From Actinomycetota bacterium (GTDB lineage Bacteria > Actinomycetota > Acidimicrobiia > Acidimicrobiales > GCA-2861595): a stretch of 42,348 bases of DNA. Below are positions 1 to 42,348 of the stretch, in pieces. A program made the translations under genes and the position numbers. The stretch spans positions 28,276 through 70,623 of the forward strand of contig PJQG01000076.1 of NCBI GenBank assembly GCA_002861595.1. The letters run 5' to 3'. Position 1 is the first letter of the stretch, and the number at the start of each line of letters is the position of its first letter. The notes under the pieces were generated by a model that did not search any database, was not told the DNA's origin, and saw only the letters and a list, made by a program, of their open reading frames with translations.

Positions 1-1
1 C

Positions 2-277
2 GTCGCCCATGTGGCCCGCCTCGCCCGTCTCGACCTCACCGAAGACGAGCTCGCCCGGTTCACCGAGCAGTTGGGCGACGTGCTCGAGCACGCCGCCGGT
101 GTGGCCGCCCTCGACACCGCCGGCGTCGATCCCACCGCCCACCCCCTTCCCCTGGTGAACGTGCTGCGCCCCGACGAGCCCCGGCCCAGCCTCGACCGGG
201 CCGAGGTGCTGGCCATGGCCCCGGCTGCCGAGGACAACCGCTTCCGCGTCCCTCGCATCCTGGGGGAGGAACCGTGA
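2..277 (+). CDS. gatC: Asp/Glu-tRNA amidotransferase subunit C (5'-truncated by the window edge)
   Basis: Reads [10 protein letters not shown]...[10 protein letters not shown]...FRVPRIL; stop overlaps the gatA start (GTGA). Confidence 0.95.
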
Positions 278-1707
278 GCATCGGGCTGGGCACCGCCCGG
301 GAGACGGCCGGAGCGGTGCGGCGAGGGGAGCTCACCGCCCGCCAGGTGGTGGAGGAGCACCTGGAGCGCATCGCCGTGGGCGACGGCGAGGTGCACGCCT
401 TCAACCTCGTCCTGGCCGACGAGGCGAGGGCCGCGGCCGACGCCGTGGACCACCGGGTGGCGGCGGGCGAGGACCCCGGGCCGCTGGCCGGCGTGCCCGT
501 GGCCCTGAAGGACAACCTGTGCACCCGCGGGGTGCCCACCACCTGCAGCAGCCGCATCCTCGAAGGCTGGCGCCCGCCCTACGACGCCACCGTCGTCGAG
601 CGGGTGGCGGCGGCCGGCGGGGTGGTGGTGGGCAAGACCAACCTCGACGAGTTCGCCATGGGCTCGTCGACTGAGAACTCCGCCTTCGGCCCCACCCGCA
701 ATCCCCGCGACTTCACCCGTGTCCCCGGCGGCTCCAGCGGTGGGAGCGCGGCGGCCGTGGCCGCCGGCATGGCCCCCCTCGCCCTGGGCTCCGACACCGG
801 GGGGTCCATCCGCCAGCCCGCCGCCCTCTGTGGCGTGGTCGGCGTGAAGCCCACCTACGGAGTGGTGAGCCGCTACGGGCTCATCGCCTTCGCCTCCTCG
901 CTCGACCAGGTCGGCCCCTTCGCCGCCACCGTGGCCGACGCCGCCCTGCTGCTCGACGTCATCGCCGGCCACGACCCGGCCGACTCCACGTCGGTCCCCA
1001 ACCCGCCCGCCGGCCTCCTCGCCCACCTCGGCGACGGCATCGAGGGCCTCCGGGTGGGTGTGGTGCGCGAGCTCACCGAGGGCGTGGACCCCGACGTGGC
1101 CCGCCGTCTCCAGGAGGCGGGCGACGCCCTGGCCGGCGCCGGCGCCAAGGTGGACGAGGTGTCCGTCCCGGCCACCATCCACGGGCTGCCCGCCTACTAC
1201 CTCATCGCCCCGGCGGAGGCCTCGAGCAACCTGGCCCGCTACGACGGCGTGCGCTACGGCCTGCGGGTTGACGGAAACGACATCGGCGCCATGTACGGCG
1301 CAACCCGGGCCGCCGGCTTCGGCCCCGAGGTCAAGCGGCGCATCATGCTCGGCACCTACGCCCTGTCCGCCGGCTACTACGACGCCTACTACGGCCAGGC
1401 CCAGCGGGTGCGCACGCTCATCATCGCCGACTTCGAGGCCGCCTACGCCAGCTTCGACGTGCTGGTGTCGCCCACGTCGCCGACGACCGCCTTCCCGCTC
1501 GGGTCCAAGAGCGAGAACCCCCTGGCCATGTACCTGAGCGACGTGTGCACCATCCCGTCCAACCTGGCCGGCCACCCGGCCATGAGCGTGCCCTTCGGCA
1601 CCGGCGACGACGGCCTGCCCGTCGGCGTGCAGGTCATGGCCCCGAGCCTGGGTGAGCCCGTGATGTTCCGGGTGGCGGCGGCGCTCGAGAAGGCGGCGCC
1701 GGCGTGA
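274..1707 (+). CDS. gatA: Asp/Glu-tRNA amidotransferase subunit A
   Basis: Amidase signature [37 protein letters not shown]. Confidence 0.98.
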
Positions 1708-3236
1708 GCGAGCAGGTCGGGCCCAGCGGCGAGGGGTTGGGGCCCCGGCGGGCCTATGAGACGGCGCCGGGTGGGGATGGGCCCCCCGCCTTCGGCGAGG
1801 AGCCGGGGTTGGGGCCCCGGCGGGCCTATGAGACAGTTGTCGGGTTGGAGGTCCACTGCGAGCTGCGCACGGCCACCAAGCTGTTCTGCGCCTGCCGCAA
1901 CGCCTTCGGCGACGACCCGAACACCAACGTGTGCCCCGTCTGCCTCGGGCTGCCCGGGTCGCTCCCGGTGCTCAACGCCCGGGCCGTGGAGCTGGCCATG
2001 CGCATCGGTGAAGCCCTCCACTGCGAGGTGCGCCGCAGCATCTTCCACCGCAAGAACTACTTCTATCCGGACATGCCCAAGGACTACCAGGTCAGCCAGT
2101 ACGACGAGCCCATCAACGTCGACGGCTGGCTGGAGCTGCCCGATGGGTCCCGCGTGGGCATCGAGCGGGCCCACCTGGAGGAGGACACCGGCTCCAACCG
2201 CCACGTCGGCGGCGACGGGCGAATCCACAACGCCGACTACTCCCTCGTCGACTACAACCGGGCCGGCGTCCCCCTGGTGGAGATCGTGAGCCGCCCCGAC
2301 ATCCGCTCGGCCGAGCAGGCCCGGGCCTACGTGAGCGAGCTTCGGGCCATCCTGGTCGCCATCGGTGCCTCCGACGGCAAGATGGAGGAGGGGTCTCTGC
2401 GGGTCGACGCCAACGTTTCGGTCCGCCCCGCCGGCAGCGACCAGCTCGGGACCCGCTGCGAGGTCAAGAACCTCAACTCGCTGCGCTCACTCGGCCGCGC
2501 CATCGACCACGAGGCCGCCCGCCAGTGGGAACTGCTCCAGGCCGGCGAGCGGGTCGTGCAGGAGACCCGGCACTGGAACGAGGCCCAAGGACGCACGGTG
2601 TCCGGTCGCTCCAAGGAGGAGGCCTACGACTACCGGTACTTCCCGGAGCCCGACCTGGTGCCCGTCGACCCCGGCGAGGCGTGGCGGGACGAGGTCCGCC
2701 GGGCCCTGCCCATGCTGCCCGCGGCCCGCCGGGAGCGACTGGCCAGGGCCGCGGGCCTGTCGCCCGCCGGCGTGGCCACCGTCGTCGAGCTGGACCTCGA
2801 CACACTGGTGTTGGCCGCCATCTCGGCCGGGGCGGACGGCCGCCGCGCCGTCAACCGGGCGGCCAACGAGGTGGCCGCGGATCTCGACGGCGCCCGCCGG
2901 CTGGATCCGGCCGCCTTCACCAAGCTCCTGCTGCTGGAGGACGCCGGCAAGCTCACCGCCACCCAGGCCAAGCAGGTCCTGGCCGAGATGCTGGCCAGCG
3001 GGGGCGATCCCGAGGAGCTGGCCGCAGCCCGGGGGTTCAAGGCCATGGAGGCCGCCGAGGTGGCGGCGCAGGTGGACGCCCTCATCGCCGCCCACCCGGG
3101 CGAGTGGGAGCGGTTTCGGGGAGGCGACGCCAAGGTGACCGGCTTCTTCGTGGGGAAGGTCATGAAGGCCACCCAGGGCAAGGCCGACGGCCGGGCGGTG
3201 ACGGCGCTGTTGCAGGAGCGCGCAGAGCTTTCGTGA
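1704..3236 (+). CDS. gatB: Asp/Glu-tRNA amidotransferase subunit B, with a repeat-derived N-terminal extension
   Basis: [33 protein letters not shown]; GTG overlaps the gatA stop; an alternative TTG start at 1809 is possible. Confidence 0.97.
1714..1834 (+). repeat. Coding palindromic element: internally deleted copy (~1714-1752) plus full copy (~1758-1824); exact 30-bp direct repeat at 1733-1762 and 1805-1834
   Basis: 1761-1824 matches the reverse complement of the cimA repeat unit at 56/64 positions (manual alignment); 72-bp period keeps the frame. Confidence 0.9.
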
Positions 3237-4138
3237 CCCGGCGGTCGAGGCGCCGTGGCATGGGAGCGACCATCGCCATGGCGGTGGCCCTCGCGACCCT
3301 CGCCGCCTGTGGCGGCGACAGCGGCGGTGGTGCGGAGGACGGCTCTCCCACCATCCGGGGCCAGGCCGCCAGCTCCTCTACGACTGCCGTCCCTGCCACG
3401 GCGTCGGGGGGCGAGGCAGCGACCACGGCGCCGGTCGCCGGCAGTGCCGCCGCGACCACCACAGCCGGTGGCGCCCGCCGCGCCACGTCGACCACGTCGA
3501 CGAGCCGCGCCGAGGCCACGGGCGGCGCAGCCGCCGCTCCCGCACCGTCGGGCGCCGCCGCCACTCGCCCGGGGCGCTACCGCTACGCCAGCACCGGCAC
3601 CTTCTCGGCCGGCCTCACCGGTGAGCAACGGCGGAGCGGAGAGTCGGTCCTCATCGTGGACCCGCCGGCCGGCGCCGACCAGCACAGCCTGCGGGAGGGC
3701 GACAACCGGTCCACCGAGCAGGTGCTGCGGTTCCAGGCCGACGGCATCTACATCGTGGTCCTCGAGGTGACCGAGCAGGGCCTGGCCAAGGAGTTCCGGC
3801 CCTCACCGCCGGTCCTGGCCTTCCCCTACGGCGCAGCCGCGGGCCGCACGTGGTCCTGGCGCATGACGTCCACCGACGGCAAGACCACGGTGGAGGGCAA
3901 CCTCCGGATCGAGCGGACGGAGTCGGTCCAGGTGGGCTCGGACGCAGTGCCTGCCGTCGTCGTCCGGGCCGCCCTGGCGACGACCGGTGACATCGCCTCC
4001 CGCGGAACGCAGACGCTGTGGGTGGCCGAGGGCCGCCGGCTGGTGGTGCGGGAGCAGTCACGCACCGAAGGGAGCTTTGGCGCCATCTCGTTCCGCTCGA
4101 CGGCCGAGGAGCAGCTTCTTTCCCTGGGCTCCTTGTAA
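3233..4138 (+). CDS. Putative lipoprotein (possibly Tat-exported) with Ala/Thr linker and beta-rich C-terminal domain
   Basis: GTGA overlap with the gatB stop; SRRRG motif, hydrophobic stretch, lipobox LAAC. Confidence 0.75.
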   Translation: MTRRSRRRGMGATIAMAVALATLAACGGDSGGGAEDGSPTIRGQAASSSTTAVPATASGGEAATTAPVAGSAAATTTAGGARRATSTTSTSRAEATGGAAAAPAPSGAAATRPGRYRYASTGTFSAGLTGEQRRSGESVLIVDPPAGADQHSLREGDNRSTEQVLRFQADGIYIVVLEVTEQGLAKEFRPSPPVLAFPYGAAAGRTWSWRMTSTDGKTTVEGNLRIERTESVQVGSDAVPAVVVRAALATTGDIASRGTQTLWVAEGRRLVVREQSRTEGSFGAISFRSTAEEQLLSLGSL

Positions 4139-4276
4139 TCGACCACTGTCCGTGGTACCTTTAGCGCTGTGTTCAACAACCGGCGTTCTGTCTTCTCACA
4201 TTCTGCGTTTTGGTCGCGCGCTGCGCGGGAACATGGCCCCGGCCTGACCAGCCACCGTGACGAAGGAGTAGGAGTG

Positions 4277-5485
4277 ATGGGAAAACTCAATCGCCAACTG
4301 CTGCTGTGCTGCTCGTTGAGCGCCGGCGTGCTGTTGGCCTCGGCGCCGGCGGTGTTCGCCGCTGATCCGCCCGCGCACGGCAACGCCGGCGGCAACGGCA
4401 ACGGCCAGGCCAAGGCGGGCACCTCCGCACCGGCGGCCGGCCAGGCCAACGTGGGGGCCGACCCCGGGCACGCCAGTCCGGGGAACGGTCCGGGCCAGGG
4501 GAACCCCGGTACCGGCAACGCCGGCCAGGGGGCTGCGGCCAACGAGGGCGCGGCCAACCAGGACCACAATCAGGGCCAGGGCCAGGACCAGGACCAGGGC
4601 CAGGGCCAGGGCCAGGGCCAGGGCCAGGGCAACCAGGACCAGGGCAACCAGGACCAGGGCAACCAGGACCAGGGCAACCAGGACCAGGGCCAAGGCGCCG
4701 GGACGGCTCCCCCAGGCAACAACGGGACCATCAAGGTCGATTTCGATGGGGCCGGCCTCGACCGCCGCAACAACGAGACGCACGGCTGCCCGCTCTCCGT
4801 CAAGTTCTTCAACTTCGATCCCGACCAGTGGGTCACCGTCACCTTCAGTGGCCAGGCTCCCACCCGATCTGCGCCCTTCACCGGCGGAAGAGTGAGGATG
4901 GACAACGACGGCAACGCCGTCAAGACCTACGGCGACATCGCGGCTCTGCTGGCCGCTGCCGGCGCCGCTCCCACCAAGAACGGCTATCACCTGAGAGTCG
5001 AGGCGAAGGCCGAGGGCGCTCCCGGAGGGTCGAAGACCAAGGTCGTCTGGATCAAGTGTGCCGTCGCCCCCACGGTCACGACGACCACCGTGGCTCCGAC
5101 GACCACCGCTCCGACGACCACCACGACGGTGCCCGCCGACGATTCGACCTCCGTCGACGGCACACGAGACGCGCAGAACGAGGCATCCGGCATCACGCCC
5201 GGCAACCTCAACTCGAACAGCCGCCTTGCCGTCCTCGGTGAGACCATCGAGCGCAGCCGGGCGACGGACGACGGGACCCGCACTCGCCGGGCCCGGGCCG
5301 CAGCGTCGCCCACTCGGGGCACCAACGCCGATCGCAGGGCGAGGGTCCTCGGCACCACGGTCGAGCGGGCGGGCCTGGCCCGCACGGGGTTGGACGCCTT
5401 GCAGCTCGCGACGCTCGGAGCCCTCGCTCTCTTCGCCGGGTACGCCGCCGTACGGGTGTCGCGCCGGAAGACGGAACAGAGCTAA
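4277..5485 (+). CDS. Sortase-anchored surface protein (LAXTG) with Gln/Gly repeats and a Thr-rich linker
   Basis: AGGAG RBS, signal peptide ending AVFA, C-terminal LARTG + hydrophobic helix + RRK tail. Confidence 0.85.
   Translation: MGKLNRQLLLCCSLSAGVLLASAPAVFAADPPAHGNAGGNGNGQAKAGTSAPAAGQANVGADPGHASPGNGPGQGNPGTGNAGQGAAANEGAANQDHNQGQGQDQDQGQGQGQGQGQGNQDQGNQDQGNQDQGNQDQGQGAGTAPPGNNGTIKVDFDGAGLDRRNNETHGCPLSVKFFNFDPDQWVTVTFSGQAPTRSAPFTGGRVRMDNDGNAVKTYGDIAALLAAAGAAPTKNGYHLRVEAKAEGAPGGSKTKVVWIKCAVAPTVTTTTVAPTTTAPTTTTTVPADDSTSVDGTRDAQNEASGITPGNLNSNSRLAVLGETIERSRATDDGTRTRRARAAASPTRGTNADRRARVLGTTVERAGLARTGLDALQLATLGALALFAGYAAVRVSRRKTEQS
4571..4690 (+). repeat. In-frame tandem repeats: (CAGGRC)x10 followed by (AACCAGGACCAGGGC)x4
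   Basis: Read directly; encodes QG/QD and NQDQG repeats. Confidence 0.95.
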
Positions 5486-5590
5486 CGGCTTCACCGTGTG
5501 ATCGGTGTTGGCATCTCCGTCCTCACCTAGCCCCTCGCAGACGGCCGACGATGCACCTTCGTGTGCCAGGAGCCCGGGGCGAACCTGTGG

Positions 5591-5619
5591 TTGACAACCA
5601 CTCACCGAGGGGATACTCT
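5591..5619 (+). promoter_or_regulatory. SigA-type promoter TTGACA-17-TACTCT for the kinase/regulator operon; a 7-1-7 palindrome at 5587-5601 covers the -35
   Basis: Near-consensus hexamers with 17-bp spacing; GTGGTTG-A-CAACCAC. Confidence 0.7.
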
Positions 5620-5758
5620 CCCTGTTAGTGCCGATGTCAGCTCTGAAGTCGGGTTTTTGCTCGGCAGCGGCCCACATCAACCACTCTCAGTGTCAAAAGG
5701 GGAAAGCGTCGTTCGCTGAAGGAACGGGCGGGCGGCTCCTGGAGATCGAAGGGATGTC

Positions 5759-6517
5759 GTGACGGGCAACGGTTGGAGACGCGGGGGAACGAAGCCGAGG
5801 GCGGCTATCGCGCCGCGTGCCGCCCTTCCGGCGGAGAGGCCATCCGCCGAGGAGGGGGACGTCCTCGGACTGCGGGCGCTGTGTCACGATCTGCGCCACC
5901 CCGCGGCGGTCATCGACGCGCTCGTCGCCGCCGTCCAGGTCGAGTGCGAGCTGCCACCACAGGCCGTCGCCCGGCTCGGGCAGATCGCCTCAGAGGCGAG
6001 GCGGATCTCCGAGCTCTGTCGCCATGTCATGACAGGAGACGGCGGCAGGTCGCCGCTGCTCCGGCTCGACCGCGTCGCCACTGAGGTCGTGCGCAGCGCG
6101 CAGGTGACCCATGCCGGGATCCACATCCTCGCGGAGCGGACCGTCGTCGAGATCGATGACGCCGACGCCCGCCGGATTCTCTGGAACCTGTTGGACAACG
6201 CCTGCCGGGCGTCGGGCCCGAAGGGCGATGTTCTCGTCTCCATCTCCGGCACCGAGAAGGAGGTCCGCCTGGAGGTGGCGGACTCGGGGCCCGGATTCGG
6301 CCAGGGCGAGCCAGGCGCGGCCGCGCTGGGGTTGTCGATCGTGCGGGCCACGGCCAAACGGCACGGGGGGGTGGTGGAGGTCGGCGAGGGCGCGTTGGGA
6401 GGAGCTCTGGTTGCGGTCGTCCTGCCGCCCCCTCGCATCGACCTCGTCAAACGGACAGGACTGGATGAGTGGTTCGGTCCCCAGATGTCCGGGGAAGGCG
6501 AAGGCAGGGCATCGTGA
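5759..6517 (+). CDS. Short cytoplasmic histidine kinase with no sensor or transmembrane region
   Basis: H-box HDLRHP, N-box NLLDNA, G1 DSGPG, G2-like LGLSIV; start uncertain. Confidence 0.85.
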   Translation: MTGNGWRRGGTKPRAAIAPRAALPAERPSAEEGDVLGLRALCHDLRHPAAVIDALVAAVQVECELPPQAVARLGQIASEARRISELCRHVMTGDGGRSPLLRLDRVATEVVRSAQVTHAGIHILAERTVVEIDDADARRILWNLLDNACRASGPKGDVLVSISGTEKEVRLEVADSGPGFGQGEPGAAALGLSIVRATAKRHGGVVEVGEGALGGALVAVVLPPPRIDLVKRTGLDEWFGPQMSGEGEGRAS

Positions 6518-7191
6518 ACGTCGTCATCTGTGACGATCATCAGCTTTTCACCGAGGCCCTGGCCGTCGTCCTCCGGGCCCGTGGCTACCGGGTGGCCGCG
6601 TGCGCCTCGAGGCCGGACGAAGCCGTTGTCGCTGTCCGCACCCGACCGCCCGACCAGCCCGTCGACGTGTGCCTGCTCGACCTGCACTTTCCCGACGGCA
6701 GCGCCATCGATGCCATCGCCGAGATCGTCTTCACGTCTCCGCAGACCCGAGTCGTCGTGCTGTCCGGCTCGACCGACCCGGTCCTCTTCAACTGCGCTCT
6801 CGCGGCCGGCGCCCGAGGTGTGGTGGCCAAAGGCGAGGCGCTCGAGGCGATCCTCTCAGTGCTCGATCGTGTGCACCGGGGCGAGATGGTGGTGCAGGGC
6901 TCGGCGCTGACGACCCTCGCCGAGCTCGTACCCGCGCCAGGGACACCTGTCCAGGAGCTGGCCCGATTCCTCACGGCACGAGAGCGGGAAGTTCTGGCGC
7001 ATCTCGTGCGGGGTCGGAGCTCCGCCGAAGTGGCCTCGGAGATGGGGGTGCGGTACTCGACCGTCCGCACGCACATCCAGAACATCCTCATGAAGCTGGG
7101 AGCGCACTCCAAGCTCGAGGCGGTGGCCCTCGCCATTCATGAAGGCCTCGTGACCATGGAAGTGCCCGTGCGCCGCTCCGACACGGCCTGA
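6514..7191 (+). CDS. NarL/LuxR-family response regulator
   Basis: VVICDDH, LLDLHFPD receiver, LTAREREVL...TVRTHIQNI HTH; GTGA coupling to the kinase. Confidence 0.93.
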   Translation: MNVVICDDHQLFTEALAVVLRARGYRVAACASRPDEAVVAVRTRPPDQPVDVCLLDLHFPDGSAIDAIAEIVFTSPQTRVVVLSGSTDPVLFNCALAAGARGVVAKGEALEAILSVLDRVHRGEMVVQGSALTTLAELVPAPGTPVQELARFLTAREREVLAHLVRGRSSAEVASEMGVRYSTVRTHIQNILMKLGAHSKLEAVALAIHEGLVTMEVPVRRSDTA

Positions 7192-7264
7192 CGCCTGCGG
7201 ACAGGGGCCAGTGGGGCTGGCCGATGTTCGGCACCCGGGTCCTGGTCGGTGCCCCAGGCAGGAC

Positions 7265-7936
7265 TCAGCCCCGGACTGTCGCTCGAAGGCCAGCCCGATA
7301 GGCGACAGCAACGGCCTCGAGACTCGAATGGGCGCCGAGCTTTTTCAGCACGTTGCGCACGTGGGTACGAACCGTGTTGGGCGAAACGTACAGCTGCCGG
7401 GCGATGTGGGCCTTGTCGTGGCCGGCGACCAGGCACGCGAGCACCTCTCGCTCGCGATCACTGAGGCTAGCCACCTTCTCCTCCTCCGGGCTGAGCTGGT
7501 TGGAGTCGGACAGCAGCGATCGAAGGACATCGGTCAGAGTCCTCGGCGGTATCCAGCTTTCGCCCCGGTGCACGCCCCGCACGACCCGGAGTAGGTCCTC
7601 GACGGCAAGGCCCTTGCTCATCACCGCGGAGGCCCCGGCGCGCACGGCGGCACAGGCGGTCTCGGCGTCTTCATGGCAGGTGAGGATGGCGACGCGAGCT
7701 TGGGGATGGTCCTCCCGGAGCTTCTGCGCGAGCTGGATACCGTCAGTGGTGCCGAGGTCGACGTCCAGCAGTATCAGCTCCGGGTTCTGGACGTCGGCGA
7801 TCGCTTCGGCCTGTGCCGCGGAGGTGGCCATGCCCACCACCTGGAGGTCCGGCTCAGCGTTGAGTATCGCCGCCAGCGCGTCCAGGAACACGCGGTGGTC
7901 ATCGACGAGCAGGATGCGTGCGGGGGACACTTCCAC
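7265..7936 (-). CDS. NarL/LuxR-family response regulator
   Basis: [22 protein letters not shown]...TVRTHVRNV; start chosen from TACCCT-7 nt-GTG. Confidence 0.92.
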
Positions 7937-8089
7937 ACCTTCCAGGGTACGAGCCGGGGGAGCCACATGCATCCGCGGGAGAGCTCTTCATGCGTTTGCA
8001 CGACCGAACGGAACACGATGACTGGGAGCGGGTGCGTCGCGGTGGCGGCCACCGCTCCTTGTCGCTCACCACCCCCTATTCTCGTGGCC

Positions 8090-9781
8090 ATGCCGAGCGA
8101 CATGAGGCCCCGTTCGCGGGAGGTGACCGAGGGGTACGAGCGGGCGCCGGCCCGGGCCATGCTGCGGGCCGTCGGGATGACCGACGAGGATTTCGGCAAG
8201 GCCCAGGTGGGCGTGGCCTCGTCGTGGAACGAGGTGACACCCTGCAACATGCCGCTGGCCCGCTTGGCCCAGCACGCCAAGGAGGGGGTGCGGGCGGCGG
8301 GTGGCTTCCCCCTGGAGTTCGTCACCATCGCCGTGAGCGACGGCATCTCGATGGGCCACGAGGGCATGCGCGCCTCGCTCGTCAGCCGGGAGGTGATCGC
8401 CGACTCGGTGGAGACGGTGATGCACGCCGAGCGCTTCGACGCCATGGTCACCCTCGCCGGCTGCGACAAGTCCCTCCCCGGGATGCTCATGGCGTCGGCC
8501 CGGCTGAACCTGCCCTCGGTCTTCCTCTACGGCGGCAGCATCCTCACCGGCCGCATCCCCGGCGACGCTTCCGGTCGTGCTCTCGACATCGTGAGCGTCT
8601 TCGAGGGCGTGGGTGGGCGGGCGGCGGGAGCGCTCACCGACGAGGAGCTGGCCTTGATCGAGCGCCACGCCTGCCCCACCGAGGGCAGCTGCGCCGGCAT
8701 GTTCACGGCCAACACCATGGCCGCGGTCGGCGAGGCCCTCGGCATGTCCCTGCCGGGAAGCGCCACCCCGCCCGCCGTCGACCCCCGCCGGGAGGAGGTG
8801 GCTCACGGCTGCGGTGAGGCGGTGATGGCCATGCTCGAGGCAGGCATCCGGCCCCGCCAGATCATGACCAAGGAGGCGTTCGAGAACGCCATAGCCGTGG
8901 CCATGGCGCTGGGTGGTTCCACCAACGCCGTGCTCCACCTCCTGGCCATCGCCAACGAGGCGCAGGTCGAGCTGACGTTGGAGGACTTCGACCGCGTGGG
9001 CCGGCGGGTGCCGCACCTGGCCGACACCAGGCCGCACGGCCGGTACCACATGACCGACCTCGACCGCATCGGCGGGGTGCCGGTCATCATGCGGGAGCTG
9101 CTCGACGCCGGCTTGTTGCACGGCGGCTGCCTCACCGTGACCGGTCGTACCGTGGCCGAGAACCTCCAGGCGCTGAACCCGCCGGCACCTGACGGCGCCG
9201 TCGTCCATCCCCTGTCGGCGCCCATCCACGTCGATGGCGGCATCGCCATCCTGTCGGGCTCGCTGGCGCCGGCCGGGGCGGTGGTGAAGGTGGCCGGGAT
9301 CGACGTCGACCGCTTCGAGGGGACGGCCCGGGTGTTCGACGGCGAGCAGGGCGCCCTCGACGCCGTCCTGGCCGGGTCGATCACCCCGGGCACCGTGCTG
9401 GTGATCCGCTACGAGGGGCCCAAGGGTGGTCCCGGCATGCGGGAGATGCTGGCGGTGACGGGCGCCATGAAAGGCGCCGGCCGGGGCGGCGACTGCGCCC
9501 TCCTCACCGACGGTCGGTTCTCCGGCGGGACCCACGGGTTCTGCGTCGGCCATGTCGCCCCCGAAGGGGTCGACGGCGGGCCGATCGCGTTCGTGCGCGA
9601 CGGCGACCGCATCGTGATCGACGTGGCCGCCCGGCGCATCGACCTGGCCGTCGACGAGGCCGAGCTGGCCCGCCGCCGCCTCGACTGGAAGCTCCCTGAG
9701 CCCCGGTACACGACCGGCGTGCTGGCCAAGTACGCCCGCCTGGTCACCGGCGCCGAGCGCGGGGCGGTAACCGGGCCGTAG
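8090..9781 (+). CDS. ilvD: Dihydroxy-acid dehydratase
   Basis: [40 protein letters not shown]; leaderless start after TATTCT (8077-8082). Confidence 0.97.
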
Positions 9782-9783
9782 CG

Positions 9784-10959
9784 TCAGGCAGCCGCGAACG
9801 CCGGCACCCGAACACCGGGTGGATGCGTCGTGAAGGTGCGGCCTTGGGGATCGGTGATGACCAGCGTGCCGTCGGGCTCCAGCTTCTCCGACCACCCCGG
9901 TCTATGGCCGAGATGGTGGTGGCGGGAGCACTTGAGGACGAGGTTGGCGAGGTTGGTCGGCCCGTCGGCCTCCACCGGGATGACGTGGTGGCCTTCGCAC
10001 CACCATGGCGGGCGATCACAGCCGGGGTGGCGGCAGTGCTGGTCTCGCAGCACCAGGGCGGCGAAGAGGGCGTCGGAGATGGTGCGGGTGGCGGTGCCGT
10101 AGTCCAGGATCACCGAGCGGCCCTGGGTCACGACGCGATGGACCTTGGCGTCGCACAACAGCGCAGCGACGGTTTCGGAGGGCACGGGCCCGCCGTGGGC
10201 CATGCGACCGGGCATGGCTTCCAGCAGGTCCTCGTAGTCGACCACCACGTTGAGATGGGGCCGGGCCCGGCCCACGGGCTGGGCGCCCTGGTGGTCCAAG
10301 AAGAACCGGCAGATGTCGGTGAGGGCATCGGCTCGCCGCTGCTTGGCACAGCGCTGCTCGCCCTCGGCGTCGGGGGAGGTGGCCAGGCGCAGGGCGGCTT
10401 CGAGCACTGCTCCAGCGAGCGAGTCATAGGAGCCGTCGAGGCGGCGGCGGTCGTCCAGCAGCTTGGACAGGTGCAGCTCCGAGGCCGCCGGGGTGGGATC
10501 CGGGGGATCGGCCAAGGCCTTCGCTCGCGCCGCCCAGGCCTGCATGGCCGAGGCGGCATCGGCCACCGACAGCTCCACCAGCGCCGGCACCACCTCGGCC
10601 TCGTGCTCGGCGAACAGCTCGGCAGCCTCGTCCTTCACGTTGGCCACCACCACCTGCACCTGGCCGCTCGACAACGAGCCGTCCCGCCACGCCGCGGCGG
10701 TGACGGGGAGCTCCCGCAGGCGCCGGGCCGTGCGCGACATCGAGGATGCCGATGCAGCGCTCATGCGGGCCCGGTGGCGCAGCCAGGCGGTGAGGCAGGT
10801 GGCGCCATCGACGGCCCACATCCCCGCCTTGTCGAACGCAGCGACGCTCTCGGTGATCTTGGCCGCCAGGCGCTCCATGGCCGCGATGGCCTCGACGATG
10901 TCCTCGCCGAAGGGGCCGATCTCCACCTCCTCGATGGCTGCCGCCAGCGCTGAAACCAT
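9784..10959 (-). CDS. DUF222/HNH endonuclease (13E12 repeat-family-like)
   Basis: QRRADAL, LLCDA, RDQHCRHPGC...HH...GPTNLANLVLKCSRHH; start placed from the promoter. Confidence 0.9.
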   Translation of the reverse strand: MVSALAAAIEEVEIGPFGEDIVEAIAAMERLAAKITESVAAFDKAGMWAVDGATCLTAWLRHRARMSAASASSMSRTARRLRELPVTAAAWRDGSLSSGQVQVVVANVKDEAAELFAEHEAEVVPALVELSVADAASAMQAWAARAKALADPPDPTPAASELHLSKLLDDRRRLDGSYDSLAGAVLEAALRLATSPDAEGEQRCAKQRRADALTDICRFFLDHQGAQPVGRARPHLNVVVDYEDLLEAMPGRMAHGGPVPSETVAALLCDAKVHRVVTQGRSVILDYGTATRTISDALFAALVLRDQHCRHPGCDRPPWWCEGHHVIPVEADGPTNLANLVLKCSRHHHLGHRPGWSEKLEPDGTLVITDPQGRTFTTHPPGVRVPAFAAA

Positions 10960-10965
10960 GTCATC

Positions 10966-10994
10966 ATCGTACATCTGTTCGATCACGACGTCAA
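10966..10994 (-). promoter_or_regulatory. Promoter TTGACG-17-TACGAT (leaderless, ATG 6 nt downstream) overlapped by a LexA SOS box TCGAAC-AGAT-GTACGA (10967-10982)
   Basis: One mismatch to the actinobacterial LexA consensus TCGAAC-N4-GTTCGA. Confidence 0.85.
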
Positions 10995-11025
10995 GCAGAA
11001 ACCCTTGAAAACAAAGGAGTTCTGC
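10995..11025. terminator. Imperfect hairpin between the 11040 gene and the HNH promoter
   Basis: GCAGAA...CCTTG-AAAA-CAAAGG...TTCTGC. Confidence 0.4.
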
Positions 11026-11039
11026 CCGTCTCCGGCGTG

Positions 11040-11909
11040 TCAGCGGTTGCGCACAGCCTGGAGCTGGCGGACCTCGAAGTCCTCGATCCGCCCCTCGGTG
11101 CTCAGCCCGTCGAGGCTGCCCTTGCGGCCGGCCAGCTCCCAGGTGGCCGTCCAGCGTTCGGTCACCACGACGTCGTAGTGGTCGGCGTTGCTCCACGAGT
11201 GGGTGATGGTGCCGTCGGGCCAAGGCTTGCCGGCGCTGCGGTACGGGCCTGACATCCCGGTGTCGTCGCCCCAGTCGACGAAGATCTGGCCCGTGGCGTT
11301 GATCACCAGCAGGCCGAGCGGTGTCTGGTGCTCGAAGCGCTCGGCCAGCTTGGTGTTGGTCTCCAGGTACCCGAGCTTGCCGGCCAGCATGTACCCAGGA
11401 GCGATCCTCGGCTTGGGCTTGTCCAGCCGGTCCTCGAGCTCGACCCGCCAGAAGTCGCCGGCGATCACCGCCGGCGACGGCGGCGGCGCCACCCGTGCGG
11501 CTCCCGGGCATGGCGGGTAGTTGGCGTACTGGTACTCCCAGAGAATGTTGCCGGTGTCTTCTATCGCTCCCGCCTGGGCGGCACTCTCCGCCGGGATGCG
11601 AGCGATCGTGAGGCACGGCGTCCCGTCTGGGAGCATGCCGATCCGCGGCCGCCTCGCATAGAAGACCTGCCCCTGATGTTTGGCTTTCCGGACCCGCTGC
11701 CCAGCGGTGGACTGCTGCGTGTCCCGAGAACTCCCCGGTGCTCCCCCGGTCACCGTCGTCTGCACTGAATCGCCGCCCTTGCCTCGCTGAACAGTATGGC
11801 GCTCTCCGGAAGACGACGCCTCGGTTGTTTCACTGCCAGCTGAGAACACAGGACTTGTGCCCGTGGTGAGCATGGTGACCACTGAAACGGCGACAATCAG
11901 GCGGCGCAT
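11040..11909 (-). CDS. Secreted protein with a C-terminal PKD/Ig-like domain
   Basis: Signal peptide; VDWGDD...GKPWPDGTITHSW...YDVVVTERWTATW. Confidence 0.7.
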   Translation of the reverse strand: MRRLIVAVSVVTMLTTGTSPVFSAGSETTEASSSGERHTVQRGKGGDSVQTTVTGGAPGSSRDTQQSTAGQRVRKAKHQGQVFYARRPRIGMLPDGTPCLTIARIPAESAAQAGAIEDTGNILWEYQYANYPPCPGAARVAPPPSPAVIAGDFWRVELEDRLDKPKPRIAPGYMLAGKLGYLETNTKLAERFEHQTPLGLLVINATGQIFVDWGDDTGMSGPYRSAGKPWPDGTITHSWSNADHYDVVVTERWTATWELAGRKGSLDGLSTEGRIEDFEVRQLQAVRNR

Positions 11910-12520
11910 GGATCCCTCGGTGTCGCGGCGACCGGCCGGTTCCCTTCATCGTGGATCATCCACGCTGTGGGGTTCAGATCTTTGGCGTTGCGCTCTGGGG
12001 CCAGGGGCACGAGTTGCACAAACGCACGGTTCGGTGGGGGGGCGTTGACAGCAGTGGCCGAGAAGTCCTGCTCGACCTCCGCGTATATGCAGTTCGGCGA
12101 AGAGGAGACGATCTTGGTGACGGTGGTCCTCCTGGCGCCTGGGTCAGATGAGACGTTCTTGAAGCCGTTCTTGATCGTCGTCAGCCAGACCTCGACCTGC
12201 TCGTCCAACTCCTCGGTGTTGTAGATGGCGAGAAGGTGCTCTGCGGCCGCGGGCACCAGCTGCTTTTTCTGGACGATGATCTTTGTCGCCTGAGCATCGA
12301 CTTCGTCGAGGGCCTTCAGGACCGCGTTGATGTAGGGCTCGTCGATCTTCTCGGGGATGGTGCTGACGTCGATCGGCGTGGTGGAGGTGGTGGTGGTGCC
12401 ACGGCGGTCGCCCGAGACCGGCGTCGGTTCCTCGGCAACCGGGGGGTCGCCGCCGCCGGAGCAGGCGCCGGCGACGAGCACGAGCGCTACCAGAGCAGCG
12501 GCGGCTGACCGGGAACCCAC
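11897..12520 (-). CDS. Hypothetical lipoprotein
   Basis: Lipobox AGAC, Thr-rich linker; overlaps the start of the next gene. Confidence 0.75.
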   Translation of the reverse strand: MGSRSAAAALVALVLVAGACSGGGDPPVAEEPTPVSGDRRGTTTTSTTPIDVSTIPEKIDEPYINAVLKALDEVDAQATKIIVQKKQLVPAAAEHLLAIYNTEELDEQVEVWLTTIKNGFKNVSSDPGARRTTVTKIVSSSPNCIYAEVEQDFSATAVNAPPPNRAFVQLVPLAPERNAKDLNPTAWMIHDEGNRPVAATPRDPCAA

Positions 12521-12543
12521 GCGTCACACACTAACGATGCTTT

Positions 12544-13293
12544 TCATCCCCGGTCAACCACAGCCGCGAAGGCCTCGGCCACGGCCTCGTGGCCGGCGGT
12601 GCTGGGGTGGAAGCCGTCGGCCCCGAACAGCGACGCCTCACGCCCAGCGGAGCGGACCGCCAGCCCGGCGGCGTGGAGGTCCACCACCTCGGCCCCCTCT
12701 GCGGCGGCCACCTCGGCGATCACCTTGTTGTAGGCGCCCACGCCGAGGCGCACGAGCTCGGGGCTGGGGACGAAGCCGGCGGGCAACGGGCACCGCGCGC
12801 CCGACGCCGGCCGCGGGTTCGGGAGGCAGGCCAGGTAGGCGGGCAGGCGGTCGAGCGGCGGCGTGTTGGCCACCAGCACGCGCGTGGCACCGCTCCGGCG
12901 CAAGCCGTGCACGAGCTTGGTCAACTGGCTCTCGTAGGTCGCCAGCGGGACCCGGGCGATGAGGTCGTTGACGTTGAGCCACACCGTGACCAACGTCGGC
13001 GAGAGGCGCACCGCCTCGGCCAGCTGCCGCTCGAGGGCGGTGGCCACCGTCGCCCCCGGGATGCCGAGGTTGACGAACTTGGCGCCGTCCGGGAGGGCGC
13101 GGCGGCGGAGCACCTCCGGCCATGCCTGGGTGGCGGGCGCGTCGGCGCCGAAGCCGACCGTCTCGCTGGCCCCGACGGCGACGTAGACGACGGCCTCGGC
13201 GTGGGGGCCCGCAGCCGTCTTCGATCCCGATGAACAGCCACCGAGCCCGAGGGCGCCCATCAGAGCCGCCGCCGCCGCCCGCCGTACCCTCAT
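12544..13293 (-). CDS. SGNH/GDSL hydrolase lipoprotein
   Basis: YVAVGAS block I, NLGIPG, LNVND, DGFHP; lipobox LGGC; TACGAT-6 nt-ATG. Confidence 0.9.
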   Translation of the reverse strand: MRVRRAAAAALMGALGLGGCSSGSKTAAGPHAEAVVYVAVGASETVGFGADAPATQAWPEVLRRRALPDGAKFVNLGIPGATVATALERQLAEAVRLSPTLVTVWLNVNDLIARVPLATYESQLTKLVHGLRRSGATRVLVANTPPLDRLPAYLACLPNPRPASGARCPLPAGFVPSPELVRLGVGAYNKVIAEVAAAEGAEVVDLHAAGLAVRSAGREASLFGADGFHPSTAGHEAVAEAFAAVVDRG

Positions 13294-13315
13294 GACACGA
13301 TCGTACGGACCGCGG

Positions 13316-13344
13316 TTGCCGGACTCGTACGCGAGTGCCACAAT
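13316..13344 (+). promoter_or_regulatory. ilvBNC promoter TTGCCG-17-CACAAT
   Basis: Hexamer spacing; lies 8 nt before the leader ATG. Confidence 0.6.
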
Positions 13345-13352
13345 GGCAGCCG

Positions 13353-13388
13353 ATGTCCGCCCCTCGCACCCTCGTACTCATCACCTAG
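13353..13388 (+). CDS. ilvB operon leader peptide MSAPRTLVLIT
   Basis: Run of Leu-Val-Leu-Ile control codons, followed by a hairpin and a terminator. Confidence 0.85.
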   Translation: MSAPRTLVLIT

Positions 13389-13413
13389 CGCACGCAGCCT
13401 CCCGCGTGCGCCC

Positions 13414-13446
13414 ACGACCTCCCAGCCGGGAGGTCGTTTCCTTTTC
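13414..13446 (+). terminator. ilvB attenuator terminator (preceded by hairpin 13388-13411)
   Basis: ACGACCTCCC-AGCC-GGGAGGTCGT then TTCCTTTT. Confidence 0.88.
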
Positions 13447-13467
13447 TGAACCAAGGAGCAATCAACC

Positions 13468-15198
13468 ATGAAGCTGACCGGGGCGCAGGCCCTCATCAAG
13501 AGCCTGGAGATGGAGGGCGTGGAGGTCATGTTCGGCCTGCCCGGCGGCGCCATCCTCCCGGTGTACGACCCGATCATCGACTCGACCATCCGCCACATCC
13601 TCGTGCGTCACGAGCAGGGGGCGGGGCACATGGCCGAGGGCTACGCCCACGTCACCGGCCGCCCCGGCGTGGCCATGGTCACCAGCGGGCCCGCCGCCAC
13701 CAACATCGTCACCCCGCTGTGCGACGCCTACCTGGACTCCATCCCCATGGTCGTCATCACCGGCCAGGTCGGCCTGGCCGCCATCGGCACCGACGCCTTC
13801 CAGGAGTGCGACACCACCGGGATCACCATGTCGGTCACCAAGCACAACTGGCTGGTCACGGATGCCGCCGACATCCCCCAGATCGTGCGGGAGGCCTTCC
13901 ACGTGGCCACCAGCGGCCGCCCCGGACCGGTGCTGATCGACATCCCCAAGGACGTCAGCGCCAGCCAGACGATGGACTGGTACTGGCCCGACTCGGTGGA
14001 CCTGCCCGGCTACAAGCCCGCCACCATCGGCGAGCCGCACCTCATCAAGGAGGCGGCCCGCATGATCGGCGAGAGCCGTCGTCCGGTCATCTACGCCGGC
14101 GGGGGGATCCTCAAGGCCCGGGCCGCAGAGGCGCTGAAACAGCTGGTCGACGTCACCGGCATCCCCGTCGTCACCACCCTCATGGCCCGCGGCGCCTTCC
14201 CCGACGACCACGACCTGTGCCTGGGCATGCCCGGCATGCACGGCAACTACACGGCCGTCACCGCCATGCAGAGGTCCGACCTGCTCATCGCCCTCGGCAG
14301 CCGCTTCGACGACCGCGTGACCGGCAAGGTGCCGGCCTTCGCCCCGGAGGCCAAGATCATCCACGTCGACATCGACCCCGCCGAGCTCGGCAAGGTGCGA
14401 CGCGCCGACGTGGGCATCGCCGGCGACTGCCGTCTGGTGATCGAGGAGCTGGTCAAGGCCATCAACGCCATGGGCGGCTCCGAGAGCCAGGCTGACCGGA
14501 AGGATTGGATCGCCCAGGTGCACGCGTGGCAGGAGCAGTTCCCGCTGCACTACGACCAGTCGTGGGACGAGGGTGGCAGCCTCAAGCCCCAGTTCGTCAT
14601 CGAGCAGCTGCGGGACGCCACCCCCGACGACGCCATCGTGTGCTCGGGTGTCGGCCAGCACCAGATGTGGGCGTCGCAGTACTGGAAGTTCAACCACCCC
14701 TACACCTGGGTCAACTCCGGGGGCCTGGGCACCATGGGCTTCGCCGTCCCCGCTGCCATCGGGGCCAAGGTGGGTCGGCCCGACCGCATGGTGTGGGCCG
14801 TCGACGGCGACGGCTGCTTCCAGATGACGGCCCAGGAGCTCGTCACCGCCTCGAGCGAGCGCATCCCCGTGAAGATCGCCATCCTCAACAACGCCTATCT
14901 GGGCATGGTGCGCCAGTGGCAGGAGCTGTTCTACGAGGAGCGCTACTCGGAGGTGTACCTGTCGCCGGACCTGCCGGACTACGTGAAGTGGGCGGAAGCC
15001 ATGGGTTGCGTGGGGCTCAAGGTGGAGCACCCCGAGGAGGTGCTGCCCGCCATCGAGAAGGCCAACGAGATCGACGACCGGCCCGTCGTCATCGACTTTC
15101 GCACCGACAGCTCCGAGAAGGTGTACCCCATGGTGGCGGCCGGGACGTCCAACGACCTGGTCATCCTCGACCCCTCGCAAGGGGAGGGCGGGCGCTGA
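13468..15198 (+). CDS. ilvB: Acetolactate synthase large subunit
   Basis: [32 protein letters not shown] ThDP motif. Confidence 0.98.
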
Positions 15199-15743
15199 TG
15201 TCACCCGCGGCCACCGCTCTCAAGCACCACACGCTGTCGGTCCTGGTCGAGAACAAGGCCGGCGTCCTCACCCGGGTCGCCTCGCTGTTCGCCCGTCGCG
15301 GCTTCAACATCTACTCGCTGGCCGTGGCCCCCACCGACGACGAACGCTTCTCCCGCATCACCATCGTGGTCGATGTGGAGTCCAAGCCCCTCGAGCAGAT
15401 CACCAAGCAGCTGAACAAGCTCGTCAACGTGGTGGAGATCAACGAGCTGGCACCCGACGAGTCGGTCGAGCGTGAGCTCGTGCTCCTGAGCGTGCGGGCC
15501 GACGCCGGGGGAAGCCGCGGCCAGGTCATCGAGCTCGTGCAGGTGTTCGAGGGCAAGATCGTGGATGTGGGGCCGGAGAAGCTGACCATCATGCTGGCCG
15601 GCACGCCGCAGAAGGTCGACGACTTCGAGGAACTCATGAGGCCGTATGGCATCGTGGAGGTGCAGCGCACCGGCCGGGTGGCGCTGCCCAAGTTGGAGCG
15701 CCAGGCACCGCGCCTGCGCAGCGTGAGCGGAAAGGTCGGATAA
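15198..15743 (+). CDS. ilvN: Acetolactate synthase small (regulatory) subunit
   Basis: LSVLVENKAGVL...RRGFNI, KQLNKL, RTG; TGATG coupling. Confidence 0.97.
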   Translation: MSPAATALKHHTLSVLVENKAGVLTRVASLFARRGFNIYSLAVAPTDDERFSRITIVVDVESKPLEQITKQLNKLVNVVEINELAPDESVERELVLLSVRADAGGSRGQVIELVQVFEGKIVDVGPEKLTIMLAGTPQKVDDFEELMRPYGIVEVQRTGRVALPKLERQAPRLRSVSGKVG

Positions 15744-15746
15744 CTG

Positions 15747-16775
15747 ATGGTCGCCAAGATCTCCTACGAGAACGACGCCGATGCCGGGCTGATCGCCGGC
15801 CGCAAGGTCGCCGTCATCGGGTACGGCTCGCAGGGCCACGCCCACGCCCTCAACCTGAAGGACTCGGGCATCGACGTGCGGGTCGGCCTGCGCGAGGGCT
15901 CCTCCTCGAGGGCCAAGGCCGAAGCCGCCGGGCTGGCCGTCCGCTCGGTCGCCCAGGCCAGCGCCGAGGCCGACCTCGTCATGATCCTGCTCCCCGACAC
16001 CGAGCAGCAGGCGGTGTACGACGAGTCCATCGCCCCGAACCTCTCCGACGGGGACGCCCTGTTCTTCGCCCATGGGTTCAACATCCGCTTCGGCCTCATC
16101 ACCCCGCCTCCAGGCGTGGACGCCGCCATGGTGGCCCCGAAGGGCCCCGGGCACCTCGTGCGCCGCACCTTCACCGAGGGCGGCGGCGTGCCGTCGCTCA
16201 TCGCCGTGGCCCAGGACGCCTCGGGCAAGGCCCGGGACCTGGCGCTGTCGTACGCCCATGCCATCGGCGCCACCCGGGCCGGCGTGCTCGAGACCACCTT
16301 CGAGGAGGAGACCGAGACCGACCTGTTCGGCGAACAGGTCGTGCTGTGTGGCGGCGTCACCGCGCTGGTGATGGCCGGCTACGAGACGCTCGTCGGCGCC
16401 GGCTACCAGCCCGAGTCCGCCTACTTCGAGTGCCTGCACGAGCTCAAGCTCATCGTCGACCTCATGTACGAGAACGGCATCGCCGGCATGCGCTTCTCCA
16501 TCTCCGACACCGCCGAGTACGGCGATCTCACCCGGGGCCCGCGCATCATCAACGACGCCGTCAAGGCCGAGATGGGCCGCATCCTCGAGGAGATCCGCTC
16601 GGGCAGGTTCGCCGAGGAGTGGATCGCCGAGAACCGCGCCGGGCGGGCCCGCTTCGAGGAGCTGCGGGCCGCCGGCAAGGAGCACCCCATCGAGAAGGTG
16701 GGCGCCGAGCTGCGGGCCATGATGCCGTTCATCTCCGCCGGCAAGGGCCGTCCCGAGGACGTCAGCGGCGGCTAG
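15747..16775 (+). CDS. ilvC: Ketol-acid reductoisomerase
   Basis: [36 protein letters not shown]. Confidence 0.98.
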
Positions 16776-16792
16776 CCCCACGCCCCGACGCC

Positions 16793-16849
16793 CCCGCCGT
16801 TGCAGTACATAGCGGGCCTTTTCAGCCCCCTATGTACTCCCAAGGCGGG
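16793..16849. repeat. REP-like palindrome, copy 1 (AGTACATAG...CTATGTACT core)
   Basis: Imperfect hairpin; aligns with the reverse complement of 37384-37432. Confidence 0.85.
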
Positions 16850-16878
16850 TGTCACACCCCGGTGCTGGACCAACGGGC

Positions 16879-17727
16879 ATGCTCGATCAGCACATCGCCG
16901 AGCTCGCAAGCCGGCAGTACGGCTTGATCTCCCGCCCGCAGGTTCTCGCCCTCGGTGGGACCGACGACTTCATCAAGCAGCGGTTGGGTGCGCCACGCTG
17001 GGAGAAGGCGGCCCCCGGTGTCTACGCGCTACCGGGCTTGCCCAGGTCCTGGCGCCGCTCGCTGTGGCTTGCCCATCTCGATATCGGGCCGGCCTCGGTG
17101 GTCTCGCACGAAGCGGCAGCGGCCCTCCACGGATTGCTCCTGTTCCCGCCCGGACCGGTGACCCTCACCGTCGCGCACGGCGATCACGAGCGATGGAGCC
17201 GGCTCCGGCGGGTGCACCAGTCGACCGACCTCCGGCCGGCGCATGTCACAAGGGCTGACGGCCTTCCGGTGACGACGGTGGCCCGCACACTCTTCGATCT
17301 GTCGGCGGTAGCCCACCAGGAGCGCCTCGGACGATCGATCGATGATGCTCACGTCAGGCGCATCTGCCGCGTCGAGGAAGTTCGTTCGCTCTATGACCAG
17401 CTTCGCCGGCCCAGGAAGCCCGGCATGCGGCAACTCGGCCAACTCCTCGTGCCTCGCGGACCGGGTTACGTTCCGCCGGAGAGCTTGCTCGAATGCCGGC
17501 TGCTCGAGGTGTTGGCCGACGGGGCGCTGCCTGCGCCTGTCAGGCAGTACGTCCTGCCCTGGCGCGAGAAGGCCAAGGAGCGAGTGGATCTTGCGTTTCC
17601 TGACCACAGGATCATCGTGGAGGGTGACGGCCGGCGATGGCACAGCCGGATGGACCAGATGGCCACCGATCGTCGGCGCGACCGCGAGGCGCTGAACCAG
17701 GGCTGGCGGCCGTACCGCTTCGTGTGG
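16879..17727 (+). CDS. AbiEi-like N-terminal wHTH + DUF559/Vsr-like endonuclease protein; 3' end apparently damaged (no own stop; the frame continues to 19167)
   Basis: LASRQYGLISR, VSHEAAAALHGL, TTVARTLFDL, ESLLE, VDLAFP..IIVEGDG..WH, DRRRD, GWRPYRF; the end given is where family resemblance stops. Confidence 0.75.
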
Positions 17728-17808
17728 CTCCTCGCCGGGGCGACGGCCAGGCCGGCCGGCGAGGCCGGCCGGATGACCAGGGAGCTTCGGCGGGCGATGC
17801 CGAAGAAG

Positions 17809-20185
<2,377 letters not shown>

Positions 20186-20212
20186 GCCGGCAGGGCTGGC
20201 TACCCTGCGGAG

Positions 20213-20980
20213 GTGGCGAAGAAGGCAAAGCCGAAGAAGCGCACGCCGGGCAAGCGGCCCCAGCCGGCGAAGCGGCCCATCGCCGCCGGCCCCGCCGGCT
20301 CGTCGGCCCCCGCCGGCCGCCCCGCCGGCTCAGCCACCCCCGCCGGCCGCCCCTCGGGCTCGCCTTCGGGTGCGGCCAAGGCCACCCGCGCTGACCGCAT
20401 CGAGGCGGCCAGGCGGGCCCGTCGCCGCAAGAAGCTCCAGCTCCGCATCGCCATCGGGGCCGCCGCCGCGCTGGTGATCGGCGCCATCGCCGTCAACAGC
20501 CTCTCCAACAGGAGCGAGACCAACGCCTTCCGGGAGAAGCTGACGGCCGGCTCGTGCACCTTCGACACCCGCGACGACTCCGTCAGCGCGCCTCCGAACA
20601 ACCACGTGGCCCCGTCGTCCTACGAGGTCAACCCGCCGGCGGGCGGCAACCACGACCCGAGCCCGGCGCCGGCGGGCAACTACGAGCAGGCCACCGTCCC
20701 GCCCGATGCCAGGGTCGTGCACTCTCTCGAGCATGGCTACGTGGCCATCTGGCACCGGCCCGGGCTCCCGAAGGAGGACATGGACCTCATCACCAACGTG
20801 TTCGGCCGCTACGAGAACGACGTGCTGGTCCTTCCCCGTGCCTCGCTGCCAGCCGACACCAAGGTGGCGGCCACGGCCTGGGGCGAGCGCCTGTTGTGCC
20901 GGAACGTGGAGCAGGGCCCCCTCACCGAGTTCGTGAAGAAGTACCGCAACGAGGGCCCCGAGAAGATCCCCCACACCTGA
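20213..20980 (+). CDS. DUF3105-family membrane-anchored protein
   Basis: PPAGGNH, VHSLEHG, ATAWG, GPE; one TM helix; TACCCT-6 nt-GTG. Confidence 0.85.
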   Translation: MAKKAKPKKRTPGKRPQPAKRPIAAGPAGSSAPAGRPAGSATPAGRPSGSPSGAAKATRADRIEAARRARRRKKLQLRIAIGAAAALVIGAIAVNSLSNRSETNAFREKLTAGSCTFDTRDDSVSAPPNNHVAPSSYEVNPPAGGNHDPSPAPAGNYEQATVPPDARVVHSLEHGYVAIWHRPGLPKEDMDLITNVFGRYENDVLVLPRASLPADTKVAATAWGERLLCRNVEQGPLTEFVKKYRNEGPEKIPHT

Positions 20981-22551
20981 TGTCACGAGTCCTGGTCACC
21001 GAACCCATCGCCGCATCAGGGCTGGAGGCGCTGCGCGCCGCCGGCCACGAGGTCGACCAGCGGGAGGGCTTGTCCGTCCCTCAGCTCCACGACGCCCTCG
21101 CCGGGGCGGCGGCGCTGATCGTGCGGTCCGAGACGAAGGTCACCGCCGAGGTCCTCGCCGCCGGGCGCGACCTTGTGGTCGTGGGACGGGCCGGCATCGG
21201 CCTCGACAACGTGGACGTGGCCGAGGCCACGCGGCGCGGCGTGATGGTGGTGAACGCCCCGCAGTCCAACGTGCTGTCCGCGGCCGAGCACACCATGGCC
21301 CTCCTGCTGGCCCAGGCCCGCAACGTCCCGCAGGCCAGCGCCGCGTTGAAGAACGGCAAGTGGCAGCGGTCGCGTTGGTCGGGCGTGGAGCTGCACGGCA
21401 AGACCCTTGGCGTGGTGGGCCTCGGACGCATCGGCACCCTGGTGGCCCAGCGGGCGCTGGCGTTCGGGATGCGCCTGGCCGCCTACGACCCCTTCGTGGC
21501 CCCCGAGCGGGCTCGCCAGCTCGGCATCGAGCTGGTGGACAGCCTCGAGGAGCTCGTGGCGCGCGCCGACTTCCTCACCCTCCACGTGGCCAAGACACCC
21601 GAGACGATGGGCATGATCAACGCCGAGCTCCTGGCCAAAGCCAAGCCAGGGCTGCGCCTGGTCAACACCTCGAGAGGCGGGATCGTCGACGAGGCCGCCC
21701 TGGCCGAGGCGGTGGCGTCGGGCCGGCTGGGAGGCGCCGCCCTCGACGTCTTCGCCGAGGAGCCGACCAGGTCCTCGCCGCTGTTCGCCCTGGACCAGGT
21801 GGTGGTCACGCCGCATCTGGGTGCCAGCACCAGCGAGGCCCAGGACAAGGCCGGTGTCACCATCGCCGAGCAGGTCCTGCTGGCCCTGTCCGGGGACTTC
21901 GTACCCTTCGCGGTGAACGTGAGCGCGGCGGAGGCGTCGGAGACGGTGCGGCCGTTCCTGCCCCTCGCCGAGCGCCTGGGGCGGATCTTCGCCTCGCTCA
22001 ACGAGGGGATCCCGTCGCTGCTGGAGGTCGACTATCAGGGCGCCCTGGCCGACTACGACCTGCGCATCCTCACCCTTTCGGTGCTGAAGGGCCTGTTCGC
22101 ACTGGCCATCGAGGAGCCCGTCTCCTACGTGAACGCCCCGCAGCTGGCGGCCGAACGGGGCCTGGAGGTCCGGGAGTCGAAGTCCTCGACGGCCCACGAC
22201 TACGTCAACCTCATCACCCTTCGGGGCGGCCACCACGCCGTGGCCGGGACACTGGCCGGAGGTCGGGGGAGCCCCAGGCTGGTGATGGTGGACGACCACG
22301 ACGTCGAGGTGCCGCCGGCGCACAACATGCTCATCGTGCACAACGACGACCGATTGGGCATGATCGCCCTGGTCACCGGGGCCCTGGCCGGGGCCAGGGT
22401 GAACATCGCCAACATGGCGCTGGGGAAGTCACCGGCGGGCGAGACCGCGCTCATGGTGCTGGCCACCGATACGGCCGTGCCGGCAGACGTCGTGAGCGCC
22501 CTGGCGGCCGAGGCCGGCATCCTCGACGTTCACGCCGTCACCGACGTGTGA
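20980..22551 (+). CDS. serA: D-3-phosphoglycerate dehydrogenase
   Basis: RAGIGLDNVD, GLGRIG, TPHLGAST, ASB and ACT domains. Confidence 0.97.
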   Translation: MSRVLVTEPIAASGLEALRAAGHEVDQREGLSVPQLHDALAGAAALIVRSETKVTAEVLAAGRDLVVVGRAGIGLDNVDVAEATRRGVMVVNAPQSNVLSAAEHTMALLLAQARNVPQASAALKNGKWQRSRWSGVELHGKTLGVVGLGRIGTLVAQRALAFGMRLAAYDPFVAPERARQLGIELVDSLEELVARADFLTLHVAKTPETMGMINAELLAKAKPGLRLVNTSRGGIVDEAALAEAVASGRLGGAALDVFAEEPTRSSPLFALDQVVVTPHLGASTSEAQDKAGVTIAEQVLLALSGDFVPFAVNVSAAEASETVRPFLPLAERLGRIFASLNEGIPSLLEVDYQGALADYDLRILTLSVLKGLFALAIEEPVSYVNAPQLAAERGLEVRESKSSTAHDYVNLITLRGGHHAVAGTLAGGRGSPRLVMVDDHDVEVPPAHNMLIVHNDDRLGMIALVTGALAGARVNIANMALGKSPAGETALMVLATDTAVPADVVSALAAEAGILDVHAVTDV

Positions 22552-22581
22552 TTCCTTCTCCGCCGCGGGTGGGCGCCGGGG

Positions 22582-23184
22582 CTACCGCTTGGACCTGGTG
22601 AAGCCGTCCTCCAGGGCGGACGCCTCGTCCTCGTAGCAGCGGTCGGGCATGGTGCGGTTGTAGGCGGCCATCCCCGGCAGCTGGAAGATCCGGCTCGCCA
22701 GCTTGGCCTTCACCGGGTGCGAGGGTGGGCAGATGCGCCCGGTGGGCTCTATCCAGGTGGTGCGACCGGTGGGTGCCGCGGCCTTCTTCACGGCGGGCGC
22801 CCTCTTCGTGGGTGCAGCCTTCCTCGTCGCGGGCGCCTTCCTCGCCGGCGGCACCTCCTGCGCCGGCGGCACCTCCTGCGCCGGCGGCACCTCCTGCGCC
22901 GGCGGCACCTCCTGCGCCGGCGGCACCTCGACCGGCGTCACCTCCACCGGCGTGGGGCGGGTGACGACGGGAGCGGGCGGCACCTCCACCGGCGTGGGGC
23001 GGGTGACGACGGGAGCGGGCGGCTCGACGACGACGGGTTCCTGCACCGGTGGCCAGCTCGGGGGCACCGCCGGCGCCGAGTCGTCCTCGGAGTTGCTCCG
23101 CCGGGACTGGACCAGCTTCATCACCCCGAAGAGGATGGACGCGAGCAGAGCGGTCTTGACGCCGAGCCGCAGCATTTTCCGCAC
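22582..23184 (-). CDS. Membrane-anchored Pro-rich repeat protein with a C-terminal Ada-like/'sunset'-type small domain
   Basis: N-terminal TM helix; CPPSHPVKAKLASRIFQLPG..Y..T.PDRCY...A..DGF. Confidence 0.7.
   Translation of the reverse strand: MRKMLRLGVKTALLASILFGVMKLVQSRRSNSEDDSAPAVPPSWPPVQEPVVVEPPAPVVTRPTPVEVPPAPVVTRPTPVEVTPVEVPPAQEVPPAQEVPPAQEVPPAQEVPPARKAPATRKAAPTKRAPAVKKAAAPTGRTTWIEPTGRICPPSHPVKAKLASRIFQLPGMAAYNRTMPDRCYEDEASALEDGFTRSKR
22843..23022. repeat. Tandem repeats: 18 bp x ~4.8 (22843-22929) and 42 bp x 2 (22939-23022)
   Basis: Encode EVPPAQ and PPAPVVTRPTPVEV on the minus strand. Confidence 0.95.
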
Positions 23185-23200
23185 GGGGGGGAACACTATC

Positions 23201-23229
23201 TTGACGAGGAGCACTCCGTCTGGCACGAT
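23201..23229 (+). promoter_or_regulatory. leuA promoter TTGACG-17-CACGAT (with extended TG)
   Basis: Hexamers with 17-bp spacing, 9 nt before the leader ATG. Confidence 0.7.
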
Positions 23230-23238
23230 GAAGCGGCC

Positions 23239-23280
23239 ATGACCCGGAGCCCGATCACCACCAGCCTCCTCCTTACCTGA
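23239..23280 (+). CDS. leuA leader peptide MTRSPITTSLLLT
   Basis: Three consecutive Leu codons, then a hairpin (23282-23306) and a terminator. Confidence 0.85.
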   Translation: MTRSPITTSLLLT

Positions 23281-23310
23281 CGGCGAGCTCCCCTCCGGGA
23301 CTCGCCTTCG

Positions 23311-23341
23311 CCTCCTGCGCCTTCGGGCCAGGAGGTTTTTT
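23311..23341 (+). terminator. leuA attenuator terminator
   Basis: CCTCCTG...CAGGAGG followed by T6. Confidence 0.88.
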
Positions 23342-23394
23342 CGTTCCCCGAAAACCCTTCCCCGACGACCACCACACGACACAAAGGACCAGCC

Positions 23395-24948
23395 ATGAGC
23401 GACCGCCTGATCATCTTCGACACCACCCTGCGCGACGGCGAGCAGTCGCCCGGCATCTCCCTCGATGTGGCCGAGAAGCTCGAGATCGCCGAGCAGCTGG
23501 CTCGCTTGGGCGTCGACTACATCGAAGCCGGGTTCCCCGTGGCCAGCCAGGGGGACTTCGATGCCGTACAGGCCATCGCCCGCTCGGTGGAGGGACCGGT
23601 CATCGCCGGGTTGTCCCGCACGCACCGCTCCGACGTGGACCGCTGCTGGGCGGCGGTGAGCCCGGCGGAGCGGGCCCGCATCCACGTGTTCATCTCCACC
23701 AGCCCCAACCACATGGAGCACATGCTGAAGATGACCCGCGAGCAGGTGCTGGCCGAGACCCGCGCCGGTGTGGCGAGGGCGCGCGAGCACACCGACGACG
23801 TGGAGTTCAGCCCCCAGGACGCCACCCGCACGCCGCTGGACTTCATGATGGAGGTTCTGCAGGCGGCCGTCGACGCCGGCGCCACCACGTTGAACATCCC
23901 CGACACCGTCGGCTACGGCATCCCCTGGGACTTCGGCGCCCTGATCCAGTACGTGCGGCGGGAGATCAAGGGCGACTTCATCACCTCCACCCACTGCCAC
24001 AACGACCTGGGCCTGGCCACGGCCAACTCCCTGGCCGGGGTCCAGGCCGGCGCCCGCCAGGTGGAGGTGTGCGTGAACGGGCTGGGCGAGCGGGCCGGCA
24101 ACGCGGCCCTGGAAGAGGTGGTGATGGCGGTCAAGATCCGCGCTGACCAGTTCCCCGGCCTGGAGGTCGGCGTGCGCACCGAGGAGCTGGCCCGCACCAG
24201 CCGCCTGGTGAGCCGCCTCACCGGCTATCCGGTGCAGTACAACAAGGCCGTTGTGGGGCGCAACGCCTTCGCCCACGAGTCCGGCATCCACCAGCACGGC
24301 GTGCTGGCCGACGCCAGCACCTATGAGATCATCGATGCCGACTCCGTGGGCCAGCGGGGCCGCCAGATCGTGCTGGGCAAGCACTCGGGCCGCCACGCCT
24401 TCGGCGACACGCTGACCAAGATGGGCCTGCACGTGCAAGGCGACGCCCTCAACGCCGCCTTCGTCCGCTTCAAGGAGCTGGCCGACCGCAAGGTGCAGCT
24501 CACCGAGGCCGACCTGGAGGCCATCGTGGCCGAGGAGATCGGCGGGGTGGGCGCTGATCCCGCCTTCGCCTTCGAGTCCCTGGAGGTGACGGGCGGCACC
24601 GTGGGTGTCCCCCGAGCCCGGGTCGTGCTCACCCGCGACGGCGAGAAGGCCGAGGCCACAGCCGAGGGCGACGGCATGATCGACGCCGCCTGCAAGGCCA
24701 TCAAGGCCGCAACCGGCGTCGACGGCACGCTCACCGACTTCAACGTCTCCTCGGTGACGGGCGGTGTCGACGCCCTGGGCGACGTCGTCATCCAGCTCGA
24801 GGCCGGCGGGGTGAAGGTGTCGGGCCGTGGTGTGTCCACCGACGTGGTGGAGGCGTCGGCCCGCGCCTTTCTCAACGCCACCAACAAGGTGGTGCGGGCC
24901 CGGGCCCGCCACGAGGTGCGGGACCCCGTCACCGAGGTCACGCCCTAG
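23395..24948 (+). CDS. leuA: 2-isopropylmalate synthase
   Basis: FDTTLRDGEQSPG, HCHNDLG, GERAGNA, HESGIHQ, C-terminal regulatory domain. Confidence 0.96.
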   Translation: MSDRLIIFDTTLRDGEQSPGISLDVAEKLEIAEQLARLGVDYIEAGFPVASQGDFDAVQAIARSVEGPVIAGLSRTHRSDVDRCWAAVSPAERARIHVFISTSPNHMEHMLKMTREQVLAETRAGVARAREHTDDVEFSPQDATRTPLDFMMEVLQAAVDAGATTLNIPDTVGYGIPWDFGALIQYVRREIKGDFITSTHCHNDLGLATANSLAGVQAGARQVEVCVNGLGERAGNAALEEVVMAVKIRADQFPGLEVGVRTEELARTSRLVSRLTGYPVQYNKAVVGRNAFAHESGIHQHGVLADASTYEIIDADSVGQRGRQIVLGKHSGRHAFGDTLTKMGLHVQGDALNAAFVRFKELADRKVQLTEADLEAIVAEEIGGVGADPAFAFESLEVTGGTVGVPRARVVLTRDGEKAEATAEGDGMIDAACKAIKAATGVDGTLTDFNVSSVTGGVDALGDVVIQLEAGGVKVSGRGVSTDVVEASARAFLNATNKVVRARARHEVRDPVTEVTP

Positions 24949-25460
24949 ATCGCCACAACGCCGGGGAGGTGGTCTCGGGCCCAGGCGGCCACGGCGACGA
25001 TGTCCACCTCTCCGGTTGTGTCCACCTCCAGCACGTCGGGGCCCAGGCCCAGGGGGCCCGGCGCCGCCGGTGGTGGAGGCGTGGGGTGATCGGCGTCGAG
25101 ATGGCCGGGGTGGCGCCGTCGGGCCGACCAGCGGCGCTGCTGCTCTTCGGGTGGACAGAGGCAGTGCACCTCCAGCGCCTTGGGGCCCACTAGGGCCAGC
25201 AGGCGCGGCGCGTGCTCGGGGCGGAAGTTGGCCTCGAGCACGACCTCCGGCAGCGTGGGGGCCAGGGCGAACATCACTTCGTAGGCGGCGTCGCTCAGGC
25301 GGGCCGACCAGGCGGCGTCTCCGGTGCCCAAGGCGTCGAACAACGCCTCCTTGACGGTGTCCTTGGCGACCAGCGGGAAGCCGAGGTGATCGGCGAGCGG
25401 CCCGGCCAGAGCGGACTTCCCTGACGCCGGGGGGCCGGTGACCACCACCAGCGCCCTCAC
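24945..25460 (-). CDS. P-loop kinase (AAA_33-like)
   Basis: VVTGPPASGKS Walker A, KDTVKE, RHPGH; TAACGT-7 nt-GTG. Confidence 0.85.
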   Translation of the reverse strand: MRALVVVTGPPASGKSALAGPLADHLGFPLVAKDTVKEALFDALGTGDAAWSARLSDAAYEVMFALAPTLPEVVLEANFRPEHAPRLLALVGPKALEVHCLCPPEEQQRRWSARRRHPGHLDADHPTPPPPAAPGPLGLGPDVLEVDTTGEVDIVAVAAWARDHLPGVVAI

Positions 25461-25526
25461 CAGCCTGACGTTACCCACCCGCGCCGGAATGGGTAGGGCT
25501 CACGAAAGCGACGAAGGGAGCAGGCC

Positions 25527-25862
25527 ATGTACGTCCAGACGGTGATCTTCGAGCTCGCTGGCACGAGCGAGGGCGAGTACCTCGACATCGCCAACGAGGT
25601 GGCGCCGCAGTACTCGGGCATGCCGGGGCTGCTGGCCAAGCTGTGGCTCGACAAGTCGGACCAGGGTACCTATGGAGCGGTGTACTTCTGGGAGGACCAG
25701 GAGTCGATGGAGCGCTACTGCCGGAGCGACCTCTTCGAGGGCTCGAACCCGGGGTTCACCAACGTCGTCTCCAACGGGGCGGCGGTGCTGGAGAACCTGA
25801 CCCGCTCCACCCAGCCGGTTCTCGAGGTTGTGCAGGGGCGCCAGCACGCCAGGCAGGGCTGA
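25527..25862 (+). CDS. YdhR-family putative monooxygenase
   Basis: PGLLAKLWL...YGAVYFWED; GGGAG RBS. Confidence 0.8.
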   Translation: MYVQTVIFELAGTSEGEYLDIANEVAPQYSGMPGLLAKLWLDKSDQGTYGAVYFWEDQESMERYCRSDLFEGSNPGFTNVVSNGAAVLENLTRSTQPVLEVVQGRQHARQG

Positions 25863-25899
25863 TCCCGGGGGCTCCGGGACGACTGCTAGTACAAGTGGC

Positions 25900-26169
25900 G
25901 TGCCCACCCAGAATGCTCGCCAGCCCGAGGAGCTGACCGAGGACGAGCGCGAGGCGCTGCGGCGCGCCCACATCCGCCTGCGCAAGACGAGCCAGGACCT
26001 GGAGGCGCTGCTGGCCACGCCCAAGATGCGGGGGCGGTGGGACCCGGCTCCCGTGCCGGCGGAGGCGATGGAAGGGGCCAAGTCGGAGCTGGTGAAGGCC
26101 TACGCCAAGCTCTGGGTCCTCCAGCGCGATCTTCTCGGCTGGGACCTGCCGGCGGAGCTCGAGGCCTGA
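25900..26169 (+). CDS. Small hypothetical helical protein
   Basis: GC3-biased codons; abuts the rhomboid gene; start uncertain. Confidence 0.6.
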   Translation: MPTQNARQPEELTEDEREALRRAHIRLRKTSQDLEALLATPKMRGRWDPAPVPAEAMEGAKSELVKAYAKLWVLQRDLLGWDLPAELEA

Positions 26170-26172
26170 GCG

Positions 26173-27084
26173 GTGCAGTCGAGCACCTGCTACCGCCACG
26201 CCGAGCGCGTCACCGGCGTCAGCTGCACCCGGTGCGGGCGGACCATCTGCACCGAGTGCATGACCCAGGCGTCTGTCGGCCACCACTGCCCCACGTGCAT
26301 GGCCGAGGCCCGGCGCGACCCCGGCAAGGTCCGCCAGGTGCGCTGGGCCCGCCCTGGGGCGGCGACGGCGGCGACGCCTGCCGTGCTGGCTCTTATCGCC
26401 GCGAACGTCTTGGTGTTCCTCGTCGACCAGAGCGACCCGACCATCCAGTTCCGCTACGCCGACAACCCGCTGCTGGTGGCTCGCGGCGAGGTCTACCGCC
26501 TGGTGAGCGCCGCCTTCCTCCACGCCAACGTGCTGCACCTGGGCCTCAACATGTTCGGCCTGTACCTCTTCGGCCCCCAGCTGGAGCGCGTGCTGGGTTG
26601 GCCGCGGTTCCTGGCCCTCTACCTGATCTCCGCGCTGGGCGCGGGGATCTGCTTCTTCTTCTTCGCCTCCCTGGGGACCTTCTCGGTCGGAGCGTCGGGC
26701 GCCGTGTTCGGCCTCTTCGGCGCCTTCTTCGTCATCGTGCGGGCCCGGGGCGGTGACACCAGCCAGATCGTCGGCCTCATCGTGATCAACCTGTTCATCG
26801 GCGCGTCGGTGCCCGGCATCGACAACTACGCCCACATCGGCGGGCTGCTTGCCGGGGGTGCGATGGCGTTCCTGTACGAGCATGTCCCCGCCCGGCCCCG
26901 GCGGGCGCAGGTCGGCGTCCAGGTTGTAGCCGTGGTGATGGTGGTGGGGGTGCTGGCCGCGCTGGCCGGTGTCCGCAGCCGCCAGCTGCGGGACCGGGAG
27001 GGGGTCCTGGGCCGGGCCGAACCCGCCTATGTCGTCGACGGCGCCGCCGTCGTGGGCCGCCAGGCCGGCCGGCCGCCCTCGTAG
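26173..27084 (+). CDS. Rhomboid intramembrane serine protease with an N-terminal B-box-like zinc finger
   Basis: CYRH..C.RC...C..C...HCPTC; FLHAN..HLGLNM, GASG, AHIGG. Confidence 0.93.
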
Positions 27085-27635
27085 GCGGCGATGGCGTCGA
27101 GGTGGCGCAGGGTGAGGCCCACGTCGTCGAGGCCCTCCAGGAGGCGCCACCTCGTGAAGTCGTCGAGGGTGAAGGGGGCGTCGATGCCGGCGGCCGGGGC
27201 CCGCACCGTGCGCGCGTCCACGTCGACGGTGACCTCCAGGGCAGGGTCGGCGGCGACGGCGGCGAGCAGGGCCCGGGCCGTCTCCTCGTCGACCTGGGCC
27301 GGTACCAGGCCCGCCTTGGTGCAGTTGGTGCGGAAGATGTCGGCGAAGCGGGGCGAGACGACGGCGCGAAAGCCGTAGTCGGTCAGGGCCCACACGGCGT
27401 GCTCCCGGGAGCTGCCCGTGCCGAAGTTGGTTCCCGCCAGCAGGATGGTGGCGCCGGCGTGCTCCGGGCGGTTGAGCACGAAGCCGGGATCGGCCCGCCA
27501 CGCCGAGAACAGGCCGGCGCCGAAGCCGGTGCGCTCGACGCGCTTCAACCATTCGGCGGGGATGATCTGGTCGGTGTCGACGTCGGAGCGGTCGAGGGGG
27601 ACGGCGGTGCCGGCGACGGCGTGGAGGGGTTCCAT
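27027..27635 (-). CDS. leuD: 3-isopropylmalate dehydratase small subunit
   Basis: [32 protein letters not shown]. Confidence 0.97.
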
Positions 27636-29140
27636 CAGTGCCCCTCAGCCGGCCGGGGCCCCAGGTCCGGCCTCCTCCCCGAGGCGGGGGCCCCACCCCC
27701 GCCCGCGGCCGTCTCGCGCCCGTCGCCTACGGGCTGTAGCTCGTCGGGTGTGGCGAACCGGCCGGCCACGGCGGAGGCGGCGGCCACAGCCGGCGACACC
27801 AGGTGCGTGCGGCCGCCCGGGCCCTGGCGGCCCTCGAAGTTGCGGTTGGACGTGGACGCGCAGCGCTCGCCGGGGGCCAGCTTGTCGGGGTTCATGGCCA
27901 GGCACATGGAGCAGCCCGCCTCCCGCCAGTCGAAGCCGGCGGCTCGGAACACTTCGTCGAGGCCCTCGGCCTCGGCCTCCATCTTCACCAGGGCGGAGCC
28001 GGGCACGACCATGGCCCGCACGCCGGCCTTGACGCAGTGCCCGGCGAGCACGGCGGCGGCGGCCCGCAGGTCCTCGATGCGGGCGTTGGTGCAGGAGCCG
28101 ATGAAGACGGTGTCCACCGGGACGTCCCGCACGGCTGTCCCCGGGCGCAGCCCCTGATAGGCCAGCGCCCGCCGAGCCGACTCCCGCTCGGAGGCGTCGA
28201 GGAAGGTGTCGGGGTCGGGCACGCTGCCGTCGATGGGCACGACCTGGGCCGGGTTGGTGCCCCAGCTCACGAAGGGGACCAGGCCGGCGGCGTCGATGAC
28301 GACCTCCTTGTCGAAGGCGGCGCCGTCGTCGGTGGCCAGGGAGCGCCAGTCATCCAGCGCCTGCTCCCAGGCCTTGCCCTTGGGCGCATGGGGACGGCCC
28401 TGGAGGTAGGCGAAGGTGGTGTCGTCCGGCGCCACCAGGCCGGCGCGCGCACCCGCCTCGATGCTCATGTTGCACACGGTCATGCGCCCCTCCATGGAGA
28501 GGCCGCGCAGGGCCGAGCCGCGGTACTCGATCACCGAACCGATGCCGCCGCCCGTGCCGATGCGGCCGATGACGGCGAGGATGAGGTCCTTGGCCGTCAC
28601 ACCCGCCGGCAGGTCGCCCTCGACGGTGACGGCCATGGTGCCCGGGCGCACCTGGGGGAGGGTCTGGGTGGCCAGGACGTGCTCGACCTCGCTGGTGCCG
28701 ATGCCGAAGGCGAGGGCGCCGAAGGCCCCGTGGGTGGCGGTGTGGCTGTCGCCGCACACGATGGTCATGCCCGGCTGGGTGAGGCCGAGCTCGGGCCCGA
28801 TCACATGGACGATGCCCTGGTTGCGGTGGCCCATCGGGTAGAGGGGCACGCCGAACTCGGCGCAGTTGGCGGCCAGCACCTCCATCTGGCGCCGGGAGAC
28901 GGGGTCGGCCACGCCCTGGTCGAGCGCGGCGGTGGGCACGTTGTGGTCCATGGTGGCGAGGGTGAGGTCGGGCCGGCGCACGGTGCGCCCGGCCAGGCGC
29001 AGCCCGTCGAAGGCCTGGGGCGAGGTGACCTCGTGCACCAGGTGCAGGTCGATGTAGAGCAGGTCGGGCTCGCCCTCGGCCTGGTGCACCAGGTGGCGGT
29101 CCCAGACCTTCTCGCTCAGGGTCTTCGGCGTCTGTGTCAT
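27635..29140 (-). CDS. leuC: 3-isopropylmalate dehydratase large subunit with a repeat-derived C-terminal extension
   Basis: [40 protein letters not shown]. Confidence 0.97.
27649..27715 (-). repeat. Coding palindromic element copy in the leuC 3' end
   Basis: Aligns to the gatB and cimA copies; encodes [22 protein letters not shown] versus gat[23 protein letters not shown]. Confidence 0.85.
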
Positions 29141-29148
29141 CGCTTGTC

Positions 29149-29165
29149 GTCTCACTGTCTGAGAT
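29149..29165. promoter_or_regulatory. Putative IclR (NdgR/LtbR-type) operator GTCTCA-CTGTC-TGAGAT
   Basis: TCTCA-N5-TGAGA palindrome in the 39-bp leuC/iclR gap. Confidence 0.65.
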
Positions 29166-29179
29166 GGTAGTCTTGCTTG

Positions 29180-29854
29180 GTGGAACGCAGTGTAGGCGGT
29201 GTGGGCGTGCTCGACAAGGCCGTCTCCATTCTCGACGCCCTGGAGCCCGGGCCGCTGTCGCTGAACCAGCTGGTGGCCGCCACCGGCATCTCCCGCGCCA
29301 CCACCCACCGCCTGGCCTCGGCCCTCGAGCACCACGGTTTCGTGGCACGCGACCCCGGTGGCCGGTTCACCCTCGGAGCCCGCCTCACCCGCCCCTCCCT
29401 GGCCGAGGCGGCCCGCCCGGCGCTGGAGGCTTTGCGGGACGCGACGGGGGAGAGCACCCAGCTCTACGTCCCCCGCAACGGCAGCCGGGTGTGCGTGGTG
29501 TCCCTGGAGTCGCCCCACAGCCTGCGCACCATCGTGGCCGTCGGTGCCGTCCTGCCGCTGGACAAGGGCTCGGCCGGCAGGGCCCTGCTGGCGAGCCTGG
29601 CCGCCGATCCCGAACTTTCCCGGCGGGGCTGGGCGCAGAGCGTCGAGGAGCGGGAGCGGGGCGTGGCTTCGGTCAGCGCGCCGGTGTGGCGGGACGGCGA
29701 GGTGGTGGCCGCAGTGTCGGTGTCGGGGCCGGTGGACCGCACCAGCCGGACGCCCGGGCGGCGCTACGCGACCGACGTGAAGGCGGCGGCGAGGGCCGTG
29801 GAGGCGGCCATGGGCTGGTCCCCCTGGTGTTCGAGTGCAGAAGACCGCACATAG
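29180..29854 (+). CDS. IclR-family regulator divergent from leuCD (NdgR/LtbR-like)
   Basis: [39 protein letters not shown]; TAGTCT-6 nt-GTG. Confidence 0.93.
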
Positions 29855-29860
29855 TGCGGC

Positions 29861-30724
29861 CTACTGCACACGAAGCAGGCCGGCGCGCTCGGCCACACCC
29901 GTGCAGGCCTCGAGGAGCCCGGGCACGAAACGGCCGGGGTCGGTGACACAGGACCCGTGGTCGCCGTCCACGTTGACGACGGCGGCGCCGGGGATGGCTT
30001 CGGCGAGGCGGAGCTGGCGCCGGGGGCCCACCACCTCGTCCCGGGCGGTGACGACGACGGCCGTGGGCACGTCCACCTCGCCGATCCAGTCGTGGGAGCG
30101 GAAGCGCCCGATGGCCCAGCCGGCCTCGAGGATGGCGGTGGTGTCGTTGCGCTGCATCTCCGACAGCCCCCACGCCGCTAGCGGTCCGCCTGCCAGCCGC
30201 CGGCGGATCACGCGGCTGCTCAGCTCGCGGCGCAGGGGCGCGGGCGTGACCCGGGCCGCCAGCGACAGGCCGAGCAGGCTGGAGAAGTAGATGCGCGACC
30301 CCAGGTCCAGGCCGGAGAAGCTGCGGCCGGTGGCGCACAGCACCAGGCCGGCGACCAGGCTGCGGTGGCGGCGCCACATGAGCTGGGCCACGGGGCCGCC
30401 CATCGAGTACCCGACGGGGATGAGGCGGTCGATGCCGAGGACCTGGGCCAGCGCGGCGGCGTCGTCGGCGCAGTCCTCCAGGCGGAACGGTCGTCTGGAC
30501 CGGATGCCCCGGCCGTGACCCCGGTGGTCGAGGGCGACGACCCGGAAGCGCTCCGACAGCGCTTCGTAGGCCGTGAACCAGTTCAGGTCGGCGGTGACGG
30601 TCCAGCCGTGGAGCAGGAGGACGGTGGGCGCGCCCGGCGGCCCGGCTGCCTCCCGGACGAAGGTACGGCCCCGCCCGGGCAGGACAAGGCAGCGACCCGG
30701 CGGCAGCGGTGGCCCCGCAGGCAT
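29861..30724 (-). CDS. Alpha/beta hydrolase
   Basis: LLHGW, DHRGHG, GYSMGG nucleophile elbow. Confidence 0.9.
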   Translation of the reverse strand: MPAGPPLPPGRCLVLPGRGRTFVREAAGPPGAPTVLLLHGWTVTADLNWFTAYEALSERFRVVALDHRGHGRGIRSRRPFRLEDCADDAAALAQVLGIDRLIPVGYSMGGPVAQLMWRRHRSLVAGLVLCATGRSFSGLDLGSRIYFSSLLGLSLAARVTPAPLRRELSSRVIRRRLAGGPLAAWGLSEMQRNDTTAILEAGWAIGRFRSHDWIGEVDVPTAVVVTARDEVVGPRRQLRLAEAIPGAAVVNVDGDHGSCVTDPGRFVPGLLEACTGVAERAGLLRVQ

Positions 30725-30749
30725 GACATCGGTCAGCTGCGGGGATCGG

Positions 30750-31223
30750 TCAGCTGCCGACGTCGACGATCTCCACCTTGAGCGTGCCGCTGGGGGCGTC
30801 GTACTCGACGACGTCGCCCTGGCGGCTCCCGAGCAGCGCCTGGCCCAGGGGCGACGCGGGTGAGGCGATGGCCACGCCCTCGACTCGCTCCTCGATCGAG
30901 CCGATCAGGTAGCGCTCCACCTCGTCGTCGCCTTCATAGCGGACCGAGACGACGGAACCGGGCTGGACGCTGCCCCCCGCCTCCCCCGTGCCGTGGTCGA
31001 CGATCTGGGCCTCCGCCAACAGGCGCTCGATCTGTCGCACCCGGGCCTCCATCTTGCCCTGGCTGTCCTTGGCCGCGTGGTAGTCGCCGTTCTCGCTGAG
31101 ATCACCGAGGGCCCGTGCCGCCTCGATGGCCCGAGCGATCTCCACCCGCCCTCGTGTGGTCAGGTCCTCCAGCTCGGCCCGGAGGCGGTCGTGAGCCTCC
31201 CTGGACAGATGCGTCTCGCTCAT
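30750..31223 (-). CDS. greA: Transcription elongation factor GreA
   Basis: GDLSENGDYHAAK, SPASPLGQALLG; TACCCT-6 nt-ATG. Confidence 0.96.
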   Translation of the reverse strand: MSETHLSREAHDRLRAELEDLTTRGRVEIARAIEAARALGDLSENGDYHAAKDSQGKMEARVRQIERLLAEAQIVDHGTGEAGGSVQPGSVVSVRYEGDDEVERYLIGSIEERVEGVAIASPASPLGQALLGSRQGDVVEYDAPSGTLKVEIVDVGS

Positions 31224-31291
31224 GAGACGAGGGTACCCCTCCCGCAGGTGGGCGCCGACCGCCGCCACCGGGCTACGGGTACTGTGCCGCG

Positions 31292-32086
31292 ATGGACGAC
31301 GCCGAGGTGCTGGCTGCCTTCGCCGGCAATGGCGCACGCAAGGCCTTCGGGCCGATGCTGCACATCGAGGGCGACAACCTGTACCTCGACGGCTGGTGGC
31401 AGGCGTCGCTGCGTATCGCCGACGACACCTTCATCGTCCGCGACGAGCAGCCGCCGGTGGACACCACCCTCATGGCCGACCTGCAGGCCGCCCTCACCGG
31501 GAAAGGTCTTCAGCAGGTGGGGGCCGACCTCCCCGGCGTCACCATGATCACCTACACCGAGTTCACCCTGGGCGGCGCTTCGTGGATCGTGTGGGCTCCC
31601 GACCTGGCCACGGCCGAGGCCAACCTCAACGCCCGGGTGACGCGCGAGACCTTCTTCGAGCCCGCCGAATCGGCCGAGGCGGGCCTGGTGGGCGACGAGG
31701 CCCACCTCGTCGGCTCCAGCGCCGAGCTGGGCGGCGCCCGACGGGTGGCCGGCCTGCCGCCGGCGCTGGTGCTCGCCGTCGGTGTCTCCGATGAGACGGC
31801 CGCGCAGCTCGACACCGTGCTGGATGGCTGCTCCGTCAAGACCGTCTCCTTCGCGGCCGGGCTCGACACCTGCAGCAGCATCATCCCCACGCTGATCGTC
31901 GTCGACGCCACCGACCAGACCGGCCGGGAGTTCATCATGGAGCTGCGGGCCGCGGCCTGCGGCCGGTTCATCCCCGTGGCCGCGCTGGCCGAAGGCGGCG
32001 ACGTCCCCCTCGGGGCCGAGGCGGTGCTGGACCCAGCGGCCGAGCCCGCCTCCTGGGTGGCGCCCATCCGTGACCTGCTGCCCTGA
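31292..32086 (+). CDS. Hypothetical protein with a C-terminal degenerate receiver-like domain
   Basis: Strong GC3 bias; PTLIVVD...GREFIMELR...IPVAALA...GAEAVL resembles a REC fold. Confidence 0.7.
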   Translation: MDDAEVLAAFAGNGARKAFGPMLHIEGDNLYLDGWWQASLRIADDTFIVRDEQPPVDTTLMADLQAALTGKGLQQVGADLPGVTMITYTEFTLGGASWIVWAPDLATAEANLNARVTRETFFEPAESAEAGLVGDEAHLVGSSAELGGARRVAGLPPALVLAVGVSDETAAQLDTVLDGCSVKTVSFAAGLDTCSSIIPTLIVVDATDQTGREFIMELRAAACGRFIPVAALAEGGDVPLGAEAVLDPAAEPASWVAPIRDLLP

Positions 32087-32162
32087 GGGGCGGGCGGCGC
32101 CAGCCGGGTTCCCCTCGAGCTGCTGGCGCCGGGGTGGTCGGGGCCGGTACAGTAGGAGCGCC

Positions 32163-32201
32163 GTGTCTTTCGCCCTCGCACCCGTAGCCATCATTCCGTA
32201 G
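32163..32201 (+). CDS. leuB-ilvE-cimA leader peptide [12 protein letters not shown]
   Basis: TACAGT -10 at 32148-32153; Leu/Val/Ile/Ile codons; 11-bp hairpin 32200-32225 then a terminator. Confidence 0.8.
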
Positions 32202-32230
32202 CGCACACCGACTCCGGTGTGCGCTGTTCG

Positions 32231-32260
32231 ACCGTCCACGAAGTGGGCGGTTTTTCATTT
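32231..32260 (+). terminator. leuB attenuator terminator
   Basis: ACCGTCCAC-GAA-GTGGGCGGT then TTTTCATTT. Confidence 0.85.
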
Positions 32261-32271
32261 CTCAGGAGCAT

Positions 32272-33279
32272 GTGTTGGCAGACCACCATCATCGTGTCGC
32301 CGTCATCGCCGGCGACGGCATCGGCCCCGAGGTCCTCGCTGAGGCCCTGAAGGTCGTGCGTGCCTCGGGGGTGGCGCTCGACACCGTGGACTACGACCTG
32401 GGTGGCGCCCGCTACCTGCGCACGGGCGAGACGCTCCCCGACTCGGTGCTCGACGAGCTGGGGCAGGTCGACGCCATCCTCCTCGGGGCCGTCGGCGCCC
32501 CCGACGTCCCCCCCGGTGTCCTCGAGCGGGGCCTGCTCCTGCGCCTGCGTTTCGCCCTCGATCTCTACGTCAACCTGCGCCCCTTCGAGGGCGGCCGACT
32601 CGACTGCGCCGTGGTGCGGGAGAACACCGAGGGAAGCTATGCCGGCGAGGGCGGGGCCCTGCGGCGGGGGACGCCGCACGAGGTGGCCACCCAGGGCTCG
32701 GTCAACACCCGCATGGGCGTGGAGCGCTGCCTGCGCTTCGCCTTCGAGCTGGCCCAGTCGCGAGTCCGCCGCCACCTCACCCTCGTGCACAAGACCAACG
32801 TGCTGACCTTCGCCGGCGACCTCTGGCAGCGGACCTTCGACGAGCTTGCGCCGCAGTTCCCCGACGTGGCCGCGGCGTACAACCACATCGACGCCGCCTG
32901 CATCTACCTGGTCGAATCACCGGAGCGCTACGACGTGGTGGTCACCGACAACCTCTTCGGCGACATCCTCACCGACCTGGCCGGCGCCCTCTCCGGCGGC
33001 ATCGGGTTGGCGGCGTCGGCCAACCTCAACCCGGCCCGCACCGGGCCGTCGCTGTTCGAGCCCGTGCACGGGTCGGCCCCCGACATCGTGGGGACGGGCC
33101 GGGCCAACCCCCTGGCAGCCATCCGGTCGGCGGCCATGATGCTCGACTTCCTGGGCGAGGCCGACGCCGCCGCCCGTATCACCAAGGCGGTCGCCGAGAC
33201 CGCGCCCCTGTCGGTGCCCGGTGCCGGCACCGTCATCACCACCACTCAGCTGGGCGACGCCGTCGCCGAGCGGCTCTAG
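32272..33279 (+). CDS. leuB: 3-isopropylmalate dehydrogenase (actinobacterial type)
   Basis: [40 protein letters not shown]. Confidence 0.95.
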
Positions 33280-33295
33280 GCCCAGGAGGGACACA

Positions 33296-34216
33296 ATGCC
33301 ACTTCAGACCGTGGACAAGATCTGGATGGACGGCGCGCTGGTGGACTGGAAGGACGCCAACGTGCACATCCTCACCCACTCGCTGCACTACGGCTACGGG
33401 GTCTTCGAAGGCATTCGGGCCTACGCCACCAGCCAGGGGCCGGCGGTGTTCCGCCTGACCGACCACATCGAGCGGCTGTTCAACAGCGCCCGCATCTTCC
33501 TGATCGACATCCCCTTCACAGCGGAGCAGCTCATCGAGGCGACCAAGGACACGGTGCGGGTCAACGGCCTCGAGTCCTGCTACATCCGGCCCCTGGTGTA
33601 CCTGGGCTACGGCGAGATGGGGCTCAACCCGCTGCCCTGCCCGGTCAACGTGGCCATCGCCGTGTGGCCGTGGGGCACCTACCTGGGCGACGAGGCCCTG
33701 GAGCGCGGCGCCCGGATGAAGATCAGCTCGTGGCAGCGCCACGACCCCAACGCCATCCCCCCCGCGGCCAAGGGGACCGGCATGTACATCAACTCCTCGC
33801 TGGCCAAGGTCGAGGCGCTGAAGGCGGGCTACGACGAGGCCATCCTGATGTCGCCCCAGGGCTACGTGAGCGAGTGCACGGGCGAGAACGTCTTCGTGGT
33901 CAAGAACGGCCGCATCATCACCCCGCCCGCCAGCGCCGGCGCCCTCGAGGGCATCACCCAGGAGTCGGTGATGACCATCGCCCGTGACCTCGGCATCGAG
34001 TGCGAGGTCGGCCACATCCTGCGCAGCGACCTGTACACCGCCGACGAGGCCTTCTGCTCGGGCACGGCGGCCGAGGTCGTGCCCATCCGCTCGGTCGACG
34101 ACCGCGAGATCGGCCCGCGCGGGCCCATCACCACCAAGATCCAGGAGACCTTCTTCGCCACCGTGAAGGGCGAGGTCGACCGCTACAAGAACTGGCTGGA
34201 GCACGTCGATGCCTGA
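33296..34216 (+). CDS. ilvE: Branched-chain amino acid aminotransferase
   Basis: LHYG..VFEGIRAY, FRL, AKGTG.Y, ECTGEN, LEGIT, GTAAEV. Confidence 0.96.
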   Translation: MPLQTVDKIWMDGALVDWKDANVHILTHSLHYGYGVFEGIRAYATSQGPAVFRLTDHIERLFNSARIFLIDIPFTAEQLIEATKDTVRVNGLESCYIRPLVYLGYGEMGLNPLPCPVNVAIAVWPWGTYLGDEALERGARMKISSWQRHDPNAIPPAAKGTGMYINSSLAKVEALKAGYDEAILMSPQGYVSECTGENVFVVKNGRIITPPASAGALEGITQESVMTIARDLGIECEVGHILRSDLYTADEAFCSGTAAEVVPIRSVDDREIGPRGPITTKIQETFFATVKGEVDRYKNWLEHVDA

Positions 34217-36017
34217 GACTGTGTCTTCATCCCCGGCGGGGCCCCAACCCCGCCTCCTCGCTGAAGGCGGGGGCCCCGACCCCGCCCAGCGCCGTACGTC
34301 TGAGAACCCGGCGGGGCCCCAACCCCGCCTCCTCGCTGAAGGCGGGGGCCCCGACCCCGCCCAGCGCCGTACGCCCGCCGCCGTCGAGATCTACGACACC
34401 ACGCTGCGCGACGGCAGCCAGCGTGAGGGCATGTCCCTCACCGTCGAGGACAAGCTGCGGGTGGCCGAGCAGCTTGACCACCTGGGCGTGCACTACATCG
34501 AGGGCGGCTGGCCCGGCGCCAACCCCAAGGACGAGGAGTTCTTCGCGCGGGCGCCGTCGGAGCTGTCGCTGTCGACCTCCACCCTGGTCGCCTTCGGCTC
34601 CACCCGCCGGGCCGGGGCCAAGGCCGACGACGACGAGACCCTGCGCAACCTGGCCAAGGCCAACACCTCCACGGTGTGCATCGTGGCCAAGTCGTGGGAC
34701 TACCACGTGACCGAGGCGCTGCGCACGACCCTGGACGAGGCCGTGCGCATGGTCGCCGACTCGGTGGAGTTCCTGCGGGGCGCCGGCCTGCGCGTGTTCC
34801 TCGATGCCGAGCACTTCTTCGACGGCTACCTGCGGAACCCTGAGTTCAGCCTCTCGGTGCTGCGGGCGGCAGAGGACGCCGGCGTCGAGGCCCTGGTGCT
34901 GTGCGACACCAACGGCGGCACCCTGCCCCATGACGCCGAGCGGGTGGTCGGCGAGGTCGTGGGCCGCTTCGGGGTTCCCATCGGTGTGCACTTCCACGAC
35001 GACGGCGGGTGCGCGGTGGCCAACAGCCTGGCCGGCGTGCGCCAGGGCGCCACCCAGGTGCAGGGCTGCGTGAACGGGTACGGGGAGCGCACGGGCAACG
35101 CCAACCTGTGCACGATCATCCCCGACCTGACCCTCAAGATGGGCGTGAGGACGATCCCGGCGGACCGCCTGGAGCGCCTCACGCCGGTGGCCCACCACGT
35201 GGCCGAGCTGGTCAACATCACGCCCGACCCCCAGCAGCCGTTCGTGGGCCCCTCGGCCTTCGCCCACAAGGCCGGCCTGCACACCTCGGCCATCGCCCGG
35301 GCCCGCGACGCCTACGAGCACGTCGACCCCGACCTGGTCGGCAACGGCACCCGTTTCGTGGTCAGCGAGCTGGCCGGCCGTTCCACCCTGCAGTTCAAGG
35401 CCGAGGAGCTGGGACTGGACATGGACGGGGTGGCGCTGGGCCGCGTGCTGGAGCAGCTCAAGGACCTGGAGCACCGTGGCTACCACTTCGAGGCGGCCGA
35501 CGGGTCGCTGGAGCTGCTGATGCGCGGGGCCACGGGGTGGGAGCAGGCGTTCTTCCGCCTGGAGTCGTTCCGGGTCATCACCGAGCAGCGCGAGGACGGC
35601 CGCTTCGTCACCGAGGCCACCATCAAGGTGCACGTGGGCGACGAGCGCATCGTGGCCACGGCCGAGGGCAACGGCCCGGTCAACGCCCTCGACGGGGCCC
35701 TGCGCCGGGCCATGGCCGAGCGGTTCCCCGGCCTGGCCCAGCTCCACCTCACCGACTACAAGGTGCGGGTGCTGGACACGTCCAAGGGCACCGCCGCGGT
35801 CACCCGCGTGCTCATCGACTCCACCGACGGGGAGCGGTCGTGGTCCACCATCGGCGTGTCGGAGAACATCATCGAGGCGTCCTGGCAGGCGCTGGCCGAC
35901 AGCGTCGTCTACGGCCTCCTCAACCTCACCGATGACGAACATGGTGAGGAAAGCGGCGCCAGGGCGCCGCTTTCCGGTACAGGTACTGCAGCGACGAGCG
36001 CCGACGGGGCAGACTGA
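34209..36017 (+). CDS. cimA: Citramalate synthase with a repeat-derived N-terminal extension
   Basis: YDTTLRDGSQREG, EGGWPGANPKD, DAEHFFDGY, AHKAGLH, GNGPVNALD, DYKVR. Confidence 0.93.
   Translation: MPETVSSSPAGPQPRLLAEGGGPDPAQRRTSENPAGPQPRLLAEGGGPDPAQRRTPAAVEIYDTTLRDGSQREGMSLTVEDKLRVAEQLDHLGVHYIEGGWPGANPKDEEFFARAPSELSLSTSTLVAFGSTRRAGAKADDDETLRNLAKANTSTVCIVAKSWDYHVTEALRTTLDEAVRMVADSVEFLRGAGLRVFLDAEHFFDGYLRNPEFSLSVLRAAEDAGVEALVLCDTNGGTLPHDAERVVGEVVGRFGVPIGVHFHDDGGCAVANSLAGVRQGATQVQGCVNGYGERTGNANLCTIIPDLTLKMGVRTIPADRLERLTPVAHHVAELVNITPDPQQPFVGPSAFAHKAGLHTSAIARARDAYEHVDPDLVGNGTRFVVSELAGRSTLQFKAEELGLDMDGVALGRVLEQLKDLEHRGYHFEAADGSLELLMRGATGWEQAFFRLESFRVITEQREDGRFVTEATIKVHVGDERIVATAEGNGPVNALDGALRRAMAERFPGLAQLHLTDYKVRVLDTSKGTAAVTRVLIDSTDGERSWSTIGVSENIIEASWQALADSVVYGLLNLTDDEHGEESGARAPLSGTGTAATSADGAD
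34232..34373 (+). repeat. Two identical 67-bp coding palindromic elements in tandem (34232-34298, 34307-34373; period 75 bp)
   Basis: Encodes [22 protein letters not shown] twice; inverted relative to the gatB/leuC sense copies. Confidence 0.95.
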
Positions 36018-36022
36018 GCCTC

Positions 36023-36535
36023 GTGGCCCAGCCCGAGTACGTCCCGCTCTCCGCCGCCGACCGGGTGCGCCCGGCCGAGCGCCTTCCCCAGCACGGCGGC
36101 TGGCGCCAGGACCGCCCGGCAGAGATCACCGAGTTCGGCCCACCCACCGGGAGGTTGTTCGGCAAGCCCGGCCCGGACCAGGGGTACGCCCTCAGGCTGG
36201 CCAAGGGGTTCAGCGACCGCCTGCAGCTGGCGCCAGGAGAGCATGTCGAGGACGCCATCAGCGGCTGTCTCGGCGCGGCCCTGCGGCGGGCCTCGATGTT
36301 CGGCCGGGCGCCGGTCGTCCACGACCTCACGCTCGCCTTCACCCTGTGGGGGTTCCTCGGTGACGCGCCCGCCGATCTCATCGAGTTCCGCACGCCGCTG
36401 TTCCAGGCCGTCTCCCACGACTACCCCCGCCAGCGGCAGATCGTCGACCGGGTAGCTGAAACGACGCTTCGGCTGACGCCGGCCGAGGTGGCCGAGCAGG
36501 TGGCGGCGGACTGGCGGAGCCTCCTGGTCTGGTGA
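36023..36535 (+). CDS. Hypothetical protein
   Basis: Clean ORF with PGPDQGYAL and RRAS.FGRAP motifs; coupled to the next gene. Confidence 0.75.
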   Translation: MAQPEYVPLSAADRVRPAERLPQHGGWRQDRPAEITEFGPPTGRLFGKPGPDQGYALRLAKGFSDRLQLAPGEHVEDAISGCLGAALRRASMFGRAPVVHDLTLAFTLWGFLGDAPADLIEFRTPLFQAVSHDYPRQRQIVDRVAETTLRLTPAEVAEQVAADWRSLLVW

Positions 36536-37398
36536 GCGCCGGCGGAGTCGTCGAGGAAATCGAGCTCCCGGCCGGGAACTGGCGCTTCCGCGGCTTGGCC
36601 GCCGGCCCGGTGGACGGGCGTCTCGTGCTGCTCCTCCACGGTTTCCCGCAGAGCTCGCAGGAGTGGCGCCACCAGCTCGTCGCCCTCGGCGACGCCGGGT
36701 ACCGAGCCGTCGCTTTCGACCAGCGCGGGTACTCCCCGGGGGCCCGCCCCGAGGGCGTCGAGCACTACCGCCTCGACCATCTGGTGGCCGACGTGCTGGC
36801 CGTGGCCGACGAGCTCAACGGCCACCAGGTCGACCTGGTCGGCCACGACTGGGGCGCGGCCGTTGCCTGGCAGCTCGCCGGCCGGTACCCCGAGCGCCTG
36901 CGCAGCCTCACGGCCGTCTCCGTGTCCCACGGCGCAGCTTTCCGGGCCGCCCTGAACAGCGCCTCCGGGGACCAGGCCCGGCGGTCGTCCTACATCGCCT
37001 TCTTCCAGCAGGAGGGGACGGCGGAGGAGGTGCTGCTGGCCGACGACGGCGCCGGCCTGCGCCGCCTGTTCGAGGCCACCGCCTTCCCGGGCGACCCTGG
37101 CCCGTACATCGCCTTGATGCAGGAGCCGGGGGCGCTCACCGCCGCTTTGAGCTGGTACCGGGCGCTGTTCGCCGGCGGTGTCGGCCCGATGGGGGCTGTC
37201 TCCGTTCCCACGCTCTATGTGTGGAGCGACCAGGACCCGGCCATCGGCCGGGAGGCGGCCGAGGGCACGGCCGCGCACGTGGAGGGCCCCTACCGCTTCG
37301 AGGTGCTCGCCGGCGTGAGCCACTGGGTCCCCGAGGCCGCCCCCGACGAGCTCAACCGCCTGCTCCTGGACCACCTCGCCGCGGTTGGGAGTACATAG
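36532..37398 (+). CDS. Alpha/beta hydrolase (epoxide hydrolase-like)
   Basis: HGFP, DQRGYS, GHDWG, SHWVPE. Confidence 0.92.
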   Translation: MSAGGVVEEIELPAGNWRFRGLAAGPVDGRLVLLLHGFPQSSQEWRHQLVALGDAGYRAVAFDQRGYSPGARPEGVEHYRLDHLVADVLAVADELNGHQVDLVGHDWGAAVAWQLAGRYPERLRSLTAVSVSHGAAFRAALNSASGDQARRSSYIAFFQQEGTAEEVLLADDGAGLRRLFEATAFPGDPGPYIALMQEPGALTAALSWYRALFAGGVGPMGAVSVPTLYVWSDQDPAIGREAAEGTAAHVEGPYRFEVLAGVSHWVPEAAPDELNRLLLDHLAAVGST

Positions 37399-37430
37399 CG
37401 GGCGGTTTCGGCCCGCTATGTACTCGCAAC
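37384..37430. repeat. REP-like palindrome, copy 2 (perfect 15-bp stem 37389-37403/37411-37425)
   Basis: GAGTACATAGCGGGC-N7-GCCCGCTATGTACTC; supplies the hydrolase TAG stop. Confidence 0.9.
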
Positions 37431-37447
37431 GGGCGCGCTATCGGTGA

Positions 37448-37672
37448 TCAGTAGGGCTCGACCTCCTCCCGCCGATAGAGCTCGACATCGGAACCAGGGC
37501 GCCGGCGCCGGCGCTGCCTCCGCTCGCTGCGGGCCCGCAGGCGCCAGGCGGCCAGCACCAGAATGGCGGCGACCAGCGCCAGCCAGCCGGCGACGAAGGC
37601 GACCGTGAGCCACCAGGGCGGCGAGTGGGGCAGCTGGCACTCGCCGGAGCCGAAGCACTGGGCCAGGAGCAC
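37448..37672 (-). CDS. Small single-TM membrane protein
   Basis: Hydrophobic helix followed by an Arg-rich tail; fills the gap before gltX. Confidence 0.55.
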
Positions 37673-37709
37673 ACGCCATCATCGCACCGCCCGGCGCGAG
37701 ACTGGCCCG

Positions 37710-39122
37710 GTGGCTTCCCCCGCCGTACGCGTGCGCTTCGCGCCTTCGCCCACCGGGTTCTTCCATGTCGGCGGTGCCCGCACGGCGCTGTTCAACTGGC
37801 TGTTCGCCCGCCACCACGGGGGCACCAACGTGTTGCGCATCGAGGACACCGACGCCGAGCGGGGCCGGGAGGAGTGGGTGGCCGGCATCCTCGACGCCCT
37901 CGACTGGATCGGCATCGACTGGGACGAGGGGCCGTTCCGCCAGTCGGAGCGGCGCCACCTCTACCAGAAGGCGGCCGAGCGCCTGTACGCCGAGGGACGG
38001 GCGTACTGGTGCGAGTGCACACGAGCGTCCATCGACGAGCGCACCAAGGCCAACGCCACGGCGACGCCCGGCTATGACGGGTTCTGCCGTGAGCGCGGCC
38101 TGACGGGGGGGGAGGGCCGCGCCCTGCGCTTCCGCACCCCCGACGAGGGAAGCACCGCGGTGGCCGATGTCATCCGGGGTGAGCCGCGGTTCGACCACGC
38201 CAACCTGGAGGACTTCGTCATCCTGCGCTCCGACGGCAGCCCGGTGTTCCTGCTGGCCAACGCCGTGGACGACATCGACATGTCGATCACCCACGTCATC
38301 CGGGGCGAGGACCACCTCTCGAACACGCCCAAGACGCTGCTTCTGTGGGACGCCCTGGACGGAGGGCCCCACCCGGTCTTCGCCCACGTGCCCCTGCTGG
38401 TGAACGAGCGAGGCCAGAAGCTGTCGAAGCGGCGGGACAAGGTGGCGCTGGAGGACTACCGCGACCAGGGGATCCTCCCCGAGGCCATGCGCAACTACCT
38501 CGGCCTGCTGGGCTGGGCACCGGGCGACAACCGCGAGATGCTGTCGGTGCAGGAGATGGTCGCCGAGTTCCGCCTGGAGGACGTGAAGTCCTCGCCCGCC
38601 TTCTTCGACGAGCGCAAGCTGCTCCACTTCAACGGCGAGTACATCCGGGCCCTTCCGGTGGACGAGTTCGTGACGGCGGCCAGACCGTTCCTGGACGCAG
38701 GATCCTGGGCCACCGGCGACTTCGACGAGAGCGCGTTCGAGGCACTGGCCCCGCTCGTGCAGGAGCGGGTGAGGACCCTGGCCGAGGTGCCGGCGATGGT
38801 GGACTTCCTGTTCCTCTCCCAGGCGCCGATCGAGGACAAGGCGTGGGACAAGCGGGTGGTGCGGGGCGCGGCCGCGGCCGAGCTGCTGGCCGGCGCGGCG
38901 GACGCCTATGGCTCATGCGAGTGGTCGGCCACCGCGCTGCACGAGGTGACCGCAACGCTCGGCGAGGCCCACGGGCTCGGCCTGGCCAAGGCCCAGTTCC
39001 CCATCCGGGTGGCGGTCACCGGGCGCGACGTCGGCCCGCCGTTGTTCGAGTCGCTCGTGGTCCTCGGACGGGAGCGATCGCTGGAACGGCTCCGCAGCGC
39101 CCTCGCCCGGCTGGAGGGCTAG
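37710..39122 (+). CDS. gltX: Glutamate--tRNA ligase (probably non-discriminating)
   Basis: [29 protein letters not shown]. Confidence 0.97.
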
Positions 39123-39128
39123 CAACCG

Positions 39129-39779
39129 TTGTTGCGGCGCACGCTCAAGGTGGGCGCCGTGGTGGTTGCCGCCGCCGTGCTCTATCTGGGGGTCACCTTC
39201 GCCCAGGTGTGGCGGGCGGCGGGGCGCGACCAGGCCCGACGAGCCCAGGCCATCGTGGTGTTCGGCGCCGCCCAGTACGACGGGCGCCCGTCACCCGTCC
39301 TGCGGGCTCGCCTCGACCATGCGCTCGCCCTCTACAAGAAAGGGCTCGCCGACAAGCTCGTGGTGACCGGCGGTCGGGGCGCCGGCGACCGGTTCACCGA
39401 GGCCACGGTCTCGGCCACGTACCTGCTCGAGCGGGGAGTGCCCGAATCGGCCCTGCTGCGTGAAGTCTCCGGGCGCAACTCGTGGCAGTCGCTGGCGTCG
39501 GCAGCCAACTTCCTCAAGCACCGGGACCCGCCCATCACCGAGGTGCTGCTGGTCTCCGACGGCTATCACTCGGCCCGCATCGCCGCCATCGCCAAGGAGC
39601 TCGATCTCCACGCTCACACCTCGCCCGCTCGGGGCTCGCCCACCCATGGTGCGGCGAAGATGGTCCACCTGGGCAAGGAGACCCTCGCGGTGGCGGCCGG
39701 TCGCATCCTCGGGTTCCGCCGCGTGGCCGGGATCGACAGGCGCATCGACGAGGTCGAGCGGCGGGTGAAGAGCGGCTAG
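39129..39779 (+). CDS. YdcF/DUF218-family protein
   Basis: AIVVFGAA, RLDHA, VTGG, TEA, LVSDGYH..R. Confidence 0.88.
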   Translation: MLRRTLKVGAVVVAAAVLYLGVTFAQVWRAAGRDQARRAQAIVVFGAAQYDGRPSPVLRARLDHALALYKKGLADKLVVTGGRGAGDRFTEATVSATYLLERGVPESALLREVSGRNSWQSLASAANFLKHRDPPITEVLLVSDGYHSARIAAIAKELDLHAHTSPARGSPTHGAAKMVHLGKETLAVAAGRILGFRRVAGIDRRIDEVERRVKSG

Positions 39780-39797
39780 TCTCGGGCAATCGCCCGT

Positions 39798-39869
39798 TCG
39801 GGGGTGGTGTAATCGGCAACACAGCAGGTTCTGGCCCTGTCGTTGGGGGTTCGAGTCCTCCCCCCCGAG
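39798..39869 (+). tRNA. tRNA-Gln (anticodon CTG), CCA not encoded
   Basis: Cloverleaf: TCGGGGG/CCCCCGA acceptor (U1-A72), GCAGG-TT-CTG-GC-CCTGT anticodon arm, GGTTCGAGTCC T arm. Confidence 0.96.
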
Positions 39870-39944
39870 CAAGCACTGCGCAAGGCAGGAAGGCCCCGGT
39901 CACGGGCGTGGGTTCCGGCGCCGCTGCGCATCGGCGGTACGCGC

Positions 39945-40340
39945 TCACCCACCTCGCCCGACGGGGTTGGCGCGGGCGAGGAGCCAGAGCAGGTACGGGG
40001 CACCGACCAGTGCGGTGATCGCGCCCACGGGCAGCTCGGTCGGCGCGAACAGGCGGCGCCGGTGGTTGCGGGTCACGCCTGCATCACCGCGCCCGCCAGC
40101 GCGAGGGCGACGCCGACGCCGATGCCCACGACGGTGCGCGGCACCCCGCAGGCTGCGCACGATGAGGTGGTTGTTGGAGCAGTCGAAGGCGAAGAAGGCG
40201 TTCAGCACCCGCCCGACGGCGATGGCCTTGGCGCGGTAGGCCAGGCTGGCCGGCGGCACCAGCACCAGCGTCGCCATCCCGACCAGCACCACCGCACCAC
40301 CCGCCAGGGACTGGCGCGCACGAGGCGGGGCCCCGGCTCG
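39945..40340 (-). pseudogene. FecCD-type iron-siderophore permease remnant
   Basis: N-terminal-like SLAYRAKAI...IVRSLR joined to C-terminal LFAPTELPVGAITALVGAPYLLWLL; most TM segments missing. Confidence 0.75.
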
Positions 40341-40363
40341 ATGTCCCGTCGCCGATCGGCTGA

Positions 40364-40405
40364 AAATCTTAGGCTCTCTTGAAAAAACGCGTTAGGCCCG
40401 CCGAA
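40364..40405. promoter_or_regulatory. Two degenerate IdeR/DtxR-type iron boxes (40364-40382, 40387-40405)
   Basis: Central TTAGGC; each 11/19 to TTAGGTTAGGCTAACCTAA; located between divergent iron-uptake genes. Confidence 0.45.
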
Positions 40406-40438
40406 GTGATCGCGTTCGTACACAGGAGGAGGACCGCC

Positions 40439-41470
40439 ATGCCCAACCGCCACGCACCGCTTGCCCGTGGCCTGCTCGCCGTGGTGGTCGCTGGCGGCCT
40501 CGCGCTCGCCGGCTGTGTGACGAGTCGTCGCCCACGTCCGCGGGGACGACGCTCCCGGGAGCGGGCGACCCCGCCAGCCGGGCCTTCCCGGTCACCATCG
40601 AGCACAAGTTCGGCCGTACCGAGATCCCTGCCCAGCTCACGCGGGTGCTGTCCCTCAGCTTCCAGGAGCACGACGCCATCTTCGCCCTCGGCGTCACGCC
40701 CATCGCCGTTCGCTTCTGGTTCGGGGACGAGTCCGACGTCATCTTCCCGTGGGCAGAGGACGAGGCCGCGGGCGCCACGCCGGAGATCCTCAACATGACC
40801 TTCGCGAGCTCAACTTCGAGAAGATCGCGGGGCTGCGGCCCGATCTCATCCTGGGCGTCTACTCCGGCATCACCGACAAGGAGTACGAGACGCTGTCGAA
40901 GATCGCGCCCACAGTTGCCCAGACCGACGACTACGTCGACTTCGGCGTTCCCTGGCAGGACATGACCCGAACGGTCGGCCGGGCCCTCGGCCGCAGCGCA
41001 CGGGCCGAGAAGCTGGTCGACGAGCTCGAAGGCCGCTTCGCCGGCCTGCGCGAGCAGAACCCCGGCTTCGCCGGCAAGAGCCTGGCGGTGGCGACCTACT
41101 CCGGCGGCGGCGAGGAGGCGGGGTTCTTCGCCTCCGAGGACCCGCGGTCGCGCTTCTTCACGTCGCTCGGGTTCGTCGTGCCGCCGGCCCTGGACGAGAT
41201 CGCCGGCGACGAGTTCTTCGGCAGGATCAGCCGGGAACGGTCGACGTGCTCGACACCGACGTGTTGGTATGGGACCAGCTGCAGTACGTGGAAGGTGGGC
41301 GGGCTACCATCGAGGGCGATCCCCTGGTCCAGCAGCTGGACGTGATGCGCGACCGGCGGGCCGTGTTCCTGGAAGGCGACCTGGAGAACGCCTTTGCCTT
41401 CAACTCGGTCCTGAGCCTGCCCTTCGTCCTCGACAACCTCCTGCCGATGCGACCGCCGCCGTGTCCTCGG
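40439..41470 (+). pseudogene. Iron-siderophore ABC substrate-binding lipoprotein, at least 3 frameshifts
   Basis: AGGAGG RBS, LAGC lipobox; FPVTIEHKFG, NFEKIAGLRPDLI, LSKIAPT, SVLSLPF split across frames. Confidence 0.85.
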
Positions 41471-41515
41471 CCTAGGCCGCTCAGGCGGGGCGGTGGCGGG
41501 CGCCCAGCGGGATGA

Positions 41516-42270
41516 CCGGTCACCGTCGACCACAGGTACGCCAGCACCACCATCGCGTCCGAGCCGAAGCGGGTCGTCACCGCGGGCTTCAACGACAGTG
41601 ACTACGCCCTGGCCTTCGGCGTGACACCCGTCGGCGTGCGGGACTTCATCGGGCCGTTCCCCGAGGAGAGCCGGCCGTGGGCCAGGAGGCCCTCGCCGGC
41701 GCCAAGCCCGAGAAAGGTGTCCGGGCCTGACGGGCCGTTGAACTTCGAGGCGATCGCCGCCCTGCGGCCCGACCTGATCCTCGCCTAGTCGTACCTGGAG
41801 AAGGCGGAGTACGACAAGCTCGCCCGGATCGCCCCCACTGTCGTCGAGCCCGACGATGGCGGCCCGTGGCGCGAGCACACCCTCGTGGTCGGCCGGGCGC
41901 TAGGCCGCCCAGAGCGTGCCGAACAGCTCGTCGCCGAGATCGGGAAGCGCTTCGCCGATGCCATCGAGCAGCACCCCGAGCTGGAGGGCAAGACCGTTGC
42001 GGTCCGCTTCGGCGACAGCGACCTCGGCAGCTACTACCTGCTCGAGCCGATCGACCCCCGCACCGGCCTGTTCACCTCGCTCGGCTTGGAGCTGCCCGAG
42101 AAGACGGGCGAGGTCAGTCGCGAACAGGTCGAGGTGCTCGATCAGGACGTCATCGTGGTCGTTGGTGCAGAACCCGCCGCGTACCAGGGCGACGAGCTGT
42201 TCCAGGGCCTCCGGGCCGTCAAGGAAGGCAGGGTGTTCGCCTTCGGCGACGCGGCCTTTGCCGGGTCCGC
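41516..42270 (+). pseudogene. Second siderophore-binding protein remnant (no signal peptide, frameshifts, in-frame TAG at 41786-41788)
   Basis: PVTVDHRY, PKRVVTAG, NFEAIAALRPDLILA*, LARIAPT, AVKEGRV. Confidence 0.8.
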
Positions 42271-42348
42271 CGGCGAGCTTCGCCTCAAGGCACCGGTGGT
42301 GGGCGTGGCACCAAGGGCCCAACCGTCGATGCCGACGCGCCGGCGGAG

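Follow-up and report, generated by a model that had tools for sequence, protein, structure and literature searches.

A gene that fuses an AbiEi-like fold to a Vsr-type nuclease appears to be the dedicated caretaker of a dispersed family of palindromes in the genome of a soil actinobacterium (Acidimicrobiia; Acidimicrobiales; GCA-2861595), a link to which we give a probability of about 0.8. The gene product probably keeps these repeats up and overwrites them, a role previously described for no enzyme other than a transposase unrelated to it. The analysis centred on a 42,348-nucleotide stretch of contig PJQG01000076.1 (positions 28,276 to 70,623; assembly GCA_002861595.1), referred to here as the window, together with the genome that contains it (G000, 86% complete) and those of its relatives; all comparisons were made among kin and MAGs. 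A sequence-only reading of the window had proposed that the nuclease gene and a palindrome beside it form a unit resembling a REP and its RAYT transposase, in which the protein recognises and disperses the hairpin. Much of this proposal has stood: the palindrome exists in far more than two copies and is commoner beside nuclease genes than beside other genes, related genes are framed by cognate palindromes, solo copies match the resident gene and no RAYT was found in 22 family genomes. What gave way is the co-variation of protein and palindrome at fine scale.

Table 1 Coordinates of the features discussed, counted from the first nucleotide of the window.
Feature	Position	Strand	Remarks
ilvC	15747..16775	+	constant upstream neighbour of the nuclease clade
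Copy 1, type-A palindrome (22-3-22 family), decayed	16797/8..16844		upstream flank of the nuclease gene
TGTCAC word	16850..16855	+	in the interval from palindrome to ATG; probable promoter element
Gene for AbiEi-fold protein with Vsr/DUF559/EDxHD-type nuclease	16879..17727	+	pseudogene, cut at codon 283 of ~305
Sequence past the deletion junction	17728..17808	-	tentatively the 5' stub of a ~1.3 kb gene
Class-V aminotransferase gene	17809..19137	-	downstream neighbour; start uncertain
Family F palindrome, unrelated	29830..29874		17 copies; G002 has type A at the same site
Family E palindrome, unrelated	35936..35975		55 copies; even-length centre
Copy 2, near-perfect type-A palindrome	37384..37430		

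Both hairpins lie where the sequence-only reading had put them. Copy 1 is separated by 22 nt from the ilvC stop codon and by 34 nt from the ATG of the nuclease gene (about 30 bp had been claimed), and its left arm is short by one base, which is present in a sister strain. Copy 2, which is inverted relative to copy 1 and matches it at 85% over 40 nt, takes up the TAG stop codon of an alpha/beta-hydrolase gene (36532-37398) as part of its left arm; at the equivalent site, G002 has two type-A copies. When folded against shuffled sequences, copy 1 scored z -5.8 and copy 2 z -7.3, with none of 200 shuffles folding that well, and chance hairpins were ruled out by this folding combined with genome-wide pattern and profile counts for which the controls gave 0. 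The TGTCAC word between copy 1 and the start codon is probably a promoter element, since TGTC[AG]C occurs no more than 60 nt from the start codon in 54 of 129 homologues, as opposed to 4 of 129 in a control window.

It had also been noted that no AbiEii toxin partner is adjacent, and this is borne out by the neighbours, which are ilvC upstream and, on the opposite strand downstream, an aminotransferase gene that we take to be serC-like. A search with PF08843 (AbiEii) gave 0 matches in G000, G012 and G014. AbiEii-like matches are present elsewhere in G002 and G017; the one at C58:66952-67479 of G002 is non-adjacent, lying ~25 kb from the nuclease gene, past the copy-2/gltX-like region. At the downstream neighbour itself, the serC-like gene has its final ~30 nt repeated two or three times, in degenerate form, beside the stop codon in G002 (L053, 1370-1545) and G001 (L046, 1420-1545).

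Homologues of the nuclease protein, the closest of which are records from Acidimicrobiales or Actinomycetota, are ~305 amino acids long. The match of the window gene ends at codon 283 (position 17727), from where its frame continues for 480 codons, antisense through serC, to 19167. In the same place G001 and G002 have the end of the gene, two more palindromes and ~1.3 kb of extra sequence. The window gene is a pseudogene, a status that the sequence-only reading had missed: a deletion removed its last ~22 codons along with the downstream palindrome, which explains why a palindrome is now found upstream only. From their position, the 81 nt past the junction may be what is left of the gene that fills the ~1.3 kb in G001 and G002, which we take from its motifs to be D-Ala-D-Ala carboxypeptidase-like; blastn gave no link between the two. 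An assembly artefact was ruled out as the cause of the truncation by a contig from run X1, possibly the source sample, that crosses the 17727 junction without difference at a depth of 111, making a mis-join unlikely. In contigs of X2 and X3, position 17727 leads onward into a palindrome, and X2 carries a 1-nt deletion at 17069 in place of the truncation.

The remaining copies of the gene in this genome are damaged too. Contig C13 carries a nuclease gene with a type-B palindrome on both sides and three frameshifts, which are absent in X2; C85 retains 34 codons from the 3' end of a gene, and a type-C copy follows immediately past the stop codon; and C53 has a distant fragment flanked by a fourth family, D. 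Thus, with the window gene itself broken, no intact member was found in the G000 assembly. An HMM match on C88 (E 1e-5) has no palindrome and was omitted as doubtful; C49, which begins at a contig end, lacks a downstream palindrome. The gene upstream of the type-B cassette on C13 (L290:2396-3150) is a member of a repeat-protein family that reaches ~28 matches per genome among relatives; the empty C13 site was not located in G001-G003, where matches to a multi-copy neighbouring gene dominated. Sister-strain reads at the window locus and at C13 were examined for live excision or loss of the cassette, and no clean skip of a palindrome or cassette was seen; one X2 contig skips 32 nt within the upstream copy of C13, at a depth of 8 and with a 30-nt side that make it too weak to count.

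Copy 2 had been described as a solo copy; it is instead one of 57 in the genome, and the count of hairpins genome-wide, which had been suggested as a check, thus came out far above two. A strict pattern, composed of fixed outer 8-mers and 21 free bases, retrieved 35 copies from G000 and 0 with the pattern reversed, while a two-arm profile (22-nt arm, spacers of 0-8 nt) retrieved 57, with 0 in the reversed genome; lone half-sites found with the arm profile numbered 3, against 2 in the control. The copies fall into three types, A (17, including both of those in the window), B (25) and C (15). Their stems are conserved, as had been claimed, but no free divergence of the loop is seen: 55 of the 57 copies have a 3-nt spacer, one has 2 nt and one 4 nt, and copy 1 has decayed. 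Symmetric double changes in the two arms exceed chance in type A (11 versus 5.2 expected) and type B (9 versus 1.9), an excess that relatedness among copies can inflate, and show no excess in type C; one-sided arm changes are the majority in all three (47, 41 and 43). Across 162 arms of the wider clade the outer GAG..AT is most conserved and positions -8 to -5 least. One protein subclade has an even-length site, so that geometry tracks protein clade.

The distribution of the copies is strongly biased towards the ends of genes. Using our own codon-based gene calls (2023 genes in G000), 53 of the 55 copies that could be placed come after at least one gene end, and gaps between divergent genes hold just 2 of these 55, compared with 250 of 1013 wide gaps in all. 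A stop codon lies close by (copy within -20 to +50 nt) for 44 of the 57 copies. Six, among them copy 2, have a 15-nt overlap with the stop. Neither a GTAG nor a CGTC tag was found in the arm profile and flanks of the 57 copies.

Further families of similar size are present in G000: E (55 copies), F (17), G (16) and D (4). Families D and G have AbiEi-nuclease partners in G000 or its relatives; for family G, the similarity is to repeats flanking paralogues in G001 and G005. No cognate genes for families E and F were identified among 27 paralogue loci, a survey to which unpublished genomes contributed three newly fetched loci and three earlier ones.

Several other repeats were noted in passing. 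A ~67-nt GC-rich repeat occurs in the window at 1761-1824, 27648-27715, 34232-34298 and 34307-34373, the last two in tandem; its first 40 nt have 7 matches in the genome, and by inspection it is outside families A-G. Short coding tandem repeats lie at 4557-4692 and 22826-22942 (units of 12-15 nt and 18 nt). Three related intergenic elements of G000 (C22:7051, C84:1419 and C76:54242) presumably resemble c-di-GMP-I riboswitches. In addition, three sets of contig ends (C40/C54/C63/C76; C48/C64/C65/C75; C13/C37/C62) share an identical 45-57 nt beside CTAG, and are probably the termini of unassembled insertion sequences.

The association of gene and repeat was then assessed across homologues. From 189 loci we retained 129 that were distinct and full-length with 200 nt of flank (60 were dropped); the set includes four loci from unpublished genomes (L005, L014, L017 and L023). 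At 101 of these 129 loci the two flanks share a repeat, compared with 5 of 91 controls taken from far flanks and 8 of 637 non-cognate pairs, as predicted if AbiEi-DUF559 paralogues are flanked by cognate palindromes; at 28 no repeat is common to both flanks. Within G000, four of four surviving ends of three close nuclease genes or remnants carry the palindrome, which among the 2023 called genes lies upstream of 26, downstream of 60 and on both sides of none; the palindrome is accordingly commoner beside nuclease genes than beside gene ends at large. In 8 of 10 close pairs, picked by hand and including L005 from an unpublished genome in two of them, divergence between the two flanks of a single gene is lower than divergence between orthologous flanks.

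The same correspondence extends to solo copies, which match the flank of the resident gene in 9 of 10 cases in G007, 28 of 32 in G014, 43 of 64 in G017 and 27 of 47 in G012, and the 14 other genomes gave 0 matches to the G014/G017 pattern. Palindromes are present (6-64 copies) in each of the 13 family genomes that have a homologue of at least 50% identity. Among the nine without such a homologue, six hold 0-2 copies; in the other three (G004, G013 and G016), 77-85% complete, there are 7-17 copies and no close gene turned up. Nineteen genomes of other families have 0 copies. As the pattern was derived from the flanks of these genes and the genomes are kin, this match between copy number and gene is descriptive and not a statistical test. 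The unpublished genomes G004, G009, G010, G011 and G018 are included in the family-genome, solo-copy and PF01797 tallies and in the trees; the counts for G007, G012, G014 and G017 and the analysis of overwriting in G001 and G002 are independent of them.

To examine overwriting, the sites that the strict pattern retrieves in G002 (34 clusters, 22 of them syntenic on both sides) and in G001 (37 clusters, 28 syntenic on both sides) were mapped onto G000 by their flanks; three non-A rows of G001, a genome with 7% contamination, were dropped as probable contaminant contigs. This gave 35 distinct sites that are type A in these sister species. In G000, 11 of them have type A as well and 12 have a different family (C 5, B 3, E 2, D 1, F 1); the remaining 12 show no catalogued repeat, and at some of these a visibly decayed copy is left. 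From occupancy across the genome, another family would be expected at 1.4 of 24 sites. In a matched comparison, a non-A family is present at 12 of 20 G000 junctions with a repeat in the relative (a count that retains the three rows dropped elsewhere) versus 4 of 41 neighbouring conserved junctions without one (Fisher p 7e-5), and none of those four control junctions carries B or C. Switched copies are often in register, with gap lengths of 64 versus 65 and 93 versus 96 nt, and only 2 G000 junctions hold two families. Since D, E and F share no sequence with type A, plain homologous conversion cannot explain four of the 12 switched sites.

Neither a target duplication nor a sharp insertion boundary was readable at empty sites, where the comparators, at 80-90% identity, are too diverged in the stretches between genes. 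Two G000 sites (C42:7396-7442 and C17:10738-10759) look like scars, with the outer arm ends joined and the centre gone, where G001 or G002 has whole copies. In the unpublished genome G010 (L227), the empty copy-2 site ends in sequence that resembles the outer left arm, a single case, hinting at arm-like sequence as a possible starting point for insertion or conversion.

The main rival to rewriting by a caretaker, which we regard as unlikely, is that copies are inserted independently by the protein or some other factor and that the host keeps one hairpin at each of ~200 useful gene ends (a rough estimate from the site survey, not a measurement), as a terminator or mRNA-stabilising stem. A type switch would then mean that one copy was lost and the site later occupied anew, without templated overwriting. 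This would fit the concentration of copies around stop codons and their scarcity in divergent gaps, the presence of the unrelated families D, E and F at type-A sites, and the 12 of 35 shared sites that are empty or decayed in G000. It is harder to square with switched copies that lie in register with almost constant gap lengths, or with the concerted evolution of the two flanks of a gene.

A selfish cassette, in which the gene and its two palindromes are mobile together and solo palindromes are MITE-like by-products, is a good deal less probable. The nuclease unit is absent at ilvC-serC in G003 and G005, there is a genus-level duplicate at C13 and a remnant at C85, and genomes contain up to 11 protein matches, with paralogues of one genome bearing different repeats, all of which would suit mobility. 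Against this, ilvC remains the upstream neighbour in 14 of 19 clade rows, across several genera (from a quick tree of 66 rows), within-genome paralogues are mostly 30-40% identical and hence not recent copies, and the structure model of the protein, described below, contains no transposase or recombinase fold.

The relationship between protein and palindrome is looser than strict co-variation would require. Co-variation, which the sequence-only reading had put forward as a test, holds in the 66-row tree for the outer arm motif and for whole clades, and fails at fine scale: neither a tblastn ranking nor a careful tree of 24 rows grouped the two type-B loci. In the latter, C13 is sister to the type-A proteins (support 100/99), and a sister grouping of C13 with L065, the other type-B locus, is rejected (p-AU 0.016), and strict co-variation with it. 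It may be that type B is ancestral, or that the flank of L065 was overwritten.

As had been read from the sequence, the protein is a fusion of an AbiEi-like winged-helix protein and a nuclease of the DUF559/Vsr kind. In the structure model (pLDDT 92), residues 1-194 are predicted to match the whole of AbiEi (6y8q; Z 14.2, rmsd 3.8, 185 aligned; Foldseek E 3e-6); with PF13338 the window gene falls below the cut-off and the C13 gene above it. Residues 200-283 are modelled as a Vsr-type domain, matching I-Bth0305I (3r3p; Z 7.5, rmsd 3.6, 75 aligned), Vsr (1cw0; Z 6.7, rmsd 3.0, 80 aligned) and 3hrl (Z 6.1, rmsd 2.7, 68 aligned), modest scores of 6-7.5 in a range that common folds can reach. A profile comparison pairs the nuclease His and Asp with H213 and D222 of I-Bth0305I in a weak match (E 0.38). 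Putative catalytic residues are kept almost without exception in the 129 full-length homologues (L002 numbering: E206 in 127, D238 in 128, E249 in 128, D251 in 126, H256 in 129 and D265 in 129), and dN/dS of 0.10-0.25 in 14 of 14 pairs indicates purifying selection on the nuclease family.

Could the protein simply be an AbiEi-derived repressor or chromosome organiser, with the palindromes as mere binding sites and the nuclease domain incidental? The site geometry is nearly that of the AbiEi operator (22-3-22 versus 23-3-23) and the upstream copy adjoins a conserved promoter-like word, but such a network would hardly place its copies after stop codons and shun divergent gaps, nor would it call for near-invariant putative catalytic residues. 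Moreover, whole sets of sites change sequence between genera while keeping their length, for which binding alone is insufficient, and we give this explanation little credence. That a RAYT or another host process spreads the repeats, leaving the nuclease gene a passenger or orphan antitoxin, is very improbable and largely refuted: RAYTs are known to move repeats of this kind (PMC3733652; bioRxiv 2021.07.10.451892) and AbiEii-like matches do occur elsewhere in two relatives, but the Y1 transposase/RAYT family (PF01797) had no match in any of 22 family genomes, among which 11 are at least 90% complete with at most 5% contamination, no other called G000 gene is framed on both sides, and AbiEii was not found in three of the genomes that carry the repeats.

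The caretaker system is REPIN-RAYT-like at the population level, yet it is no member of that group. As with REPtrons and TIRtrons (PMC3733652; bioRxiv 10.1101/2021.07.10.451892; bioRxiv 10.1101/2024.10.14.618302), a mostly single-locus, apparently vertically kept enzyme gene is framed by its own palindromes, same-type copies are dispersed extragenically, several systems share a genome, and copies are fewer where the gene is missing. Types also change at conserved sites, as do REPINs that REPORTH terms 'overwritten' (bioRxiv 10.1101/2024.10.14.618302). The enzyme, however, is AbiEi plus a Vsr-type nuclease where a RAYT is an HUH Y1 transposase, and the repeat is a single 22-3-22 palindrome without the GTAG/CGTC tetranucleotide tag that defines a REP end (PMC3733652). 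Wrong enzyme and missing tag place the system outside the group, and its hosts are Acidimicrobiales-type actinobacteria in which no Y1 transposase was found. Our literature search, mostly without subscription papers, returned no description tying the AbiEi-nuclease family to repeats.

Similarly, the system uses the fold and site geometry of AbiEi, yet is no AbiE toxin-antitoxin pair. The model reproduces the whole two-domain fold of this type IV antitoxin, a wHTH followed by a C-terminal domain (6y8q), and the inverted repeat just upstream of the gene has nearly the same geometry, with its conserved part at the outer arm. The AbiEi operator has 23-bp arms 3 bp apart with one monomer per arm and a conserved outer ~11 bp, on which the winged helix is predicted to sit (PMC3985639); the C-terminal domains have been proposed to interact (PMC7319586). 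Unlike AbiEi, the protein studied here has an additional C-terminal nuclease domain and no AbiEii partner, and its site lies downstream of the gene as well, with tens of copies past stop codons.

The nuclease also resembles EDxHD homing enzymes, and is not intron-borne. I-Bth0305I, for which the roles of residues including H213 and D222 have been described, joins a Vsr-type domain to a DNA-binding module, acts as a dimer, covers ~60 bp and cuts a pseudo-palindrome (PMC3239194), and its H213 and D222 are the residues in the weak alignment above. I-Bth0305I, though, resides in a group I intron, binds through NUMOD repeats and targets the intron-less allele, whereas the gene here is free-standing and intergenic, its DNA-binding module is AbiEi and its presumed target is a repeat family. 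It lies between two stop codons, and its neighbours are whole both with and without it.

How might such a caretaker work? Slightly on the side of probable, in our judgement, is that it binds the double-stranded palindrome and drives rewriting by cut and repair; for cutting followed by templated repair as the actual chemistry, our confidence falls a little short of even. Being fixed at 22-3-22, the geometry fits a double-stranded site of the AbiEi kind better than the single-stranded hairpin of a RAYT. Two monomers would bind the two 22-bp arms as AbiEi does, each placing its winged helix over the conserved outer part of the arm and its C-terminus at the centre. Given the arm and spacer geometry of AbiEi and the proposed contact between its C-terminal domains, a nuclease added at the C-terminus would sit over the centre, so that two Vsr-type domains may meet over the 3-bp spacer and nick or cut there, most likely on imperfect or foreign copies. 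Host repair would then rebuild the site from a cognate copy or from the sister arm, homogenising copies, overwriting older types and occasionally seeding new sites. The upstream copy could double as an autorepression operator, and the host may tolerate the system because hairpins just past stop codons would act on transcription or mRNA ends. In its most extended and doubtful form, the proposal is that each paralogue recognises a palindrome of 47 bp in double-stranded DNA, cleaves degenerate or rival ones at the centre and has these rewritten to its own sequence, with paralogues competing for a common set of sites at gene ends across actinobacterial chromosomes. This would be an antitoxin-derived, protein-guided form of editing and a convergent counterpart of REPIN-RAYT, with homing-like chemistry and no transposase.

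AbiEi/DUF559 fusions form a large and unexplained actinobacterial family, often with several members per genome, and would in this way gain a testable role. They would also be a possible source of REP-like repeats where a lineage has no detected RAYT, and the parallel with REPIN-RAYT suggests that the lifestyle of a repeat with its caretaker arose twice, from unrelated enzymes. The predicted geometry, with a monomer on each arm and the nuclease over the 3-bp centre, makes in-place overwriting simply testable by biochemistry, and the many natural pairs of protein and site may be drawn on directly as DNA binders or nucleases with long sites.

What the first reader, a model, noticed from the sequence alone, without database searches (positions are those of the whole stretch)
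34232..34373. A dispersed hairpin element that sits in frame inside housekeeping proteins (RPE-like coding repeat): cimA copies
Seen: cimA begins with two identical 67-bp units. Each folds as CGGGGC..CCCCGCCT-loop-AGGCGGGG-GCCCCG and contains two GGGGCCCC palindromes. No in-frame ATG/GTG/TTG lies between the repeats and the conserved DTTLRDG, so the ~50-aa insert should be translated. The reverse complement matches gatB 1761-1824 at 56/64 positions and also aligns to the leuC 3' end, giving five copies at three loci in both orientations with no stop introduced. All three loci adjoin translationally coupled junctions (gatA/gatB GTGA, ilvE/cimA ATGCCTGA, leuC/leuD TGATG), and I found no intergenic copy in this window. 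Known precedent: Rickettsia palindromic elements insert in frame into proteins. Inference: this is an analogous actinobacterial selfish element, or a junction-tuning RNA hairpin, that creates new terminal peptides. I do not know of a description of this family.
Basis: partly seen in the sequence, partly recalled or inferred. Interest (0 to 1): 0.85.

Follow-up and report, generated by a model that had tools for sequence, protein, structure and literature searches.

The report
Double-hairpin repeat at gene junctions
The two repeats at the start of cimA are real copies of a small, hairpin-forming repeat that is scattered through this uncultured soil actinobacterium, mostly wedged between neighbouring genes but sometimes sitting in frame inside enzymes, much like known repeat families of Mycobacterium and Rickettsia.

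Summary
Window 34232-34373 holds two identical 67-nt units with a 75-nt period. They lie in frame after the cimA start codon, which overlaps the ilvE stop.

They belong to a dispersed family. nhmmer finds 59 units at 38 loci in this 2.18-Mb, 86%-complete MAG. Elsewhere I found the family only in Acidimicrobiales-type MAGs.

Each unit forms two separate hairpins with strong compensatory covariation.

Same-genus genomes have empty sites at cimA, gatB, leuC, truA, argD, miaB and purN. These are therefore recent insertions or losses.

In-frame residence in proteins is real but a minority: 11 of 38 loci (4 internal, 4 C-terminal, 3 N-terminal). The other 27 lie between genes. Several of these form mini-ORFs chained to their neighbours by ATGA/GTGA stop-start overlaps.

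This is the architecture described for mycobacterial MIRUs, combined with RPE-like coding insertions. No Y1 transposase was found and there was no Rfam match.

Verdict: an undescribed member of a known kind of element.

The parts
34220..34298 (+). cimA unit 1. The core is 34232-34298. Hairpin 1 is 34235-34254 (7-bp stem, 6-nt loop). Hairpin 2 is 34259-34291 (5+7-bp stem, 7-nt loop). The lead-in 34220-34231 is absent from the empty alleles.
   Evidence: Repeat coordinates. Fold. Covariation of both hairpins. Empty alleles in G001 and G003. One relative's contig joins 34219 to 34374 (table 5; weak evidence).
34299..34373 (+). cimA unit 2, identical to unit 1 over 67 nt. Hairpins lie at 34310-34329 and 34334-34366. 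The 8-nt linker 34299-34306 joins the units.
34209..36017 (+). cimA (citramalate/isopropylmalate synthase family) ORF. The ATG at 34209 overlaps the ilvE stop at 34214-34216. The HMGL-like domain begins at residue 59, after the insert.
   Evidence: Translation. Pfam. Start-codon scan. Orthologue N-termini.
33221..34216 (+). Upstream ilvE-like gene. Its stop codon overlaps the cimA start.
   Evidence: ORF list. Sequence. The conserved junction in relatives.
1731..1835 (-). gatB array in the opposite orientation: one full unit (core 1761-1824) plus a partial unit. An 8-nt direct repeat lies on both sides. The array sits in frame between the native GTG (1704, overlapping the gatA stop) and the conserved GatB N-terminus. 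An in-frame TTG at 1809 inside the element could serve as an alternative start.
   Evidence: Pfam GatB_N starts at residue 44.
27645..27715 (+). leuC copy. It is in model orientation on the + strand, so it is opposite to leuC, which is on the - strand. It is read in frame as a C-terminal tail of about 26 residues. The leuC stop at 27635-27637 overlaps the leuD start.
   Evidence: Pfam Aconitase ends at residue 586 of 627.

Best explanation
The cimA repeats are two tandem copies of a lineage-specific, non-autonomous dispersed repeat of about 62-78 nt. Each unit carries two adjacent GC-rich stem-loops separated by a CCTCCTC-type spacer.

The family spreads, or has recently spread, within genomes of an uncultured Acidimicrobiales family. 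Copies survive almost only where they do no harm:
- in the short junctions between co-transcribed genes;
- at the extreme ends of coding sequences;
- in a few tolerant surface loops.

The core has essentially no stop codons in any frame. A copy whose length keeps the frame is therefore simply translated.

At stop-start overlaps (xTGA), the insertion regenerates an xTGA on both sides. Either a mini-ORF inside the element or a read-through tail of the upstream protein then hands ribosomes on to the next gene, so translational coupling is kept.

At cimA, the insertion landed a few codons after the native ATG. CimA is therefore predicted to carry about 51 extra N-terminal residues.

What is shown: the family, the hairpins and their covariation, the empty and filled sites, the positions and the frames.
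What is inferred: mobility by an enzyme, translation of the inserts, and preserved coupling.
For: Family size:
- 59 units at 38 loci.
- Tandem periods of 72-78 nt at 10 loci.

Structure:
- Two hairpins with 8 of 20 pairs showing compensatory changes, 42 cells, reached by 0 of 500 shuffles. Slid controls gave 1-6 cells.

Position:
- 5 of 38 loci lie deep inside called genes (4 after curation), against 61.5% expected for random windows. Binomial P is about 1e-9.

Empty versus filled sites among four same-genus genomes give at least three different presence patterns:
- cimA: filled in G000 and G002.
- gatB and leuC: filled in G000 and G003.
- miaB: filled in G000, G002 and G003.
- glyA and the pab-like locus: filled in G000 and G001.
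- truA, argD, purN and atpH: filled in G000 only.

Short native sequences are repeated on both sides of insertions:
- 8 nt at gatB.
- 6 nt at truA.
- xTGA at atpH and at C53:101541.

ATGA-type motifs are enriched at the unit ends:
- TCAT is in the 5' flank of 15 of 48 units, against a 3.3% background.
- TCA is at the 3' flank of 12 of 50 units, against 6.9%.

Mini-ORF or read-through chains with -4/-1 overlaps occur at C70, C79:13187, C76:40459, C27, C34, C80:55930 and C90, and at C53:101541, glyA and folE.

Stop codons: 4 of 192 frame readings of the core contain one.

Older copies in miaB of G000 and G002 have decayed hairpins.

An AlphaFold2 model of TruA keeps a confident fold (pLDDT 85.8). 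The 48-residue insert is an unstructured loop with pLDDT below 50.
Against: - No mobilising enzyme was identified. Y1 transposase was absent from this genome and from 21 of 21 other genomes of the family. No other transposase families were searched.
- The element boundaries and any target-site duplication are not cleanly defined. The linkers between units resemble each other across loci. At argD, no flanking direct repeat was seen.
- Gains and losses were not polarised on a tree.
- No RNA or protein data show that the inserts are translated.
- At purN, the net insertion is 74 nt. It puts the native GTG out of frame and leaves no canonical start. This is either a harmful copy, an assembly error or an unusual initiation.
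- All genomes are short-read MAGs. 9 of 59 units abut N runs, so copy numbers are uncertain.
- Strong hairpin covariation could also reflect a host function.
Confidence: 0.7

Rival explanations
1. The units are host-selected cis-acting RNA (or DNA) hairpins. They would tune expression at operon junctions, for example by stabilising mRNA segments, pausing ribosomes, or supplying a ribosome-binding site. They would not be selfish DNA.
For: - Both hairpins covary strongly.
- 19 of the 27 non-coding loci lie between co-directional genes.
- In the commoner orientation, the single-stranded spacer reads as a Shine-Dalgarno-like GAGGAGG. A TTG lies in the following loop. At gatB that TTG is in frame with the gene.
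- Stop-start overlaps are kept at both ends.
Against: - The element occurs in both orientations relative to the genes: 20 opposite, 13 same, 5 mixed.
- Presence varies locus by locus among same-genus genomes.
- Copies sit inside enzymes in all three frames.
- The mini-ORF peptides differ in frame between loci.
- The miaB copies have decayed hairpins.
- No uridine tract follows the hairpins.
Confidence: 0.15
2. It is a REP/REPIN-type element mobilised by a RAYT (Y1/HUH) transposase that recognises the hairpins as single-stranded DNA.
For: - The hairpins are GC-rich, short and covarying.
- The family is dispersed at about 60 copies.
- Copies are often found just after stop codons.
Against: - Pfam Y1_Tnp was found in 0 of 22 genomes of the family, including this one. 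Of the 21 others, 13 carry the element. It was found in only 2 of 41 relatives, both in other families and both without the element. The control genomes were detected.
- Units are direct double hairpins in head-to-tail arrays, not inverted REP doublets.
- MAG incompleteness (70-100%) weakens this negative result.
Confidence: 0.07
3. The cimA duplication and other arrays are assembly artefacts of a short-read MAG, with repeats collapsed or mis-joined. The real cimA would carry no units, or a different number.
For: - In the run that holds 88% of the stretch's words, contigs stop inside unit 1 and restart in unit 2 (table 8).
- 9 of 59 units are next to N runs, and 2 of 188 contig ends hold a unit.
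Against: - The family appears in independent assemblies of more than 20 species, at orthologous sites and in frame.
- Flanks on both sides of the cimA array are unique and colinear with the relatives.
- Any whole number of 75-nt units keeps the frame.
Confidence: 0.08

Closest known systems
MIRU (mycobacterial interspersed repetitive units; Supply et al. 1997, known to me only through passages of PMC12548453 section 11 and PMC3184786 section 9)
   Same: - Units of 40-100 bp, with about 40-50 copies per genome.
- They lie between genes of operons, often as tandem arrays.
- They contain ORFs whose ends overlap the flanking genes' stop and start (-4 spacing).
- Short direct repeats lie at filled sites, and related genomes have empty sites.
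All of these features are seen here.
   Different: - The host lineage is different (Acidimicrobiales MAGs).
- Sequence relatedness to MIRUs was not tested, because no MIRU sequence was at hand.
- This family has two covarying hairpins.
- It also sits inside enzymes (4 internal loci), which the passages I read do not report for MIRUs.
RPE (Rickettsia palindromic elements; Ogata et al. 2000, 2002, known to me through passages of PMC10969869 section 13 and PMC3184786)
   Same: - A palindromic repeat inserted in frame into unrelated housekeeping genes.
- The insert is predicted to be compatible with the protein fold. The TruA model has an unstructured loop in an otherwise confident fold.
   Different: - RPEs are about 100-150 bp and are mostly within ORFs, and each encodes a conserved peptide.
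- Here units are 58-78 nt, and only 11 of 38 loci are in ORFs.
- All three frames and both strands are used, so no conserved peptide exists.
- The exact pattern scan found the family in no Rickettsia record.
REP/BIME and REPIN-RAYT systems of proteobacteria
   Same: - Short GC-rich hairpins with compensatory variation.
- Clustered arrays at 3' ends and between operon genes.
   Different: - No Y1/RAYT gene was found.
- Units are direct double hairpins.
- Many copies are translated or overlap start and stop codons.
Prokaryotic MITEs that fuse to ORFs (Correia/NEMIS, ERIC, BOX/RUP/SPRITE; passages of PMC3184786 section 15 and PMC10969869 section 13)
   Same: - Small non-autonomous repeats with inverted-repeat ends.
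- Flanking short duplications.
- Occasional 5', 3' or internal in-frame fusions.
   Different: - No parent insertion sequence is known.
- Terminal inverted repeats are only implied by the two similar hairpins.
- The duplication length is not fixed (4, 6 or 8 nt in the cases examined).

Membership tests
MIRU-like intercistronic repeat | Lies between co-directional genes of an operon | tested here: met
   19 of the 27 non-coding loci lie between co-directional genes by my own gene calls. The 11 coding loci are also in co-directional contexts.
MIRU-like intercistronic repeat | An internal ORF whose start and stop overlap the stop and start of the flanking genes (-4 spacing) | tested here: met
   - C53:101541: GTGA, then 24 codons, then ATGA.
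- atpF/atpH: ATGA, then 52 codons, then ATGA.
- C70 and C76:40459.
- glyA and folE arrays.
This is not universal. Other loci show read-through tails or no chain.
MIRU-like intercistronic repeat | Tandem arrays of 40-100-bp units with variable copy number | tested here: met
   Periods are 57-78 nt, with arrays of 2 to at least 5 units. Copy number differs between congeners at leuC, miaB, folE and glyA.
MIRU-like intercistronic repeat | Sequence homology to mycobacterial MIRUs | not tested
   No MIRU sequence was available from a tool. The exact-pattern scan of 185,579 species' genomes returned only Acidimicrobiales-type MAGs.
RPE-like coding palindrome | In-frame insertion within protein-coding genes without disrupting them | tested here: met
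   truA (+144 nt), argD (+75), miaB-like (+75) and herA-like, plus termini of cimA, gatB, leuC, rarA, a Zn-dehydrogenase and a small ORF.
RPE-like coding palindrome | Most copies are inside ORFs and encode a conserved peptide | tested here: not met
   11 of 38 loci are in ORFs. Three sense frames and antisense frames are all used.
REP/RAYT (REPtron) | An associated Y1 (HUH) transposase gene in the genome | tested here: not met
   PF01797 was found in 0 of 1 (own genome) and in 0 of 21 other genomes of the family. Controls were positive in 6 of 14 reference genomes. The MAGs are 77-98% complete.
MITE | Terminal inverted repeats and a target-site duplication of fixed length | tested here: inconclusive
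   - The outer arms of the two hairpins are mutually complementary only when both stems match.
- Flanking direct repeats of 4, 6 and 8 nt are seen at four loci, and none at argD.
Rfam RNA families | Score at or above a family's gathering threshold | tested here: not met
   The best match was Corio-PBP at 20.6 bits, against a gathering score of 63.5, with E = 0.18.

The most novel reading that the evidence does not exclude
The element is a self-contained 'coupling cassette'. It homes specifically to overlapping stop-start codons (xTGA) by a mechanism that does not use a Y1 transposase. It brings its own stop, its own start and a Shine-Dalgarno-like spacer held between two structurally constrained hairpins. 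This lets it colonise the tightest operon junctions of a compact genome without polar effects, and as a by-product it seeds new terminal and loop peptides in essential enzymes. The hairpins would be the recognition structure of a still unknown mobilising enzyme.
Probability: 0.2. Interest if true: 0.7.

Novelty: new member of a known kind. Interest (0 to 1): 0.5.

Why it matters
The finding shows that the two classic behaviours of small bacterial repeats can belong to one family. These are MIRU-style residence in translationally coupled junctions and RPE-style in-frame residence in housekeeping enzymes. Here they occur together in a deep, uncultured actinobacterial lineage where no repeat family has been described.

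Practical consequences:
- The units break short-read assemblies.
- They inflate or distort gene calls, producing false long N- and C-termini, mini-ORFs and apparent frameshifts such as the one at purN.
- They could serve as variable-number markers for strain typing in metagenomes.

Biological interest:
- The family offers natural test cases for how much extra disordered peptide TruA, ArgD, MiaB, CimA, GatB and LeuC tolerate.
- It also offers test cases for whether translational coupling survives a 70-nt hairpin insert.

Tried and rejected
It is rejected because it shows no covariation beyond shuffles, and one pair is unpaired in 18 of 32 units.
- Rfam. Nothing came near a gathering score.
- RAYT/IS200 partner. 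None was found.
- Alternative genetic code. A preprint reports ACA=Asp in some Acidimicrobiales (10.64898/2026.05.03.722492; I saw only the abstract and outline). In six genes of this genome, ACA codons align with Thr in relatives in 28 of 51 aligned cells and never with Asp, so I kept the standard code.
- Read laying. Only contigs were available. The likely source run does not bridge the units. Relatives' contigs in two other runs join ilvE to cimA while skipping 153-175 nt. One of them leaves a single letter between 34219 and 34374. These had depth 2-20 and sides of about 30 nt at 88% likeness, so I treat them as a weak hint of empty alleles and nothing more. No RNA run held more than 6% of the words, so nothing can be said about expression.
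- My chain-following script. It failed to find an upstream gene at 12 of 38 loci and chose wrong ORFs at some others. I use only the loci that I could also read by eye.
- My gene finder. It is home-made, based on a codon-usage log-odds score, and covers 81% of the assembly. It mis-called a + strand gene at C90, which I corrected by hand.
- One search was an aborted script.
- One search failed on a frame error and was corrected.
- One search used a 17-residue query by mistake and found nothing.
- Supplementary files of papers were not consulted. They may hold repeat catalogues that I could not see.
- I did not use the search for homologous proteins, complex prediction, the protein-atlas search or fold search.
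Full report
OBSERVATION

Window 34232-34373 contains two 100%-identical 67-nt units with a 75-nt period (repeat finder D2; TRF score 284). The cimA ORF (34209-36017) starts with an ATG that overlaps the ilvE stop (ATGCCTGA). It reads through both units without a stop.

The only in-frame canonical start codons near the units lie upstream of them. The next one is 60 nt past the array, inside the conserved domain. Pfam places the HMGL-like domain from residue 59.

The reverse complement matches 1761-1824 in gatB at 56/64 positions. A weaker copy lies at 27649-27715 at the 3' end of leuC.

A DISPERSED FAMILY

The window lies in a 2.18-Mb, 94-contig, 71% GC assembly that is 85.8% complete. Iterated nhmmer starting from the 67-mer converged on 59 units at 38 loci.

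Ten loci hold head-to-tail arrays of 2 to at least 5 units, with periods of 57-78 nt and mostly 72-78. Nine units abut N runs and two contig ends hold a unit. Arrays are therefore probably under-assembled.

Two variants exist:
- A subfamily with a different second hairpin: C7:29432, C47:29168, C76:40459 and C93:14206.
- Units that lack the first hairpin: C16, C17, C19, C26, C41 and C88.

STRUCTURE

An alignment of 32 distinct full-length units (A1) supports two separate hairpins:
- Hairpin 1 has an 8-bp stem around a CCCCAA-type loop.
- Hairpin 2 has a 5+7-bp stem with a one-base bulge around a 7-nt loop.
- A CCTCCTC-type spacer joins them.

93% of cells are paired, and 8 of 20 pairs carry compensatory double changes (42 cells). 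None of 500 shuffles reached this value. Sliding the partners by 1-3 columns left only 1-6 such cells.

The two stems vary independently.

The minimum-free-energy fold of 34200-34390 shows the same two hairpins per unit, with a z-score of -2.8.

WHERE THE COPIES SIT

I built a codon-usage gene finder and ran a frame-by-frame scan. I checked the results by eye and with Pfam. The 38 loci divide as follows.

- Four loci are internal to genes and in frame: truA (two units), a miaB-like radical-SAM gene (inside the TRAM domain), argD, and a herA-like DUF87 ATPase.
- Four loci are read-through C-terminal tails, with the stop at most 20 nt after the array and touching the next start. These are leuC, rarA/mgsA, a zinc dehydrogenase (three units) and a small ORF on C90.
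- Three loci are N-terminal:
  - cimA, where the insert cannot be avoided;
  - gatB, where the native GTG is upstream and a possible TTG lies inside the element;
  - purN, discussed under 'Caveats'.
- The remaining 27 loci lie outside recognisable protein frames. Of these, 19 are between co-directional genes, 4 are between convergent genes and 4 are unclear.

Only 5 loci (4 after curation) lie deep inside called genes, against 61.5% of random windows (P about 1e-9).

Relative to the neighbouring genes, 20 loci are in the gatB orientation, 13 are in the cimA orientation and 5 are mixed. The cimA copies are therefore in the minority orientation.

The 65-nt core contains a stop in only 4 of 192 frame readings. 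Open frames are thus a by-product of composition.

EMPTY AND FILLED SITES

I compared three other genomes of the same genus (G001-G003), plus more distant relatives.

- cimA: G001 and G003 keep the ATG-over-stop junction and a short N-terminus without any unit. G002 has a different, partly decayed copy a few bases away, in frame.
- gatB: G001 and G002 are empty, with an ATGA overlap and a short N-terminus. G003 has exactly one unit: 64 nt plus an 8-nt direct repeat, 72 nt in all. G000 has 1.4 units flanked by an 8-nt repeat that is native gatB sequence.
- leuC: G001 and G002 are empty (TAATG junction). G000 has one unit and G003 has two, both read in the leuC frame.
- truA: all 14 relatives searched lack the 144-nt insert. 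A 6-nt native motif flanks each unit.
- argD: the 8 relatives examined lack the 75-nt insert. No flanking repeat was evident.
- miaB-like: G000 (+75 nt) and G002 (+69 nt) carry copies with decayed stems. G003 has 1.5 intact units. G001, G005, G007 and G008 are empty.
- atpF/atpH, folE, a pab-like junction and glyA show further filled/empty combinations.

Among four congeners, the presence patterns differ from locus to locus. This requires several independent gains or losses.

JUNCTION ARCHITECTURE

At C53:101541 the empty allele is a GTGA stop-start overlap. The filled allele has GTGA, then 67 nt of element, then ATGA. The old start now opens a 24-codon mini-ORF whose stop overlaps the new start.

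At atpF/atpH a 52-codon mini-ORF spans two units between two ATGA overlaps. glyA and folE show chains of such overlaps.

Where the upstream frame misses the stop, the protein instead reads through the units to a stop that touches the next start. This happens at leuC, rarA, the dehydrogenase and C90.

ATGA-type motifs are enriched at the unit ends. TCAT lies within 22 nt of the 5' end in 15 of 48 units, against a 3.3% background. TCA lies at the 3' end in 12 of 50, against 6.9%.

I could not decide whether these motifs are target duplications or part of the element. The linkers resemble each other across loci. The argD copy carries such a motif that its empty alleles lack.

DISTRIBUTION AND PARTNERS

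A 19-base degenerate pattern matched 15 of 41 related genomes. That is 13 of 21 in the same family and 1 in another family of the order. The reversed control matched none.

A slightly longer pattern was scanned over one genome for each of 185,579 species. It returned 64 stretches, all from MAGs labelled Acidimicrobiales, Acidimicrobiia, Actinomycetota, Actinobacteria or Actinomycetes, plus one labelled Frankiaceae.

The Y1 transposase family was not found in this genome, nor in any of the 21 other genomes of the family. It occurs in two genomes of other families, and both lack the element. Rfam gave no match near threshold.

PROTEIN CONSEQUENCE

An AlphaFold2 model of TruA was built from 12 sequences. 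It has mean pLDDT 85.8 and pTM 0.78. The insert (residues 173-209 of the modelled chain) has pLDDT below 50 and no secondary structure. It lies between confidently modelled elements. This is a prediction, not evidence that the insert is translated.

INTERPRETATION

The simplest account is a small non-autonomous repeat that has been moving within this lineage and is retained where it is harmless. Mobility is inferred from three observations: the incongruent filled/empty patterns, the short flanking repeats, and the decay of old copies.

The covariation shows that both hairpins matter. They could matter for propagation or for a host function, and I cannot tell which.

The main rival is a host-selected junction hairpin. 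It fits poorly with the use of both orientations, the copies inside enzymes in all frames, and the turnover between congeners.

COMPARISON WITH KNOWN FAMILIES

The junction behaviour matches MIRUs as described in two reviews. MIRUs are 40-100-bp units, about 40-50 per genome, that sit in operon intergenic regions. Their ORFs overlap the neighbours' ends, and they are said to insert at start codons with -4 coupling. Tetranucleotide direct repeats and empty sites in a related species are also reported. I saw passages of PMC12548453 section 11 and PMC3184786 section 9. I did not read the primary paper.

The coding insertions match the RPE idea (passages of PMC10969869 section 13). However, most copies here are not in ORFs and no conserved peptide exists.

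Four full-text searches found no description of a repeat family in Acidimicrobiales. The library lacks most subscription journals, and supplements were closed.

CAVEATS

- All genomes are short-read MAGs.
- The gene calls are my own.
- Six relatives are unpublished. They enter only the tallies.
- Element boundaries, the mobilising mechanism, transcription and translation are untested.
- The purN copy (net +74 nt) leaves the gene without an in-frame canonical start, and this remains unexplained.

Noticed in passing
G000 contig C45:10881-10938 (locus L008:679-749, - strand): One unit sits at the 5' end of purN. Compared with G001 and G002, which start at a GTG, the net insertion is 74 nt. The native GTG is now out of frame, and no in-frame ATG/GTG/TTG exists before the formyltransferase domain. 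This could be an assembly indel, a non-canonical start or a damaged gene.
   Followed up: partly
window 16804-16843 and 37385-37424: This is a second, unrelated palindromic repeat. It consists of two 40-nt stretches that are 85% complementary to each other. Each is itself a hairpin with AT-containing stems, and each lies after a gene end (I5). It may be a terminator-like dispersed hairpin.
   Followed up: no
window 4530-4692, 22793-23032 and 20257-20362: Several in-gene tandem repeats are present: periods of 6/15 nt (about 9-20 copies), 18 nt (5 copies), 42 nt (2 copies) and 30 nt (3.5 copies). They are probably low-complexity protein repeats.
   Followed up: no
G000 C16:15099, C17:30267, C19:1069-1175, C26:4820, C41:9784, C88:14978: These units lack the first hairpin exactly (one arm plus the loop), as if it had been removed by slippage between the stem arms.
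   Followed up: no
G000 C7:29432-29557, C47:29168, C76:40459, C93:14206: This subfamily has the same first hairpin but a different second hairpin and loop. All copies lie in the cimA orientation, right after a stop codon.
   Followed up: no
window 1790-1811 and the equivalent place in other units read on the gatB strand: In the commoner orientation, the spacer between the hairpins reads as a Shine-Dalgarno-like GAGGAG(G). A TTG lies 6-7 nt downstream in the loop of the next hairpin. At gatB this TTG is in frame with the gene.
   Followed up: partly
L224 (G001), spacer between the upstream gene and folE: The 'empty' folE junction of G001 holds a 12-nt perfect palindrome that resembles the element's first stem. 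It may be a remnant of an excised or collapsed unit.
   Followed up: no
cimA, gatB and leuC of the window, plus truA, argD and miaB of G000: I checked the ACA codon because a preprint reports ACA=Asp in some Acidimicrobiales. The 7 ACA codons in these six genes align with Thr in 28 of 51 aligned cells and never with Asp. The standard code appears to apply.
   Followed up: yes
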